Shown here: positions 1 through 64,000 of the stretch, piece after piece | Position numbering within the stretch: position 1 is the stretch's first letter | Layout of the letters: every line of letters starts with the position of its first letter | DNA from: a plasmid | Length of the DNA stretch: 64,000 bases | Strand: one strand, 5' to 3' | Sequence record: CP019900.1 | The notes under the pieces: generated by a model | The model's input: only the letters and a program-made list of their open reading frames with translations | Database searches by the model: none | What the model was told of the DNA's origin: nothing | Translations under genes and position numbers: made by a program

Positions 1-960
1 AATCACCAACTGGCCCACCTACAATAAAGCCCTCATCAACCGTGGCTCCATAACTTTCTGGCTGGATGATGAAGCTATTCAGGCCTGGTATGAGTCAGCA
101 ACACCTTCTTCACGAGGCAGACCTCAGCGCTATTCTGACCTTGCCATCACGACTGTGCTGGTCATTAAACGCGTATTCAGGCTGACCCTGCGCGCTGCGC
201 AGGGCTTTATTGATTCCATTTTTTCTCTGATGAACGTTCCGCTACGCTGCCCGGATTACAGCTGTGTCAGCAGGCGGGCAAAGTCGGTTAATGTCAGTTT
301 CAAAACGCCCACCCGGGGTGAAATCGCACACCTGGTAATTGATTCCACCGGGCTGAAGGTCTTCGGTGAAGGCGAGTGGAAAGTCAAAAAGCATGGCCAG
401 GAACGCCGCCGTATCTGGCGTAAGCTGCATCTCGCCGTTGACAGTAAAACACATGAAATCATCTGTGCAGACCTGTCGCTGAACAATGTGACGGACTCAG
501 AAGCCTTCCCGGGTCTTATCCGGCAGACTCACAGAAAAATCAGGGCAGCATCGGCAGACGGCGCTTACGACACCCGGCTCTGTCACGATGAACTGCGGCG
601 TAAGAAAATCAGCGCGCTTATCCCGCCCCGAAAAGGTGCGGGTTACTGGCCCGGTGAATATGCAGACCGTAACCGTGCAGTGGCTAATCAGCGAATGACC
701 GGGAGTAATGCGCGGTGGAAATGGACAACAGATTACAACCGTCGCTCGATAGCGGAAACGGCGATGTACCGGGTAAAACAGCTGTTCGGGGGTTCACTGA
801 CGCTGCGTGACTACGATGGTCAGGTTGCGGAGGCTATGGCCCTGGTACGAGCGCTGAACAAAATGACGAAAGCAGGTATGCCTGAAAGCGTGCGTATTGC
901 CTGAAAACACAACCCGCTACGGGGGAGACTTACCCGAAATCTGATTTATTCAACAAAGCC
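1..960 (+). mobile_element. IS903-like element (IS5 family), partial copy cut off by the window start. It is inserted in traD
   Basis: The transposase ORF (2..904) is nearly identical to the full copy at 27235..28203. The right terminal inverted repeat (reverse complement of GGCTTTGTTGAATAAATC) ends at 960, directly followed by traD-internal sequence. Confidence 0.9.
2..904 (+). CDS. IS903-family transposase (N-terminus lies outside the window)
   Basis: Translation matches IS903 Tnp (VIKRVFRLTLRAAQGFIDS...DYDGQVAEAMALVRALNKMTKAGMPESVRIA). It differs from copy 2 at a few residues (KTPTRG/DSKTHE versus KTFTRG/DSNTHE). Confidence 0.9.
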   Translation: MTNWPTYNKALINRGSITFWLDDEAIQAWYESATPSSRGRPQRYSDLAITTVLVIKRVFRLTLRAAQGFIDSIFSLMNVPLRCPDYSCVSRRAKSVNVSFKTPTRGEIAHLVIDSTGLKVFGEGEWKVKKHGQERRRIWRKLHLAVDSKTHEIICADLSLNNVTDSEAFPGLIRQTHRKIRAASADGAYDTRLCHDELRRKKISALIPPRKGAGYWPGEYADRNRAVANQRMTGSNARWKWTTDYNRRSIAETAMYRVKQLFGGSLTLRDYDGQVAEAMALVRALNKMTKAGMPESVRIA

Positions 961-962
961 GG

Positions 963-2626
963 CCATCATTTACGATCGCTCCTGTGAGTTCGTCAAAAGC
1001 TATTACGACCCGTCACTGGATAAAATCCTCAACCCGCTGGATTCGCGCTGCGCGGCCTGGGATTTGTGGAAAGAGTGCCTGACGCTGCCGGACTTCGACA
1101 ACATCTCCAACACCCTTATCCCGATGGGTACCAAAGAAGACCCGTTCTGGCAGGGCTCCGGTCGCACTATCTTTGCCGAAGGCGCGTATCTGATGCGCGA
1201 AGACGACGATCGCAGCTACGAGAAGCTGGTCGATACCATGCTGTCCATTAAAATCGACAAGCTGCGCGCCTATCTGCAGAACACGCCGGCAGCGAATCTG
1301 GTTGAAGAGAAAATTGAGAAAACCGCCATCTCCATTCGTGCCGTGCTGACCAACTACGTCAAGGCTATTCGCTACCTGCAGGGCATCGAGAAGAACGGGG
1401 AACCGTTCACTATTCGGGACTGGATGCGCGGTGTCCGTGAGGACAGACCCAATGGCTGGCTGTTTATCTCCTCCAACGCTGACACCCATGCTTCCCTGAA
1501 GCCGGTTATCTCGATGTGGCTGTCAATTGCCATCCGCGGCCTGCTGGCGATGGGGGAGAACCGTAACCGGCGCGTGTGGATATTCGCCGACGAGCTCCCC
1601 ACGCTGCACAAGCTGCCTGACCTGGTCGAAATCCTCCCTGAGGCGCGTAAATTTGGTGGTTGTTATGTGTTCGGTATTCAGTCCTATGCCCAGCTGGAAG
1701 ATATCTATGGCGTTAAGCCTGCCGCCACGCTCTTTGACGTAATGAATACCCGGGCCTTCTTCCGCTCCCCGAGTAAGGAGATCGCGGAGTTTGCTGCCGG
1801 TGAAATTGGCGAGAAGGAAATCCTCAAAGCCAGCGAGCAGTACTCTTACGGTGCTGACCCGGTGCGTGATGGTGTATCGACCGGGAAAGAAAAAGAGCGG
1901 GAAACGCTGGTCAGTTACTCCGATATTCAGACGCTGCCGGACCTGTCCTGTTACGTCACGCTGCCCGGACCGTATCCGGCCGTGAAGCTGGCCCTCAAAT
2001 ACAAGCCGCGTCCGAAAATTGCCGAGGGATTTATTCAGCGCCGACTCGATACGCGTGTTGACGCCCGCCTCAGTGCGCTGCTTGAAGCGCGTGAAGCTGA
2101 AGGCAGTCTTGCCAGGACGCTTTTTATGCCGGATGCGCCGGCATCCGGGCCCGCGGATACAAACAGTCACGCCGGTGAACAACCTGAGCCGATCAGTCAG
2201 CCTGCGCCAGCAGACATGACAGTATCTCCGGCACCGGTAAAAGCGCCGCCGACAACAAAGAGTCCGGCAGCGGAACCTTCCGTCAGAGCAACGGAGCCTC
2301 CCGTCCTGCGGGTCACGACCGTACCGTTGATCAAACCAAAAGCAGCCGCAGCGGCCACTGCTGCCTCAACAGCATCCTCTGCCGGTGCCCCTGCAGCAGC
2401 TGCAGGCGGGACAGAACAGGAACTGGCGCAGCAGTCCGCAGAGCAGGGGCAGGACATGCTTCCGGCCGGCATGAACGAGGACGGTGTGATTGAAGATATG
2501 CAGGCGTATGACGCCTGGGCAGATGAGCAGACACAGCGGGATATGCAGCGGCGTGAAGAGGTCAATATCAACCACAGCCACCGCCACGATGAACAGGATG
2601 ATGTCGAGATTGGGGGGAACTTCTGA
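963..2626 (+). pseudogene. traD: traD coupling protein, 3' portion only; the 5' part is separated by the IS903 insertion
   Basis: The frame is open from 963 ([40 protein letters not shown]...). Strong recall match to F TraD including the C-terminal Q/P-rich tail and ...[22 protein letters not shown]. The listed ORF (1064) uses an internal TTG. Confidence 0.9.
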
Positions 2627-5600
2627 TGATGTCGATTGGCTCCGTTAAATCGGCGGGCAGTGCCGGTAATTACTATACGGATAAGGATAATTACTACGTC
2701 ATAGGGAGCATGGACGAACGCTGGCAGGGTAAGGGGGCTGAGGCGCTGGGGATCGACGGGAAAGCCGTGGATAAGGCGCTGTTTACGGAACTGCTGAAAG
2801 GGAAGCTGCCGGATGGCAGCGACCTGACCCGGATACAGGACGGCGCCAACAAGCACCGGCCCGGTTATGACCTGACCTTCTCGGCCCCCAAAAGCGTGTC
2901 GGTCATGGCGATGCTGGGCGGCGATAAACGCCTTATCGATGCCCACAACCAGGCGGTAACCGAAGCGGTGCGGCAACTGGAGACGCTGGCCGCGACCCGG
3001 GCCATGACGGACGGTAAAAGCGAAACGGTGCTGACCGGAAATCTGATTGTGGCGAAATTCAACCACGACACGAACCGTAACCAGGAACCTCAGATACACA
3101 CCCATGCCGTCGTCATTAACGCCACGCAGAACGGGGACAAATGGCAGTCTCTCGGCACAGATAAGATCGGTAAAACAGGTTTTATCGAAAACGTGTACGC
3201 GAACCAGATAGCGTTCGGGAAGCTGTACCGGGAGGCGTTCAAACCCCTGGTTGAGAAGCTTGGCTATGAGACGGAAGTTGTGGGCAAACACGGGATGTGG
3301 GAGATGAAAGGGGTCCCTGTGGAACCGTTCTCCACCCGGTCTCAGGAGGTCAGGGAGGCCGCAGGGCCCGATGCATCCCTGAAGTCCCGGGATGTGGCCG
3401 CGCTCGATACCCGCAAGTCGAAAGAAGCCATCGATCCGGCAGAGAAGATGGTGGAGTGGATGAACACGCTGAAGGAGACCGGATTTGACATCCGGGGGTA
3501 CCGTGAGGCCGCCGATGCGCGAGCCGCAGAGCTGGCCTGTGCACCTGCCGCGCCGGTGAACACTGACGGTCCGGATATCACGGATGTGGTGACGAAAGCG
3601 ATTGCCGGTCTCAGCGACCGCAAGGTGCAGTTCACGTATGCCGACCTGCTGGCACGCACGGTCGGCCAGCTGGAGGCGAAGGACGGTGTGTTTGAGCTGG
3701 CGAGAAAGGGCATCGATGCCGCCATTGAACGGGAGCAGCTTATCCCTCTCGATCGCGAGAAAGGCCTGTTCACCTCAAACATCCACGTTCTCGATGAACT
3801 CGCCGTCAAAGCCCTGAGTCAGGAGGTGCAGCGCCATAATCATGTCTCAGTCACGCCTGATGCGTCTGTGGTGCGCCAGGTCCCTTTCAGCGATGCCGTC
3901 AGCGTGCTGGCGCAGGATCGCCCGGTAATGGGTATCGTTTCCGGTCAGGGCGGTGCAACCGGCCAGCGGGAGCGGGTGGCCGAGTTAACCCTGATGGCCC
4001 GGGAGCAGGGGCGTGACGTCCATATCCTGGCGGCCGATAACCGCTCACGTGATTTTCTCGCCGGTGATGTGCGTCTGGCCGGGGAAACGGTGACCGGTAA
4101 ATCCGCCCTGCAGGACGGGACGGCGTTTATTCCAGGCGGAACACTCATCGTGGATCAGGCGGAGAAGCTGAGCCTGAAGGAAACGATTTCCCTGCTCGAT
4201 GGCGCGATGCGCCATAACGTGCAGGTCCTGCTCTCCGACAGCGGGAAGCGCAGCGGGACCGGCAGCGCGCTGACGGTGCTGAAGGACAGCGGCGTGAATA
4301 CGTATCGCTGGCAGGGTGGCCATCAGACCACAGCCGACATCATCAGTGAACCGGATAAAGGAGCACGCTACAGCCGGCTGGCACAGGAGTTTGCCGTCAG
4401 CGTGCGTGAAGGGCAGGAAAGCGTGGCCCAAATCAGCGGGACGCGTGAACAGAGCGTACTCAACGGCCTTATCCGTGACTCCCTCAGACATGAGGGGGTG
4501 CTGGGTGAGAAAGACACGACCATTACAGCCCTGACGCCGGTGTGGCTGGACAGCAAAAGCCGGGGCGTGCGGGATTATTACCGGGAGGGGATGGTGATGG
4601 AACGCTGGGATCCGGAGAACCGGACGCATGATCGCTTTGTCATTGACCGGGTGACCGCGAGCAGCAATATGCTGACCCTGAAAGACCGGGAAGGGGTCCG
4701 TCTGGATCTGAAGGTTTCCGCGGTCGACAGCCAGTGGACGCTGTTCCGGGCAGATACACTGCCGGTGGCAGAGGGGGAACGTCTGGCGGTGCTCGGGAAG
4801 ATACCGGACACACGCCTGAAGGGCGGGGAAAGCATCACGGTGATGAAAGTGGAGGACGGGCAGCTGACGGTACAGCGGCCGGGGCAGAAAACCACGCAGA
4901 CCCTGGCCGTGGGCGCGGGCGTGTTTGACGGTATTAAAATCGGCCACGGCTGGGTGGAAAGTCCCGGCAGGTCGGTTAGCGAGACGGCAACGGTCTTTGC
5001 GTCGGTGACGCAGCGTGAGCTGGATAACGCCACCCTCAACCAGCTGGCGCAGAGCGGAAGTCATCTCCGGCTGTACTCGGCGCAGGATGCTGCGCGCACG
5101 ACTGAGAAGCTGTCGCGGCATACCGCCTTCAGCGTGGTCTCAGAGCAGCTGAAGACCCGATCCGGAGAGACGGACCTGGATGCGGCCATTGCGCAGCAGA
5201 AGGCCGGACTGCATACCCCGGCAGAACAGGCCATTCACCTGTCCATCCCGCTGCTAGAGAGCCAGGACCTGACCTTCACCCGCCCCCAGCTGCTGGCGAC
5301 GGCACTGGAAACCGGGGGTGATAAGGTCCCGATGTGGTCTATTGAGATGACCATTAAGAAACAAATCAAGTCCGGACAGTTGCTGAATGTCGGTGTCTCC
5401 CCGGGCCACGGTAACGACCTGCTGATATCCCGTCAGACCTGGGATGCCGAGAAAAGCATCCTGACCCGGGTGCTGGAAGGCAAAGACGCGGTGGCCCCCC
5501 TGATGGACCGCGTGCCGGCCAGTCTGATGACGGACCTGACCGCCGGACAGCGGGCGGCGACCCGGATGATTCTGGAAACCCCGGACCGGTTCACGGTGGT

Positions 5601-7887
5601 TCAGGGGTATGCCGGGGTGGGGAAAACCACCCAGTTCCGGGCAGTCATGAGTGCCATCAGTCTGCTGCCGGAAGAGACCCGCCCGCATGTCATCGGTCTG
5701 GGGCCGACGCATCGTGCGGTCGGGGAAATGCAGAGTGCCGGCGTGGACGCGCGCACGACGGCGTCGTTCCTCCACGACACGCAGCTGCTGCAGCGCAATG
5801 GCCAGACACCCGATTTCAGCAACACGCTGTTTCTGCTCGATGAGAGTTCGATGGTGGGGTTGTCAGACACGGCGAAAGCCCTGAGCCTGATTGCGGCCGG
5901 GGGAGGTCGCGCAGTGCTCAGCGGAGATACCGACCAGCTGCAGTCCATTTCGCCGGGCCAGCCGTTCAGGCTGATGCAGCAGCGCAGCGCCGCCGACGTT
6001 GCCATCATGAAAGAGATTGTGCGCCAGGTGCCTGAGCTGAGACCAGCGGTCTACAGCCTGATTGACCGGGATATAGATCGTGCTCTGGCCACCATCGAGC
6101 AGGTCACGCCGGAGCGAGTACCGAGGAAAGAAGGCGCCTGGGTGCCGGGCAGTTCAGTGGTGGAATTCACGCCGACGCAGGAAGAGGAGATACGTAAGGC
6201 GCTGAGCAAGGGGGAAAGCCTGCCGGCAGGCCAGCCCGCGACGCTCTACGAGGCACTGGTGAAGGACTATACCGGACGGACCCCGGAGGCACAGTCGCAG
6301 ACGCTGATTATAACCCATCTGAATAATGACCGGCGGGCACTGAACGGTCTGATTCATGAAGCGAGGCGGGAGAACGGGGAAACTGGCAGGGAGGAAGTCA
6401 CCCTGCCGGTGCTGGTCACGAGCAACATCCGTGACGGTGAACTGCGCAAACTGTCGACCTGGACAGCTCACAAGGGGGCGGTGGCGCTGGTTGATAACGT
6501 ATACCACCGTATCGACAATGTGGATAAGGATAATCAGCTGATCACCCTGACTGACAGTGAAGGAAAGGAGCGATATATCTCTCCCCGTGAAGCCTCTGCT
6601 GAAGGTGTGACGCTTTATCGCCAGGAAGAGATCACCGTGTCTCAGGGGGACAGAATGCGTTTCAGCAAGAGTGACCCGGAACGCGGCTATGTGGCCAACA
6701 GCGTCTGGGAGGTGCAGTCTGTTTCGGGTGACAGTGTCACGCTTTCTGATGGCAAAACTACCCGCACGCTGACCCCGAAGGCGGATGAAGCACAGCAGCA
6801 CATCGACCTCGCCTACGCCATCACGGCTCACGGCGCCCAGGGGGCCAGCGAACCGTATGCCATCGCGCTGGAGGGTATGGTGGGGGCGCGAAAACTAATG
6901 GCCAGCTTCGAGTCTGCTTACGTGGGATTGTCCCGCATGAAACAGCATGTGCAGGTCTATACCGACAGACGCGAGGGCTGGATAAAGGCCATCCAGCATT
7001 CACCTGAGAAAGCGACGGCGCACGATATTCTTGAACCCCGTAACGACCGGGCGGTGAAAACAGCCGATCTTCTGTTCGGGCGGGCAAGGCCACTGGATGA
7101 AACCGCCGCTGGCCGGGCAGCCCTGCAGCAGTCCGGTCTGGCACAGGGAAATTCACCAGGAAAATTCATTTCTCCGGGGAAAAAGTACCCTCAACCGCAT
7201 GTGGCGCTGCCGGCATTTGATAAAAACGGGAAAGCCGCCGGTATCTGGCTCAGCCAGCTGACCGATCGGGACGGACGGCTGGAGGCCATCGGCGGAGAGG
7301 GACGGATTATGGGCAATGACGCCGCCCGGTTCGTGGCGCTGCAGAACAGCCGCAATGGTGAAAGCCTGCTGGCCGGGAATATGGGGGAGGGCGTCAGAAT
7401 GGCACGCGACAATCCCGATACCGGAGTGGTGGTGCGGCTGGCCGGTGATGACCGCCCCTGGAACCCCGGGGCCATCACCGGCGGGCGGGTATGGGCTGAT
7501 CCGGCGCCGGTGGCTCCGGTACCGCAGGCCGGGGCTGACATTATCCTCCCGCCAGAGGTACTGGCACAGCGGGCGGCAGAAGAGCAGCAGCGCCGCGAAA
7601 TGGAAAAACAGGCGGAACAGACTGCCCGGGAAGTGGCCGGGGAGGCGCGTAAAGCCGGCGAGCCGGCGGACCGGGTGAAAGAGGTTATCGGGGACGTCAT
7701 CCGCGGACTGGAGCGTGACCGGCCGGGCCCGGAGAAAACGACGCTACCGGATGATCCTAAGTTCCGGCGCCAGGAGGCGGCGATTCAGCAGGTGGCTTCA
7801 GAAAGTCTGCAACGTGAGCGTCTGCAGGCTGTGGAGCGGGACATGGTGCGCGACCTGAACCGCGAGAAAACCCTCGGGGGCGACTGA
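2626..7887 (+). CDS. traI: TraI relaxase/DNA helicase I (MOBF family), full length ~1753 aa
   Basis: The N-terminus MMSIGSVKSAGSAGNYYTDKDNYYV..., the HTHAVV 3-His motif, the GYAGVGKTT Walker A and the C-terminal ...MVRDLNREKTLGGD are collinear with F TraI. Its start overlaps the traD stop (TGATGATG). Confidence 0.97.
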   Translation: MMSIGSVKSAGSAGNYYTDKDNYYVIGSMDERWQGKGAEALGIDGKAVDKALFTELLKGKLPDGSDLTRIQDGANKHRPGYDLTFSAPKSVSVMAMLGGDKRLIDAHNQAVTEAVRQLETLAATRAMTDGKSETVLTGNLIVAKFNHDTNRNQEPQIHTHAVVINATQNGDKWQSLGTDKIGKTGFIENVYANQIAFGKLYREAFKPLVEKLGYETEVVGKHGMWEMKGVPVEPFSTRSQEVREAAGPDASLKSRDVAALDTRKSKEAIDPAEKMVEWMNTLKETGFDIRGYREAADARAAELACAPAAPVNTDGPDITDVVTKAIAGLSDRKVQFTYADLLARTVGQLEAKDGVFELARKGIDAAIEREQLIPLDREKGLFTSNIHVLDELAVKALSQEVQRHNHVSVTPDASVVRQVPFSDAVSVLAQDRPVMGIVSGQGGATGQRERVAELTLMAREQGRDVHILAADNRSRDFLAGDVRLAGETVTGKSALQDGTAFIPGGTLIVDQAEKLSLKETISLLDGAMRHNVQVLLSDSGKRSGTGSALTVLKDSGVNTYRWQGGHQTTADIISEPDKGARYSRLAQEFAVSVREGQESVAQISGTREQSVLNGLIRDSLRHEGVLGEKDTTITALTPVWLDSKSRGVRDYYREGMVMERWDPENRTHDRFVIDRVTASSNMLTLKDREGVRLDLKVSAVDSQWTLFRADTLPVAEGERLAVLGKIPDTRLKGGESITVMKVEDGQLTVQRPGQKTTQTLAVGAGVFDGIKIGHGWVESPGRSVSETATVFASVTQRELDNATLNQLAQSGSHLRLYSAQDAARTTEKLSRHTAFSVVSEQLKTRSGETDLDAAIAQQKAGLHTPAEQAIHLSIPLLESQDLTFTRPQLLATALETGGDKVPMWSIEMTIKKQIKSGQLLNVGVSPGHGNDLLISRQTWDAEKSILTRVLEGKDAVAPLMDRVPASLMTDLTAGQRAATRMILETPDRFTVVQGYAGVGKTTQFRAVMSAISLLPEETRPHVIGLGPTHRAVGEMQSAGVDARTTASFLHDTQLLQRNGQTPDFSNTLFLLDESSMVGLSDTAKALSLIAAGGGRAVLSGDTDQLQSISPGQPFRLMQQRSAADVAIMKEIVRQVPELRPAVYSLIDRDIDRALATIEQVTPERVPRKEGAWVPGSSVVEFTPTQEEEIRKALSKGESLPAGQPATLYEALVKDYTGRTPEAQSQTLIITHLNNDRRALNGLIHEARRENGETGREEVTLPVLVTSNIRDGELRKLSTWTAHKGAVALVDNVYHRIDNVDKDNQLITLTDSEGKERYISPREASAEGVTLYRQEEITVSQGDRMRFSKSDPERGYVANSVWEVQSVSGDSVTLSDGKTTRTLTPKADEAQQHIDLAYAITAHGAQGASEPYAIALEGMVGARKLMASFESAYVGLSRMKQHVQVYTDRREGWIKAIQHSPEKATAHDILEPRNDRAVKTADLLFGRARPLDETAAGRAALQQSGLAQGNSPGKFISPGKKYPQPHVALPAFDKNGKAAGIWLSQLTDRDGRLEAIGGEGRIMGNDAARFVALQNSRNGESLLAGNMGEGVRMARDNPDTGVVVRLAGDDRPWNPGAITGGRVWADPAPVAPVPQAGADIILPPEVLAQRAAEEQQRREMEKQAEQTAREVAGEARKAGEPADRVKEVIGDVIRGLERDRPGPEKTTLPDDPKFRRQEAAIQQVASESLQRERLQAVERDMVRDLNREKTLGGD

Positions 7888-7976
7888 CGCGCCTGCGGCT
7901 TGTCTGCCCCGGTAGGGCCTCCGGTTAACACCGGGCACCCTGCCGGGGCGCGGTAAAAAGAGAGAAGGATACAGAG

Positions 7977-8702
7977 ATGACAGCACACACAGTGGGTTTC
8001 AGAGCCGCTGACCGCTGGCTGCAGGCATTACTGACCTGGACACCGGGTCAGACGGATATGATTAAAACGGTGGCCCTGGTCCTGATGGTCACCGACCATG
8101 CCGGGTTACTGCTGGCACACAATAACGAGATAATGCGCATGCTGGGACGCGGTTGTTTTCCGCTGTTCGGTCTGGCATGGGGAATGAATCTGGCCCGGCA
8201 CGCGGAAATACGCCAGTCGCAGCTGAACAGCCTGTGGGGCTGGGCGCTGGTTGCCCAGGTGTCGTTTATGCTCATCGGGTACCCGTGGTATACCGGGAAT
8301 ATTCTGTTCGCCTTTGCCGTCACGGGCCAGGTCCTGCGGTGGGTCAGCCAGCCGTCCTGGTATTACACCCTCCCGGCTGTTGGACTGCTGGTCGTCTGGA
8401 TACCCCTGTCAACCGGCAGCTACGGCATGGCCGGAGTGGGCATGCTCACCGCCAGCTGGCTGCTTTGTCGCGCACAGCATGCACCGGAACGGCTGGGATA
8501 CGGGGTGCTGTGGGCCCTCATGGTGTTGCTGATGAATATGCATGACGTGAGTGAATCGGTGGCCGGGCTGGCGATTGCGCTGCTGACGCTGATGGTGTGT
8601 TCATCTGCCGGAGAACGTGTGAAACGCTTCTGGCCACGGCAGTTCTTCGTGATGTTCTATGCCGTGCACCTAGCGGTACTGGGTATTGTCGTCTCAATGT
8701 GA
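7977..8702 (+). CDS. traX: TraX, F-pilin N-acetylase (membrane protein)
   Basis: Collinear with F TraX (WLQALLTWTPGQTDMIKTVALVLMV...NILFAFAV...FYAVHLAVLG). It sits downstream of traI as in F-like tra operons. Confidence 0.9.
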   Translation: MTAHTVGFRAADRWLQALLTWTPGQTDMIKTVALVLMVTDHAGLLLAHNNEIMRMLGRGCFPLFGLAWGMNLARHAEIRQSQLNSLWGWALVAQVSFMLIGYPWYTGNILFAFAVTGQVLRWVSQPSWYYTLPAVGLLVVWIPLSTGSYGMAGVGMLTASWLLCRAQHAPERLGYGVLWALMVLLMNMHDVSESVAGLAIALLTLMVCSSAGERVKRFWPRQFFVMFYAVHLAVLGIVVSM

Positions 8703-8773
8703 ATGCAGGAACAGGAAAGGGCGATGTCGTTCAGGTATAGTAGCTCTTATTAACTGAACGATAGGCAATTGTT

Positions 8774-9370
8774 ATGGCAGAAGAAAAACGCCCTGTACTG
8801 AGCCTGAAAAGAAAACCGGCGGAGAACAGTACGACCTCCGCAGAGGCGACCCCTGCTCCTGGTGTGGTGCGCCGAAAGAAGGTCGTGGTGGTCTCGTCCC
8901 CGCCAGCCTGGAAGGCAAAGAAAGCGAAACTTGAGAAGGTTAAACCAGCGGCCGAAGCCGCCGCGCGCAACGCTGCGACGGTGCCGGTTAAAGCGGTAAA
9001 GACGCCACCTCCGGTGCGTTATCTTCGCCTGCTGCCGCCGGAACAGGCCATCATGACCCTCAAGGCGTTCTGGCCACAGCTGTTCGACGGAAACTCCCCC
9101 CGTCTGCTGGCAACAGGAATGCGCGAACAGCTGTTTTCCGACATAGTGAACCGCGACCTGCCGCTGTCGCATAAACAGGTGATTAAGTGCCTGAAGAGTC
9201 TGACCCGGTCTGCGGGCTATCTGTCCCGGATGAAGGTGGGAGCTTCCCGCTATGATCTGCAGGGGAACGCCGTCGCGACCGTCACTGCAGAGGAAGCGCA
9301 GTACGCCAGTGAGCGCATGATGAAAGAACTCATGCGAACTGAGCGTATGCGGAGCCAGTCTGCTGACTGA
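8774..9370 (+). CDS. finO: FinO RNA chaperone (fertility inhibition)
   Basis: N-terminal MAEEKRPVLSLKRK, lysine-rich segment and C-terminal helical domain (LKAFWPQLFDG...LPLSHKQVIKCLKSLTRSAGYL) resemble FinO. It is in the expected position after traX. Confidence 0.9.
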   Translation: MAEEKRPVLSLKRKPAENSTTSAEATPAPGVVRRKKVVVVSSPPAWKAKKAKLEKVKPAAEAAARNAATVPVKAVKTPPPVRYLRLLPPEQAIMTLKAFWPQLFDGNSPRLLATGMREQLFSDIVNRDLPLSHKQVIKCLKSLTRSAGYLSRMKVGASRYDLQGNAVATVTAEEAQYASERMMKELMRTERMRSQSAD

Positions 9371-9389
9371 ATACAACAGAGGTGAGGAA

Positions 9390-9737
9390 ATGGATTTTGA
9401 AGCGCGGAAACAAAAGGCGCTGGCGATAATGGCCAGCCGTAAGATGTGGAAAAGCAATTATGCACCGCTTCTGATACGACTGTTGTGGCGGCTGGGGATA
9501 AACATTCCCCCGCTGCCGTTTGCTCCGCTCTGGCAGGTTTTTGGCGTGATGACAGGCTCTTTCTCCGTCGGATACGGACTGTGGATGTACTGGATGGTGT
9601 GGCGGGCCCAGGGGATGCCACCCCTGTTCGCTTGCAAAATCAGTCTTATCGCGGGCGTATTATTTGGCCTGACGATGGCACTGTTTCATCTTTGGCGGCG
9701 AAAGGTGAATAAATTACCTGACTGGAAAGATTTATAA
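9390..9737 (+). CDS. hypothetical small membrane protein (2 predicted transmembrane segments)
   Basis: ORF with a GAGG ribosome-binding site 8 nt upstream and hydrophobic segments (PLLIRLLWRLGINIPPLPFAPLWQVFGVMTGSF; ISLIAGVLFGLTMALF). No recognisable family. Confidence 0.45.
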   Translation: MDFEARKQKALAIMASRKMWKSNYAPLLIRLLWRLGINIPPLPFAPLWQVFGVMTGSFSVGYGLWMYWMVWRAQGMPPLFACKISLIAGVLFGLTMALFHLWRRKVNKLPDWKDL

Positions 9738-10189
9738 CGGAATAAATATAGGCTGTCAGGTGGGGGATATTCCCGATCTGACAGATTCCACATCCTCTTA
9801 AAAAACATTAACCCTGTATGGTGCGGTTATTATATGTGACTGCGTCCGTACTGGTGTTACTCTTGTCCGGAAAGGTCTGTTGTTTTTCTTATTGTCTCAT
9901 AGTCAGAAAAATATATTCAAACGAAAGAGAGGTAAAAGGGTGAAAGGCGTTGTGGCTGAGGCGTGTGTGTTGCCCAGGTATGGGCAGGCGCGAAGAATTA
10001 CAAGCCGTTCGGTATACTGAATGGCCGATTCGGGACTGCCTCGTCCCCGGGGTATGTGACGTTTATAAGTGCTCAATTTTCAATTTAAATCATCCACTTT
10101 CAGAATTTAACTGATTTCAATATTTTCATTGCATCACGACGGGTGATTTATGAAATGCACAGGCATTCTTATCGAGCGCTAATTATCAA

Positions 10190-10852
10190 ATGGAAAGGAA
10201 TGTTACTATGTTTAAATATTTTATTCTGCGCACACAGCAGCAGCTGTTCTGTTATTTCTGCGGTATCGTGCTTGCGATGGTTCTTATGCTCCTGTTCCCT
10301 TCTGTTTTACGGGGGAGTGGGTTTTATCTGCTTTTATCGTCTGTTGCGCTGTTCTGGGCAGGCCTTGCCCTTTATACCCGTCACATCGACCGGATGAGAA
10401 AGCCAGAGGTCACACCGCTGGTCAGTATTCGCGACGGTATTCAGGTGGTGGCCGAGGTGCCGCGCCATGAAAAGGCCCGACTGGAATGGGAAATACTCCG
10501 GGATGATGAGGTGTTTCGCCAGCAAAGGTGGGAGCTTACTGGCCTGACCGGACGGGTTATCAGCCGGGGGCTGTTGTATACGCCGGCGGTGATGCTGGGC
10601 GGTATCGGTATTCTCGCCTGGGGTTCCCCACAGGATGCCATCCGGCTGATTAATGCTCTTCGTAATATGCCTGCTGCGGAACTGGTGCATCAGATTGGTT
10701 TTGTCCTGTGCCTCTTCCTGCAGATTAGCGTCATATCAGTTCTGATTGCTGATGTTGTAGCCGGGAGAGGATTACCGAATGTATTTCGCCGCGCGTTGCT
10801 CGACAGGCTGCCGGCAGAGTTCTGCCTTATCAGAAGAGGGACAGAAAGATGA
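10190..10852 (+). CDS. hypothetical membrane protein
   Basis: ORF preceded by an AT-rich promoter-like tract (10040..10189). Several hydrophobic helices. No recognisable family. Confidence 0.45.
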   Translation: MERNVTMFKYFILRTQQQLFCYFCGIVLAMVLMLLFPSVLRGSGFYLLLSSVALFWAGLALYTRHIDRMRKPEVTPLVSIRDGIQVVAEVPRHEKARLEWEILRDDEVFRQQRWELTGLTGRVISRGLLYTPAVMLGGIGILAWGSPQDAIRLINALRNMPAAELVHQIGFVLCLFLQISVISVLIADVVAGRGLPNVFRRALLDRLPAEFCLIRRGTER

Positions 10853-10958
10853 GGAAGACGACAGGTCTAACCATCAGCGCGATTGCCCGTGAATTCAATA
10901 CTACACGACAGACCATTCTCAGAGTAAGAGCGGCAATGGAAGACTCTAACCCTTTGTA
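10849..10958 (+). pseudogene. remnant of a serine recombinase (resolvase/invertase) C-terminal helix-turn-helix
   Basis: The 36-aa ORF MRKTTGLTISAIAREFNTTRQTILRVRAAMEDSNPL carries the typical resolvase HTH signature (SAIAREFNTTRQTILRV). No catalytic domain is present. Confidence 0.5.
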
Positions 10959-11149
10959 GATAATTGCTTTTTCAATGAATCGCGCCGTTTATGCTCTTGT
11001 GCTTGATGCCCGCGGGTAGGAGTTAGTACTTAAAGGTATAGGTCAATTTCGCCGGAACACTTGCGCTGGAATGGGATAAAGATGAGATGTGCCGCGCTCG
11101 CTGATATCTGAAAACTGACGAAGGGCAACATCACTTTATATCCTTAAAA

Positions 11150-11182
11150 TAAAAGAAAAGCCGACCATAGGTCGGCTACGCA
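11150..11182 (-). terminator. rho-independent terminator downstream of the minus-strand oxidase operon
   Basis: AGCCGACC-ATA-GGTCGGCT hairpin followed (on the minus strand) by a T-run (plus-strand aaaagaaaagccgaccataggtcggcta). Confidence 0.55.
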
Positions 11183-11230
11183 AATTAGCGATGCAGCGAA
11201 CATACATTTAAAACATCATATATGGAGCAT

Positions 11231-12622
11231 TTAGTCGTCTACTTGTAGAGAGATAATTTCACCCAACGTGACAGGTTTCAGCGGTGGTCGAATACGGTAA
11301 AAATCCTGCTGCGTAACCTGACGTTTCTGTTCTGAGGCGATGATATTGGCAATGGTGTATCCACATTGCCTGCCCTGACAGGGGCCCATGCCCGCGCGTG
11401 TAAACGCCTTCAGCTGGTTTATGCCCGGTGAGGCCAGAGCGGCCGCCCGCCGGATGTCGCCGGCGGTGAGTTCTTCGCACCGGCACACAATGGTTTCGTC
11501 CGCCGGTGAGACCAGACGCTGAGGAGGCGGGTAAAGGGCATCAAGCATGGGGCGAATCCCCAGCAGTTTCTTCAACCTTAACCGTAACGGCAGTGCCAGC
11601 GCATCTGCCTTTTTCTGCGCCAGAAGGCCGGCCCGGAGAGCAATGCCCAGCGCCACAATTTCGCCGCGTGTACAGGCCGCCAGTCCGCCGCCAATACCGG
11701 CGCCGTCTCCGGCAACAGAGATGCCAGCAATACTGCCTCTTCCCCAGATATCAAGCGTGGGCACCAGGCAGTTCTGCTGATGACTCCAGTGATGTTGCAA
11801 CCCCAGCGATCGCGTCACGTGAACAGACGGGACAACACCTTCGTGCACAAGCACGGCATTCACGCTGACCCGTCGGGTCACACCACTGGAAAGGGTATAT
11901 TCCAGTTCCTGAAGACGGCCTTCACCCAGCGCGCGGAAAGACTGAATGCCACGAATGCGACGCGTACCGGAGCGCTTTATCTGGTTCAGCCAGACGAGAC
12001 CTTTGAGAATGTCTTTACGACCCCAGAATGCCTCCCTGAGCCAGGGAAGCGCACGGCGCCATTCTCCGGGCGCGCTGGTATCGAGCCAGCCCTCTATAGT
12101 GCCGCCTGCCCGGATAACCTGAGCCATGTAAAGAATGGGAAGGGGACCACTCCCGACGACCCAGGTCGGGCCTTCAGGTATCTGTCTGGCATTTTTCAGC
12201 AGGATCTGTGCGCCGCCCACCGGCATTACGCCGGGCAGCGTCCATCCCGGGAACGGCGCAGGTCTTTCCTGTGCGCCGGTGGCCAGAACAATCTCTTTGG
12301 CCTCAACGGATTCAGTTTTCCCGTCCCTGCGAAGAAATACCCGCCATGAAGGCTCTAACTGCCAGACCTGGGTGTTGGGCTCATAAACGGCTCCACAGGC
12401 CCTGAAATCAGCTGCCACTGAAGCACCTGATTCATACTCTTTACCCAGGATCTGTCCCAGAGGCGAACCGGCAACACCTTCAATATTGCGCCAGAGCTGG
12501 CCGCCCGGTCCCGGCTGTTCATCCACGACCAGCACTGACAGTCCGAACGTCCGCATCCGGATCGCCGCACTCATTCCTGCCGGTCCCGCGCCAACGACAA
12601 TCACATCAAATTTGCGGCTCAT
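11231..12622 (-). CDS. FAD/NAD(P)-binding oxidoreductase with C-terminal BFD-like [2Fe-2S] region; opine oxidase subunit A-like / HcnB-like
   Basis: N-terminal dinucleotide fold DVIVVGAGPAGMSAAIRM. C-terminal CRCEELT...GMGPCQGRQC cysteine motif. ATGA overlap with the upstream small gene. Confidence 0.7.
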   Translation of the reverse strand: MSRKFDVIVVGAGPAGMSAAIRMRTFGLSVLVVDEQPGPGGQLWRNIEGVAGSPLGQILGKEYESGASVAADFRACGAVYEPNTQVWQLEPSWRVFLRRDGKTESVEAKEIVLATGAQERPAPFPGWTLPGVMPVGGAQILLKNARQIPEGPTWVVGSGPLPILYMAQVIRAGGTIEGWLDTSAPGEWRRALPWLREAFWGRKDILKGLVWLNQIKRSGTRRIRGIQSFRALGEGRLQELEYTLSSGVTRRVSVNAVLVHEGVVPSVHVTRSLGLQHHWSHQQNCLVPTLDIWGRGSIAGISVAGDGAGIGGGLAACTRGEIVALGIALRAGLLAQKKADALALPLRLRLKKLLGIRPMLDALYPPPQRLVSPADETIVCRCEELTAGDIRRAAALASPGINQLKAFTRAGMGPCQGRQCGYTIANIIASEQKRQVTQQDFYRIRPPLKPVTLGEIISLQVDD

Positions 12623-12918
12623 TTGTTCAGACTCCGGCGGCCCATCTGGCGCTCAACATGCATATTGTCCTCAACGGTGACCAGACAGGTCTGAACCGAT
12701 CCCTGTCCGTTAACCACGGCCAGACAGTCAAAACAGACGCCCATCATGCAGTAAGGGGCCCGTTCGCTCATCTGTACCGGCGTGGTCCGGCTCATCAGTT
12801 TGCTCTGGCGTAGCAGGACGGCAGCGACGGTTTCGCCTGCTTCCGCTTCCGTTGCCACTCCGTCGATATAGATAACAAGCTTTTGAGAGCCGGCTGGCTG
12901 ATTAAGCTTCCTGAACAT
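12619..12918 (-). CDS. small [2Fe-2S]-binding subunit (HcnA / OoxA-N-terminus-like)
   Basis: MFRKLNQP...VIYIDG...ETVAAVL...RAPYCMMGVCFDCL cysteine cluster. The start was chosen at the internal Met (12918); the longer ORF (..13038) would overlap the upstream gene by 137 bp. Confidence 0.6.
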   Translation of the reverse strand: MFRKLNQPAGSQKLVIYIDGVATEAEAGETVAAVLLRQSKLMSRTTPVQMSERAPYCMMGVCFDCLAVVNGQGSVQTCLVTVEDNMHVERQMGRRSLNK

Positions 12919-14029
12919 GGAACCGTCCGTAATGAAAAGGTGAAAGGCTGTCCGGGTAGGTGTCGCCTGATGCCAGGATCCGCGCGTACTGGCTGGCGTG
13001 GAAAGACGCCAGGGTGACGCCGGAGTGGCACACGGCAAGATGCGCGCCCGGGCAGGTTACAGAAGAGGCATATACCGGGCTGCCGTCTGGCGTCATGATC
13101 CGCAGAGCGGACCACTGCCGGACTATTTTTGCGCCTGAGAGCGCAGGCAGTGTCTTTATCGCTCTCGCCGCCATACGGGTTGCACCGGCAGTGGTTGTCG
13201 AGAGGTCAAACCCCACATCTTCATGCGTGGCACCGATCATCACGGTTCCTTCAGCAGTCTGACGAATTTCGCCTGATGGCAGTGGAAGGAACGATGCCAG
13301 CCTTTCTGTGACAAGCAACTGGCCGCGAAGGGGGGCGACGGGAGCTTCAAGCCCCACCATTGGTGCCAGCGTTACGTTACCCAGCCCTGCAGCCAGCAGG
13401 ACTTGACCCGAACGGAAACTCGCATGCTCTGTGATGACCTCAAAGCCACCGTCTGCAAGGGATGAAATCTGTCTGACGCGGCTGTTATTCTGAATAAAGC
13501 CACCGCGCAGTAGAAAGGCTTTATGAAGCGCCGAAAGCAGGCGCAGTGGATTGACGTGTCCGTCAGTCGGGCCGAAACACGCACCCACAACGTCTTTGCC
13601 CAGCCTGATATCGGGAAAGCGGGCGTTCAGTTCGCTGCGGCGTAACATCTGGACTGGATGCGAGAGTTCCGGCATCTGAGCAATCCACTCACTCATCTCA
13701 CGGGAAAAGTTGGAAAATTCTTCTTCGCTCAGGCAAAACTCCAGCCCACCATTATTTTCATAATTGAGGGTGAGCCCGCTTTCGTCTTCGAGCTCCCGGG
13801 CAAAGGCGGGCCATTGTGAGACCGCCTCCACGGAGAGGCGCTGATAGGCCGGATCCCCAAGCCCTTTACCTGCTGACCAGACGAGACCAAAGTTCGCTTT
13901 AGCGGCCCGGAGATCCGTGTCTTCGGCATCCAGCATCAGAACGCGAAGCGGCAGCTTTGATAGTCCCCAGGCGATAGCTGCGCCAGTCATACCAGCACCC
14001 ACAACTATCAGGTCATACTCACGTTGCAT
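12902..14029 (-). CDS. FAD-dependent oxidoreductase (DadA/glycine-oxidase fold); opine oxidase subunit B-like / HcnC-like
   Basis: N-terminal YDLIVVGAGMTGAAIAWGL Rossmann motif, ~375 aa. First gene of a three-gene operon. Confidence 0.7.
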   Translation of the reverse strand: MQREYDLIVVGAGMTGAAIAWGLSKLPLRVLMLDAEDTDLRAAKANFGLVWSAGKGLGDPAYQRLSVEAVSQWPAFARELEDESGLTLNYENNGGLEFCLSEEEFSNFSREMSEWIAQMPELSHPVQMLRRSELNARFPDIRLGKDVVGACFGPTDGHVNPLRLLSALHKAFLLRGGFIQNNSRVRQISSLADGGFEVITEHASFRSGQVLLAAGLGNVTLAPMVGLEAPVAPLRGQLLVTERLASFLPLPSGEIRQTAEGTVMIGATHEDVGFDLSTTTAGATRMAARAIKTLPALSGAKIVRQWSALRIMTPDGSPVYASSVTCPGAHLAVCHSGVTLASFHASQYARILASGDTYPDSLSPFHYGRFHVQEA

Positions 14030-14779
14030 TATGCGGAGTTCCTACAGGCTGAATAATAAACAGTGCTGCTGTCTGGTACTGAACGAGTAAACGGCCAAGG
14101 GTAGTCCACTGGCCTTGAGTAAAAGACAACAAATTGTCCGGGTCTTTTACAGTGTTTTCTCGGGAGCCCAGAAATACAGGTGCTGCGTGACAGGATGCTT
14201 GCGAGGTTATACAGCTTCGGCACCGCAGTCATGGATATGAAACAGCGTGAAGAATGCCAATTCAAATGAGTTTCAGAAGGACTTTCATGCGTAAATGTTA
14301 TGCATGCATTAAACCGGGCTAGGCCTTGCTGAATACAGTTATTTAATCGTTGTTTTTTCAAAGAAAAATTCATAATTTCTTCAGGGCAATAAAAAATCAT
14401 ACTTGTTGCTGAGGGCCATAGTGTTTTCTTATCTGACGAATGAGTTAAAGAAAAGCTCGTTACTGAATGTTTTTGAGGGATGAGTCTATCATTCTGATAT
14501 TAATTGATATTTGTCCCATGAAACCTGACTGGACACATTGTATTAGTTTCGGGCATAACATTCACTCATGACAGCCATCTTATTTTTTATTATTCAGTAA
14601 ACAGGCTTCGTGGCAACACTGCTGACAGGTTTTAAACGTTAATGAAACCATGAAAAAGACTAATTTCACGAAATTATTCTTCCCAATAAAACCGCATCTG
14701 TAAAAAAACAACTTTAAACAAGGCACGGTCAATAAGCCGCACTGACTTTCTATTTTATTCAACATGAAAGGCCATAATT

Positions 14780-15610
14780 ATGAAATTTGCTATTGCAACC
14801 CTGTTTGCTGCTGCTGCGTTTTCAACTTTTTCAACTTATGCGCAGGATACTATTCAGATTGCTACTGAAGGGGCTTATAAACCTTGGTCGTTCGTCAATG
14901 ACAGCGGCAAGCTGGATGGTTTTGAAATTGACCTCACAAATGCGCTTTGCGCACGAATTAAGGCTGAATGCAAAGTATCAGCTCAGAACTGGGATGGGAT
15001 GATCCCGGCACTCAAATCAGGCAAGTTTGATGCGATCGTAGCGGCAATGACGATTACGCCAAAGCGACAGGAAGTTATCGGATTTTCCGAAGCTTACGCA
15101 GCGTCACCTAATACGTTTATGGTGCTAAAAGATGGTCCTCTTGCGAACATGAAATCGACCGGAAAAACGTTCGATCTGTCAGACGCTGGAAACATGGCTG
15201 ATGCAGAACTGGCTAATATGGCACGGGAACTCAGGGGAAAAACGGTTGGCGTTCAGGTGTCCACAACAGCGGCCTCTTTCCTGCACGACAAATTAAAAGG
15301 GGTAGAGGTTCGTGAATATAAAACGTTTGATGAGTCTGAACTTGATTTGCTTGCCGGACGCGTTGACGCAGTCATGGCAAACATCACCGTATTGAGTGAT
15401 GCGCTCAAACGGAAAGATGCAAGTATTGCCCAGCTTGCCGGTCCTACGCTGGTGGGGTCGCCGTTTAACTCTGTTGCAATAGGACTGCGTAAAGAAGATG
15501 CTGCACTGAAATCTCAGCTGGATGCCGGAATTAAATCTCTGCGTGACGACGGCACAATTAAAAAACTCAGTGAGAAATGGTTCGGGGTGGATCTTTCTCC
15601 TCGCTCCTGA
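14780..15610 (+). CDS. periplasmic substrate-binding protein, polar amino acid / opine (HisJ-ArgT-OccT) family
   Basis: Signal peptide MKFAIATLFAAAAFSTFSTYA, then QDTIQIATEGAYKPWSF...GFEIDL...FDAIVAAMTITPKRQ, the type-II SBP pattern. Divergent from the oxidase operon. Confidence 0.85.
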   Translation: MKFAIATLFAAAAFSTFSTYAQDTIQIATEGAYKPWSFVNDSGKLDGFEIDLTNALCARIKAECKVSAQNWDGMIPALKSGKFDAIVAAMTITPKRQEVIGFSEAYAASPNTFMVLKDGPLANMKSTGKTFDLSDAGNMADAELANMARELRGKTVGVQVSTTAASFLHDKLKGVEVREYKTFDESELDLLAGRVDAVMANITVLSDALKRKDASIAQLAGPTLVGSPFNSVAIGLRKEDAALKSQLDAGIKSLRDDGTIKKLSEKWFGVDLSPRS

Positions 15611-15809
15611 GATGAAGAGTGTTGCTGCAATTTTAAATCAGCAGGCTGGCGCACGTCGTCAGCCTGTTAACCTTCATATCCTGATTCTCCCGCGCTGGGC
15701 TGTTCGAAAATACTCCCTGCATGTTCATTTAAGAGGAGGATGAATGCACCCGATAAGCACACTGGACTCTTTCATAGTATTTAGTTATGACCCTCTCGCT
15801 GGATGCGCG

Positions 15810-16721
15810 CTACTCTTTGGGGAGCATCAGCTCTTCCTGTAAAAATCTCCAGAATCCATCTGAAAACTCCGTTGTCAAATCACCCCGGCGGGATTCCACC
15901 GCGCTAAGCTCCGTGAAACCCGCTTCAAGAGAGGGTTCAAAACGTCTGATGATCAGTCCTCTGTCCAGAAACTCGGATGCAGCAAAGTGGTCGATAACGG
16001 CAATAGCCCCACCTTCGAGCACGATTGAACAGGCCGTCAGTGACTGGTTGGTTTCAATCGTTGATGTGCGTTCGATACCCTCAAGAATCAGACTCAGTCT
16101 TTTTGAATAGGTTGAGCCGGGATCCACTTCGATGATGTTTTCACCAATAAGATCGCTGCGGGTCAGCACCATTTTTTCAGCCAGCGGGTGGCCTTGCGGC
16201 AGGGCCACCACGGCATCAATTGAACGCTGGCGACAAAGCATACCTGCACGGTTGAACTGAAAATCCACATAGCCCAGTTCAGCATCACCCGAGGCGACTT
16301 TTTCGATAACAGCGGGTGACGTCGCTGCTTCGAGAGAGACGTGCAGACCTTTTCGGCCCCGGACAAAGCGCCCTACATAGCGCGCAAGCATACCCGCTGC
16401 CAGAGCTGGCATGGCAAATATTCGCAGCGTACCGGCGAAGTTACGACCAATATCCTGCGCCGCACGTCCTATCCGGTCCAGTCCCACAAAGGCACTCTGT
16501 ACTTCCCGCATTAACGTGAACGCAGCCGGCGTCGGAAGCAGCCGGTTGCCGCGCCGATCAAACAGATGAAGATTAGTTGCCCTTTCAAAATCGGCAATCA
16601 GCCGGCTGACGGCGGGCTGAGTCACAAACATGAGCTCGGCCGCGGCGGTTATCTGTCCTGTCAGCATTACTGCCCGGAATGCTTCGACCTGTCTTAGATT
16701 TAGGCGGTGCGTCTGGTGCAT
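15810..16721 (-). CDS. LysR-type transcriptional regulator, OccR/NocR-like
   Basis: The N-terminus [55 protein letters not shown] closely follows the recalled N-terminus of Agrobacterium OccR ([39 protein letters not shown]...). Confidence 0.8.
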   Translation of the reverse strand: [303 protein letters not shown]

Positions 16722-17003
16722 AACATCTCCTTATGACGCAATTCTCCTGTACCGGTAAAATCCTTGAATCCTGTGAGCAGAGATCTGTAAAGCTACAGGT
16801 GAATACAGTAAGGAGGAGTTGAGGTCATAAATAATCAGTATTCAGCTCAAACTAACACCAAAATCCCACGTGATTCAATGTGTAATAGGAAGCATAATAT
16901 TTAGTAATGCAAGGTCGGCAAATTTTGATTTTTCACATTCGCCATTCCGTTGCAACACTGCTGTAACAGTGAATAAGCATTTGTGCAATACGAAGGTTGA
17001 GCT

Positions 17004-17723
17004 ATGTCGATATTTGAACTTTTCTCGTTCGGAGAGGGAGGGTGGGGTTATCTGCTGCTGAGTGCGTTGATAACCACGCTTGGCCTCGCTATCGCAGGGA
17101 TGTGCCTGGGTGCAGTGTTTGGCATTTGTGGCGCGCTTTCTGCCTTATCTGGCATACACGTGTTGCAAGCCTTGACCCGTGTTTACACCACTATTATGAG
17201 GGGCATTCCCGATCTGCTCGTTGTTTATTTGTTTTACTTCGGGTCATCAAGCGCTCTGACAGCGATAGCACATTTGTTCGGGGCAAAGGGATTTGTCGGA
17301 GCGCCGGAATTTGCCATTGGCGTCTTTGCGCTGGGGATTGTTTCGGGTGCTTACCTTACGGAAGTTTTCCGTGGAGCGATTCAGGCTATCGATAAAGGTG
17401 AAATAGAGGCTGCGCTGGCTTTTGGCATGCGCCTTCGCCAGCGAATGGTTCGGATTGTTCTGCCACTTGCCTTCCGACATGCACTGTCCGGGATTGGTAA
17501 TGTCTGGCAGATGGTTCTGAAAGAAACGGCGTTGCTGTCTGTCATTGGCGTGGTCGAACTTATGCGACAGTCGCAAATTGCCGGCGGTTCAACGCACAAA
17601 TATTTTACGTTCTACCTGGCGGCCGCGCTGATTTACTTCGCTATTTCATGGATATCAGGGCGTGGTTTTGCCCGCGCAGAAAAATATACCATGCGATCCC
17701 TTAACCGCAATTCAGGGCAATAA
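17004..17723 (+). CDS. ABC transporter permease (HisQ/OccQ-like)
   Basis: Polar amino acid permease with EAA-like loop (GAYLTEVFRGAIQAIDKGEIEAALAFGM). Confidence 0.85.
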   Translation: MSIFELFSFGEGGWGYLLLSALITTLGLAIAGMCLGAVFGICGALSALSGIHVLQALTRVYTTIMRGIPDLLVVYLFYFGSSSALTAIAHLFGAKGFVGAPEFAIGVFALGIVSGAYLTEVFRGAIQAIDKGEIEAALAFGMRLRQRMVRIVLPLAFRHALSGIGNVWQMVLKETALLSVIGVVELMRQSQIAGGSTHKYFTFYLAAALIYFAISWISGRGFARAEKYTMRSLNRNSGQ

Positions 17724-17725
17724 AC

Positions 17726-18445
17726 ATGCTAAACGAAGCCACGTTCATCTATGAAATGTTTATTCGCATGCTGCCCGGTATTCCTCTGACACTGCAGCTT
17801 GCAGCAACGTCTATTGCATGCGGTGGTTGCCTTGGGCTGGTGCTGGCCCTGATGCGAACCTCAGGCTGGGCATTGCTGGATGCATTTGCGCGTGCCTACA
17901 TCGCCCTTTTCCGTGGAACCCCACTTCTTGTCCAGATTTACCTGATTTATTACGGTCTGAGCCAGTACCCTGAGCTGCGGTCCAGTGTGCTTTGGCCGCT
18001 CCTGCGCCAGCCATGGTGGTGTGCTGTTCTGGCGATGTCACTGAATACGGCAGCGTACGTCGCGGAGATTATTCGCGGCTCAATTATCACCGTGCCAAGA
18101 GGGCAGGTTGAAGCCGCCATGGCTTGTGGCATGAGCACCGTACTGATGTACCGCCGCATCATTATCCCACAGGCTCTGGTTCGCATGCTCCCAGCATATG
18201 GCAATGAAATCATCCTGATGGTGAAAGCCACCGCCCTGGCCTCAACAATCACGCTGATGGAGGTCACGGGGCTTGCAGCACAGGCGATTTCAGAAACCTA
18301 TCGCCCGGTCGAAGTTTTTGCCGCTGCCGGTGTTATTTATCTGGGACTGAATTTCCTGATGGTCAGCATTATTCGGTTGCTTGAGAAAAAGACCTCAACG
18401 GAGGCATCGTCCGGGAAACAAACGCTCAAACGAAGCTATTTCTGA
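17726..18445 (+). CDS. ABC transporter permease (HisM/OccM-like)
   Basis: Second permease, tightly coupled (3-bp gap). Motif AAYVAEIIRGSIITVPRGQVEAAMACGM. Confidence 0.85.
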   Translation: MLNEATFIYEMFIRMLPGIPLTLQLAATSIACGGCLGLVLALMRTSGWALLDAFARAYIALFRGTPLLVQIYLIYYGLSQYPELRSSVLWPLLRQPWWCAVLAMSLNTAAYVAEIIRGSIITVPRGQVEAAMACGMSTVLMYRRIIIPQALVRMLPAYGNEIILMVKATALASTITLMEVTGLAAQAISETYRPVEVFAAAGVIYLGLNFLMVSIIRLLEKKTSTEASSGKQTLKRSYF

Positions 18446-18545
18446 TTTCGCCAACCCGGTGATGTTTACAGCCGGGAGTTTACCGGCACGCTGCGTTCCA
18501 GCGTGCCGATTGAAACCAACATCACAAAAAAATCAGGACAGTAAA

Positions 18546-19382
18546 ATGAAACTAGCCCTTGCCACACTCATTGCCATTCTCTCCGCAGCAGCAGTTCCTG
18601 CACAGGCTCAGGACACCATTAAAATTGCAACCGAAGCCTCTTTTGCCCCCTGGTCCTTTACCAACGCATCAGGAAAGCTTGATGGATTTGAAATTGAATT
18701 TGCAGATGCGCTGTGCACCCGTATTCAAGCGAAGTGCCTGGTCAGCAACCAGAGCTGGGATGGTCTGATCCCCTCGCTGAATGCCGGAAAATACGATGCG
18801 ATTGTTGCCTCTATGAGCATTACGCCGAAACGCCTGGAGGTTATTGACTTCTCTTCACCTTACGCTGCCTCCACTAACTCGTTCCTGGTTTTAAATGGAA
18901 GCCCTGCAGGCGATTTAGACTCCACCGGCATCAACCTGGGTCTGGAAGCGGATAAAGAAAAAGCTGATAAAGCCATCGGAATTATCGATAAACAACTGAG
19001 TGGAAAAATCGTTGGGGTACAGGCTTCAACCACGGGAGCCACATTCATGGCATCACGCTTACCGTCAGCTGAAGTGCGCGAATACAAGACCATGGATGAA
19101 GCCACGATGGATCTTGCTGCTGGCCGTATTGATGCGCTGCTGGGCAACGTCACTGTACTGCAGACGTCGCTTAAGCGGGACGATATGAAAGATGCGAAGC
19201 TGACCGGTCCGCTCTTCCAGGGTAAAGCTTTCGGGGAAGTGGGCATCGGACTGCGTAAGGGCGACAGCGCGCTTAAAGAACAGCTTAATAGCGGAATTAA
19301 ATCACTGAGTCAGGACGGTACCCTCAAAAAGCTGAGCATCAAATGGTTTGGTGTGGATATAACACCGTCTGCCGTTAAATAA
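18546..19382 (+). CDS. second periplasmic substrate-binding protein, paralog of 14780..15610
   Basis: MKLALATLIAILSAAAVPAQAQDTIKIATEASFAPWSF...GFEIEF... The start was set at the Met preceded by AGGACA. The longer listed ORF (from 18381) reads through from the permease gene. Confidence 0.85.
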   Translation: MKLALATLIAILSAAAVPAQAQDTIKIATEASFAPWSFTNASGKLDGFEIEFADALCTRIQAKCLVSNQSWDGLIPSLNAGKYDAIVASMSITPKRLEVIDFSSPYAASTNSFLVLNGSPAGDLDSTGINLGLEADKEKADKAIGIIDKQLSGKIVGVQASTTGATFMASRLPSAEVREYKTMDEATMDLAAGRIDALLGNVTVLQTSLKRDDMKDAKLTGPLFQGKAFGEVGIGLRKGDSALKEQLNSGIKSLSQDGTLKKLSIKWFGVDITPSAVK

Positions 19383-19446
19383 AAAAGCAATCGCAAAATA
19401 TTAATTAAATTTATTTTTGATATCGCTTCCTTGTATGTGTCATTTA

Positions 19447-19474
19447 ATGGCCTGCATGCAGGCCTATTTTTTAT
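19447..19474 (+). terminator. rho-independent terminator after the transporter genes
   Basis: Perfect palindrome GGCCTGCATGCAGGCC followed by TATTTTTTA. Confidence 0.6.
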
Positions 19475-19606
19475 AGTTACAGGGTTGCCGAAACAAATAA
19501 GAGTCATATTCACACGCAAAAAGTATATGCGTAATGAGGGGCGCAGATTGCTGATACCCTACAGGGTTTCCTGCGCCTGAAATAAGACAGAATACTGAGG
19601 TTCATC

Positions 19607-20836
19607 GTGAACGAGACGAATATTCAACGCAGTAATTTCGACAGCCTGATGGTTCCCGCTTATTCGCCAGCAGAATTTATTCCCGTAAGAGGAAAAGGTT
19701 CCCATCTCTGGGATCAGGCCGGTAATCAGTATATAGACCTTGCTGGTGGCATCGCGGTTAATGCCTTGGGACACGCCCATCCCGTAGCCGTTCAGGCGCT
19801 GCAGGAGCAGGGCAATCTTCTCTGGCACCTCGGTAACGGTTATACCAATGAACCGGTATTGCGTCTGGCAAAACAACTGACAGAGTCAACCTTTGCCGAT
19901 AAAGCCTTCTTCTGCAATTCCGGTGCAGAGGCCAATGAGGCGGCACTGAAGCTGGCCCGTAAGGTGGCGCGCGATAACGGCCAGCCAGGTAAAACCGGCA
20001 TTATTGCCTTTAACAATGCCTTTCATGGGCGCACCCTGTTTACCGTGAGCGCCGGTGGTCAGCCAAAATACTCCGAAGAGTTCGCACCGTTACCACAGGG
20101 CATTGAACACGTGCCTTATAACGACCTGGCGGCAGTCGCTGACCTGATCAGCAACGAAACCTGCGCGGTAATTGTTGAGCCGGTTCAGGGGGAAGGTGGT
20201 GTTCTCCCGGCTGACGCGGATTTTCTGCAGGGACTGAGAGCACTGTGTGACAAGCATAAGGCACTGCTCATTTTCGATGAAGTGCAGACAGGCGTGGGAC
20301 GTACCGGTGACCTCTATGCGTATATGGCCTATGGCGTTGTGCCTGATGTGCTGACCACGGCAAAAGCGCTGGGTGGTGGATTTCCGATCGGCGCAATGCT
20401 GACCACTGATGCACTGGCGGCATCTATGTCCCCTGGAACGCACGGCACGACATACGGTGGCAATCCGCTGGCGTCAGCGGTGGCTGGCGCCGTATTTAAC
20501 TTCATCAATACGCCTGAAGTGCTTGAGGGCGTTCGTGAACGACACCGCTATTTTGTTGAGGGCATTTCGCGCCTCAACGAGAAATTCGGTGTGTTTACCG
20601 AAATCCGCGGCGCAGGCCTGCTGCTCGGTTGCCAGATGGAAAGCCGGTTTAGTGGCAAAGCGAAGCAGCTCACAACGCTTGCCAGCGAAGAAGGATTGCT
20701 TTTGCTGATTGCCGGGCCGAACGTCGTGCGTCTCACGCCTTCCCTGATCATTCCGTTTGCTGACATCGATGAGGGACTTCACCGTCTTGAGCGCGCGATG
20801 ACCCGATTCGTTGCAACACAGGCACCGCAGTCATGA
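19607..20836 (+). CDS. astC: succinylornithine transaminase
   Basis: Collinear with E. coli AstC/ArgD family ([13 protein letters not shown]...[19 protein letters not shown]...[11 protein letters not shown]...[11 protein letters not shown]...[12 protein letters not shown]). ATGA overlap with astA. Confidence 0.9.
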
Positions 20837-21857
20837 TGCTTATCCGCCACGCGGAACCCCGCGATCTGGATGATTTGCTGATTCTGGCTGAAAAAGCCGG
20901 ATTCGGACTGACGTCACTGCCGGTCAATGACGTCACGCTGGCCGCACGCATCGAACGTGCACGAAAAACGCTGCGCGGAGAGCTCGATAAAATGGATCAG
21001 GGCTATGTGCTGGTGCTGGAAGATACGGCGGTTGGCCGCGTGGTGGGTATCAGTGCCATTGAGGTGGCCGTTGGTCTCTCTGAGCCCTGGTATAACTTCC
21101 GCGTCGGCAATCAGGTTCATGCCTCAAGAGAACTCAGTGTATATAAGGCGATGCCTACGCTCTATCTGAGTAATGACTTAACCGGTCACAGCGAGCTCTG
21201 CACGCTTTTCCTGGACCCGGATTACCGGCACAGCCACAACGGCAAGCTCCTGTCCAAAATCCGTTTGCTGTTTATTTCGGCGTTCCGTGAGCACTTTTCT
21301 CCCAAAGTCATTGCGGAGATGCGCGGCTACTCTGATGAGAACGGGCGCTCTCCGTTCTGGGCCGCGCTCGGACAGCACTTTTTCAACATGGACTTTGTCC
21401 GGGCAGACTACCTCAGCGGTACCGGGCAGAAGGCGTTTATCGCAGAACTGATGCCGCGAAACCCGCTATATATCGACTTCCTGCCCGCTGATGCCCGTGA
21501 AGTCATCAGCGTGGTGCATCCACACACGGAACCCGCCAGAAAGCTGCTCGAAGCTGAGGGCCTGAGCTATCAGGGATTCGTAGATATCTTTGATGGTGGC
21601 CCCACGCTTGAGGCTGAACTCAGCAAGCTCCGGGTGATGCGTGAAAGCAAATGTCTCCGGGCTGTCTGCGGCCAGCCGCCGGCCGAGGGGGTGCTTTGTC
21701 TGGTTTCAAACACAAACTACCTGAACTATCGCGCTGTTCTCAGCACTTTCACCCCAGAAGCAGACACCGTTGCTCTGACCGAGGCTGACTGCGACGCTCT
21801 TGGCATCGGTGAAGGGGATCAGGTTCACATCGTTGCGCTCAACTCACGGGAAACATT

Positions 21858-21861
<4 letters not shown>
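20833..21861 (+). CDS. astA: arginine N-succinyltransferase
   Basis: [12 protein letters not shown]...GLTSLP...LSARIERA...GYVLVLED...EPWYNFRVG...[12 protein letters not shown]...[13 protein letters not shown]...IFDGGPTLE matches AstA. Confidence 0.9.
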
Positions 21862-23334
<1,473 letters not shown>

Positions 23335-23335
<1 letters not shown>

Positions 23336-24684
23336 TGGAGCCAATCATGTCAGGAACTGAAGTCAATTTTGATGGGCTGGTAGGCCCGACGCACCACTAT
23401 GCGGGGCTGTCCTTCGGGAATGAAGCGTCCACCAGGTACCGTAATACCGTTGCCAATCCCAGGCTGGCGGCAAAGCAGGGGCTGATGAAAATGAAGGCCC
23501 TTGCCGATATGGGCATGATCCAAGGGGTGATGGCTCCGCATGAACGCCCCCATATTCCTCAGCTGCGCAGGCTGGGATTCAGCGGCAGCGATGAGGCCAT
23601 TTTGCAGCAGGCGATGCGGTATTCGCCTCAGTTGTTATCAGCCCTGTGCTCGGCCTCTTCCATGTGGACGGCGAATGCGGCAACGGTCTCGCCATCAGCG
23701 GACAGCCGGGATGGTCGTGTCCACTTCACGGCGGCGAATCTGAATAACAAGTTCCATCGCTCGATAGAGCCGGAGACGACCTCCGCGCTTCTGCGCGCCA
23801 TGTTCCGAAGCGAGGCCCATTTCGCACATCACGATTCCCTCCCGCAGGTGGCAATGATGGGGGATGAAGGGGCGGCCAACCATAACCGACTTGGTGGAGA
23901 CTATGGTTCGAAAAGCGTTCAGGTCTTCGTATACGGCCAGCATATGCTCGGCTCTGTGCCGGGGCCTTCCCGTTATCCTGCCCGTCAGACACGCGAGGCC
24001 AGCGAAGCAATAGCCCGGCTGCATCAGCTGGATCCGGATTACACCGTGTTTGTGCAGCAAAACCCTGACGTCATCGATCAGGGGGTGTTCCATAACGACG
24101 TGATAGCCGTCAGCAATCAGCAGGTGCTCTTTGTGCACCAGCAGGCTTTTCTGCAGCAGGCGTCGGCGCTGGATGAAATACGTCGCAAAGTCGCGCTGAC
24201 CGGGCGTGAGCTGGTCACGATTGAGGTTCCATCAGACAGCGTTTCGGTCCCGGAGGCGGTGAGCACCTATCTTTTCAACAGCCAGCTGCTGACGCGCCGT
24301 GACGGGGGTATGACGCTGGTTGTGCCTGAAGAATGCCGTCAGAATCCGCGCGTCTGGGCATATCTGTCAGAAATGACGTCAACCACGCCGGTGGACCAGG
24401 TCTGTGTGTTTGATCTGAGGGAGAGTATGCGTAACGGCGGCGGACCCGCGTGCCTGCGTCTGCGCGTGGCGCTGACGGAGCAGGAACTGTCCGCTGTAAA
24501 CCCAGATGTGCTCCTTGATGACGCTCTGTACAGCAGGCTGGACCGCTGGATTGAGCGCCACTATCGCGACCGGCTGACCCAGGAAGATTTGGCCGATCCT
24601 TCACTGCTACGGGAAAGCCGTACGGCTCTGGATGAACTGACCATCATTCTCGGGCTGGGGTCTGTTTATCCGTTCCAGCAATAA
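23335..24684 (+). CDS. astB: N-succinylarginine dihydrolase
   Basis: [24 protein letters not shown]...[18 protein letters not shown]...NLNNKFHRS...ANHNRLGG...[13 protein letters not shown]...[11 protein letters not shown]...[11 protein letters not shown] matches AstB. The true start may be the Met at 23347. Confidence 0.9.
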
Positions 24685-24729
24685 ACGTAACCCCGGCAGG
24701 CCTATCTGTCCGGGTGCAGGAGTACAGCA

Positions 24730-25731
24730 ATGAATTTTTTCCTGGAAGATACTCTCCGGAGCACCATACCTCAGCTTCAGAGAGGAGAGAGGCAAAATCT
24801 GCACTGGCGCTGGCTGGGGGAGGGGATCATGGAGTTGACCCCGACTACGGGATACCGGGAGTCCGTGGTTATTTCGGCGGGGATACACGGAAATGAAACG
24901 GCACCAATTGAGCTGCTGGATCTTATTCTGAGCGATTTGCTCTCCGGAAAGCTGGCACTGCGCGTACGTCTTCTGGTTATCCTGGGTAATCCTCCCGCTA
25001 TGCGTGCTGGTAAGCGATATCTGTCGACGGATATGAACCGTATGTTCAGCGGGCGCCATAAAGATTTTACGCCCAGTTACGAAACAGAGCGCACGCGCAA
25101 ACTGGAAGCCGTGATGACAGCTTTCTGGTCAACAAGCTCATCGGTAAAGGGCGCCTCTCGTTTCCACTACGATTTACACACGGCGATTAAAGGCTCCCAT
25201 CTGCCGCGCTTCGGTTTGCTTCCCTTCCAGAACCGCCCATATCACCGTGAACTGTTAAAACGACTTGAAGCAGCCGATCTGGATGCTCTGGTAATGCACC
25301 AGGAGACCGGAAATACCTTCAGTCACTTTAGCAGTGAGCAGTTTCTGGCAGAGAGTTGCACGCTGGAGTTGGGCAAAGCGAATCCTTTTGGTGAAAACAA
25401 GCTATCGGATTTCAGGGCAATAGACCGTGTGCTTCGGGCCCACCTTGGTGGCCTGCCGTTTCCGCACAGAAGTTTGCCACCGGTACGCCTCTTCCGGGTG
25501 GATCGTACGCTTGTCAAACATGCCGATGACTTTGAGCTGGGGGTGCCTTCAGAGACGCTTAATTTCACTCAATTTGAAAAAGGTGCAGTCCTGTGCCGGG
25601 AAAATGGTTCTGAACAGCGCGTTGAAAACGATCAGGAGTGGATGCTCTTTCCAAACCCCGGTGTTCAGACCGGTATGCGGGCGGGGCTGATGCTGACGGA
25701 ACTTAACCGATGGGTTCATTCTTCGCCCTAA
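24730..25731 (+). CDS. astE: succinylglutamate desuccinylase
   Basis: WRWLGEGIMELTP...ISAGIHGNETAPIE...LLVILGNPPAMRAGKRY...DMNRMF...HYDLHTAI...CTLELGKA...LMLFPNP matches AstE. Confidence 0.9.
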   Translation: MNFFLEDTLRSTIPQLQRGERQNLHWRWLGEGIMELTPTTGYRESVVISAGIHGNETAPIELLDLILSDLLSGKLALRVRLLVILGNPPAMRAGKRYLSTDMNRMFSGRHKDFTPSYETERTRKLEAVMTAFWSTSSSVKGASRFHYDLHTAIKGSHLPRFGLLPFQNRPYHRELLKRLEAADLDALVMHQETGNTFSHFSSEQFLAESCTLELGKANPFGENKLSDFRAIDRVLRAHLGGLPFPHRSLPPVRLFRVDRTLVKHADDFELGVPSETLNFTQFEKGAVLCRENGSEQRVENDQEWMLFPNPGVQTGMRAGLMLTELNRWVHSSP

Positions 25732-25772
25732 AGACCGCATTTCATGAATATTCGATTTACCGGGGAAAACCT

Positions 25773-26546
25773 ATGTCAGAAACAAAATTAGTTGTAACCG
25801 AACTGCACAAGAAATATGGCGAACATGAAGTTCTCAAAGGGGTATCCCTCACGGCCAGTTCAGGTGATGTGATATCAATCATCGGGTCATCCGGTTCGGG
25901 TAAAAGCACGTTTTTACGCTGTATCAATTTCCTTGAAAAACCCAGTGAGGGAACGATTCGAATTGGCAATACAGATGTTGGTCTGGTTCGAGACAAAGAT
26001 GGCGAACTTCGGGTCTTTGATAAAAATCAGCTGCAATTGTTAAGAACGCGCCTTGCCATGGTATTCCAGGGCTTCAATTTATGGAGCCACATGACGGTAC
26101 TGGAAAACGTCATGGAATGCCCTGTGCACGTTTTAGGCGTCAGTAAGGAAGAGGCCCGTAATAAGGCCGTAGCCTATCTGAATAAGGTCAATATCAGCGA
26201 GCAGGCTTTCAACCGACATCCATCTCAGTTATCTGGTGGACAGCAGCAACGCGTGTCCATTGCCCGTGCGCTGGCGATGGAGCCTGAAGTTATTCTGTTT
26301 GATGAACCTACGTCAGCACTGGATCCGGAGCTGGTAGGCGAGGTGCTTAAAATCATGCAGCAGCTTGCTGAAGAAGGGAAGACGATGATAGTGGTAACTC
26401 ACGAAATGGAGTTTGCACGCCATGTGTCGAACAAGGTGGTGTTTCTGCATCAGGGCAAAATTGAAGAGCAGGGCTCTCCACAAGAGTTATTTGATAATCC
26501 TAAGAGTCTGCGTCTTCAGCAGTTTTTATCAGGTTCACTGAAATAA
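25773..26546 (+). CDS. polar amino acid ABC transporter ATP-binding protein (HisP/OccP-like)
   Basis: Near-collinear with HisP (SIIGSSGSGKSTFLRCINFLEKPSEG...LSGGQQQRVSIARALAMEP...LFDEPTSALDPELVGEVL...VVTHEMEFARHVS). The start was set at the Met with a GGGGAAAAC ribosome-binding site. The listed ORF from 25710 is an upstream extension. Confidence 0.9.
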   Translation: MSETKLVVTELHKKYGEHEVLKGVSLTASSGDVISIIGSSGSGKSTFLRCINFLEKPSEGTIRIGNTDVGLVRDKDGELRVFDKNQLQLLRTRLAMVFQGFNLWSHMTVLENVMECPVHVLGVSKEEARNKAVAYLNKVNISEQAFNRHPSQLSGGQQQRVSIARALAMEPEVILFDEPTSALDPELVGEVLKIMQQLAEEGKTMIVVTHEMEFARHVSNKVVFLHQGKIEEQGSPQELFDNPKSLRLQQFLSGSLK

Positions 26547-26574
26547 ACCATTAATCAGTTTATCAGGAATAAAA

Positions 26575-26931
26575 ATGAGTAACGATATTCAAAGAATACA
26601 GAGTAATGAGCGTCTCAGTCGGGTTGTAGTCCACAACGGTATCGCCTATTTGTCAGGTGTGACAGCAAACGATACGACAACCGGCGTAATGGCGCAGACT
26701 TCGGATGTGTTGGGCAAGATTGATGCCTATCTCGAATTGGCTGGAACCGACAAATCCCGTCTTTTGTCCGTACAAATTTGGCTGAGGGATATCGACAGAG
26801 ATTTTGATGATATGAACAAAGCCTGGGCTCAATGGATACCAGAAGGGTCTGCACCTGCCAGAGCAACGGGTGAGGGCCGGCTGGCAGGTGCGGATATTTT
26901 GGTTGAAATGATTGTTACTGCTGCAATCTAA
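26575..26931 (+). CDS. RidA/YjgF-family enamine-imine deaminase-like protein
   Basis: 118 aa, ...VVVHNGIAYLSGV...LSVQIWLRDI...DFDDMNKAW...PARATGEGRLAGADILVEMIV, the RidA fold pattern. Confidence 0.75.
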   Translation: MSNDIQRIQSNERLSRVVVHNGIAYLSGVTANDTTTGVMAQTSDVLGKIDAYLELAGTDKSRLLSVQIWLRDIDRDFDDMNKAWAQWIPEGSAPARATGEGRLAGADILVEMIVTAAI

Positions 26932-27202
26932 TTCGTAAAAATAAATATTTTTTTAACCCTCGGCTGGAGATCCCGGCCGATAATGATTCTGAACCGAAAA
27001 TCCTTCTTCATTCAGTATCAGAGCCCCGGGCTTTATACATACTCCCCTATACGTTGACTAAGTTCTGATAACCACTATTAAAAAAATTTTCTGGGTTACT
27101 TTAGCTACTTTCCTCTCACTGTCTTTCATATCTAATTAAGTGATGACATAAAAGTATACCCTAATGTCACAACATGAATTTAACCTGTTTAGGGGGCTGA
27201 GG

Positions 27203-28259
27203 GGCTTTGTTGAATAAATCGAACTTTTGCTGAGTTGAAGGATCAGATCACGCATCTTCCCGACAACGCAGACCGTTCCGTGGCAAAGCAAAAGTTCAAA
27301 ATCACCAACTGGCCCACCTACAATAAAGCCCTCATCAACCGTGGCTCCATAACTTTCTGGCTGGATGATGAAGCTATTCAGGCCTGGTATGAGTCAGCAA
27401 CACCTTCTTCACGAGGCAGACCTCAGCGCTATTCTGACCTTGCCATCACGACTGTGCTGGTCATTAAACGCGTATTCAGGCTGACCCTGCGCGCTGCGCA
27501 GGGCTTTATTGATTCCATTTTTTCTCTGATGAACGTTCCGCTACGTTGCCCGGATTACAGCTGTGTCAGCAGGCGGGCAAAGTCGGTTAACGTCAGTTTC
27601 AAAACGTTCACCCGGGGTGAAATCGCGCATCTGGTGATTGATTCCACCGGGCTGAAGGTCTTTGGTGAAGGCGAGTGGAAAGTCAAAAAGCATGGCCAGG
27701 AACGCCGTCGTATATGGCGAAAGTTGCATCTGGCAGTTGACAGCAACACACATGAAATCATCTGTGCAGACCTGTCGCTGAACAATGTGACGGACTCAGA
27801 AGCCTTCCCGGGTCTTATCCGGCAGACTCACAGAAAAATCAGGGCAGCATCGGCAGACGGCGCTTACGACACCCGGCTCTGTCACGATGAACTGCGGCGT
27901 AAGAAAATCAGCGCGCTTATCCCTCCCCGAAAAGGTGCGGGTTACTGGCCCGGTGAATATGCAGACCGTAACCGTGCAGTGGCTAATCAGCGAATGACCG
28001 GGAGTAATGCGCGGTGGAAATGGACAACAGATTACAACCGTCGCTCGATAGCGGAAACGGCGATGTACCGGGTAAAACAGCTGTTCGGGGGTTCACTGAC
28101 GCTGCGTGACTACGATGGTCAGGTTGCGGAGGCTATGGCCCTGGTACGAGCGCTGAACAAAATGACGAAAGCAGGTATGCCTGAAAGCGTGCGTATTGCC
28201 TGAAAACACAACCCGCTACGGGGGAGACTTACCCGAAATCTGATTTATTCAACAAAGCC
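27203..28259 (+). mobile_element. IS903-like element, complete (1057 bp), flanked by 9-bp direct repeats GGGCTGAGG (27194..27202 and 28260..28268)
   Basis: Terminal inverted repeats GGCTTTGTTGAATAAATCG at both ends. The 9-bp target duplication is typical of IS903. It is inserted in a Tn3-family 38-bp inverted repeat. Confidence 0.92.
27235..28203 (+). CDS. IS903-family transposase
   Basis: Full-length Tnp (MKDQITHLPDNADRSVAKQKFKITNWPTYNK...). Confidence 0.92.
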   Translation: MKDQITHLPDNADRSVAKQKFKITNWPTYNKALINRGSITFWLDDEAIQAWYESATPSSRGRPQRYSDLAITTVLVIKRVFRLTLRAAQGFIDSIFSLMNVPLRCPDYSCVSRRAKSVNVSFKTFTRGEIAHLVIDSTGLKVFGEGEWKVKKHGQERRRIWRKLHLAVDSNTHEIICADLSLNNVTDSEAFPGLIRQTHRKIRAASADGAYDTRLCHDELRRKKISALIPPRKGAGYWPGEYADRNRAVANQRMTGSNARWKWTTDYNRRSIAETAMYRVKQLFGGSLTLRDYDGQVAEAMALVRALNKMTKAGMPESVRIA

Positions 28260-28268
28260 GGGCTGAGG

Positions 28269-28295
28269 GCCAATGGAGAGAAAACGTACGCCAAC
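28269..28295 (+). repeat. Tn3-family terminal inverted repeat, 38 bp, split by IS903 (first 11 bp at 27192..27202); the inner end points rightwards
   Basis: Reconstructed GGGGGCTGAGGGCCAATGGAGAGAAAACGTACGCCAAC matches 32/38 positions of the inverted repeat at 35995..36032. Confidence 0.65.
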
Positions 28296-28495
28296 AATGT
28301 AATTCATTATTAATATTTATATTTATTTCCCCGCTCTCACCTTACAAGTGCTGCTTCCTTTTTTATTTTCCTCTTCCCAGCGTTTACGCACCCAAGTTGT
28401 CTTTCATTTGCAATATTTACGAAATTTTTCAGTAACAATCGAGAGTTAAAAATTAATTTCGGATTAAAATTATTAAAAGGATTTGGTTTAATTGT

Positions 28496-29386
28496 ATGCG
28501 GACAGGTGAAATTTCTATTCAGAGAATACCGGTGTCTTACTCACTTGAACACACCATGTCACACAGCCTTGAACGATATGTAGAACAAAAACTTACTACC
28601 GATTTACTGGAACATGTTGCAGCTAATCGCATTCCTATCGTAGTTGAAAACCATGAAGGCAGTGGCTTTTTTCCAAATCAGATTGATTTTTGTTACCGGC
28701 AAACATCCAGGGTGGTTAACAGTTTCAGACCCACCTGGCATACTCATGTTGACGCTGATCAACAGGAATCCGTCATACTTCGTATTCCTTCAGGTTATGA
28801 CTATATTCGTCATTTTTCATCACTTGTATTGCATTACCTTAAAGCCCGAATATCGAGTCCGCAGGAGCTTATTACTATTAAGTATGAACAGCTTAACGAT
28901 CGCCGTTATCCAGCCATGACCGGCCTTAATACTCTCGACATTGTACCGGGTAGCCAGATTATTATTGGCTGTTGTGACTTGCTGATTTCTGAAATGGCTG
29001 ACCAAATCCTTTCATTTGAGGAAAACGATTTTTATACCTGCTGGAAAGCCAAGGATAACGTGGTATTTCTCGGCTGTAAGTTCAGCTTCTGGGGTAGGCT
29101 TTCCGGCAGCATCGTCCGTTTTATCTGTGAGCATTTTCAGCCAGCTGAAATCATCTACTTCGGCAAACTAGGGACACTGACTGCGCCTTCCGACATCTAC
29201 GAGAAAATTTTCACACCTTCGCAGTTCCTGATGTACAACTGCCTGACAAAACTCGGGCCGACCATCACGTTGAATAACAGTATGGCACAGTTCAATGACA
29301 ACGGTCTGGTTGGTGTTCATGCGTCAGTTCCTACGATCATGGAAGAAACATTTATGCAGCGTCTAAGCGCAGGAAGCGGTGACTGA
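28496..29386 (+). CDS. hypothetical protein in a low-GC segment; its 3' end runs through the end of the IncFII tap leader peptide (…SAGSGD) and overlaps the repA1 start
   Basis: 296-aa ORF with AT-rich codon usage and an AT-rich upstream tract (28300..28495). The terminal ...RLSAGSGD* and the overlapping GTGACTGATCTC (M)TDL are the hallmark tap/repA1 coupling junction of IncFII replicons. No family recognised. Confidence 0.55.
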
Positions 29387-30105
29387 TCTCCTTCAAAACC
29401 ACTATTCACAGGTTAAGAACCCGAATCCGGTATTCACGCCACGTGAAGGGAAAAAGACCCTGCCGTTATGCCGTAAGCTGATGGCGAAAGCCGAAGGTTT
29501 CACATCCCGTTCGCGTGCAGCGCTCGATTACCAATATGGCCATCGAGTGTCACCAGGCCACCGAGTCCAGAAGCGGCAACCTGTCGATCACCCGCGCCAC
29601 TCGGGCGCTGAAGTTTCTGACCGAGCTGGGGCTGATCACCTATCAGACGGAATATGACCCGCAAATCGGCTGTAACATCCCGACCGATATCACGTTCACC
29701 CCGGCCCTGTTTTCCGCGCTCGACGTTTCTGAGGTTGCTGTGGTGGCCGCGCGCCGCAGCCGTGTGGAGTGGGAAAATCAGCAGCGCAAAAAGCAGAAAC
29801 TGAAACCGCTGGAGATGGACGAAATGATCGCAAAAGCGTGGCGGTTCGTGCGTGAGCGTTTTCGCAGCTACCAGTCTGAACGCAAAAGTCATGGCCGGAA
29901 GCGGGCTACCGCCAGGCGGGATGCTTCACGGCAGCGTAAGGATATCGAGACGCGCGTGCGTCAGCAACTGACCCGGGAGTACGCCACCGGCCGCTTCAGT
30001 GGCGATCATGAAGCGCTCAAGCGTGAGGTTGAGCGTCGTGTGCAGGAGCGCATGCTGATGTCGCGCGGGAACAACTACACGCGACTGGCGACTGTCCCCA
30101 TATAA
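29379..30105 (+). pseudogene. repA1: IncFII-type replication initiator with an internal out-of-frame deletion
   Basis: N-terminal [27 protein letters not shown]...GFTSRS matches the recalled R100/R1 RepA1 N-terminus and then diverges. The second ORF ([48 protein letters not shown]...RGNNYTRLATVPI) matches the RepA1 C-terminal two thirds. About 45 codons in between are missing and the frame shifts. Confidence 0.8.
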
Positions 30106-30600
30106 CGTCCCTTCCTTTGAAAATCCGACCGGCGCCGGAGGCTTTCGCTCGCCTGTTACCTGCCATTGCTGATCTTATGAGCAATGAGGTCTCCCCACTT
30201 ATCAGAATCGTCGTCTTCCTGGCGCCATACTGGCCAGAAATGTTATCGCCGGCGTCACTTCTAACGGCCGGTTTTTGTTATTCACAAATAACTGCAAGGG
30301 AGTATTTCATATGGCGCTAACCGATGATTTTGCAAAGCGCCAGCCGTCGGACTTTCAGGGCGCGTGGTTCCTTTTAAACATCAGCTCTGTATCTCTTTTA
30401 AAGATCCTTTAATAAATCCTGTAAACACATAACCTGTTCATCGCCTGCCCAGTGGACAGGCTCCGGGGAATGCCCGCCCTTGCAGCGACCTGACGGTCGC
30501 GCCGGTTCGGTAACATCAGAGAAAGCTCCCATCGCTTCGCGACGGGCCCCGACCGGAGAACTGCATTAGTTACAGCATTCAAAAGGAAATCCATCATAAA
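30106..30600 (+). other. probable IncFII oriR-like non-coding region downstream of repA1
   Basis: Position relative to repA1; contains a near-consensus DnaA-box-like TTATTCACA and AT-rich stretches. Not verified. Confidence 0.35.
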
Positions 30601-31487
30601 ACCGGCGCCGGTTTGCCGGCCAGGAGCCCCTCCCCACCACTGAAAAGCGCCGCCGCCCCCGGCCGAAGGCCGGGGAACAACATCGCTTTTAATGATGAGT
30701 GTTGTAACTACTCTTCTTCATCGCTGTGGGTGGAGCTGCGGTCAGTTGTCTGGTACACGCTCGTAAGCGGCCCTGCGGCCCTGCGGCCCTGCGGCCCGCT
30801 AACGCGGAGATACGCCCCGACTGCGGCCTCGCCTTGCCGGGTCAACTCCGACCGCGTACAGCGGCGTCTGAGATGTTTTCGCGGGTATGGCTTTGCAGCT
30901 ACCATGTTAAGTTCCCTGGTGTCGCTGAGATTTTTTATGAACATCCCCCTAAGCGTCAGCAGCAAGCTGCCGCCGCTAAGGCCCCGGAAATCACGCCCTT
31001 TACGTCGTAAACGCCGTAAAGCCCGCTCACCGGGGTTAAAAGGGATTACATTAACTTCTTCATTGCTGTTAGCGGGTTAAAGCTAATCAGGGCAGGGGGA
31101 GGATGGCAGAATTTATAGCCCGGTAACCGGCTACGCCGGGCTTTCGGCGCCATTTGACTCCACAGACACATGTAACCTCATCTGGCGCCTCCATGCCGCT
31201 GACGCGGCATCCAGAAGCTTCCCGATGCTGTAAATCTTAACGTCTGCTTTGTTCAAAAAGTAATTCGTGCCTAATATACGTTCATTAACGTATGTCCCAG
31301 CTTTGATACAAATAAATGCACCAGGAAGCGGCAGGCTGAGTAACCAAGAACCCCTTAGAATATAGGATGATTTGTATCGGCACTCATTACACCATGCTTT
31401 CCGATTAACGCCGCATAGCAAGTTGAACTTTGCTACTCTGTGAAAGGTAGTGTCTTCTATCCAGTGCGGATTTAATTAATGGAATAA

Positions 31488-33491
31488 ATGATTATGAGTG
31501 AAAATGATACAATCCCGAAGAAGTCTACAAGCCAGATTAACAAAGCGGTATTTTTTACATCTGCTTTGCTGATTTTCCTTCTTGTTGCCTTTGCCGCCGT
31601 ATTCCCGGATGTCGCCGACAAAAATTTTAAACTACTTCAGCAACAAATCTTCACGAATGCCAGCTGGTTCTACATCCTTGCTGTGGCCCTGATTTTACTG
31701 AGTGTCACGTTCCTGGGACTCTCACGCTACGGTGATATCAAGCTGGGCCCGGACCATGCGCAGCCTGATTTCAGCTACCACTCCTGGTTTGCGATGCTTT
31801 TTTCGGCAGGGATGGGGATCGGACTGATGTTCTTTGGCGTTGCCGAACCTGTAATGCATTATCTTTCGCCTCCCGTCGGCACCCCGGAGACCGTTGCGGC
31901 AGCGAAGGAAGCAATGCGTCTGACCTTCTTCCACTGGGGACTGCACGCATGGGCAATTTATGCCATTGTGGCGCTGATTCTGGCGTTCTTCAGTTACCGT
32001 CACGGTCTGCCGTTAACCCTGCGCTCCGCACTCTATCCCATTATCGGCGATCGCATATACGGGCCTGTAGGTCATGCGGTTGATATTTTCGCTGTTATCG
32101 GCACGGTCTTTGGCGTTGCGACCTCGCTGGGTTATGGTGTTTTGCAGGTGAATGCCGGTTTGAACCATCTTTTCGGGGTGCCCATCAATGAAACGGTGCA
32201 GGTTATTCTGATCGTGGTCATCACGGGGTTAGCGACGATTTCAGTGGTGTCCGGCCTGGATAAGGGAATACGTATCCTGTCTGAGCTCAATCTGGGTCTG
32301 GCGTTGTTGCTCCTGGCGCTGGTCCTGTGTCTGGGACCAACCGTGCTTCTGCTGAAGTCATTTGTGGAAAATACGGGCGGTTATCTTTCGGAACTGGTGA
32401 GTAAAACGTTCAACCTTTACGCGTATGAGCCTAAGTCGAGCAACTGGCTGGGGGGCTGGACATTACTGTACTGGGGATGGTGGCTTTCATGGTCGCCGTT
32501 TGTGGGGATGTTCATCGCACGGGTCTCCCGCGGGCGAACCATTCGCGAGTTTGTCACCGGCGTGCTGTTTGTTCCCGCGGGTTTTACGCTCATGTGGATG
32601 ACGGTGTTTGGTAACAGCGCGATCTATCTCATTATGAACCAGGGGGCCACAGACCTCGCCAGTACCGTTCAGCAGGATGTGGCGCTGGCCCTGTTTAATT
32701 TCCTGGAGCATTTCCCGTTCTCTTCCGTGCTGTCATTCATCGCAATGGCGATGGTCATCGTCTTCTTTGTCACGTCTGCTGATTCAGGGGCAATGGTTGT
32801 TGATTCTCTGGCATCAGGTGGAGTGGCAAACACACCCGTCTGGCAGCGAATATTTTGGGCCTCGCTCATGGGCATTGTCGCAATTGCGCTTCTCCTTGCC
32901 GGAGGGCTAAGTGCGCTGCAAACAGTGACAATAGCGAGTGCATTGCCATTCTCAGTGATCTTACTGATATCTATATACGGACTTTTAAAAGCTTTGCGCC
33001 GGGATTTGACCAAGCGTGAAAGCCTGAGCATGGCGACAATTGCTCCTACGGCTGCACGTAACCCAATTCCCTGGCAGAGAAGGTTACGCAATATCGCGTA
33101 TCTGCCGAAGCGATCTCTTGTGAAACGTTTTATGGACGACGTCATCCACCCCGCCATGACGCTGGTTCAGGAAGAGCTGAACAAGCAGGGGACGATAAGC
33201 CACATCAGTGACGCAGTCGACGATCGTATTCGTCTTGAAGTCGATTTGGGTAACGAGCTGAATTTTATATATGAAGTGAGGCTTCGCGGGTATAGCTCAC
33301 CGACCTTCGCGCTCGCCGCGATGGATAATAATGAGCAGCAGACTGAACAACATAGATATTATCGCGCTGAGGTATATCTCAAAGAAGGCGGTCAAAATTA
33401 TGATGTGATGGGCTGGAACCAGGAGCAGCTGATTAATGACATACTGGACCAGTACGAAAAACATCTGCACTTCCTGCACCTGGTTCGTTAA
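31488..33491 (+). CDS. BCCT-family transporter (betaine/carnitine/choline type) with long C-terminal cytoplasmic extension
   Basis: 12-TM core with BCCT signature region (WTLLYWGWWLSWSPFVGMFIARVSRGRTIREF). 667 aa, like BetT-type members. Confidence 0.9.
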   Translation: MIMSENDTIPKKSTSQINKAVFFTSALLIFLLVAFAAVFPDVADKNFKLLQQQIFTNASWFYILAVALILLSVTFLGLSRYGDIKLGPDHAQPDFSYHSWFAMLFSAGMGIGLMFFGVAEPVMHYLSPPVGTPETVAAAKEAMRLTFFHWGLHAWAIYAIVALILAFFSYRHGLPLTLRSALYPIIGDRIYGPVGHAVDIFAVIGTVFGVATSLGYGVLQVNAGLNHLFGVPINETVQVILIVVITGLATISVVSGLDKGIRILSELNLGLALLLLALVLCLGPTVLLLKSFVENTGGYLSELVSKTFNLYAYEPKSSNWLGGWTLLYWGWWLSWSPFVGMFIARVSRGRTIREFVTGVLFVPAGFTLMWMTVFGNSAIYLIMNQGATDLASTVQQDVALALFNFLEHFPFSSVLSFIAMAMVIVFFVTSADSGAMVVDSLASGGVANTPVWQRIFWASLMGIVAIALLLAGGLSALQTVTIASALPFSVILLISIYGLLKALRRDLTKRESLSMATIAPTAARNPIPWQRRLRNIAYLPKRSLVKRFMDDVIHPAMTLVQEELNKQGTISHISDAVDDRIRLEVDLGNELNFIYEVRLRGYSSPTFALAAMDNNEQQTEQHRYYRAEVYLKEGGQNYDVMGWNQEQLINDILDQYEKHLHFLHLVR

Positions 33492-33553
33492 CAGCAACAT
33501 GCCGTCCTGGGGGCGGCAATTATTTATCCCGGCCGCAATATGAGGAATGCAGA

Positions 33554-34831
33554 ATGATTTCACGCTGGAAATGGATTCTGAAGCAGACATTTAAAAAGCT
33601 ATGGTTCAGGGCAACGTTATTCGCCATTGTCGCGATAATAACGGCCCTTTTATCAATTCTTTTTAAATCAATGATACCTGAGTCGGTTTCCGTGAAGGTT
33701 GGTGCGGAAGCAGTCGATAACATTCTGAACATACTGGCATCGAGTATGCTGGCAGTGACCACTTTTTCGTTGAGTATCATGGTCACAGCCTACGGTTCAG
33801 CCACTACTAATGTGACTCCCAGAGCTACGCGTTTAGTTGTTGAAGACGTGACCACACAAAATGTACTGGCCACCTTCATCGGTTCTTTTCTCTTCAGTCT
33901 GGTAGGGATTATTGCCCTCAATATGGGAGCTTATGGAGAAAGGGGGAGAGTCATTTTATTCATTGTCACACTGGTTGTCATTGCCTTAATCCTCATCACA
34001 TTGCTTCGCTGGATACAGCATTTGACCTCTCTGGGGAGGGTTGGTGAGACAACGGCAAAAGTAGAACAGGCGGCCATCGAATCATTTATTGCGAGAGCAA
34101 GAAATCCCTTTCTCGGCGGATATCCATGGCTTGAGAACAATGAACAGCCGAAAGGAACGGTTGCAGTTTATCCGAAGAAGATTGGCTATGTTGAATATAT
34201 TGATATGGTGAAACTTAGCAAACTGCTGACCAATGATCCCCGTCATGTATACCTCGTGGCGCAGCCAGGCAGTTTCATACATCCATCCATGCCAGTTTTG
34301 TACCTGAGTCAAGGCCAGGAGTCATCAATCAGCGCCGATTTACTTGAGACGATTATTGTCTCGGATGTACGTTCATTTGCTCAGGATCCCCGATTTTGTC
34401 TTAGCGTCATGGCCGAAATAGCCTGCCGGGCCCTTTCCCCCGCAGTGAACGATCCTGGAACCGCCATTGATGTCATTGGCAGAGGTGTTCGTATACTTTC
34501 CACTTACGCGCAGAATAAATCTGATGAAATAGAAGTGAAATATCCTTCAGTTCATGTTGCACCACTTCAGAATAACGATCTACTGGAAGACTTTTTCTCA
34601 CCTGTCGCGCGCGATGGCGCCAGTATGAGGGAGATTCAGATAAGAGTCCTTAAAGGACTGTCTATGCTGAGTAAGGGTTGGCCTGGGGTATTTTCTGAGG
34701 CCGCGCATAATTTAGCATTTGAAACATTAGAGCATGCAACACGTGCTGACCATATAAATTCTGAAAAATATCTAATAAAATCAATTTATTATAATTTATT
34801 TGGTGGCGAAGATTCTAATAAAAAACCATAG
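33554..34831 (+). CDS. membrane protein, DUF2254-like
   Basis: Four N-terminal transmembrane helices followed by a soluble domain. Recalled resemblance to DUF2254 proteins (low certainty). Confidence 0.5.
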   Translation: MISRWKWILKQTFKKLWFRATLFAIVAIITALLSILFKSMIPESVSVKVGAEAVDNILNILASSMLAVTTFSLSIMVTAYGSATTNVTPRATRLVVEDVTTQNVLATFIGSFLFSLVGIIALNMGAYGERGRVILFIVTLVVIALILITLLRWIQHLTSLGRVGETTAKVEQAAIESFIARARNPFLGGYPWLENNEQPKGTVAVYPKKIGYVEYIDMVKLSKLLTNDPRHVYLVAQPGSFIHPSMPVLYLSQGQESSISADLLETIIVSDVRSFAQDPRFCLSVMAEIACRALSPAVNDPGTAIDVIGRGVRILSTYAQNKSDEIEVKYPSVHVAPLQNNDLLEDFFSPVARDGASMREIQIRVLKGLSMLSKGWPGVFSEAAHNLAFETLEHATRADHINSEKYLIKSIYYNLFGGEDSNKKP

Positions 34832-35322
34832 TTGCGGAGCAAGCGATTCGGTTGTTGGCAAGTAAAGGGGGTCCGCTTGGAAAACGGAATCTATGGTCAC
34901 TCCCGTTTTTGCAACACCGATTTTGACGACAAGTTGGCTTGCTTGAATCTATCCGGCGTCTGAATGGGATTTTATTCCCGCGCCTCGATGAGTTCCGCGC
35001 CTGATGAACCTCCAGAAAATATACGGCTTCAATGAGCCTTTCCGTTTTACAGGTTCCTCAACAGGCCGGTGGGCCGTTAGTATCATCAATATCAGTATTC
35101 GCAAAACCAGATGAATGATTGTTTAAACTGGTGTATTTCTGCCTTTATGCTTCGTAAGTTTGCTGTCGCGCCGTCAGTGCCCAGGCTATTCTGGCCAGCT
35201 TGTTTGCCAGAGCACAGGTGACGACAAAGTTGCTTTTCCGACACAACAACTCCCTGACCCAGTCGGCCAACTTGCCAGACTGGTGTTCCAGTTTTTGTAT
35301 ACTTCAAAAGGGACGAATTTGT

Positions 35323-36003
35323 ATGTCACGACGCCATATTTTCACCGAACGGCAGCGAGCAGCGCTGTTCGATCTGCCCACGGACGAACTGTCGCTACTG
35401 AAGTTCTACACGCTGGGCGATGATGACCTGGAAAACATTAGGCAGCGCCGCAGACCGGAAAACAGGATTGGCTTTGCCCTGCAACTTTGTGCCTTACGAT
35501 ATCCGGGCCGTGCACTGGCTCCTGGTGAGATGATCCCGCGTGAAGTCCTTTCCTTCGTCGGTGCTCAGCTTGGAGTTCCGGCTGATGCGCTTCTCACTTA
35601 TGCCACACGGCGCCAAACCCGTCAGCAGCACATGGACACGCTGCGCGAAATTTACGGCTACAAGACCTTCACGGGCCGTGGTGCCCGTGATCTGCGGGAG
35701 TGGACTTTCGGCCAGGCCGAAGATGCCAGATCAAACGAGGATCTTGCTCATCGTTTTATTGTGCGGTGTCGGGAAACTTCCACCATTCTGCCCGCAGTAT
35801 CGACAATCGAGCGCTTGTGCGCGGATGCTCTGGTCGCCGCTGAGCGGCGGATTGAAACGCGGATTGTGGAAAATTTAACAGCGGATGTTCGCGATCACCT
35901 GGACAAACTTCTGAGTGAAATGCTCGCCGGCAATATCAGTCGTTTCATCTGGCTTCGCAACTTCGAGGTTGGTAACAACTCGGCTGCTGCTAACGGGGTC
36001 TGA
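35323..36003 (+). pseudogene. tnpA: Tn3-family transposase, N-terminal ~225 codons only; it ends inside the following inverted repeat
   Basis: MSRRHIFTERQRAALFDLP...IRQRRRPENRIGFALQLCALRYPG...REIYGYKTF aligns with the N-terminus of TnpA 41758..44766 but is clearly divergent. It stops at GGG GTC TGA within the inverted repeat. Confidence 0.8.
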
Positions 36004-36269
36004 GGGCCAATGGAACGAAAACGTACGCTAAGGAAATAACCAATTGTTATAATTGATATTATTCATTCTTCTCTATGAACTGAAAGCCCGCACTAAGCAA
36101 TGTTTTAGCCTCAAATGACTTTTTTACCTACCCAACTAACGTAACGATCGCACATCAGGTCGTTTTTCAACCGCATAGTGACACCTGCACTCACATGCGA
36201 GAAAACACATATGATTTTGACTTCTTGTTTTGGTGGAGAGACAATACCCATTCATAGCAGGAGTACATA

Positions 36270-36623
36270 ATGCCAGAAATTGCATCCCTACAACTTTTCA
36301 AAATACTATCTGATGAAACCCGCCTGGGTATCGTGCTACTGCTCAGGGAGATGGGGGAGCTGTGCGTATGCGATCTCTGCACAGCGCTGGAACAATCACA
36401 ACCCAAGACCTCCCGCCATCTGGCGATGCTTCGGGAAAGTGGCCTGTTGCTGGATCGCAAGCAGGGGAAATGGGTTCATTATCGCTTATCCCCGCATATT
36501 CCTTCCTGGGCTGCCCTGGTGATTGAGCAGGCCTGGTTAAGTCAACAGGACGACGTACAGGCCATCGCCCGTAAGCTGGCATCGGCCAACTGCTCTGGCA
36601 GCGGTAAGGCTGTTTGTATCTAA
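36270..36623 (+). CDS. arsR: arsenical resistance operon repressor
   Basis: Near-identical to R773 ArsR (LQLFKILSDETRLGIVLLLREMGELCVCDLC...). Confidence 0.95.
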   Translation: MPEIASLQLFKILSDETRLGIVLLLREMGELCVCDLCTALEQSQPKTSRHLAMLRESGLLLDRKQGKWVHYRLSPHIPSWAALVIEQAWLSQQDDVQAIARKLASANCSGSGKAVCI

Positions 36624-36670
36624 AAATTTTGCCTGTACATATATGTTTTTACGAATATGAGGTGTTAAAG

Positions 36671-37033
36671 ATGAAAATGTTAACGGTGTTTGATCCGGCG
36701 ATGTGCTGCAGTACCGGCGTTTGTGGTTCAGATGTCGATCAGGTTTTGGTCAATTTTTCTGCTGATGTGCAATGGCTGAAAGGGCGTGGGGTTCAGATCG
36801 AACGTTATAACCTGGCGCAGTAGCCTATGAGCTTCGTTGAGAACGAAAAAGCGAAAGCATTCCTTGAGGCTTCTGGAGCTGAAGGGCTTCCGCTGCTGTT
36901 GCTTGATGGTGAAACGGTGATGGCCGGGCGATACCCAAAACGCGCTGAACTGGCTCGCTGGTTTGGTATACCGCTGGAAAAGGTGGGTTTAGCTTCCACC
37001 AGTTGCTGTGGTGGTAAAACTTCCTGTTGTTGA
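36671..37033 (+). pseudogene. arsD: arsenic metallochaperone gene with an in-frame amber codon (TAG at 36821..36823)
   Basis: MKMLTVFDPAMCCSTGVCG...VQIERYNLAQ*PMSFVENEK...SCCGGKTSCC. R773 ArsD has LAQQPMSF at this point, so this is a CAG to TAG change at codon ~51. Confidence 0.8.
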
Positions 37034-37050
37034 GTATGTCAGGAGGACAT

Positions 37051-38802
37051 ATGAAATTCTTAGAGAATATCCCGTCTTACCTGTTTTTCACCGGTAAGGG
37101 AGGTGTAGGCAAAACTTCGATTTCCTGCGCAACGGCTATACGTCTGGCTGAACTGGGAAAGCGTGTTCTGCTTGTCAGTACCGACCCGGCTTCCAATGTC
37201 GGTCAGGTATTCGATCAGACTATCGGTAACACTATCCAGCCCGTGACTGCTGTGTCTGGTCTTTCGGCTCTGGAGATTGACCCGCAGGACGCCGCCCAGC
37301 AATACCGCGCCAGAATCGTTGACCCTATTAAAGGTCTTTTGCCTGATGACGTTGTTAACAGCATCAGTGAACAGCTTTCAGGAGCTTGTACGACAGAGAT
37401 CGCTGCATTCGACGAGTTTACTGGCTTACTGACTGACGCTTCTCTGCTGACCCGCTTTGATCACATCATTTTTGATACTGCCCCAACTGGCCACACTATT
37501 CGCCTTCTTCAGCTTCCCGGAGCCTGGAGCAGCTTCATCGAAAGTAACCCGGATGGTGCTTCCTGTCTTGGTCCAATGGCTGGGCTGGAAAAACAACGCG
37601 AGCAATATGCTCATGCGGTTGAGGCATTATCCGATCCTGAACGAACTCGCCTTGTGCTGGTCGCGCGATTGCAAAAATCAACACTGCAGGAAGTCGCTCG
37701 TACTCATGACGAATTATCAGCTATTGGCCTTAAAAATCAGTATTTAGTCATTAACGGTGTCCTGCCTGCGAGCGAAGCAGAACGTGATGCACTGGCCGCT
37801 GCAATATGGCAACGGGAGCAAGAGGCGCTGGCAAATCTTCCTGCCGGGTTATCTGATTTGCCGACAGACAACTTATACCTGCAGCCGCTGAACATGGTTG
37901 GTGTATCCGCATTGAAAGGCCTGCTCAACGAACACGCTGAGATAACATCGCTTCCTGAACAAAGCCCACAGAACAAGCCAGAGAATATGTCGTTGTCTGT
38001 CCTGGTTGATGATATCGCCCGCAGTGAACACGGTTTGATTATGCTGATGGGCAAAGGTGGTGTGGGCAAAACCACAATGGCTGCGGCTATCGCCGTCAGT
38101 CTGGCGGATAAGGGTTTTGATGTGCATCTCACCACCTCAGATCCTGCTGCACATCTCAGTACAACGCTCAATGGCAGCCTCAAAAATCTGCAGGTCAGCC
38201 GAATCAACCCTCACGATGAAACTGAACGCTATCGTCAGCATGTTCTTGAGACGAAAGGCAGGGATCTGGATGAGGCTGGGAAACGGCTGCTCGAAGAGGA
38301 TTTACGTTCTCCTTGCACAGAAGAGATTGCGGTGTTCCAGGCGTTTTCACGCGTAATTCGTGAAGCTGGCAAACGGTTTGTGGTCATGGATACGGCACCT
38401 ACCGGGCATACGCTATTACTGCTTGATGCTACCGGGGCTTATCACCGTGAGATTGCCAGGAAGATGGGGGATAAAGGTCATTTTACCACTCCGATGATGC
38501 AGCTTCAGGACCAGGAACGTACCAAAGTTTTGCTGGTCACTCTGCCTGAAACCACACCTGTACTGGAAGCGGCAAACCTGCAGTCCGATCTTGAACGTGC
38601 GGGGATTCATCCCTGGGGCTGGATTATCAATAACAGCCTTTCGATTGCACAGACGCAATCGCCGCTGCTTTGCCAGCGCGCCCTACAAGAGCGTCCTCAA
38701 ATCGAGGTTGTGAAAAACCAGCATGCAAGCCGCATAGCGTTAGTACCGGTAATGGCTGCAGAGCCCACTGGCATCGAGAAACTCAGAGAGCTGGTTGTTT
38801 AA
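37051..38802 (+). CDS. arsA: arsenite-transporting ATPase
   Basis: MKFLENIPSYLFFTGKGGVGKTSISCATAIRLAE... with two P-loop halves. GGAGG ribosome-binding site before the ATG. Collinear with R773 ArsA. Confidence 0.95.
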   Translation: MKFLENIPSYLFFTGKGGVGKTSISCATAIRLAELGKRVLLVSTDPASNVGQVFDQTIGNTIQPVTAVSGLSALEIDPQDAAQQYRARIVDPIKGLLPDDVVNSISEQLSGACTTEIAAFDEFTGLLTDASLLTRFDHIIFDTAPTGHTIRLLQLPGAWSSFIESNPDGASCLGPMAGLEKQREQYAHAVEALSDPERTRLVLVARLQKSTLQEVARTHDELSAIGLKNQYLVINGVLPASEAERDALAAAIWQREQEALANLPAGLSDLPTDNLYLQPLNMVGVSALKGLLNEHAEITSLPEQSPQNKPENMSLSVLVDDIARSEHGLIMLMGKGGVGKTTMAAAIAVSLADKGFDVHLTTSDPAAHLSTTLNGSLKNLQVSRINPHDETERYRQHVLETKGRDLDEAGKRLLEEDLRSPCTEEIAVFQAFSRVIREAGKRFVVMDTAPTGHTLLLLDATGAYHREIARKMGDKGHFTTPMMQLQDQERTKVLLVTLPETTPVLEAANLQSDLERAGIHPWGWIINNSLSIAQTQSPLLCQRALQERPQIEVVKNQHASRIALVPVMAAEPTGIEKLRELVV

Positions 38803-38850
38803 TTTTTTTTGTATATACAGGGCGGCAAAGCCGTCCTGTCTGGAGGATTT

Positions 38851-40140
38851 ATGTTACTGGCAGGCGCTATTTTTGTCCTGACCATCGTTTTGGTTATCTG
38901 GCAACCGAAGGGATTAGGGATCGGCTGGAGTGCGACGCTGGGCGCGGTACTGGCGCTGATCTCTGGCGTAGTCCATTTTGGTGATATCCCTGTAGTGTGG
39001 AATATTGTCTGGAATGCGACGGCGACCTTTATTGCCGTGATTATTATCAGCCTTCTGCTCGATGAATCGGGCTTTTTCGAATGGGCGGCGCTGCACGTTT
39101 CACGTTGGGGTAACGGTCGCGGGCGTTTGCTGTTTACCTATATCGTTTTGCTCGGCGCAGCGGTGGCGGCACTGTTTGCCAACGATGGTGCGGCATTGAT
39201 TCTGACGCCAATTGTTATCGCCATGCTGCTTGCATTAGGTTTCAGCAAAGGCACTACGCTGGCATTTGTCATGGCCGCCGGGTTTATTGCCGATACGGCC
39301 AGTCTGCCGCTTATCGTGTCCAACCTGGTTAACATCGTTTCTGCAGACTTCTTTGGGCTGGGTTTCACTGAGTATGCGTCGGTAATGGTGCCGGTGGATA
39401 TCGCAGCCATTATCGCCACGCTGGTGATGCTGCATCTGTTCTTCCGCAAAGATATTCCGCCAACTTACGACCTGGCTCTCCTGAAAGCACCGGCAAAAGC
39501 GATTAAAGATCTGGCAACCTTCAGAACCGGCTGGATAGTGTTGATCCTTCTTCTGGTTGGCTTTTTCGTCCTTGAGCCGTTGGGTATCCCGGTCAGTGCG
39601 ATTGCTGCTGTAGGGGCTGTCATTCTGTTTGCGGTGGCGAAGCGAGGTCATGCCATTAACACTGGCAAAGTGCTTCGCGGTGCGCCATGGCAGATCGTCA
39701 TATTCTCTCTGGGAATGTATCTGGTGATCTATGGTCTGCGTAATGCCGGACTAACAGAATACCTCTCCGGTGTGTTGAACGTGCTGGCAGATAAAGGACT
39801 TTGGGCCGCGACGTTTGGTACTGGCTTCCTGACGGCTTTCCTCTCTTCCATCATGAACAATATGCCTACCGTGCTGGTTGGTGCTCTCTCTATTGATGGC
39901 AGCACTGCAACAGGCGTTATCAAAGAGGCGATGATTTTTGCCAACGTGATTGGCTGCGATCTTGGACCGAAAATTACACCTATTGGTAGCCTGGCAACGT
40001 TGCTCTGGCTGCATGTCCTTTCACAGAAGAACATGACCATCACATGGGGATACTATTTCCGCACCGGGATCGTCATGACTCTGCCTGTGCTGTTTGTAAC
40101 GCTGGCCGCGCTGGCGCTACGTCTCTCTTTCACTTTGTAA
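38851..40140 (+). CDS. arsB: arsenite efflux permease
   Basis: [33 protein letters not shown]... collinear with R773 ArsB (429 aa). GGAGG ribosome-binding site. Confidence 0.95.
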
Positions 40141-40152
40141 TGAGATACTGAT

Positions 40153-40578
40153 ATGAGCAACATCACCATTTATCACAACCCAGCCTGCGGCACGTCGCGT
40201 AATACGCTGGAGATGATCCGCAACAGCGGTATCGAGCCGACCGTTATTCTTTACCTTGAGACTCCACCTTCACGCGATGAGCTGGTCAAACTCATTGCAG
40301 ATATGGGCATTTCCGTCCGTACTTTGCTGCGTAAGAACGTCGAGCCGTATGAGGAACTGGGTCTTGCAGAAGATAAATTTACTGACGACCAGCTCATCGA
40401 CTTTATGCTACAGCATCCGATTCTGATCAACCGTCCGATCGTAGTGACGCCACTGGGAACTAAACTTTGCCGTCCTTCAGAGGTTGTTCTCGATATCCTT
40501 CCAGATGCCCAGAAAGCGGCTTTCACCAAGGAAGACGGTGAAAAAGTCGTTGATGATTCAGGTAAAAGACTGAAATAA
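40153..40578 (+). CDS. arsC: arsenate reductase (glutaredoxin-coupled)
   Basis: MSNITIYHNPACGTSRNTLEMIRNSGIEPTVILYLETPPSRDEL..., R773-type ArsC. Confidence 0.95.
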   Translation: MSNITIYHNPACGTSRNTLEMIRNSGIEPTVILYLETPPSRDELVKLIADMGISVRTLLRKNVEPYEELGLAEDKFTDDQLIDFMLQHPILINRPIVVTPLGTKLCRPSEVVLDILPDAQKAAFTKEDGEKVVDDSGKRLK

Positions 40579-40581
40579 AGA

Positions 40582-40604
40582 CGAAGGGGGCATTTGCCCC
40601 CTTC
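40582..40604. terminator. bidirectional hairpin terminator between arsC and the minus-strand arsA' fragment
   Basis: GAAGGGGGC-ATTT-GCCCCCTTC, a perfect 9-bp stem. Confidence 0.6.
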
Positions 40605-40608
40605 ATTA

Positions 40609-41757
<1,149 letters not shown>

Positions 41758-44700
41758 ATGCCCGTCGATTTTCTGACCACTGAGCAGGAACTGAATTATG
41801 GTCGCTATGTTGCAGAACCCAATGACGTGCAGCTGGCGCGCTATTTTCATCTTGATGAGCGGGATCTTGCCTTCATTAACCAGCGGCGGGGAAGGCATAA
41901 CCGGCTGGGAATTGCGCTTCAGCTCACCACCGCCCGTTTTCTGGGCACCTTTCTGACAGACTTAACCCGGGTTCTGCCAGGTGTTCAGCAATTTGTCGCG
42001 GTGCAGCTTAATATTCGCCGTCCGGAAGTCCTTACCCGCTACGCAGAACGGGTTACCACCCTCAGAGAGCATACTGCGCTGATTAAGGAATATTACGGTT
42101 ACCATGAATTTGGCGATTTCCCCTGGTCTTTCCGCCTGAAGCGCCTGCTGTACACCCGCGCATGGCTCAGTAATGAGCGACCCGGCCTTATGTTTGATTT
42201 TGCCACCGCGTGGCTGCTTCAGAATAAGGTCCTGCTGCCCGGAGCAACCACACTTGTACGTCTCGTCAGTGAAATACGCGAACGGGCAAATCAGCGGCTG
42301 TGGAAGAAACTGGCCGCGTTGCCGGACAGCTGGCAGACCGCCCGCGTGACGGAGCTTCTGGACATTCCTGAGGGGCAGCGTACTTCACCGCTGGAGCAAC
42401 TGAAAAAGGGACCGGTCACCGTCAGCGGCCCGGCATTTACCGAAGCGCTGGAGCGATATATCCGGCTGCGAAACCTGGAATTTTCCCGACTGAATTTTAC
42501 CGGTCTGCCTGCTATACAACTGCGTAATTTGGCCCGTTACGCAGGCATGGCGTCGGTAAAATATATCGCGCGAATGCCACAGCAGAGAAAACTGGCCGTA
42601 CTCACAGCATTCGTTAAAGCGCAGGAGACTGCGGCGCTGGATGAGGCCGTTGATGTGCTCGATATGCTGATACTGGATATCACTCGTGCGGCGAAGAAAA
42701 CGGGGCAGAAAAAACGGCTCAGGACGCTTAAAGATCTTGATCGTGCTGCGCTAATATTGGCGCGGGCATGTTCATTGTTGCTGGATGAACAGGCTGACGA
42801 TGCTGAACTGAGGGAGACCATATTCAACAGCATACCGAAAAGCAGGCTGGCAGAATCCGTCAGCAAGGTAAATGAGCTGGCCCGGCCTCAGAACAACAAT
42901 TTCCATGACGAAATGGTGGAGCAGTACGGGCGGGTAAAGCGCTTTCTTCCGGCGGTATTGCGCGACCTGCATTTCCAGGCAGCGCCAGCCGGAGAACATA
43001 CGTTGTCCGCCATTCATTATCTGACCGAACTGAACGGCTCGAAAAAGCGCATCCTGGACAATGCGCCTGAACATATTATTACCGGCCCCTGGAAACGCCT
43101 GGTATACGATGCGGAGGGCCGGATACAGCGTGCCGGTTACTCGCTTTGTCTGCTGGAGCGCCTTCAGGATGCACTACGTCGAAGGGACATCTGGCTCGAA
43201 AACAGCGATCGCTGGGGAAATCCCCGCGAGAAGCTGTTGCAGGGGGAAGAATGGCAGGCTCAGCGGGTCCCCGTTTGCCGGGCGCTGGGACATCCCACTG
43301 ATGGACATAAAGGCGTGCAACAGTTGGCGGTCCAGCTAGATGAAACCTGGAAAACCGTCGCATCCCGCTTTGAAGGAAATGCGGAGGTTCATATTTGCCA
43401 TGACGGTAAACATCCTTCCCTGACTATCAGCAGCCTGGAGAAACTGGAGGAGCCACCATCGTTGCATCGTCTCAACAGTCGGGTAAGGCTGCTACTCCCG
43501 CCAGTAGATTTGACGGAACTGTTGCTTGAAATAGATGCCAGAACGGGATTTACACGTGAGTTTACGCATGTCAGTGAATCCGGGGCCCGGGCACAGGATC
43601 TGCACATCAGCCTGTGCGCGGTCCTGATGGCAGAGGCCTGCAATATCGGGCTGGAACCGCTGATAAAGCACAATATACCGGCGCTGACGCGCCACCGGCT
43701 TAGCTGGGTAAAACAGAATTACCTCCGGGCAGAAACGCTGGTCAGCGCCAATGCCCGCCTGGTTGATTTTCAGTCCACACTGGAGCTTGCTGGCCGCTGG
43801 GGTGGTGGCGAAGTGGCTTCAGCTGATGGCATGCGCTTTGTCACGCCGGTGAAAACCGTCAATTCAGGACCTAACAGAAAATATTTTGGTTCCGGACGTG
43901 GCATCACCTGGTACAACTTCGTCTCTGATCAGTACTCTGGATTCCACGGCATCGTTGTCCCCGGCACATTACGAGATTCCATTTTTGTGCTGGAAGGCCT
44001 TCTGGAGCAGCAGACAGGGCTGAATCCGGTTGAGATCATGACAGACACAGCCGGTACCAGCGACATTATTTTTGGCCTCTTCTGGCTGCTGGGATACCAG
44101 TTTTCCCCCCGGCTTGCCGATGCCGGTGAAGCGGTATTCTGGCGAGTGGATAAATCGGCAAATTACGGTGCACTGGACGAACTGGCACGTGGTTGTGCCG
44201 ATCTGTCGAAAGCCGAGGATCAGTGGGATGAGATGATGCGAACCGCCGGTTCGCTGAAACTGGGCACCATTCATGCTTCAGAACTCATTCGCTCTTTGCT
44301 GAAAAGCTCGCGCCCATCAGGGCTGGCACAGGCGATCATGGAAGTGGGGCGCGTCAACAAGACGCTGTACCTTCTTAATTATATTGATGATGAGGATTAT
44401 CGTCGGCGGATCCTGACGCAGCTAAACCGGGGGGAAGGCCGCCATGCTGTGGCGAGGGCGATCTGCTACGGGCAGCGCGGTGAGATCAGAAAGCGCTATC
44501 GTGAAGGTCAGGAAGATCAGCTGGGGGCACTGGGCCTGGTCACTAACGCAGTGGTACTGTGGAACACACTTTATATGCAGGAAGCCCTGAGCTGGATACG
44601 CAGTAATGGAGAAGAAATCGGGGTTGAAGATATCGCCCGGTTGTCCCCACTGATGCACGGGCATATCAATATGCTGGGGCATTATACGTTTACGCTACCG

Positions 44701-44766
44701 GAGGATATTTTGAAGGGGGAACTGAGAGAACTAAATTTCAATTTAAACAATGAATTAACTTCTTAG
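41758..44766 (+). CDS. tnpA: Tn3-family transposase, full length (1002 aa)
   Basis: MPVDFLTTEQELNYGRYVAEPNDVQLARYFHLDE...DDE region...NRGEGRHAVARAICYGQRGEIRKRYREGQEDQLGALGLVTNAVVLWNTLYMQ. The stop lies inside the terminal repeat. Confidence 0.93.
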   Translation: MPVDFLTTEQELNYGRYVAEPNDVQLARYFHLDERDLAFINQRRGRHNRLGIALQLTTARFLGTFLTDLTRVLPGVQQFVAVQLNIRRPEVLTRYAERVTTLREHTALIKEYYGYHEFGDFPWSFRLKRLLYTRAWLSNERPGLMFDFATAWLLQNKVLLPGATTLVRLVSEIRERANQRLWKKLAALPDSWQTARVTELLDIPEGQRTSPLEQLKKGPVTVSGPAFTEALERYIRLRNLEFSRLNFTGLPAIQLRNLARYAGMASVKYIARMPQQRKLAVLTAFVKAQETAALDEAVDVLDMLILDITRAAKKTGQKKRLRTLKDLDRAALILARACSLLLDEQADDAELRETIFNSIPKSRLAESVSKVNELARPQNNNFHDEMVEQYGRVKRFLPAVLRDLHFQAAPAGEHTLSAIHYLTELNGSKKRILDNAPEHIITGPWKRLVYDAEGRIQRAGYSLCLLERLQDALRRRDIWLENSDRWGNPREKLLQGEEWQAQRVPVCRALGHPTDGHKGVQQLAVQLDETWKTVASRFEGNAEVHICHDGKHPSLTISSLEKLEEPPSLHRLNSRVRLLLPPVDLTELLLEIDARTGFTREFTHVSESGARAQDLHISLCAVLMAEACNIGLEPLIKHNIPALTRHRLSWVKQNYLRAETLVSANARLVDFQSTLELAGRWGGGEVASADGMRFVTPVKTVNSGPNRKYFGSGRGITWYNFVSDQYSGFHGIVVPGTLRDSIFVLEGLLEQQTGLNPVEIMTDTAGTSDIIFGLFWLLGYQFSPRLADAGEAVFWRVDKSANYGALDELARGCADLSKAEDQWDEMMRTAGSLKLGTIHASELIRSLLKSSRPSGLAQAIMEVGRVNKTLYLLNYIDDEDYRRRILTQLNRGEGRHAVARAICYGQRGEIRKRYREGQEDQLGALGLVTNAVVLWNTLYMQEALSWIRSNGEEIGVEDIARLSPLMHGHINMLGHYTFTLPEDILKGELRELNFNLNNELTS

Positions 44767-44802
44767 CGTACGTTTTCGTTCCATTGGCCCTCAAACCCCA
44801 TT

Positions 44803-47338
44803 ACCAGGAACCACAACACTCTCCAGAGTGATCACCGAAATCCGCGAACGAGCAGCAAACCGTCTTTGGCAAAGATTACTGGCATTGCCCAATGATGAAC
44901 AGAAACGACAACTGGATGAATTACTGAGCTTTAGTGAAGGTCAGAGAGTATCCATGTTCGAGCAACTGAAAAAAGGTCCTGTGACAGTCAGTAGTCCTGC
45001 ATTTAACGATGCACTTGATCGTTATAACAAATTGCACCAACTGGGTTTTCAGCAACTTGATTTTACAGGCCTTCCACCGGCTCAGCTAAAAAGTCTTGCT
45101 CGCTATGCCAATGTAACCTCGGTAAAAAAGATAGTTCGTATCCCCATGAAGAAACGTACAGCGATACTTATTGCCTTTGTTAAATCATTGGAGGTCATTG
45201 CGCTGGATGAAGCCATCGATGTTTTGGATATGCTAATCACTAATATTGCGGGAGAGGCTAAAAAAGCAGGGCAAAAGAAGCGGTTGAGGACGTTGAAGGA
45301 TTTGGACCGCTCTTCGTTGATACTGGCAAAAGCCTGTGCACTCCTGCTGGATGAGGTAACTGATGATTCCCACCTCCGAAAATCAATTTTTTCCTGCATT
45401 TCCAAAGAAAGACTGGCTGAGTCGGTAAAAATGGTCAATGAGTTGGCCCGACCGGCAGACAATAATTTCCAAGATGAAATGATTGAACAATATGGGCGCG
45501 TTCGCCGTTTTCTACCCAGAGTTCTTCGGGAATTAACTTTTCTGGCCGCCCCGGCGGGAGAACATACTCTGGCAGCTTTTAACTATTTATCGTCGCTAGG
45601 CGCTTCAAGAAAGCACATCCTTGACGATGCTCCAAAAAATATTATTACCGGCCCCTGGAAGCGTTTGGTTTTTGACGAAGAAGGCCGAGTAAGACGGCCT
45701 GGCTATTCACTATGTCTACTTGAGCGGTTTCAGGATGCATTAAGGCGGCGGGATATTTATCTTGAGAATAGCGATCGTTGGGGAGATCCACGGTCAAAGC
45801 TATTACAAGGGACAGAATGGCAAGCTCAACGCGTCTCTGTCTGTCGAGCATTAGGCCACCCTGTCAATGCTCAGCAGGCAACAGAAAAGCTTGCTCAGCA
45901 GTTAGATTTTGCCTGGAAAGCGGTAGCTGATAGCTTTGATGATAATGCGTCAGTCCATATCGAATACGGGGGGAAACATCCTACGTTGACTATCAGCAGC
46001 CTAGAGAAACTGGATGAATCACCAAGTCTGATAGCTCTCAACAGACAAGTCAGAGGTCTTTTACCTTTGGTGGATCTGACTGAGCTCTTACTGGAAATCA
46101 ATGCCCATACAGGATTTGCCGAAGAATTTACTCATGTCAGCGAGTCTAATGCGCGAGCGAAAGATCTGCATATCAGCATTTGTGCTGTATTACTGGCAGA
46201 AGCCTGCAACATTGGCTTTGAACCATTAATTAAGCACAATATTCCATCATTAACCCGGCATCGTCTTAGTTGGGTGAAACAAAATTATTTTCGGTCAGAA
46301 ACCCTTATCAAAGCGAATGCTCGCCTGGTTGATTACCAGGCTACGCTCAGTCTCGCTCAGCGATGGGGTGGTGGAGAGGTCGCATCTGCTGATGGTATGC
46401 GTTTTGTTACGCCAGTAAAAACGATTAACGCCGGACCCAATAGAAAATACTTTGGCTCTGATCGTGGAATTACCTGGTACAACTTTATCTCCGATCAGTT
46501 TTCTGGTTTTCACGGCATTGTTGTCCCAGGTACGTTGAGAGACTCAATCTTTGTTCTGGAGGGTTTACTTGAACAGCAAACGGGGTTAAATCCACAGGAA
46601 ATTATGACTGATACAGCAGGTGCCAGTGATTTGATATTCGGTCTGTTCTGGTTGTTGGGATACCAGTTTTCCCCACGTCTGGCGGATGCCGGAGATGCCG
46701 TTTTCTGGCGAGTGGATAAAAATGCGAATTACGGCCCTCTCGATGAATTGGCCCGTGGTTGCATCAATCTAGCACTGATTGAGGCTAACTGGGACGATAT
46801 GATGCGGATTGCGGGTTCTCTTAAATTGGGAACTGTACAAGCATCAGAGCTAATCCGTAGTTTATTGAAGAGCACGCGCCCGTCTAGTTTGGCGCAGGCC
46901 ATCATTGAAGCTGGGCGAATAAATAAAACGCTATACCTGCTGAATTATATTGATGATGAAGATTATCGTCGCCGAATACTAACGCAACTAAACCGGGGTG
47001 AAGGGAGACACAGTGTGGCTCGCGCCATTTGCCATGGTCAACGTGGTGAAATCAGAAAACGCTATCGCGAAGGGCAAGAGGATCAACTTGGATCATTGGG
47101 ACTGGTAACAAATACTGTTGTTTTATGGAATACGCTGTATATGCAGGAAGCCCTTGGACATATTAATACAGATAGCCAGCCTACTGAAATTAACGAAGAA
47201 GATATATCCAGATTATCACCGCTGATGCACGGTCATATCAATATGTTAGGGCATTACTCATTCACCTTGTCTGAAAACGTGATGAATGGTGAATTAAGGC
47301 CTTTAAATCAACATGTTAATGAATATGTAGACTCTTAG
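44803..47338 (+). pseudogene. tnpA: second Tn3-family transposase gene, lacking about the first 160 codons; it ends in its own inverted repeat
   Basis: Begins at the equivalent of residue ~160 (ITEIRERAANRLWQRLLALPND...). Collinear with the upstream TnpA at roughly three quarters identity by eye. Abuts the right repeat of the ars transposon. Confidence 0.85.
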
Positions 47339-47371
47339 CGTAGGTTTTCGCCCCATTGGACCTCAAACCCC
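47334..47371 (-). repeat. Tn3-family 38-bp terminal inverted repeat (reverse complement of GGGGTTTGAGGTCCAATGGGGCGAAAACCTACGCTAAG)
   Basis: Contains the stop codon of the truncated tnpA. Related to the other inverted repeats in the window. Confidence 0.7.
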
Positions 47372-47626
47372 TAACGTAGTGGTCTCCAAGAACATTCAGG
47401 ACTGATCCCAGGCGTCGATGGTCAAGACCTGATCGGCAGGACAGGCGGCTACGCGGTCGGGAACTGGATGGTGTTCAGTCTCATGCCGACCCCATTCGAT
47501 TGATCGCGTCGCTTGCGGCACGCTGCGACGCAAGGAGGTTTGCGACCTGGTTTAGCAGCCGTGTCCGCTGCATGTCTGTTACCTATCTCCCCGACCGCTC
47601 ATTGGACCAACTCCAGAGATTGGGCT

Positions 47627-48001
47627 CTATCGCTCAGCCAATACGAAACCGGCATTGGCTGATGCCACAACCGAGACTAACACAAATGGCTCGGTACCTG
47701 TATTTCGCGCCCCGTGCACTTGGCCCGGTCTTGCCACGGCTATCTCACCTTCCCTGAGGGCACGAACAATCCCATTGCCCTGAAAGTAATCAGCCATTCC
47801 CGACAAAACAGTCCACGTGTCTTGGCCGTGAGGATGAATGTGAGCCGCAATTTCCTGCCCGGGATGGACATGCCAAACCACGATAATTGAGTCTCGGGTT
47901 TCAAGCACAACGGAACGAATAGGCTCGCCTTCGGACGGCTGAACATACTCGGCTACAGAAAATATTCTCGATTCAACAGTCATCGGAGATCCCTCTTTCA
48001 C
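47627..48001 (-). CDS. cupin-domain protein
   Basis: Two-His cupin motifs (VWHVHPGQEIAAHIHPHGQDTWTVLSG...ARPGQVHGARNTG). The start may be the internal Met (MTVESR). Confidence 0.6.
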   Translation of the reverse strand: MKEGSPMTVESRIFSVAEYVQPSEGEPIRSVVLETRDSIIVVWHVHPGQEIAAHIHPHGQDTWTVLSGMADYFQGNGIVRALREGEIAVARPGQVHGARNTGTEPFVLVSVVASANAGFVLAER

Positions 48002-48290
48002 AGTGCCCCCAGACAGGCTGGATATGAGTTCTAACTCGAATTTGAACGGGAGGCTGGTCGTGCGGTCGTGCAGTTGCCGATGAGCGTGTCGGCTGCTGCC
48101 TCCTTGCCCACCAGCGAACCAGACGGTCGCATGCGCATCCTTTCTTATCGAAACTCGTTGAGATGATATGCAATCAAGAATAGAATTTCAAGAACTATTT
48201 TCGAGAATCGCAATGCCTTGATTCCCGTGCCGCGCCGGTTGCCTTGGCGGGCTTGTCACAAACCTACGTTTTCAAGAAGAAGGAAACCGC

Positions 48291-48911
48291 ATGCCCCGCC
48301 GTTCGATCCTCTCCGCCGCCGAGCGCGAAAGCCTGCTGGCGTTGCCGGACACCAAGGATGAGTTGATCCGTCACTACACGTTCAGCGAAAGCGACCTCTC
48401 CATCATCCGGCAGCGGCGCGGCCCGGCCAATCGGCTGGGCTTCGCGGTGCAGCTCTGCTACCTGCGCTTTCCCGGCGTCATCCTTGGCGCTGATGAGCCA
48501 CCGTTCCCGCCATTGCTGAGACTGGTCGCCAACCAGCTCAAGGTCGGCATCGAAAGCTGGGACGAGTACGGGCAGCGTGAGCAGACCCGACGCGAGCACC
48601 TGGTCGAGCTGCAAACGGTGTTCGGCTTCCAGCCGTTCACGATTGGCCACTACCGGCAGGCTGTCCAGTTGCTGACCGAGCTGGCCATGCAAACCGACAA
48701 GGGCATCGTGCTGGCCAGAGCCTTGATCGAGCACCTGCGGCGGCAGTCGGTCATTGTGCCCGCCCTCAACGCCGTCGAGCGGGCGAGCGCCGAAGCGATT
48801 ACCCGCGCCAACCGGCGTCTCTACGACGCCTTGGCTGAGCCGCTGACGGACGTGCATCGCCGTCGCCTCGACGATCTGCTCAAGCGCCGCGACAACGGCA
48901 AGACGACGTGG
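48291..48911 (+). pseudogene. tnpA: Tn21-subfamily transposase, N-terminal ~207 codons, truncated by IS26
   Basis: MPRRSILSAAERESLLALPDTKDELIRHYTFSESDLSIIRQRRGPANRLGFAVQLCYLRFPGVILG...LLKRRDNGKTTW matches the recalled Tn21 TnpA N-terminus. The similarity stops exactly at the IS26 repeat (48912). Confidence 0.85.
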
Positions 48912-49732
48912 CGGCACTGTTGCAAAGTTAGCGATGAGGCAGCCTTTTGTCTTATTCAAAGGCCTTACATTTCAAAAACTCTGCTTACCAGGCGCATTTC
49001 GCCCAGGGGATCACCATAATAAAATGCTGAGGCCTGGCCTTTGCGTAGTGCACGCATCACCTCAATACCTTTGATGGTGGCGTAAGCCGTCTTCATGGAT
49101 TTAAATCCCAGCGTGGCGTCGATTATCCGTTTCAGTTTGCCATGATCGCATTCAATCACGTTGTTCCGGTACTTAATCTGTCGGTGTTCAACGTCAGACG
49201 GGCACCGGCCTTCGCGTTTGAGCAGAGCAAGCGCGCGACCATAGGCGGGCGCTTTATCCGTGTTGATGAATCGCGGGATCTGCCACTTCTTCACGTTGTT
49301 GAGGATTTTACCCAGAAACCGGTATGCAGCTTTGCTGTTACGACGGGAGGAGAGATAAAAATCGACAGTGCGGCCCCGGCTGTCGACGGCCCGGTACAGA
49401 TACGCCCAGCGGCCATTGACCTTCACGTAGGTTTCATCCATGTGCCACGGGCAAAGATCGGAAGGGTTACGCCAGTACCAGCGCAGCCGTTTTTCCATTT
49501 CAGGCGCATAACGCTGAACCCAGCGGTAAATCGTGGAGTGATCGACATTCACTCCGCGTTCAGCCAGCATCTCCTGCAGCTCACGGTAACTGATGCCGTA
49601 TTTGCAGTACCAGCGTACGGCCCACAGAATGATGTCACGCTGAAAATGCCGGCCTTTGAATGGGTTCATGTGCAGCTCCATCAGCAAAAGGGGATGATAA
49701 GTTTATCACCACCGACTATTTGCAACAGTGCC
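48912..49732 (-). mobile_element. IS26 (IS6 family) variant copy, 821 bp; no 8-bp target duplication
   Basis: 14-bp inverted repeats GGCACTGTTGCAAA at both ends. One extra C/G in the 3' non-coding part relative to the other two copies (AAAGGGCC versus AAAGGCC). Flanks GACGTGGC / CCTATTTA. Confidence 0.95.
48965..49687 (-). CDS. tnp26: IS26 transposase, variant with Asp instead of Gly in KRIIGATLGF (KRIIDATLGF)
   Basis: Otherwise identical to the two other 240-aa Tnp26 copies in the window. Confidence 0.95.
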   Translation of the reverse strand: MLMELHMNPFKGRHFQRDIILWAVRWYCKYGISYRELQEMLAERGVNVDHSTIYRWVQRYAPEMEKRLRWYWRNPSDLCPWHMDETYVKVNGRWAYLYRAVDSRGRTVDFYLSSRRNSKAAYRFLGKILNNVKKWQIPRFINTDKAPAYGRALALLKREGRCPSDVEHRQIKYRNNVIECDHGKLKRIIDATLGFKSMKTAYATIKGIEVMRALRKGQASAFYYGDPLGEMRLVSRVFEM

Positions 49733-50130
49733 CTATTTATCGCTACACCACAAAATCATGAATGACCGCAGCATGGCGGTTTTATTTTCTTATGCCGTCA
49801 GGGCATGGAAGGCGACCACGCCGGAGTTAAACGGGCACCGGCCGCAAATCGCCGGAAACCGCAATGCTGAACGTATCGCCCGACCCAGCCCCCTCCCTGC
49901 AAAGCCCTAATCCCGCTCACCGCCACACAGCTGCCGTACGTCCCCCACGGGGGTGCGCAGTGGGCGCCGCGCGCCTGCGCGCGGGAACGGCGGCCCGCCT
50001 TCGGGTCGCGGCGCCGTACTGCGCGTTAGCGGCCGCACGCGGCCGGTTACGGGGGACACTACGCCATACGACAAGCGACCCGCTGAGCTGCACAATCCAC
50101 GGATAACACAAGCTACATACATGTCGATAT

Positions 50131-50636
50131 GGGAATCCGCCCATCTTGCCGGGCGCCGCTGTCGTGTGGGAATCGGCCCACCTTGCCGGGCGCCGCTGCC
50201 GTGTGGAAATCCGCCCATCTTGCCGGGCGCCGCTGCCGTGTGGGAATCCGCCCATCTTGCCGGGCGCCGCTGCCGTGTGGGAATCGGCCCACCTTGCCGG
50301 GCGCCGCTGCCGTGTGGGAATCGGCCCACCTTGCCGGGCGCCGGTGCTGTGTGGAAATCCGCCCATCTTGCCGGGCGCCGCTGCCGTGTGGGAATCGGCC
50401 CACCTTGCCGGGCGCCGGTGCTGTGTGGAAATCCGCCCACCTTGCCGGGCGCTGCTGTCGTGTGGGAATCGGCCCACCTTGCCGCGCGCCGGTGCTGTGT
50501 GGGAATCGGCCCTCCTTGCCGGGCGCCGCTGCCGTGTGGGAATAGGCCCACCTTGCCGGGCGCCGCTGCCGTGTGGAAATCCGCCCACCTTGCCGGGCGC
50601 TGCTGTCGTGTGGGAATCGGCCCACCTTGCCGGGTG
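50131..50636 (+). repeat. tandem array 1: ~13.5 copies of a 37-bp GC-rich unit GGGAATC(C/G)GCCCA(C/T)CTTGCCGGGCGCCG(C/G)TGC(C/T)GTGT
   Basis: Head-to-tail repeats, directly visible. 37 is not a multiple of 3 and all six frames are open, so the predicted ORFs across it are artefacts. Confidence 0.95.
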
Positions 50637-50946
50637 CGTAATTGCATCGGACTTGACTACCCATTTGCATTTTACTTGGTGACCGTTTGCAGATTACTTG
50701 ACCATCACCAACTAAATCTGTCCCATTAGATTTAGTTGGCGTAAGGCCTTACATCTTAACGGCTGCTGTGTGCCAGAAGCGGACGTTATAGGAAGCAATC
50801 TTTTGCCGGATTCGGTAAAACCCCAATTTTTCCGAACCGCACTCGTCCCCGCGCCGTTGTGGCGCTGATAACTACATGTAGTGGTTTTCTCAGATGCTGC
50901 CGATACTACATACAGCGGGTGCGGGGGAACCCGCAGGCCAACACTA

Positions 50947-52099
50947 AATAGCTGCGCGGAATAGTAGATCACTGAAAGGGAACTCAGCCCGGATTGCGCG
51001 ATCTGATCATTCGCCAAACCAACCAAAACCACCAACCGGACTGAGCGATGCCGATCATAGCACCAATACCCCGTGGCGAACGACGCCTGATGCAGAAAGC
51101 TATTCATAAAACGCGCGATAAAAATCATGCCCGCAGACTCACGGCCATGCTGATGCTTCATCGGGGTGAACGGGTCAGCGATGTTGCCAGAACTCTCTGT
51201 TGTGCCCGTTCATCCGTTGGTCGCTGGATTAACTGGTTTACGCACTCAGGTATTGAAGGCCTGAAATCCTTACCCGCAGGGCGCTCCCGACGCTGGCCTT
51301 TTGAACATATCTGCACCCTGTTACGTGAGCTGATAAAGCATTCTCCCGGCGATTTTGGTTATCAACGTTCACGCTGGAGCACCGAATTACTGGCAATAAA
51401 AATCAATGAGATAACCGGTTGCCAGTTACATGCAGGAACCGTTCGCCGCTGGTTGCCATCTGCGGGGCTTGTATGGCGCAGGGCCGCGCCAACTCTGCGC
51501 ATCCGTGACCCACATAAAGATGAAAAGATGGCGGTAATCCACAAAGCGCTGGATGAATGCAACGCAGAGCATCCGGTATTTTATGAAGATGAAGTGGATA
51601 TTCACCTTAATCCTAAAATCGGTGCGGACTGGCAGTTGCGCGGACAGCAGAAACGGGTAGTGACGCCGGGGCAGAACGAAAAATACTATCTGGCCGGCGC
51701 ACTGCACAGTGGCACGGGTAAAGTCAGCTACGTGGGCGGCAACAGCAAAAGTTCAGCGCTGTTTATCGCTCTGCTGAAGCACCTGAAAGCCACTTACCGG
51801 CGGGCGAAAACAATCACGCTGATCGTTGATAACTACATTATCCATAAAAGCCGCGAAACACAGCGCTGGTTGAAAGCAAATCCCAAGTTCAGGGTAATTT
51901 ACCAGCCGGTTTACTCGCCGTGGGTGAATCATGTGGAACGGCTATGGCAGGCACTTCATGACACGATAACCCGTAATCATCAGTGCCGCTCAATGTGGCA
52001 GTTACTGAAAAAGGTCCGCCATTTTATGGAAACCGCCAGCCCATTCCCCGGAGGAAAACATGGTCAGGCAAAAGTGTAGCGGTATTAGGCGCAGCTATT
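50947..52099 (+). mobile_element. IS630 (1153 bp) inserted at a TA in cynX
   Basis: Terminal repeats TAAATAGCTGCGC... at both ends and a TA dinucleotide on each side. The transposase is near-identical to recalled IS630 Tnp. Confidence 0.85.
51048..52079 (+). CDS. IS630-family transposase
   Basis: MPIIAPIPRGERRLMQKAIHKTRDKNHARRLTAMLMLHRGERVSDVARTLCCARSSVGRWINWF..., 343 aa. Confidence 0.9.
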   Translation: MPIIAPIPRGERRLMQKAIHKTRDKNHARRLTAMLMLHRGERVSDVARTLCCARSSVGRWINWFTHSGIEGLKSLPAGRSRRWPFEHICTLLRELIKHSPGDFGYQRSRWSTELLAIKINEITGCQLHAGTVRRWLPSAGLVWRRAAPTLRIRDPHKDEKMAVIHKALDECNAEHPVFYEDEVDIHLNPKIGADWQLRGQQKRVVTPGQNEKYYLAGALHSGTGKVSYVGGNSKSSALFIALLKHLKATYRRAKTITLIVDNYIIHKSRETQRWLKANPKFRVIYQPVYSPWVNHVERLWQALHDTITRNHQCRSMWQLLKKVRHFMETASPFPGGKHGQAKV

Positions 52100-52406
52100 T
52101 AGTCAGCAGCACCACGCTGTGAGGCGCCAGCTCACGCATTAGCGCCCCAATAATGATCATCAACAGACCGACCGCCACGCTATCACGCTCGCGAATATGA
52201 CGAGTGATCCAGCCTCCCGCCAGCGCCAGTCCGCCCATCGCGACCATCGGTAATGCGGTAAGAAGAGAAGCCACAGTAAAACTCATGCCGCTGGCCGCAC
52301 GTAATTGCGGGAGTAAAGGCCCGATTGACGTGAGTAGCGGACGCATATTCAGGCCAATCAGCACCAACACAAGGAGCATCAGACCCGTACGAGGAGATTG
52401 ATTCAT
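52095..52406 (-). pseudogene. cynX: cyanate MFS transporter, first ~100 codons only; truncated by IS630
   Basis: MNQSPRTGLMLLVLVLIGLNMRPLLTSIGPLLPQLRAASGMSF... matches the CynX N-terminus. It ends at the IS630 boundary. Confidence 0.85.
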
Positions 52407-52454
52407 ATTGTTCTTTGAGCCCGGCGCGGATAACGCGCCAGGCTTTACTCGGGT

Positions 52455-52925
52455 TTAGAAAGGTTTTGTCGGCAGATATTTGCCATCAAGCGTAATCACC
52501 GCGCGTTCACCGCCTTCCGGGTCAGCCACTTTTTTGACATCCAGCTTGAAGTTAATGGCGCTGATAATGCCGTCGCCAAATTTCTCATGCACCAGCACCT
52601 TCAGCGTAGAGCCATACACCTGCAGGATTTCATAGAAGCGATAAATGGTCGGGTCAGTGGGTACGCGATCGTCAATACTGCCGCGCAGTGGGATCATTTG
52701 CAGAAGCAGCACCGCATCTTCATCCAGTGAGAGCTTTTCACCAACCAGACGCGCCGCATCAGCCGGCAGTGCATGCTGCCCCAGCAAGGCCGCGGTAACA
52801 AAAGCTTCAGATAAGCCCGTACCATCGGTGAGTTGCGCAAAGGTCAGATCTTTTTTCGCTTTGATAAGCAGAATCTGGTCAGCCAAAGAGAGGCGAATAT
52901 CGCGGTTAATTTGTGCGTGGATCAT
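52455..52925 (-). CDS. cynS: cyanase (cyanate hydratase)
   Basis: 156 aa, near-collinear with E. coli CynS (…[40 protein letters not shown]). Confidence 0.95.
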
Positions 52926-52954
52926 AATGGAACCTCCTGTATAGAGAGAAAAAA

Positions 52955-53614
52955 TTAAGCTGCGGTGAGGCTGCGAAGCGGCATCGCGCAGGTATTTGGA
53001 TTTTCGGCAAGCGAGACAAACTGCCCGCTGGCACCGTTGTAGGCGGCAATATCGCCACGTTCGATGTCGTAAACCCAGCCGTGTAATGCCATCCGCCCCT
53101 CTTCCAGCGCCAGGCGTACTGACGGGTGGGTCTGAATATTGGCCAGCTGTGCGATAACGTTTTCACGCACCATTGATGCGGTTTTCGCCTGCAATGAAAT
53201 ATGCGTGCGTGATTCATTCACCACGCGGGCTGAATCGGCATAGCGCAGCCAGTGGCTGACGGCGGGCATACTGTCCAGGCAATGGCATCCGGCGATGGCC
53301 GTCATGGCGCCACAGTCAGAGTGACCACATATAACAATGTCATTTACTTTCAAAACCGACACGGCGTACTCCACCGATGCGGTAACGCCTCCCGGTTCCG
53401 GGCCATAAGAAGGAACAATGTTGCCCGCATTACGGATGACAAACAGATCGCCAGGCTCACGCTGCGTCACCAGCTCCGGCACCAGGCGGCTATCTGAACA
53501 CGATATAAAAAGCGCGCGTGGGTTTTGCTGGTTTGCCAGCGATCTGAAAAGCTCGGCGCGTTCGGGAAAGACGCTGCGCTGAAATTTCAAAAAGCCATCA
53601 ATAATCTCTTTCAC
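52955..53614 (-). CDS. cynT: beta-class carbonic anhydrase
   Basis: [10 protein letters not shown]...[11 protein letters not shown] motifs, 219 aa, upstream of cynS. Confidence 0.93.
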
Positions 53615-53723
53615 GATTGTTCCTCTGTCTCACTATGGAATGGACACAGGCTACTCGCTACGTTCCATAAGATAAAAGACTCATTTATAATCAAGTCTAT
53701 TGGTAAAACTTATGGGAAAGATG

Positions 53724-54611
53724 ATGCTGTTACGACATATTCACTACTTTCTGGCAGTCGCTGAGCATCGAGGCTTTACCCGTGCCGCCACGGCGCTTCA
53801 CGTTTCGCAGCCCGCGCTTTCTCAGCAAATCAGACAGCTTGAAGAGTCACTTGGCGCGCAACTGTTCGATCGCAGTGGTCGCCATATTCAGCTCACCGAT
53901 GCTGGCGAAGCCTGGTTGGGTTACGCGAAAAATGCGCTGAGATCGCTGGAAGAGGGAAAGCGGGCAATTCATGATGTCGAGGATTTGAGCCGTGGCTCAC
54001 TGCGTGTCGCCGTTACCCCCACGTTTACCTCGTGGCTTATCGGGCCGCTAATGGCGAGGTTTTATGCGCGCTATCCCAATATCACCCTTGCGTTACAGGA
54101 GATGTCGCAGGAAAAGATGGAAGAGCTGCTGCTCAACGATGAACTGGACATCGGCATCGCATTTGATGATGTTCATTCGGCAGACATCGACGTACTGCCG
54201 CTACTGAAGGAATCCCTTGCGTTGATGGTGTCTGAAAGCCATCCTCTGGCGCAACAGGAGTGCGTAGCCTTGTCACATCTTAATAATGAACGACTCATTT
54301 TACTGAGTGAGGAATTTGCGACGCGCGAACAAATTGATCGCTATTGCCGCCAAAGAGATCTGCATCCGCAGATAGTAATAGAAGCAAACTCTATCAATGC
54401 CATTCTGGAACTGGTGCGTCGTACAACGCTCGCCACCCTGCTTCCATCGCCAATCGCCGCGCAAAATGAGGGATTAAAAGCCGTTTCACTGACGCCGCAG
54501 TTGCTGGAACGAACCGCCGCGCTGATGCTACGCAAAGGCGCGTGGAGAACGGCCGCCGTGAAGGCATTTACGGCAATGGCGCAGGAAGTGACGAAAACGT
54601 ACACCCGGTAA
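53724..54611 (+). CDS. cynR: LysR-type regulator of the cyn operon
   Basis: [44 protein letters not shown]... near-collinear with E. coli CynR. Divergent from cynT. Alternative upstream start at 53700. Confidence 0.93.
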
Positions 54612-54670
54612 CATTGAATTTCGCACGCCAGCAGGCGATAGTGCTTTTTTGACTGAGACAGAAGACGAGT

Positions 54671-55288
54671 ATGACATCAACCGCACTCTCATCGACACTC
54701 AAAGGCGGCGCGCTGATCCTGTTGCTTGCCCTGATTTACACCGGCCTCTTTACCGCTGACCGCACGACCTGGCTCATGGAGGTCACCCCGGTCATTATCA
54801 TTGTGCCGCTGCTATTGTCCACGCATCGTCGCTACCCGCTGACGCCCCTCCTTTACACGCTTATCTTTTTCCACGCGCTTATTCTGATCGGCGGCGGCAT
54901 GTACACCTACGCCAAAGTGCCCATCGGCTTCGACGTGCAGGAGATGTTTAACCTGAGCCGCAATCCTTACGACAAACTGGGCCACTTTTTCCAGGGGCTG
55001 GTTCCGGCACTGGCGGCGCGAGAAATTTTACTGCGCAGCGGCTACGTGCGCGGGCGTAAAATGGTCGGTTTTCTGGTCTGCTGTATCGCTTTGGCCATCA
55101 GTGCAGCCTATGAATTGATCGAGTGGTGGGCGGCGCTGGCGATGGGCCAGGGCGCAGATGATTTCCTGGGGACTCAGGGCGATCCGTGGGATACGCAGTC
55201 GGACATGTTCTGCGCCTTGCTCGGGGCATTAACCACGGTATTGCTGCTTGGTCGTTACCATCAGCGCCAGCTAATGCGCTTACTGTAA
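54671..55288 (+). CDS. inner-membrane protein, YjdF/DUF2238-like
   Basis: 205 aa, 5-6 hydrophobic helices. Weak recall of the YjdF family. Confidence 0.45.
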   Translation: MTSTALSSTLKGGALILLLALIYTGLFTADRTTWLMEVTPVIIIVPLLLSTHRRYPLTPLLYTLIFFHALILIGGGMYTYAKVPIGFDVQEMFNLSRNPYDKLGHFFQGLVPALAAREILLRSGYVRGRKMVGFLVCCIALAISAAYELIEWWAALAMGQGADDFLGTQGDPWDTQSDMFCALLGALTTVLLLGRYHQRQLMRLL

Positions 55289-55425
55289 TTTCTCGAACCC
55301 GCCTGATTGGCGGGTTCTGCGTTATACAGCACACCGTTTATCAGGCAACAACCTTACAAATCAGGATGGTTCTTCTCAGGTCGCTCCAGCGCCAGATATC
55401 ATTTTGCAATTTATCCAGCTTATAG

Positions 55426-56620
<1,195 letters not shown>

Positions 56621-57504
56621 CTAAGCATAAAACTCCATCCCCCTGCGTTGCGTGTAAGAGTCTTGTCAGTTGATAGTACACAAGTCACTGGAGACTGACA
56701 TCTTTTACAATATGTTCAGGTAGGGTGATAACTAATGCACCTATCAGCCTAGGGAGTATCTATGTTCGGTAAAACGCCAAGTCTGCAAATTCTCACCTTA
56801 AAACTCTGCATTATTCGGTAAAACCCTAATTTTGCCGAAAAAAAGCCGCCCCGAAGGACGGCTATAAACCTTTCAGTTTTGCCCGTTCAGGCTTTCACCT
56901 TCACAGACTCCGGCACCATTAAAGGAACCAGTTGATCAACTGCAATACAGCCGCAATTAAGGTCAGAATAGCGATAATCAGCTCAATCATTCCCCGCACC
57001 TCCATCTCTGTGGCGCGTAGGTTACTAGGCAATCCCCTTTCCTCTAATCCGCCCATCCGGTTATGCCATTCACTTAACCAAAAGAAGAATTTCACCACGC
57101 TGCCGCCCAGGCTTCCGGGTGCGAAACCGGAAGAGGGCTATACCGTTGCCGTGTGCTTGCCCACGGTTCGGGTCCTGTTTAGTACCAAATTCGATTTTGA
57201 AGAGTCTGAACTGGCTCATCACACAGGCGGCTAAACGGGCTTTACCTCTTTGATCTGAGAGCATTATAAACGGTACAGTGGCTTATTTAATACAGGTTTG
57301 ATCATATGCCGCGTTAGACGTATAATTAACATGCCAAAAGAAGAATTTCACCTCGCTGTATGCCGGATGCCCGCGAAGCATCACAGGCTACAGAGCAGAT
57401 AACCCGCCTTGAGCGGGTTTTCTGCTTTATGAGGCCGCCGCCAAGCGGTTTTTTTACGCCTCGTCAGGGCATTCGGTAAAACACCTATTCTCCTGAATCC
57501 CACT

Positions 57505-58540
57505 GGCCCCGCGCCGCTGCCGTGTGGAAATCCGCCCACCTTGCCGGGCGCCGCTGCCGTGTGGGAATCGGCCCACCTTGCCGGGCGCCGGTGCCGTGTG
57601 GGAATCGGCCCACCTTGCCGCGCGCCGGTGCCGTGTGGGAATCCGCCCACCTTGCCGGGCGAGGCTGCCGCGTGGGAATCGGCCCACCTTGCCGGGCGAG
57701 GCTGCCGCGTGGGAATCGGCCCACCTTGCCGGGCGAGGCTGCCGCGTGGGAATCGGCCCACCTTGCCGGGCGCGGCTGCCGTGTGGGAATCGGCCCACCT
57801 TGCCGCGCGCCGGTGCCGTGTGGAAATCGGCCCACCTTGCCGCGCGCCGGTGCCGTGTGGGAATCCGCCCACCTTGCCGCGCGCCGGTGCCGTGTGGGAA
57901 TCCGCCCACCTTGCCGGGCGAGGCTGCCGCGTGGGAATCGGCCCACCTTGCCGGGCGAGGCTGCCGTGTGGGAATCCGCCCACCTTGCCGGGCGAGGCTG
58001 CCGTGTGGGAATCCGCCCACCTTGCCGGGCGAGGCTGCCGCGTGAGAATCCGCCCACCTTGCCGGGCGCCGCTGCCGTGTGGAAATCCGCCCATCTTGCC
58101 GGGCGCCGCTGCCGCGTGAGAATCCGCCCACCTTGCCGGGCGCCGCTGCCGCGTGGGAATCGGCCCACCTTGCCGGGCGCCGCTGCCGCGTGAGAATCGG
58201 CCCACCTTGCCGGGCGCCGCTGCCGCGTGGGAATCGGCCCACCTTGCCGGGCGCCGCTGCCGCGTGAGAATCCGCCCACCTTGCCGGGCGCCGCTGCCGT
58301 GTGGAAATCCGCCCATCTTGCCGGGCGCCGCTGCCGCGTGAGAATCCGCCCACCTTGCCGGGCGCCGCTGCCGTGTGGAAATCCGCCCATCTTGCCGGGC
58401 GCCGCTGCCGTGTGGAAATCCGCCCATCTTGCCGGGCGCCGCTGTAGTGTGGAAATCCGCCCATCTTGCCGGGCGCCGCTGTCGTGTGGGAATCCGCCCA
58501 TCTTGCCGGGCGCCGGTGCTGTGTGGAAATTCGCCCATCT
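57505..58540 (+). repeat. tandem array 2: ~28 copies of the same 37-bp unit, same orientation as array 1, with blocks of sub-variants (GGGCGAGGCTGCCGCGTG, GCGCGCCGGTGCCGTGTG, GGGCGCCGCTGCCGCGTGAGAATC...)
   Basis: Directly visible head-to-tail repeats. Variant units are clustered in runs of 2-4, suggesting local expansion. Confidence 0.95.
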
Positions 58541-58588
58541 TCATGACAAAAATTTGTCAAATGACAGGCTCATGTGTGCTGATTTATG

Positions 58589-59066
58589 TCAGACGGGATT
58601 TTGCTTATCAATTATTGAGAACAGAAATTTTCCTGAATCATCAATACTATACTTAGCAAGTAAAGGTGTTTTCTCATTTATCTGCTTGAGTGCAGGATCA
58701 AGGAAAGATCGTTTCAACTCTGCCAAGTTCTTCTGTTGGGATTCCGGCAAAAGGAAACGGTCATTTAACCAAGCATGAGTAGTAACCCATAAGCCTGAAG
58801 ATTTGAATTGAGCAAGACTTTCATAAAGGCGGATCGTCCGGGGATTTCGAAGACTGCCACAATCGCGGAGCGAGTAGGTGGTGAACTGGTTCGTCAGGCC
58901 GTAAATGTACCGCAGGAGTTTATGGTTAAATTCGATTTCCCAGATACCACGAGCTGATCGGCTGCCAGCCTCTGTTAGCCAGGGGCGCGCGACGCAGTCA
59001 AAACGCCCCTCTTTCGGGTAAAAGATTACCGCAGAACGGCTTAACTCAAACACGCCTTCTTTAACA
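58589..59066 (-). pseudogene. Rep_3-family (RepE/RepB-like) replication initiator, C-terminal ~150 codons; the 5' end is removed by IS26
   Basis: …NHKLLRYIYGLTNQFTTYSLRDCGSLRNPRTIRLYESLAQFKSSGLWVTTHAWLNDRFLLPESQQKNLAELKRSFLDPALKQINEKTPLL aligns with the F RepE C-terminal half (…[82 protein letters not shown]). The ORF's apparent start lies inside the IS26 repeat. Confidence 0.7.
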
Positions 59067-59886
59067 GGCACTGTTGCAAATAGTCGGTGGTGATAAACTT
59101 ATCATCCCCTTTTGCTGATGGAGCTGCACATGAACCCATTCAAAGGCCGGCATTTTCAGCGTGACATCATTCTGTGGGCCGTACGCTGGTACTGCAAATA
59201 CGGCATCAGTTACCGTGAGCTGCAGGAGATGCTGGCTGAACGCGGAGTGAATGTCGATCACTCCACGATTTACCGCTGGGTTCAGCGTTATGCGCCTGAA
59301 ATGGAAAAACGGCTGCGCTGGTACTGGCGTAACCCTTCCGATCTTTGCCCGTGGCACATGGATGAAACCTACGTGAAGGTCAATGGCCGCTGGGCGTATC
59401 TGTACCGGGCCGTCGACAGCCGGGGCCGCACTGTCGATTTTTATCTCTCCTCCCGTCGTAACAGCAAAGCTGCATACCGGTTTCTGGGTAAAATCCTCAA
59501 CAACGTGAAGAAGTGGCAGATCCCGCGATTCATCAACACGGATAAAGCGCCCGCCTATGGTCGCGCACTTGCTCTGCTCAAACGCGAAGGCCGGTGCCCG
59601 TCTGACGTTGAACACCGACAGATTAAGTACCGGAACAACGTGATTGAATGCGATCATGGCAAACTGAAACGGATAATCGGCGCCACGCTGGGATTTAAAT
59701 CCATGAAGACGGCTTACGCCACCATCAAAGGTATTGAGGTGATGCGTGCACTACGCAAAGGCCAGGCCTCAGCATTTTATTATGGTGATCCCCTGGGCGA
59801 AATGCGCCTGGTAAGCAGAGTTTTTGAAATGTAAGGCCTTTGAATAAGACAAAACGCTGCCTCATCGCTAACTTTGCAACAGTGCC
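59067..59886 (+). mobile_element. IS26 copy 2 (820 bp)
   Basis: Repeats GGCACTGTTGCAAA at both ends. Flanks CTTTAACA / GTCGATAT, so no duplication. Confidence 0.97.
59112..59834 (+). CDS. tnp26: IS26 transposase
   Basis: 240 aa, canonical KRIIGATLGF. Confidence 0.97.
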   Translation: MLMELHMNPFKGRHFQRDIILWAVRWYCKYGISYRELQEMLAERGVNVDHSTIYRWVQRYAPEMEKRLRWYWRNPSDLCPWHMDETYVKVNGRWAYLYRAVDSRGRTVDFYLSSRRNSKAAYRFLGKILNNVKKWQIPRFINTDKAPAYGRALALLKREGRCPSDVEHRQIKYRNNVIECDHGKLKRIIGATLGFKSMKTAYATIKGIEVMRALRKGQASAFYYGDPLGEMRLVSRVFEM

Positions 59887-60120
59887 GTCGATATTCTCTC
59901 ATCAATTCGAAATGTGAGGTTCTTCACAGGATGATGCCTATAACAGGATAATCCATATCTGCGACAAACCTGAACTGTGTTTTACTGATTTATCTAGATA
60001 TGCTTAGAAAACAAAATAAATTTTTCATTTCAATAAAATAACGAAAATTTGTTTTGTTTAATTTCGTACCTGATCCTGAGCATGCAGTATCACCTGAATC
60101 CTTAGTTCTATGGTGGAAAA

Positions 60121-61554
60121 ATGAAAACATTACATACGTCACATAACTTACCCTTCTCTACAAAGATATCTTATGGTATCGGTGGTTTCGGAAAAGATTT
60201 TGGTCTGGTTGTAGTTAATACCTTTCTCTTTTTCTATTACACCGACGTAGTTGGAATTAAGGCTGAAATTGCTGGATTGATTTTCCTGATTGCAAGATTC
60301 TGGGATATCGTCGCGGACGTTTTTATTGCTTATCTAATTAGTAAAACCCGAACGTGCTGGGGAAAGTATAAACCATGGATCCTGGCAGGAAACCTACTCA
60401 ATGGTCTTGCCACTGTTGCTCTTTTTTCAGCCCATAATTTCTCAGGGGACATGCTAATTGCGTACGTCACCCTGACATACATTTTATGGGGAACAACGTA
60501 TACTATCTCCGATGCTCCCTTCTGGTCATTGTTACCCACGATTACTCTTGATAAAAAAGAACGAGAGACAATTATGCCATGGCCTCGTATTTTTGCATCT
60601 GGGGCAAATTATATTGCCAGTGCATCAGCGATGGTATTGATACATTTATTGGGGAAAGGGAATGATGCTATTGGCTTTATGCTGCTGGCGGTAATTTGTG
60701 GCACTTTAAGCATAATCAGTGCTGCTGTAACCTGCCGCTGGGTAAAGCGAAATTACAAAGAAGATGATATGGAAGATAACCATCACTTTAGCATCCGTAC
60801 AGCATTGACAATCATTACAAAAAATAACCAATTGCTTTGGTTGTTAACGCTAGCCATATTTTTTATCATCTCAACAAACATCACTCAGGCTCTTAATATA
60901 TACTACTTTACCTATGTCATTCGTGAGCAACAAATGTTCTCGTACTTCATGATAGTCGGTGGAATATTTGGTGTTGCGTCGATCCTTTTCTTTACTCGCG
61001 CAGTAGATTTATTCGGAAGAAAAAACATTTTCATTCTTTCTCTTCTTTGTCCGGTGGCATCTTGTTTATTATTATACCTTTCTTCGCTCCTTAATCATGG
61101 ATGGTCAGTTAACATTATGATTTTATGCTCAGGCATCTTTATGGGGTTAGCTAACGCTCTGTACTGGTTGATGATATTTATTATGGTTGCAGACACAATC
61201 GATTATGGCGATATGAAGATGGGACTTCGGGCAGAGGCTGTGTCTTACTCTGCTCATTCACTGATTATTAAAATGGGTGCGGCCATTACTGGCTTCCTCG
61301 TTGGGCTGATGTTAGATGCGATTCATTATGTTCCTAAAGTCAATCAGACGTCGGAAACCATTAATGGATTCCACCTCATCTATGTAGTCCCTTCATTACT
61401 GTGCCTGGTCTCATTATATATATATCGTAAACATTACATACTTAACGACGAAATGCTGATTTCAGTTCAGTTAAAGCTGGAAGAAAAATACCGCAAAATA
61501 AAAAGTAAGGCCGTACGCGAAGAACATGAGCCCACTATTTCAGTGAGCCTTTAA
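60121..61554 (+). CDS. GPH-family (MelB-like) glycoside:cation symporter
   Basis: 12-TM, N-terminal GPH signature (…DIVADVFIAYLISKTRTCWGKYKPWILAG…). Low-GC codon usage, unlike its surroundings. Confidence 0.8.
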   Translation: MKTLHTSHNLPFSTKISYGIGGFGKDFGLVVVNTFLFFYYTDVVGIKAEIAGLIFLIARFWDIVADVFIAYLISKTRTCWGKYKPWILAGNLLNGLATVALFSAHNFSGDMLIAYVTLTYILWGTTYTISDAPFWSLLPTITLDKKERETIMPWPRIFASGANYIASASAMVLIHLLGKGNDAIGFMLLAVICGTLSIISAAVTCRWVKRNYKEDDMEDNHHFSIRTALTIITKNNQLLWLLTLAIFFIISTNITQALNIYYFTYVIREQQMFSYFMIVGGIFGVASILFFTRAVDLFGRKNIFILSLLCPVASCLLLYLSSLLNHGWSVNIMILCSGIFMGLANALYWLMIFIMVADTIDYGDMKMGLRAEAVSYSAHSLIIKMGAAITGFLVGLMLDAIHYVPKVNQTSETINGFHLIYVVPSLLCLVSLYIYRKHYILNDEMLISVQLKLEEKYRKIKSKAVREEHEPTISVSL

Positions 61555-61614
61555 AGAACAAAAGGCCTTAAACATCTGAATACCGTCTAATAGATTGAAT
61601 AAAAAGGAAATAAT

Positions 61615-62880
61615 ATGAAAAAAGTCGCACTTACCCCGCCAAAAGGTTGGAACAGCTGGGATATATATGGCGCATCGGTTACCGAAGAAGAGGTTCGTAG
61701 CAATGCGAGAGTGATGGCTGATAAATTAAAATCATCCGGTTGGGACTACGTTGTCGTGGACATACAGTGGTACGAACCTACTGCTCTCACATCTACCTAC
61801 AATACTTTTGCCTCTGTCTGCATGGATGAGTTCAGCAGGGTGATCCCAGCTGTCAACCGTTTCCCTTCAAGCGAGGGCGGAAATGGCTTTAAACCTCTTG
61901 CTGACTACATTCATAGTCTCGGACTTAAATTTGGCATTCATATTCTCAGAGGCATTCCTCGAGAGGCGGTTCATAAGCGCTTACCTGTTAAAGGCACTCA
62001 TTTGACAGCGGATGAGATTGCAACCAATACAATTTGCCCCTGGAATTCAGATATGTATGGTGTAAACACAGAATTAGCTGAAGGCCAGCTGTATTATGAC
62101 TCACTTCTTGAGTTGTACGCATCCTGGGACATAGACTTCATTAAAGTGGATGACATTGCATTCTCTAAGATTTACCCAAATGCACATCTTGATGAAATAA
62201 AAGCGATAAGAAAAGCAATTGATAAGGTTGACCGAAATATTGTCCTGTCCCTGTCTCCTGGACCTGCACACCTAAGAGATGGCGCATTCCTGCAGCAAAA
62301 TGCCAACATGTGGCGTCTAACAGATGATTTTTGGGATGAATGGCCAATGATTCTTGATATGTTTGAACGCTGTAACAGTTGGTCTCCTTTTATCCGACCA
62401 GGGAACTGGCCTGACTGCGACATGCTTCCGTTAGGCCGCATAGCTATTCGATCCGATGAAAGAGGCTTATCTGAACGCGATACGCGGCTATCTAAAGATG
62501 AGCAACAAACCATGATGACTCTATGGTCAATCTTCCAGTCTCCGCTTATGTTTGGAGGGGATATGACTCAACTGGATGAGTGGACACTAAGTCTTTTGAA
62601 CAATGAAGAAATAAATGCCATGCATCTTAAGCTAATTAATCAGAAACAGGTCTATCGAGATAATACCTGGGTTATCTGGGAAGCCATGTCTCCACACGAT
62701 AGCTATGTCGCAGTGTTTAATATCTCTGATACCGTTGCAGTTTTACCTGAAGAACTTAAAAACGAATATCTCCCTGCTTCCGATTATCTTGAATTGTGGA
62801 GAGGAAAAGATAAATCGGTTCTGAAAGAGACAGTTAACCCACATGCCAGCTATATTTTTCGTGCTTTGTCTAAAAATTAA
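61615..62880 (+). CDS. GH27-like glycoside hydrolase (alpha-galactosidase-like fold)
   Basis: N-terminal TPPKGWNSWD…GWDYVVVDIQW and DFIKVDDI align with the GH27 motifs TPPMGWNSWN…GYxYxxxDDCW and YLKYDNC (nucleophile Asp). No signal peptide. Confidence 0.65.
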   Translation: MKKVALTPPKGWNSWDIYGASVTEEEVRSNARVMADKLKSSGWDYVVVDIQWYEPTALTSTYNTFASVCMDEFSRVIPAVNRFPSSEGGNGFKPLADYIHSLGLKFGIHILRGIPREAVHKRLPVKGTHLTADEIATNTICPWNSDMYGVNTELAEGQLYYDSLLELYASWDIDFIKVDDIAFSKIYPNAHLDEIKAIRKAIDKVDRNIVLSLSPGPAHLRDGAFLQQNANMWRLTDDFWDEWPMILDMFERCNSWSPFIRPGNWPDCDMLPLGRIAIRSDERGLSERDTRLSKDEQQTMMTLWSIFQSPLMFGGDMTQLDEWTLSLLNNEEINAMHLKLINQKQVYRDNTWVIWEAMSPHDSYVAVFNISDTVAVLPEELKNEYLPASDYLELWRGKDKSVLKETVNPHASYIFRALSKN

Positions 62881-62906
62881 TGAACACTAGATTGACTTCA
62901 CTAAAG

Positions 62907-63726
62907 GGCACTGTTGCAAATAGTCGGTGGTGATAAACTTATCATCCCCTTTTGCTGATGGAGCTGCACATGAACCCATTCAAAGGCCGGCATTTTCAGC
63001 GTGACATCATTCTGTGGGCCGTACGCTGGTACTGCAAATACGGCATCAGTTACCGTGAGCTGCAGGAGATGCTGGCTGAACGCGGAGTGAATGTCGATCA
63101 CTCCACGATTTACCGCTGGGTTCAGCGTTATGCGCCTGAAATGGAAAAACGGCTGCGCTGGTACTGGCGTAACCCTTCCGATCTTTGCCCGTGGCACATG
63201 GATGAAACCTACGTGAAGGTCAATGGCCGCTGGGCGTATCTGTACCGGGCCGTCGACAGCCGGGGCCGCACTGTCGATTTTTATCTCTCCTCCCGTCGTA
63301 ACAGCAAAGCTGCATACCGGTTTCTGGGTAAAATCCTCAACAACGTGAAGAAGTGGCAGATCCCGCGATTCATCAACACGGATAAAGCGCCCGCCTATGG
63401 TCGCGCGCTTGCTCTGCTCAAACGCGAAGGCCGGTGCCCGTCTGACGTTGAACACCGACAGATTAAGTACCGGAACAACGTGATTGAATGCGATCATGGC
63501 AAACTGAAACGGATAATCGGCGCCACGCTGGGATTTAAATCCATGAAGACGGCTTACGCCACCATCAAAGGTATTGAGGTGATGCGTGCACTACGCAAAG
63601 GCCAGGCCTCAGCATTTTATTATGGTGATCCCCTGGGCGAAATGCGCCTGGTAAGCAGAGTTTTTGAAATGTAAGGCCTTTGAATAAGACAAAACGCTGC
63701 CTCATCGCTAACTTTGCAACAGTGCC
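62907..63726 (+). mobile_element. IS26 copy 3 (820 bp), direct repeat of copy 2
   Basis: Identical ends. Flanks CACTAAAG / CCTAATCG. Together with copy 2 it bounds a 3.0-kb cargo, giving a pseudo-compound transposon or translocatable-unit configuration. Confidence 0.97.
62952..63674 (+). CDS. tnp26: IS26 transposase
   Basis: Identical to copy 2. Confidence 0.97.
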   Translation: MLMELHMNPFKGRHFQRDIILWAVRWYCKYGISYRELQEMLAERGVNVDHSTIYRWVQRYAPEMEKRLRWYWRNPSDLCPWHMDETYVKVNGRWAYLYRAVDSRGRTVDFYLSSRRNSKAAYRFLGKILNNVKKWQIPRFINTDKAPAYGRALALLKREGRCPSDVEHRQIKYRNNVIECDHGKLKRIIGATLGFKSMKTAYATIKGIEVMRALRKGQASAFYYGDPLGEMRLVSRVFEM

Positions 63727-64000
63727 CCTAATCGTGTTCAGCAGAATAGCCGGAGGAAGTTTCCTACTGTCGATAAGAAAGGATTGGCACAGGGAGTGTG
63801 AATATCGAAACACCATCACAGAATAATGCCAGATAGAAATGCGATAGTAGGGTTGGATATTTAAATAAGGAGCATCCCGACTTAAAATGAATATGACTGC
63901 GTAACCAGGCGCAATAAAAAAAGCGAAAGAATCGCTTTTATTCTGGTTGTTTTTTCGAAGAGTGACCGTTTTCTGAGATGACAAGAAATAAGGAAGTCCT

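Follow-up and report, generated by a model that had tools for sequence, protein, structure and literature searches.

A probable uptake and catabolism module for octopine-family opines on an F-type plasmid of Klebsiella

A 16 kb island adjoining finO on plasmid CP019900.1 probably encodes a module for the uptake and catabolism of octopine-family opines, i.e. N2-(1-carboxyethyl)-L-arginine and, probably, octopinic acid or lysopine, as judged from its gene content and sequence signatures. Octopine is a compound known from crown galls. It lies within a window of 64,000 nucleotides, the whole stretch of plasmid DNA analysed here, and no published description of it was found. A first-pass annotation had read the region as an opine-type catabolic unit. 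This reading is supported and survived the checks on oxidase grouping, regulator and chromosomal relatives given below, and all genes that had been named were found approximately where they had been placed. The intactness of the AST pathway did not stand, and the foreign unit is redefined as 11146-27169.

In the proposed route two OccJ-type periplasmic proteins would capture the opine and deliver it to an OccQ/OccM-like permease pair powered by a HisP/OccP-like ATPase. A membrane-associated flavin/[2Fe-2S] dehydrogenase of the OdhBCA/Oox/Nox type, composed of beta, gamma and alpha subunits, would oxidise the secondary amine. The resulting imine would hydrolyse to L-arginine and pyruvate, a step probably accelerated or cleaned up by RidA. 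AstA, AstB, AstC, AstD and AstE would then take arginine to glutamate, succinate, ammonia and CO2. The OccR-like LysR regulator, divergent from the permease genes, probably activates the system in the presence of the opine.

The island and its setting on the plasmid

10866-11145, no strand: junction of backbone and island, 280 bp, holding a resolvase HTH remnant
11146-27169, no strand: island proper, DNA of Erwiniaceae origin with the predicted whole route from uptake to glutamate
27203-28259, plus strand: IS903B, inserted 33 bp past the right end of the island

The backbone carrying the island is conjugative and of the IncFIB/MOBF type. Upstream are found traI-traX-finO, and the position of the island after finO on an F-like plasmid was confirmed by the finO gene at 8774-9370 (NCBIfam FinO, 266 bits). 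The F backbone stops at about 10865, where the match to over 2000 F-type plasmids of Klebsiella ends. The bounds of the island were set by homology to the Erwinia locus, a homology that runs on to position 27169 of the window. A 36 amino acid ORF (10851-10961) overlapping the boundary between backbone and junction is what remains of a resolvase/recombinase, namely its C-terminal HTH, HTH_7 being called on this product in sister contigs, and the junction DNA gives 80-87% matches to genes annotated as recombinase family protein in Erwinia, Pantoea, Yersinia and Klebsiella plasmids. IS903B, so annotated in a sister plasmid, has the terminal inverted repeats GGCTTTGTTGAATAAATC and the 9 bp target duplication GGGCTGAGG on either side.

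Transport genes and regulator

14030-14779, no strand: divergent intergenic region of 750 bp between odhB and binding protein gene 1, with presumed promoters
14780-15610, plus strand: binding protein 1, OccJ-type periplasmic opine-binding protein, 276 aa
15810-16721, minus strand: OccR-like LysR-type regulator, 303 aa
16722-17003, no strand: divergent promoter region between the regulator and the transport genes
17004-17723, plus strand: OccQ-like permease, 239 aa
17726-18445, plus strand: OccM-like permease, 239 aa
18546-19382, plus strand: binding protein 2, OccJ-type periplasmic opine-binding protein, 278 aa
25773-26546, plus strand: ABC transporter ATPase of the HisP/OccP/NocP type

The importer is of the His/Occ type with two paralogous binding proteins, as had been proposed; the pair is 55.8% identical, and the permeases are closest to OccQ (55.3%, against 42.2% for NocQ) and OccM (57.4%, against 50.9% for NocM). 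For binding protein 1 the best solved relative is OccJ (5ORE, E value 1.1e-83), ahead of NocT (1e-59) and LAO (1e-35), and binding protein 2 (7.2e-81 to OccJ 5ORE) keeps the same order, with LAO/HisJ last. Identities to OccT are 53.3% and 48.7%, respectively. Out of the ten residues of the OccJ octopine signature (PMC5740067), binding protein 1 carries nine, the sole change being S91T, which places a threonine at the key position 91; binding protein 2 carries eight, with the critical Ser91 retained and the changes Y33F and A164G. Since the relatives in Serratia and in contig L048 bear the NocT signature rather than that of OccJ, the octopine signature discriminates. The ATPase (NF007908 HisP, 488.9 bits, cut-off 466) is 61.2% identical to NocP and 57.1% to OccP. 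As this only ATPase gene of the island sits 3' of astE, behind the ast genes, a working importer would need the ast transcription unit to be expressed.

The resemblance of the regulator to OccR, first noticed at the N-terminus, extends over the full length (52.6% identity over 293 residues) and includes the effector domain, for which residues 97-298 match the OccR ligand-binding domain structure 5VVH with an E value of 2.6e-42, the next LysR-type regulator following at 4.8e-15. Among the LysR-family regulators in the noc region of pTiC58, the best match reaches 33.9% identity. Sigma-70-like matches are present on the minus strand of the odhB/binding protein gene 1 interval (14616-14589 and 14704-14676) and on both strands between the regulator and the permease genes (16733-16761, plus; 16921-16894, minus). 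Weak repeated TGAATAC elements occur at 16800 and 16839, and also at 14330. A clear T-N11-A dyad was not seen in 16722-17003, and no convincing OccR-type operator was found. In the 14030-14779 interval no Rfam family was detected, and a 123 amino acid ORF (14029-14400) has no Pfam hit and is without annotation in the sister plasmids.

The three-subunit dehydrogenase and RidA

11159-11177, minus strand: terminator-like hairpin just 3' of the alpha gene, 8 bp stem with 6 GC pairs, then a T-run
11231-12622, minus strand: odhA-like alpha subunit of a predicted flavin-containing opine dehydrogenase, 463 aa (Pfam Pyr_redox_2, Fer2_BFD, SO_alpha_A3)
12619-12918, minus strand: odhC-like gamma subunit, [2Fe-2S], 99 aa (Pfam Fer2_4)
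12902-14029, minus strand: odhB-like beta (catalytic) subunit of the DAO family, 375 aa (Pfam DAO, 186 bits)
26575-26931, plus strand: RidA-family imine/enamine deaminase, 118 aa, with the arginine of the PAR motif kept

The dehydrogenase genes have the B-C-A order and overlapping ORFs of OdhBCA (PMC4575208), and FAD, [2Fe-2S] and R-x-W motifs are found in the subunits. The alpha subunit has GAGPAG and C380-x-C382-x32-C415-x4-C420, spaced as in OoxA/NoxA, and the beta subunit has GAGMTG and R304-Q-W. In the gamma subunit, which is identical in sequence to its counterpart in Pantoea sp. YR343 and 42.5% identical to the small ORF separating ooxB and ooxA, C57-x4-C62-x2-C65-x12-C78 matches the published motif (PMC4575208). 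The RidA protein is 38.7% identical to the product of the RidA gene following ooxA in pGV2260, and RidA genes adjoin odhBCA also in Agrobacterium pAt and Azospirillum p4.

With 40.6% identity to OoxB of Ti plasmids and 40.8% to NoxB, the beta subunit is as close to these as experimentally supported opine dehydrogenases are to each other (38-40%; PMC4575208). HCN synthase (HcnABC) and D-hydroxyproline dehydrogenase (LhpBEF) could be considered as alternatives, since they share the three-subunit architecture and the annotation of OW968447.1 calls the subunits HcnB and HcnC. Either assignment is barely conceivable: identity drops to 25-26% for HcnC and to 27% for LhpB of P. aeruginosa, no hydroxyproline epimerase or other hydroxyproline gene was found nearby, and in a neighbour-joining tree the OoxB/NoxB clade takes in the beta subunit (94% bootstrap) and leaves out HcnC and LhpB, so that the proposed grouping with opine oxidases was borne out.

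Within this clade the beta subunit is sister to NoxB (94.5% bootstrap), although specificity of opine dehydrogenases is not readable from phylogeny (PMC4575208). The dehydrogenase resembles NoxB/NoxA more than OoxB/OoxA (alpha subunit 46.8% to NoxA, 39.4% to OoxA), while transport and regulation are Occ-like. The substrate of the same machine might thus be nopaline or another N2-(dicarboxypropyl) amino acid, or opines in a broad mixture, and not octopine specifically, which we consider unlikely. The ATPase is also closer to NocP than to OccP, and the nearest odhBCA relatives (61-78% identity; L048 and Serratia) adjoin binding proteins with the NocT signature. However, both binding proteins of the island have the OccJ ketoacid signature (S/T91, N111, T163, A/G164, N202) and not the G-M-S-H-S of NocT; OccJ binds no nopaline, and binding of nopaline is lost in NocT-G97S, as the volume is limited by residue 91/97 (PMC5740067). 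The regulator likewise is much closer to OccR than to the best noc-region LysR-family regulator. Nox is reported by Zanker et al. (1994) to oxidise octopine as well, so a Nox-like enzyme is compatible with octopine as substrate.

In Pseudomonas aeruginosa a polar amino acid ABC importer is linked to the succinyltransferase pathway (aotJQMOP-argR / aruCFGDBE), as in the island, but there is no oxidase, the binding protein is of the LAO/AotJ type and the regulator is ArgR of the AraC family. That the island is likewise mainly one for arginine/ornithine uptake and AST, with the oxidase and RidA serving a different compound (for instance D-arginine, an amino acid with an N-methyl or another N-substituent, or a glycation product from diet or host), is distinctly improbable. 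Such a function would fit binding protein 2, whose NCBIfam LAO subfamily score practically equals the cut-off (256.1 versus 256.35), and RidA, which also suits the imino acid product of a D-amino acid dehydrogenase; OccJ itself binds arginine/ornithine-type amino acids too (PMC5740067), and ast modules with His-type transporters and no oxidase exist on other Klebsiella plasmids. Yet the binding proteins are far nearer to OccJ than to LAO/HisJ and keep pyruvate-moiety residues absent from LAO, the effector domain of the regulator is OccR-like, the oxidase has three subunits and belongs to OpnDH type 1, unlike a homomeric D-amino acid dehydrogenase, and transporter, oxidase and RidA together are the makeup of the occ operon.

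The AST genes

19449-19464, plus strand: terminator-like hairpin between binding protein gene 2 and astC, GGCCTGCATGCAGGCC then TATTTTTTAT
19607-20836, plus strand: astC, succinylornithine transaminase (TIGR03246, 697.7 bits, cut-off 610)
20833-21861, plus strand: astA, arginine N-succinyltransferase (TIGR03244, 486.9 bits, cut-off 391)
21858-23335, plus strand: astD, succinylglutamate-semialdehyde dehydrogenase, frameshifted (intact allele TIGR03240, 813.7 bits, cut-off 579)
23347-24684, plus strand: astB, N-succinylarginine dihydrolase (TIGR03241, 787.2 bits, cut-off 538)
24730-25731, plus strand: astE, succinylglutamate desuccinylase (TIGR03242, 419.3 bits, cut-off 306)

The claim of a complete AST pathway is wrong for the present copy. 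While the other four Ast proteins pass their NCBIfam cut-offs, astD has a 1 bp deletion with respect to NZ_CP098157.1 (G7 to G6, at about 22601-22607) which shifts the frame and brings in a stop codon (22617-22619). In four plasmids that are otherwise identical, the G7 run is present and AstD is intact with 492 amino acids; the split of astD into 253 and 237 amino acids recurs in assembly GCA_051091585.1. With astD broken, the arginine branch would rely on chromosomal ast genes of the host. The terminator-like hairpin separates binding protein gene 2 from astC, so that the genes may not form a single operon. AstC is 64.8% identical to that of E. coli, close to the 60 percent estimated by eye in the first-pass annotation.

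Comparison with known opine loci

The occ operon of octopine-type Ti plasmids (pGV2260) is arranged as occR / occQMPT-ooxB-[2Fe-2S]-ooxA-ridA-ocd. In common with it the island has a divergent OccR-type regulator (52.6%), permeases of the OccQ/M type (55-57%), binding proteins of the OccJ/T type that carry the octopine signature (49-53%), an opine dehydrogenase of the flavin/[2Fe-2S] kind encoded by three genes (39-42%) and RidA (38.7%). In distinction to occ, which disposes of arginine by arginase and ornithine cyclodeaminase, the island has the five AST genes, two paralogous binding proteins, the oxidase genes as a separate unit in opposite orientation and the ATPase gene moved to the end of the ast genes; its host belongs to the Enterobacterales, its carrier is IncF, and there is no link to T-DNA, vir or tra regulation. 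The noc region of pTiC58 (noxB-[2Fe-2S]-noxA, nocPTQM, arginase, ocd) resembles the island in its slightly closer dehydrogenase (beta 40.8%, alpha 46.8%) and ATPase (NocP, 61%), but not in the NocT nopaline signature or in the regulator (33.9%).

The flavin-containing opine dehydrogenase OdhABC, known from Pseudomonas putida KT2440 and Bradyrhizobium japonicum and compared here through its published description, has the same B-C-A order with overlapping ORFs, three subunits, two FAD and two [2Fe-2S] motifs, R-x-W, an adjacent ABC transporter and a non-Agrobacterium host (PMC4575208). Unlike it, the island has no opine synthase-like gene nearby (cf. PP_4452) and is linked to AST genes. Such a linkage is found on the chromosome of Serratia sp. 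1D1416 (CP032738.1; L049), where astCADBE adjoins a LysR gene, odhBCA and an opine-type ABC transporter (beta subunit 61% identical to that of the island, Ast proteins 60-78%). There the ast operon is divergent, and the transporter is contiguous including its ATPase and has one binding protein, of the NocT type (67% to NocT, nopaline-like signature). This linkage, with the order of the island kept in E. billingiae, supports the island being one module.

Origin and spread

A contig of E. billingiae (JBDFQQ010000013.1) aligns with the island in a single stretch of 15.6 kb at 91.2% DNA identity with shared gene order, and the chromosome of Pantoea sp. YR343 holds part of it (odh part 90.9%, ast part 77.5% identical). 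The block is chromosomal in Erwiniaceae, but as the same opine-type block and not as a known arginine/ornithine locus, which shows the source of the island and leaves the proposed function unrefuted. The block would have been assembled in plant-associated Erwiniaceae and copied from Erwinia/Pantoea relatives. All sampled Klebsiella contexts have a common junction adjoining traX-finO-DUF6404, and we conclude on one capture beside finO on a Klebsiella IncF plasmid, followed by spread.

Full copies are rare (4 of 72,556 complete plasmids in PLSDB), and shortened copies are found in CP025212.1 and L068. The truncated copies suggest relaxed selection in Klebsiella, and it is possible, if doubtful, that the island is here a decaying hitch-hiking cargo with no working pathway, whatever its role in Erwiniaceae. 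In addition to the astD frame shift in the window, L065 has a frameshifted astD and a split beta gene, and ast genes are already present on the Klebsiella chromosome, astA mutants having been described for KPPR1 (PMC12219000). On the other hand, the astD change affects a homopolymer run and may reflect an error of sequencing. In the four complete PLSDB copies, which derive from K. oxytoca, K. pneumoniae and Raoultella and share about 100% identity over 16.2 kb, every ORF is open. The exact regulator protein occurs in 999 indexed blocks of public assemblies, and most of the sampled copies are intact.

Gene content and limits of the island

The sequence 11000-27200 of the window is ~100% identical, over its full length, to four complete plasmids: K. 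oxytoca AP014952.1 and OW968447.1, K. pneumoniae NZ_CP098157.1 and Raoultella ornithinolytica NZ_CP013340.1. The same gene content emerges from the ORF listing, from Pfam and NCBIfam searches and from the RefSeq annotation of NZ_CP098157.1. All genes named in the first-pass annotation are there, astD in a frameshifted form. The genes are:

11231-12622, minus strand: 463-aa Pyr_redox_2/Fer2_BFD protein (alpha subunit, odhA-like)
12619-12918, minus strand: 99-aa Fer2_4 [2Fe-2S] protein (gamma subunit, odhC-like)
12902-14029, minus strand: 375-aa DAO-family flavoprotein (beta subunit, odhB-like)
14780-15610, plus strand: family-3 solute-binding protein (binding protein 1)
15810-16721, minus strand: LysR-type regulator
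from 17004, plus strand: two permeases
18546-19382, plus strand: binding protein 2
following on the plus strand: astC, astA, astD, astB, astE, a HisP-type ATPase and RidA

The island is located after traI-traX-finO-DUF6404 on an IncFIB/MOBF conjugative plasmid. The F-backbone match to >2000 Klebsiella F-type plasmids stops at ~10865, and the 280-bp backbone/island junction carries the 3' remnant of a resolvase gene. A 36-aa ORF (10851-10961) encoding the C-terminal HTH of a resolvase/recombinase lies exactly at this junction; related recombinase genes are found on Erwinia, Pantoea and Yersinia plasmids, and the remnant may be a trace of the island's capture route. On the right, an IS903B (27203-28259) is located 33 bp past the island end. 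It is flanked by its own intact 9-bp target duplication (GGGCTGAGG) and is thus a later simple insertion; the IncFII repA region comes next. No Rfam family was found in 10800-27300 at E ≤0.1. The remaining cargo of the window includes:

31488-33491: betT-type BCCT transporter
33554-34831: DUF2254 membrane protein
37027-38802: arsA
38809-40140: arsB
41758-44766 and 44828-47338: two Tn3-family transposase genes
51048-52079: IS630-like transposase
60121-62880: MFS_2 sugar transporter with alpha-galactosidase

The three-subunit oxidase

Oox/Nox-like enzymes have been described by Watanabe et al. (PMC4575208) as three-subunit flavin/[2Fe-2S] dehydrogenases, whose genes are ordered OdhB-C-A with overlapping ORFs and whose validated members share only 38-40% identity. 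The beta-gamma-alpha tandem of the island, with overlaps of 17 nt and 4 nt, agrees with this layout. ADP-binding GxGxxG motifs are found in the beta and alpha subunits (GAGMTG, GAGPAG), the gamma subunit cysteines C57/62/65/78 fit C-x4-C-x2-C-x11-12-C, and the beta subunit carries the R-x-W motif (RQW304). The cysteine cluster of the alpha subunit, C380-x-C-x32-C-x4-C, has the spacing of OoxA and NoxA, longer than the x15-20 given in PMC4575208.

With OoxB and NoxB the beta subunit shares 40.6% and 40.8% identity, and the alpha subunit shares 39.4% with OoxA and 46.8% with NoxA. Two other enzymes of similar architecture were considered. HCN synthase (HcnABC) is rejected since the beta subunit is only 25-26% identical to HcnC, which falls outside its clade. 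The D-hydroxyproline dehydrogenase LhpBEF is rejected likewise: LhpB of P. aeruginosa is 27% identical and branches in a different clade, and the island has no epimerase or deaminase genes for hydroxyproline. The HcnC and LhpB references are database proteins that NCBI names as such in P. aeruginosa; the sequences used to retrieve them served as bait only, so that database sequences entered the comparison. In a beta-subunit tree (neighbour-joining only, 200 bootstraps, 19 sequences) the window protein lies within the OoxB/NoxB clade with 94% support and is sister to NoxB at 94.5%, while LhpB, HcnC and a type-2 OdhB lie outside. The Oox-like oxidase proposed from the sequence alone is thereby supported, and by these relationships the enzyme is a predicted type-1 opine dehydrogenase, neither HcnABC nor LhpBEF, which would cleave octopine or nopaline oxidatively into arginine and a keto acid. 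Beta-subunit relatives of ~60% identity are common in beta- and gamma-proteobacteria, some of them labelled "nopaline dehydrogenase". A PDB search with the beta subunit returned only glycine and sarcosine oxidases, so that by this search neither an opine dehydrogenase nor HcnC or LhpB has a solved structure for comparison.

Binding proteins, importer and regulator

The two solute-binding proteins find their best solved-structure match in OccJ (5ORE; E 1.1e-83 and 7.2e-81), followed among the solved structures by NocT at ~1e-59 and by LAO/HisJ at only ~1e-35. Vigouroux et al. (PMC5740067) described a ten-residue signature for high-affinity octopine binding in OccJ, in which residue 91 is decisive, being Ser in OccJ and Gly in NocT. 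Scored against E30, Y33, W71, S91, R96, N111, Q159, T163, A164 and N202, binding protein 1 has nine of the ten residues, with S91T at the decisive position, and binding protein 2 has eight, keeping Ser91 and differing by Y33F and A164G. In sequence both are clearly OccJ-like, and not NocT- or LAO-like, and neither is a perfect signature match. The signature discriminates, since the binding proteins beside the closest odhBCA relatives, those of the Serratia sp. 1D1416 chromosome (CP032738.1) and of a contig from SRR14517502, are 67-73% identical to NocT and carry NocT-type residues.

These closest relatives (beta subunit 61-78% identical) are thus paired with proteins of the nopaline signature, whereas the island pairs its oxidase with OccJ-type proteins, which points to a shuffling of oxidase and transporter modules. 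The dehydrogenase itself is phylogenetically on the Nox side.

An opine-type metallophore had also been put forward as a possible substrate. Systems for staphylopine and pseudopaline employ binding proteins of the NikA/Opp type together with Cnt genes. Both are absent here and the OccJ-type proteins keep the contacts to the arginine moiety, so this substrate is rejected.

Compared to the octopine Ti plasmid pGV2260, binding proteins 1 and 2 are 53.3% and 48.7% identical to OccT, and the permeases 55.3% and 57.4% to OccQ and OccM, each permease being only ~30% identical to the non-matching one. The ATPase is 61% identical to NocP and 57.1% to OccP, NocP being marginally closer. The orthology test pairs permeases and ATPase with OccQ, OccM and OccP.

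The regulator is 52.6% identical to OccR of pGV2260 over 293 of 303 aa. Its effector domain (residues 97-298) matches the OccR ligand-binding-domain structure 5VVH at E 2.6e-42, the next LysR-type regulator structure being at E 4.8e-15, so that the OccR likeness noticed earlier at the N-terminus holds over the full length. The regulator gene is divergent from the permease genes. A search of the region between them (16722-17003) for the LTTR dyad T-N11-A box found none. TGAATAC(A/T)G elements occur at 14330, 16800 and 16839, in both divergent intergenic regions; the pair ahead of the permease genes is inverted, with a spacing of 32 bp. The Serratia and Ti-plasmid counterparts lack the element, and with 13 copies of its hexamer in 16 kb the island shows no enrichment. 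These elements could be sites of the regulator, a weak lead and a statistically weak one.

The AST genes, RidA and a possible route

In Ti plasmids arginase and ornithine cyclodeaminase dispose of the arginine, whereas the island carries the AST pathway. AstC, AstA, AstB and AstE pass the NCBIfam cut-offs, as does the intact AstD allele, and the island Ast proteins share 58-65% identity with their E. coli and 60-78% with their Serratia counterparts. The AST pathway had been described as complete, and this stands for four of the five genes; in the window copy astD is frame shifted. At ~22601-22607 a run of seven G is reduced to six, one base shorter than in all four sister plasmids, leading to a stop at 22617-22619. 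The gene is intact in the four sister plasmids and in Erwinia. The resulting split into 253 and 237 aa is found in one other public assembly (GCA_051091585.1), where the beta-subunit gene is split as well and finO is truncated. As the same split recurs in an assembly with a second broken island gene, the lesion may reflect genuine decay or a sequencing error in the homopolymer. Klebsiella carries chromosomal ast genes, and astA mutants of KPPR1 have been reported (PMC12219000), so that in Klebsiella those of the plasmid may be redundant. This could explain why a lesion in astD is tolerated. The link between oxidase and AST is not unique to the island, since in the chromosome of Serratia sp. 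1D1416 the ast operon directly adjoins a LysR gene, odhBCA and an opine-type transporter.

The island protein is annotated as RidA in the sister plasmids, and homologues are assigned to Ribonuc_L-PSP. In pGV2260 the gene directly after ooxA encodes RidA, and odhBCA is found together with RidA genes both on an Agrobacterium pAt plasmid and on Azospirillum p4, so that RidA appears as a recurrent part of such systems. The "PAR" motif of the island protein aligns with RidA of the Ti plasmid, keeping the catalytic-type arginine. This we take to be the conserved active-site residue Arg105 of E. coli RidA, the alignment to an E. coli sequence serving as a guide only. RidA may have a role in handling an imine intermediate.

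From the gene content we infer the following route. The binding proteins would capture an octopine-family opine, imported through the Q/M permeases and the HisP-like ATPase. OdhBCA would oxidise it to an imine, whose hydrolysis, helped by RidA, would yield L-arginine and pyruvate, and the AST enzymes would turn the arginine into glutamate and succinate. The OccR-like regulator would activate the divergent promoters.

The sole ATPase gene lies 41 bp downstream of astE and no terminator is predicted from astC to RidA, which indicates that import requires the ast unit to be expressed. Between the gene of binding protein 2 and astC lies a terminator-like hairpin (19449-19464), so that the permease and ast genes may not share a single transcript. 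A sigma-54 promoter upstream of astC was rejected: the best site (19537-19552) has three mismatches, and the 279 sigma-54 matches of the whole window are below the shuffled expectation of 334.

Origin, spread and decay

The source of the island is found in the Erwiniaceae. The contig JBDFQQ010000013.1 of Erwinia billingiae aligns to 11146-26727 in a single 15.6-kb alignment with 91.2% DNA identity and identical gene order, the homology extending to 27169. The chromosome of Pantoea sp. YR343 matches the oxidase part at 90.9% identity and the ast part at only 77.5%, and its regulator gene is truncated. A peptide-pattern contig scan with binding protein 2 missed the Erwiniaceae and gave only alphaproteobacterial relatives with ≤50% identity; the source was found by exact cluster look-up. 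G+C is ~0.57-0.58 for the oxidase genes, 0.45-0.52 for the regulator and transport genes, 0.56-0.59 for the ast genes and 0.48 for ATPase and RidA. These swings, together with the uneven identity to Pantoea, suggest that the island is modular and was assembled before its arrival in Klebsiella.

In all six Klebsiella contexts sampled the island adjoins traX-finO-DUF6404, and five of the six keep the 36-aa resolvase remnant. The common junction and the mostly retained remnant argue for one capture event. Public assemblies index the exact regulator protein in 999 blocks, and an identical beta subunit is present on ~530 contigs. Klebsiella, K. oxytoca and Raoultella carry the island on conjugative IncF plasmids, the sources being humans, a dog and sewage. 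Reduced copies occur: in GCA_054525795.1 the island is limited to the regulator, binding protein 1 and odhBCA, a Tn3-family transposon replacing the permease and ast genes, and the copy in CP025212.1 stops within the gene of binding protein 1.

Relation to known opine systems

Opine catabolism is the textbook example of a private nutrient engineered by a pathogen, and belongs to the Ti/Ri plasmids of Agrobacterium and to a few soil bacteria. The island joins an Occ-type set for uptake, sensing and cleavage to a different route of arginine disposal, and shows that genes have passed from plant-associated Erwiniaceae to clinical plasmids. Its naturally diverged OccR/OccJ pair may be of use for biosensor or specificity studies.

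Use of opines outside Agrobacterium is known from the Odh enzymes of P. putida and Bradyrhizobium (PMC4575208), and a passage of PMC6700373 cites an octopine-catabolising Pseudomonas with ooxAB. Vigouroux et al. (PMC5740067) mentioned two Pantoea paralogues of OccJ with predicted lower affinity owing to Gly91; the Pantoea/Erwinia proteins examined here have Thr91 and Ser91, and are thus perhaps not the same proteins. Octopine-transport orthologues have been noted in a P. ananatis pan-genome paper. The "octopine/nopaline transport" markers K10018-K10021 reported in K. quasipneumoniae and K. variicola have the gene order occ/nocTQMP, which differs from the island, and are taken as a separate system. 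Our literature search found no paper linking opine oxidase genes to Klebsiella plasmids, and no description of the island, of its AST linkage or of its presence on Klebsiella plasmids.

If the island works, a function would be given to cargo now labelled "FAD-dependent oxidoreductase" or "HcnB/HcnC". That it provides gut or clinical Klebsiella and Raoultella with a private niche, based on N2-carboxyalkyl-arginines met outside crown galls, we regard as improbable. Candidate sources could be molluscs and cephalopods in the diet, which supply octopine, plant material, or glycation, which forms related carboxyethyl-amino acids. Were it so, Enterobacteriaceae associated with humans and animals would be passing on a nutrient trait of the "opine concept" by conjugation, along with the resistance and metal-tolerance genes that the same plasmids bear. 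If the island is inactive in Klebsiella, it would be a dated case of metabolic cargo decaying after a host jump.

Related loci

Two further loci were encountered during the searches. In plasmid p4 of Azospirillum argentinense (NZ_CP032325.1, 377618-387075) an OdhB1-C-A-B2 cluster has the four-gene arrangement known from Bradyrhizobium. Upstream of it lies a different ABC-transporter operon, and downstream lie two RidA genes and one more gene for a binding protein. This match was discarded as a reference for D-hydroxyproline dehydrogenase, its neighbourhood being unrelated; it appears to be another opine-type locus.

The plasmid pGN-2 (NZ_CP019161.1, 85466-97598) carries a different arginine-family module adjoining the yersiniabactin genes, of a type seen on many Klebsiella virulence-type plasmids. 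It is composed of an Lrp regulator, an ornithine cyclodeaminase, ctlX for citrulline utilisation, hisQMP, a binding protein and alr, and its ast set is astC-astA-astD-astE without astB. The astD gene of this module has 73% DNA identity to that of the window.

Follow-up and report, generated by a model that had tools for sequence, protein, structure and literature searches.

Plasmids of the IncN group carry arrays of 37-bp repeats that are termed "iteron regions I and II" and described as RepA-binding and copy-control sites; publications disagree on how the labels "I" and "II" are assigned to the two arrays. RepA binding, a lowered copy number and IncN incompatibility are attributed to these repeats by secondary sources citing Papp & Iyer (1995) and Krishnan & Iyer (1990). 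For control iterons, titration or handcuffing has been reviewed as the mechanism of copy control and incompatibility (PMC12361487). The 37-bp arrays are an established VNTR marker, and short-read plasmid assemblies are known to break at them. Copies with an IS26-truncated or absent repA and 5–31 repeats have been published from accessory regions of IncF, IncR or IncHI2 plasmids, those next to an IS26-truncated repA on IncF and IncR mosaics numbering 24–31, and the R46 iteron has been reported repeated 30.6 times without a rep gene (PMC4048246).

Here, we analyzed a 64,000-nucleotide stretch of plasmid DNA (CP019900.1, referred to hereafter as the window) holding two arrays of 37-bp period, the only ones of this kind that Tandem Repeats Finder detects in the 64 kb. 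We regard it as almost certain that these are the iteron regions of an IncN1 (R46/pCU1-type) theta replicon, serving as auxiliary control sites; that such 37-bp arrays are IncN iteron regions is already known from the literature. As its first candidate function, the initial annotation had proposed that the repeats serve the neighboring Rep_3 initiator as iterons or for handcuffing, placed as F incC and P1 incA are, and this proposal is borne out by the IncN1 layout of the region, the identity of repA and the literature.

An IncN1 replication region between two IS26 copies

The IS26-bracketed segment at 49734–59061 follows the IncN1 order of resP, distal array, inter-array module, repA-proximal array and repA. 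With its flanking insertion sequences, it comprises:

48914–49733, minus strand: left IS26 copy, 820 bp, transposase at 48965–49687, terminal repeats GGCACTGTTGCAAA / TTTGCAACAGTGCC read directly
49734–50130, plus strand: IncN1 backbone with the final 29 bp of resP and a ~368-bp GC-rich spacer (L001 622–1018, 96% identity)
50131–50634, plus strand: array 1, IncN1 iterons on the resP-proximal side, with 13 full units, a 23-bp partial unit and 14 copies of the RepA core
50635–50947, plus strand: left remnant of the IncN1 inter-array module, 98% identical to L001 1672–1983
50948–56620, no strand assigned: accessory block replacing 1.5 kb of the module, delimited by the homology break with L001
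~50948–52100: ISEc33, ends read directly
52095–52406, minus strand: cynX remnant, from the ORF list
52455–52925, minus strand: cynS, from the ORF list
52955–53614, minus strand: cynT, carbonic anhydrase, from the ORF list
53700–54611, plus strand: cynR, from the ORF list
54671–55288, plus strand: DUF2238 gene (Pfam DUF2238)
55426–56620: IS5, ends read directly
56621–57506, plus strand: right remnant of the module, within an ungapped 2446-bp alignment to L001 3506–5951 (97.1% identity)
57507–58541, plus strand: array 2, IncN1 iterons on the repA-proximal side, with a lead-in, 27 full units, a partial unit of 17 bp at the end and 28 copies of the RepA core
58589–59061, minus strand: Δ-repA (IncN1), a 5′-truncated Rep_3 gene, about residues 82–239 of 239 aa, part of WH1 and all of WH2
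59062–59881, plus strand: right IS26 copy, inverted relative to the left one, truncating repA

Window positions 49733–50946 and 56621–59066 align with the IncN-typed plasmid pKPC_FCF/3SP at 96–98% identity (blastn, flanks included), whose arrays of 17.6 and 27.9 units occupy the same positions and orientation; Tandem Repeats Finder returns the same 37-bp period and consensus in the window, pKPC_FCF/3SP and R46. The arrays sit between repA and resP, directly downstream of repA, with the resP 3′ end 368 bp to the left of array 1 and a gap of 47 bp between the end of array 2 (58541) and the repA stop (58589), close to the 50 bp initially given for the distance to a truncated RepE-like gene. The two IS26 copies form a ~820-nt inverted repeat of 100% complementarity, the left one cutting resP, of which the last 29 bp remain, at a junction also present in pEh25_4 and p30860-tetA. 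The spacer between resP and array 1 carries short inverted repeats. In one paper, the resP-to-iteron interval is mapped as "CUP6".

The accessory block, which is identical in pEh25_4 and p30860-tetA (whose annotation names its genes), has replaced L001 1984–3505 in mid-module, so that backbone outside the repeats, 312 bp and 890 bp long, remains beside the arrays. The 6.8-kb interval had been interpreted as an insertion into one longer array, a reading that falls because two arrays with a 2.7-kb module between them are already the arrangement of intact IncN1 plasmids. In R46 there is just one array, of 7 core copies, and no inter-array module; the module may once have split one array, or R46 may have lost it by inter-array recombination.

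The left module remnant contains a palindromic motif, TTCGGTAAAACCCCAATTTTTCCGAA (50811–50836), followed by a degenerate iteron-like stretch. Exact copies of TTCGGTAAAAC occur at 50811, 56765, 56814 and 57472, all on the plus strand and three of them within the right remnant, in agreement with the recurring motif previously listed at 50812, 56765, 56814 and 57468; with one mismatch allowed, there are 6 matches against 0.79 expected. A degenerate array start, as proposed for the copies near array edges, is too simple a reading of this motif; the copy at 57472 is the only one that abuts a degenerate unit. The ATTCGGTAAAAC motif is partly palindromic and confined to the inter-array module. The right remnant (56621–57506) also holds a candidate type I toxin–antitoxin locus.

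The repeat unit and the origin core

Tandem Repeats Finder places array 1 at 50130–50634 (period 37, 13.6 copies, 89% matches) and array 2 at 57511–58541 (period 37, 27.9 copies, 93% matches). The unit parse yields 13 full units plus a partial and 27 full units plus partials, all on the plus strand, consistent with the original estimate of ~13.5 and ~28 units in the same orientation; full units of array 2 start at 57526, after a degenerate lead-in at 57489–57525. GC content is 72–74% in the arrays against 52.8% in the window (~70% in a ~52% context had been estimated). Among the 40 full units of both arrays, 27 are distinct. Local runs of sub-variants, claimed for the repeats in general, are present in array 2 (mean Hamming distance between neighboring units 2.46 vs 3.82 when shuffled, p<0.0002), and the claim does not extend to array 1 (3.75 vs 3.36, not significant). 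A CRISPR array was rejected, as the initial annotation had done, the units following one another directly, head to tail, and not alternating with unique spacers of similar length.

A 17-bp core, GRRAATYSGCCCWYCTT, is present in 42 copies in the window (14 + 28), all on the plus strand and all within the arrays, where shuffles predict 0.03 matches; core positions 4–6, 9–12 and 15–17 are invariant in 40/40 full units, and GC content is 65% in the core and 85% in the 20-bp spacer. In the intact IncN1 replicons L001 and R46, five 22-bp repeats, AAGGTGGGCCAATTCCCATAAC, lie upstream of repA and bear the array core on the opposite strand, as GGGAATTGGCCCACCTT. These origin iterons are followed by an AT-rich stretch containing TGTGGATAT, which we take to be a DnaA-box-like match to the consensus. 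Each array unit would consist of one putative RepA site of ~17–18 bp, (T)GGGAATnGGCCCACCTT, followed by a spacer of 19–20 bp with 85% GC.

Seven plasmids with both arrays have 14–18 core copies in the resP-proximal array and 4–30 in the repA-proximal one (28 in pKPC_FCF/3SP and pWLK-IncN, 30 in pEh25_4, 4 in the IncR plasmid p30860-tetA and 13–20 elsewhere), a variation that upholds the suggested VNTR behavior and agrees with published papers. The unit string of array 1 is identical to that of pEh25_4; unit number and order are otherwise unlike those of every plasmid compared.

Variation of this sort could also arise if the arrays were a neutral GC-rich minisatellite, expanding by slippage or unequal crossing-over, promoting recombination and lying beside rep by chance. 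Copy number and unit order do vary among near-identical plasmids, adjacent array 2 units are more alike than shuffled ones, and a single array in R46 vs two elsewhere fits inter-array recombination. We nevertheless consider a minisatellite very unlikely, since variation in number leaves the exact origin-iteron core within the unit, and its invariant positions, unexplained, and since the diverged IncR replicon (RepB 57% identical to IncN1 RepA) keeps the same design with a core of its own; the recombination minisatellite that had been offered as an alternative is unnecessary. Low-copy plasmids may have centromeres built of tandem protein-binding sites (in F sopC, 12 repeats of 43 bp), and the present arrays are near resP, a maintenance gene. 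A partition site of the F sopC/P1 parS type, with a Par or Stb adaptor as its binding protein in place of the initiator, is nonetheless extremely unlikely here: the origin iterons upstream of repA have exactly the array core, which the literature assigns to RepA, the IncN1 replication region has no parA/parB-type gene (stbABC of R46 lies ~10 kb from the arrays), and the sister replicon of IncR has parAB besides its 36-bp array. The centromere suggested as an alternative is superfluous.

It is exceedingly doubtful that the arrays, or their lengths, were created by assembly: short-read assemblies break here, matches in species-representative genomes lie at contig ends and a published paper raises the suspicion of a sequencing error in one unit, but both arrays recur in many complete plasmid records from various countries and species, 28 cores are found in three records, and array 1 matches pEh25_4 unit for unit. 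From this recurrence in independent complete plasmids, the presence of the arrays is not an assembly artefact. That they encode a repetitive protein is virtually out of the question, even with ORFs of 138–387 aa in several frames (e.g., 57381–58544, 387 aa; 49907–50647, 246 aa) and a "hypothetical protein" marked across the array by a few depositors, for the unit has no stop codons, the ORFs are open on both strands simultaneously and in most records PGAP annotates nothing across the arrays; 37 is, as had been remarked, not a multiple of 3, so that every frame passes through three phases per 111 bp, and none of the long ORFs crossing the repeats is a gene.

Truncated repA and orphan arrays

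The iteron arrays of the window have lost their replicon. Δ-repA matches RepA residues 78–239 at 98% identity (tblastn) and retains the Pfam domains Rep3_N (profile positions 62–140 of 141 only) and Rep3_C, and RepA in turn matches F RepE (PDB 1REP, the RepE–iteron complex; E 2e-29). The window lacks the repA promoter and first ~81 codons, and with them the AT-rich/DnaA-box region and all five 22-bp origin iterons; tblastn finds no second Rep_3 homologue in the window, and there are no inverted (minus-strand) core matches in the whole 64 kb. Homology to L001 ends at L001 5951, and IS26 abuts repA at 59062. A functional IncN1 replicon comprises a full-length 239-aa repA with its promoter, and an origin; the window has neither. 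The IncN1 replicon, inactivated by the IS26 cut of repA and the loss of the origin, is therefore dead and its arrays orphaned. The host of the orphan arrays is an IncF-type conjugative plasmid, and the 9.3-kb IS26-bracketed block should be annotated as an inactivated IncN1 replication region and the window not typed as IncN.

In an intact IncN1 plasmid, the origin would be formed by the five iterons upstream of repA, spaced at 22 bp beside an AT-rich stretch and with the core inverted relative to the arrays, while the long downstream arrays would bind RepA without firing; their 3.5-turn spacing (37 bp) and GC-rich spacers may be what keeps them from serving as origins. So placed, the arrays would restrain copy number and confer IncN incompatibility by RepA titration and/or origin handcuffing, and the number and order of their units would shift fast through slippage or unequal exchange. 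IS26 would have removed the first ~81 codons of repA, the promoter and the entire origin at the present locus, leaving 42 putative RepA sites orphaned. Because there is no cognate initiator in the window, the arrays could function today only alongside an IncN1 plasmid in the same cell, on whose RepA the orphan sites could act only in trans; we infer that they would exert incompatibility in this way in the context of the window.

The distribution of the arrays is plasmid-restricted: of 16,248 matching places in complete E. coli genomes, 15,858 are on plasmids, and among species-representative genomes, 7 Enterobacteriaceae assemblies contain 14 matching stretches, with many of these located at contig ends. 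Orphan arrays are common. At least 1,077 of 2,047 array-bearing plasmids in PLSDB and 322 of 637 array-bearing E. coli records are without the origin and the 5′ half of repA, and the repA cut points differ between plasmids while the arrays persist. Such orphan arrays, present on roughly half of the array-bearing plasmids, may still exert incompatibility against IncN1 resistance plasmids. It is conceivable, if improbable, that such arrays are kept on IncF/IncR plasmids as a weapon against IncN1, ~40 high-affinity RepA sites without an origin titrating or handcuffing the incoming initiator; if so, they would displace incoming IncN1 competitor plasmids. Frequent origin loss and varied repA cuts are compatible with such a weapon, and co-residence in E. 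coli gives it no support (at most 55 orphan records in origin-carrying genomes, a crude bound, vs ~18 expected if independent; no depletion).

Relation to known iteron systems

F incC (5 iterons), P1 incA (9 iterons) and the IncR array are, like the IncN1 arrays, extra initiator sites downstream of rep and inverted relative to the origin iterons. The IncN1 arrays differ from incC and incA in being longer (to ~30 units) and of variable number, with a strict 37-bp period, an 85%-GC spacer and two arrays. The IncR replicon has 22-bp repeats upstream and, downstream, a 36-bp array of 10.5 copies in which its own core is inverted and joined to a GC-rich spacer.

With the IncN1 iteron regions of pCU1, R46/pKM101 and pKPC_FCF/3SP, the window shares unit, order, orientation and distance to the repA stop. 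Relative to intact IncN1 plasmids, its repA is without the first ~81 codons, the origin is gone, and ISEc33–cyn–DUF2238–IS5, an insertion also found in pEh25_4 (IncN, repA intact) and p30860-tetA (IncR), has taken the place of the inter-array SEC-C-domain gene. Published IncN remnants with an IS26-truncated repA, or none, likewise have 37-bp repeats in accessory regions of larger plasmids, whereas the copy described here retains both arrays, with the cyn insertion between them.

Tandem arrays and the truncated IncN1 replicon

Tandem Repeats Finder, run across the 64 kb, detected two arrays of a 37-bp unit, at 50130-50634 (13.6 copies, array 1) and 57511-58541 (27.9 copies, array 2), and reported no comparable array elsewhere in the window. 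The degenerate 17-bp core of the unit, GRRAATYSGCCCWYCTT, matches 42 times (0.03 expected), always on the plus strand and within the arrays. Parsed in register, array 1 resolves into 13 full units and a 23-bp partial unit, and array 2 into a degenerate lead-in, 27 full units and a 17-bp terminal partial unit; repeat finding, core search and parsing together confirm that the initial annotation had described real arrays, and correctly. The 40 full units comprise 27 distinct variants, with core positions 4-6, 9-12 and 15-17 invariant in 40/40. The arrays are 72-74% GC (52.8% for the window), and within the unit the core is 65% GC versus 85% for the other 20 bp. Local runs of sub-variants, also proposed from the initial reading, are borne out for array 2 (neighboring units differ at a mean of 2.46 positions, versus 3.82 when shuffled, p<0.0002) but not for array 1, where the same comparison found neighbors no more alike than shuffled units.

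Features of the segment carrying the arrays
49763-50130: GC-rich spacer of 368 bp, from the resP end to array 1, with short inverted repeats (e.g. CGTTAGCGGCCGC/GCGGCCGGTTACG)
each 37-bp unit: predicted RepA site, TGGGAATnGGCCCACCTT
50811-50836, 56765-56775, 56814-56839 and 57472-57482, plus strand: module motif copies (sequence search)
50948-56620: ISEc33-cynX'-cynS-cynT-cynR-DUF2238-IS5 block, replacing L001 1984-3505
58589-59071, minus strand: truncated repA ORF (Pfam Rep3_N, profile positions 62-140 only, and Rep3_C)

Both arrays lie in a segment (49734-59061) bracketed by inverted IS26 copies (48914-49733 and 59062-59881); no target-site duplication was seen, the 8-bp flanks of the two copies mismatching in either orientation. 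A PLSDB megablast returned IncN-typed plasmids, of which pKPC_FCF/3SP (L001; IncN, MOBF, MPF_T), an IncN1 plasmid with an intact replicon, served for comparison. Window 49733-50946 aligns with L001 622-1983, and 56621-59066 is an ungapped match to L001 3506-5951 at 97.1% identity; the corresponding places in L001 hold two 37-bp arrays, one with 17.6 copies and the other with 27.9. The backbone there runs resP, GC-rich spacer, distal array, a 2.7-kb module (containing a SEC-C-domain gene and a small ORF), repA-proximal array, repA. The 368-bp spacer is very GC-rich and is also kept in R46, the prototype IncN1 plasmid; one paper labels it CUP6. An Rfam scan of 49700-59100 gave no match at E<=1, and thus no known RNA family accounts for the arrays or the module.

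Over residues 78-239, the truncated ORF shares 98% identity with the 239-aa IncN1 RepA, WP_013263795.1, and the window holds no second Rep_3 homologue. As IncN1 RepA matches F-plasmid RepE (PDB 1REP) at E 2e-29, the earlier label “RepE-like” was a fair one. In intact IncN1 replicons (L001 and R46), five 22-bp repeats, AAGGTGGGCCAATTCCCATAAC, lie just upstream of repA, followed by AT-rich DNA and then by TGTGGATAT, which we take, by comparison with the consensus, to be DnaA-box-like. The opposite strand of the 22-bp repeats contains GGGAATTGGCCCACCTT, the core of the 37-bp unit. Because the two repeat classes share this core, the IncN1 design places 22-bp-spaced origin iterons upstream of repA and inverted, 37-bp-spaced sites with a very GC-rich spacer downstream. 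The leading interpretation of the initial annotation, iterons of the adjacent Rep_3 initiator, was right in that the gene is IncN1 repA and the core is common to the origin iterons; we hold with high confidence that the arrays are, in identity and normal role, IncN1 RepA-binding control iterons.

No core in the inverted orientation occurs across the 64-kb window, and homology to L001 on the repA side ends at the start of IS26; the origin half is missing from the window, the replicon is dead and its 42 predicted RepA sites are orphaned. We conclude that the arrays in the window are inactive in cis and can act only in trans, on an IncN1 plasmid sharing the cell.

The host molecule appears to be an IncF-type conjugative plasmid, since window 1-24000 matches Klebsiella plasmids in the IncF-type tra region (traI, traD, traX and finO) and in the ast arginine-catabolism cluster; its replication gene was not located within the window. 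The left IS26 interrupts an ORF (48291-48913) that resembles the N-terminal part of a Tn3-family transposase.

The inter-array module and its history

Between ISEc33 and IS5 lie a cyanate-utilization cluster (cynS, cynT, cynR and a cynX remnant) and a DUF2238 membrane-protein gene. The L001 sequence lost to this block amounts to essentially the whole SEC-C gene, and the module remnants adjoining the arrays measure 312 bp and 890 bp. An identical block and an identical left IS26 junction are found at the same place in the IncN plasmid pEh25_4, which has an intact repA and 30 cores in its proximal array, and in the IncR plasmid p30860-tetA, which has 4; because of these identities, the structure in the window derives from a pEh25_4-like IncN plasmid through a single additional IS26 event in repA.

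Two observations would fit an original single array divided by insertion of the older 2.7-kb module: the inner partial units of the two arrays total exactly one unit (23 + 14 bp), and R46 has one array without the module. Against a simple split, a ~50-bp paralogue of the array 2 lead-in, unit-like sequence included, sits 177 bp inside the module (50811-50860), and recombination between two direct arrays would readily give the R46 form, so that the single array of R46 may just as well reflect deletion from the two-array form. With only one 7-core array (L004 32480-32790, between repA and resP) and no SEC-C/toxin module, R46 differs from most IncN1 backbones that have been sequenced. That the 6.8-kb cyn block itself split one array, as first proposed, is not supported by the alignment to L001, where two arrays and the 2.7-kb module are already present; the block replaced the middle of an existing module.

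The motif ATTCGGTAAAAC (TTCGGTAAAAC) occurs in four copies, all on the plus strand and each with a counterpart at the homologous position in L001; R46 lacks the motif, which is confined to the IncN1 inter-array module. The copies at 50811 and 56814 are good palindromes, TTCGGTAAAA-N6-TTTTnCCGAA, and the latter shares sequence with a promoter-like site on the minus strand, upstream of the SEC-C gene that is deleted here. Rather than simply the degenerate array start that two of its copies were initially taken for, the motif is probably a module operator for an unspecified regulator, outside the iteron system.

A candidate toxin–antitoxin locus in the module

The module also holds a candidate type I toxin–antitoxin locus on both strands of 56844-57430, for which no Rfam match was found.

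Features of the candidate locus
57098-56919, minus strand: putative toxin ORF, annotated ‘hypothetical’
57298-57326, plus strand: divergent candidate sRNA promoter, TTGATC-17-TATAAT
57401-57419, plus strand: candidate sRNA terminator

The putative toxin ORF ends in MIELIIAILTLIAAVLQLINWFL, with a GGAGG Shine–Dalgarno before MIELIIAILTLIAAVLQLINWFL, and has a terminator-like site nearby (56863-56844); the putative toxin is a 23-aa peptide, and the match to Pfam TisB_toxin is weak, at 19 bits (E 0.0017) against a cut-off of 25. The divergent promoter and terminator would define a plus-strand RNA of ~95 nt starting at ~57333, the first 25 nt of which repeat 57078-57102 (24/25 identical), making the start of the candidate sRNA complementary to the putative toxin mRNA leader. 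It is this repeat, read from the sequence, that serves as evidence here and not the duplex energy (-86 versus -64 +/- 5 kcal/mol for shuffles of the full-length candidate RNAs), which is uninformative as duplexfold pairs everything. The homologues are all unnamed; copies of the locus lie on a 152.6-kb Pectobacterium contig (L026 2100-2760) and on a 4.7-Mb contig (L027 2100-2720), the latter between flhB- and cheZ-like genes. Compared with window 56840-57460, both conserve leader and peptide, with substitutions in the Pectobacterium copy concentrated in the peptide-coding part; unlike the IncN form, both lack the 255 bp between the two 25-bp repeats, and the sRNA-like sequence there directly overlaps the leader.

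Distribution and role of the arrays

Copy number varies across plasmids, as anticipated: seven fetched two-array plasmids carry 14-18 cores in the distal array and 4-30 in the proximal, against 7 in R46, and arrays of equal length still differ in unit order between plasmids. Array 1 of the window is identical, unit by unit, to that of pEh25_4. Among complete E. coli genomes, 571/5,426 carry the repeats, with 15,858 of 16,248 matching places on plasmids, so that they are not widespread in chromosomes without replicon association; one chromosomal example (H70) adjoins a rep gene. In species-representative genomes the unit is limited to 14 stretches, each from an Enterobacteriaceae assembly, and many matches lie at contig ends, indicating that short-read assemblies break at the arrays.

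Orphan arrays are common: the repA 5′ half and origin are missing from about half of array-bearing plasmids (arrays versus 5′ half plus origin: 2,047 versus 970 PLSDB records; 902 versus 272 for Klebsiella; 637 versus 315 E. coli records), and the break in repA falls at several positions, differing between plasmids. With so many arrays lacking an origin, one may speculate that plasmids keep the orphans as anti-IncN determinants, a reading to which co-residence of orphan array and origin in E. coli (at most 55 observed against ~18 expected, a crude upper bound from summary counts) lends no support.

The IncN1 repeat element, including its orphan IS26-truncated form, has already been described in several open-access plasmid papers, and the arrays are therefore a known, ordinary finding; 30-31 repeats per plasmid are tabulated in one (PMC6052338), and sister plasmids differ with 7 versus 3 copies (PMC5027574). 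Titration and handcuffing by iterons in general have been reviewed (PMC12361487). In IncN1, the 3.5-turn spacing and GC-rich spacers may prevent origin firing, and orphan arrays may still exert incompatibility.

The IncR replicon (L023, NZ_CP097425.1, 2700-4200), whose RepB is 57% identical to IncN1 RepA, is built alike: 22-bp repeats precede rep and a 36-bp x 10.5 array follows it. The core of this array, TTGACCTGTTTCCCA, matches the 22-bp repeat as its reverse complement and again leads into a GC-rich spacer. Because this nearest relative keeps the layout, the comparison favors a designed control element over a random minisatellite. The IncN1 layout is the classical combination of origin iterons with auxiliary control iterons, of which F incB/incC and P1 incC/incA are examples.
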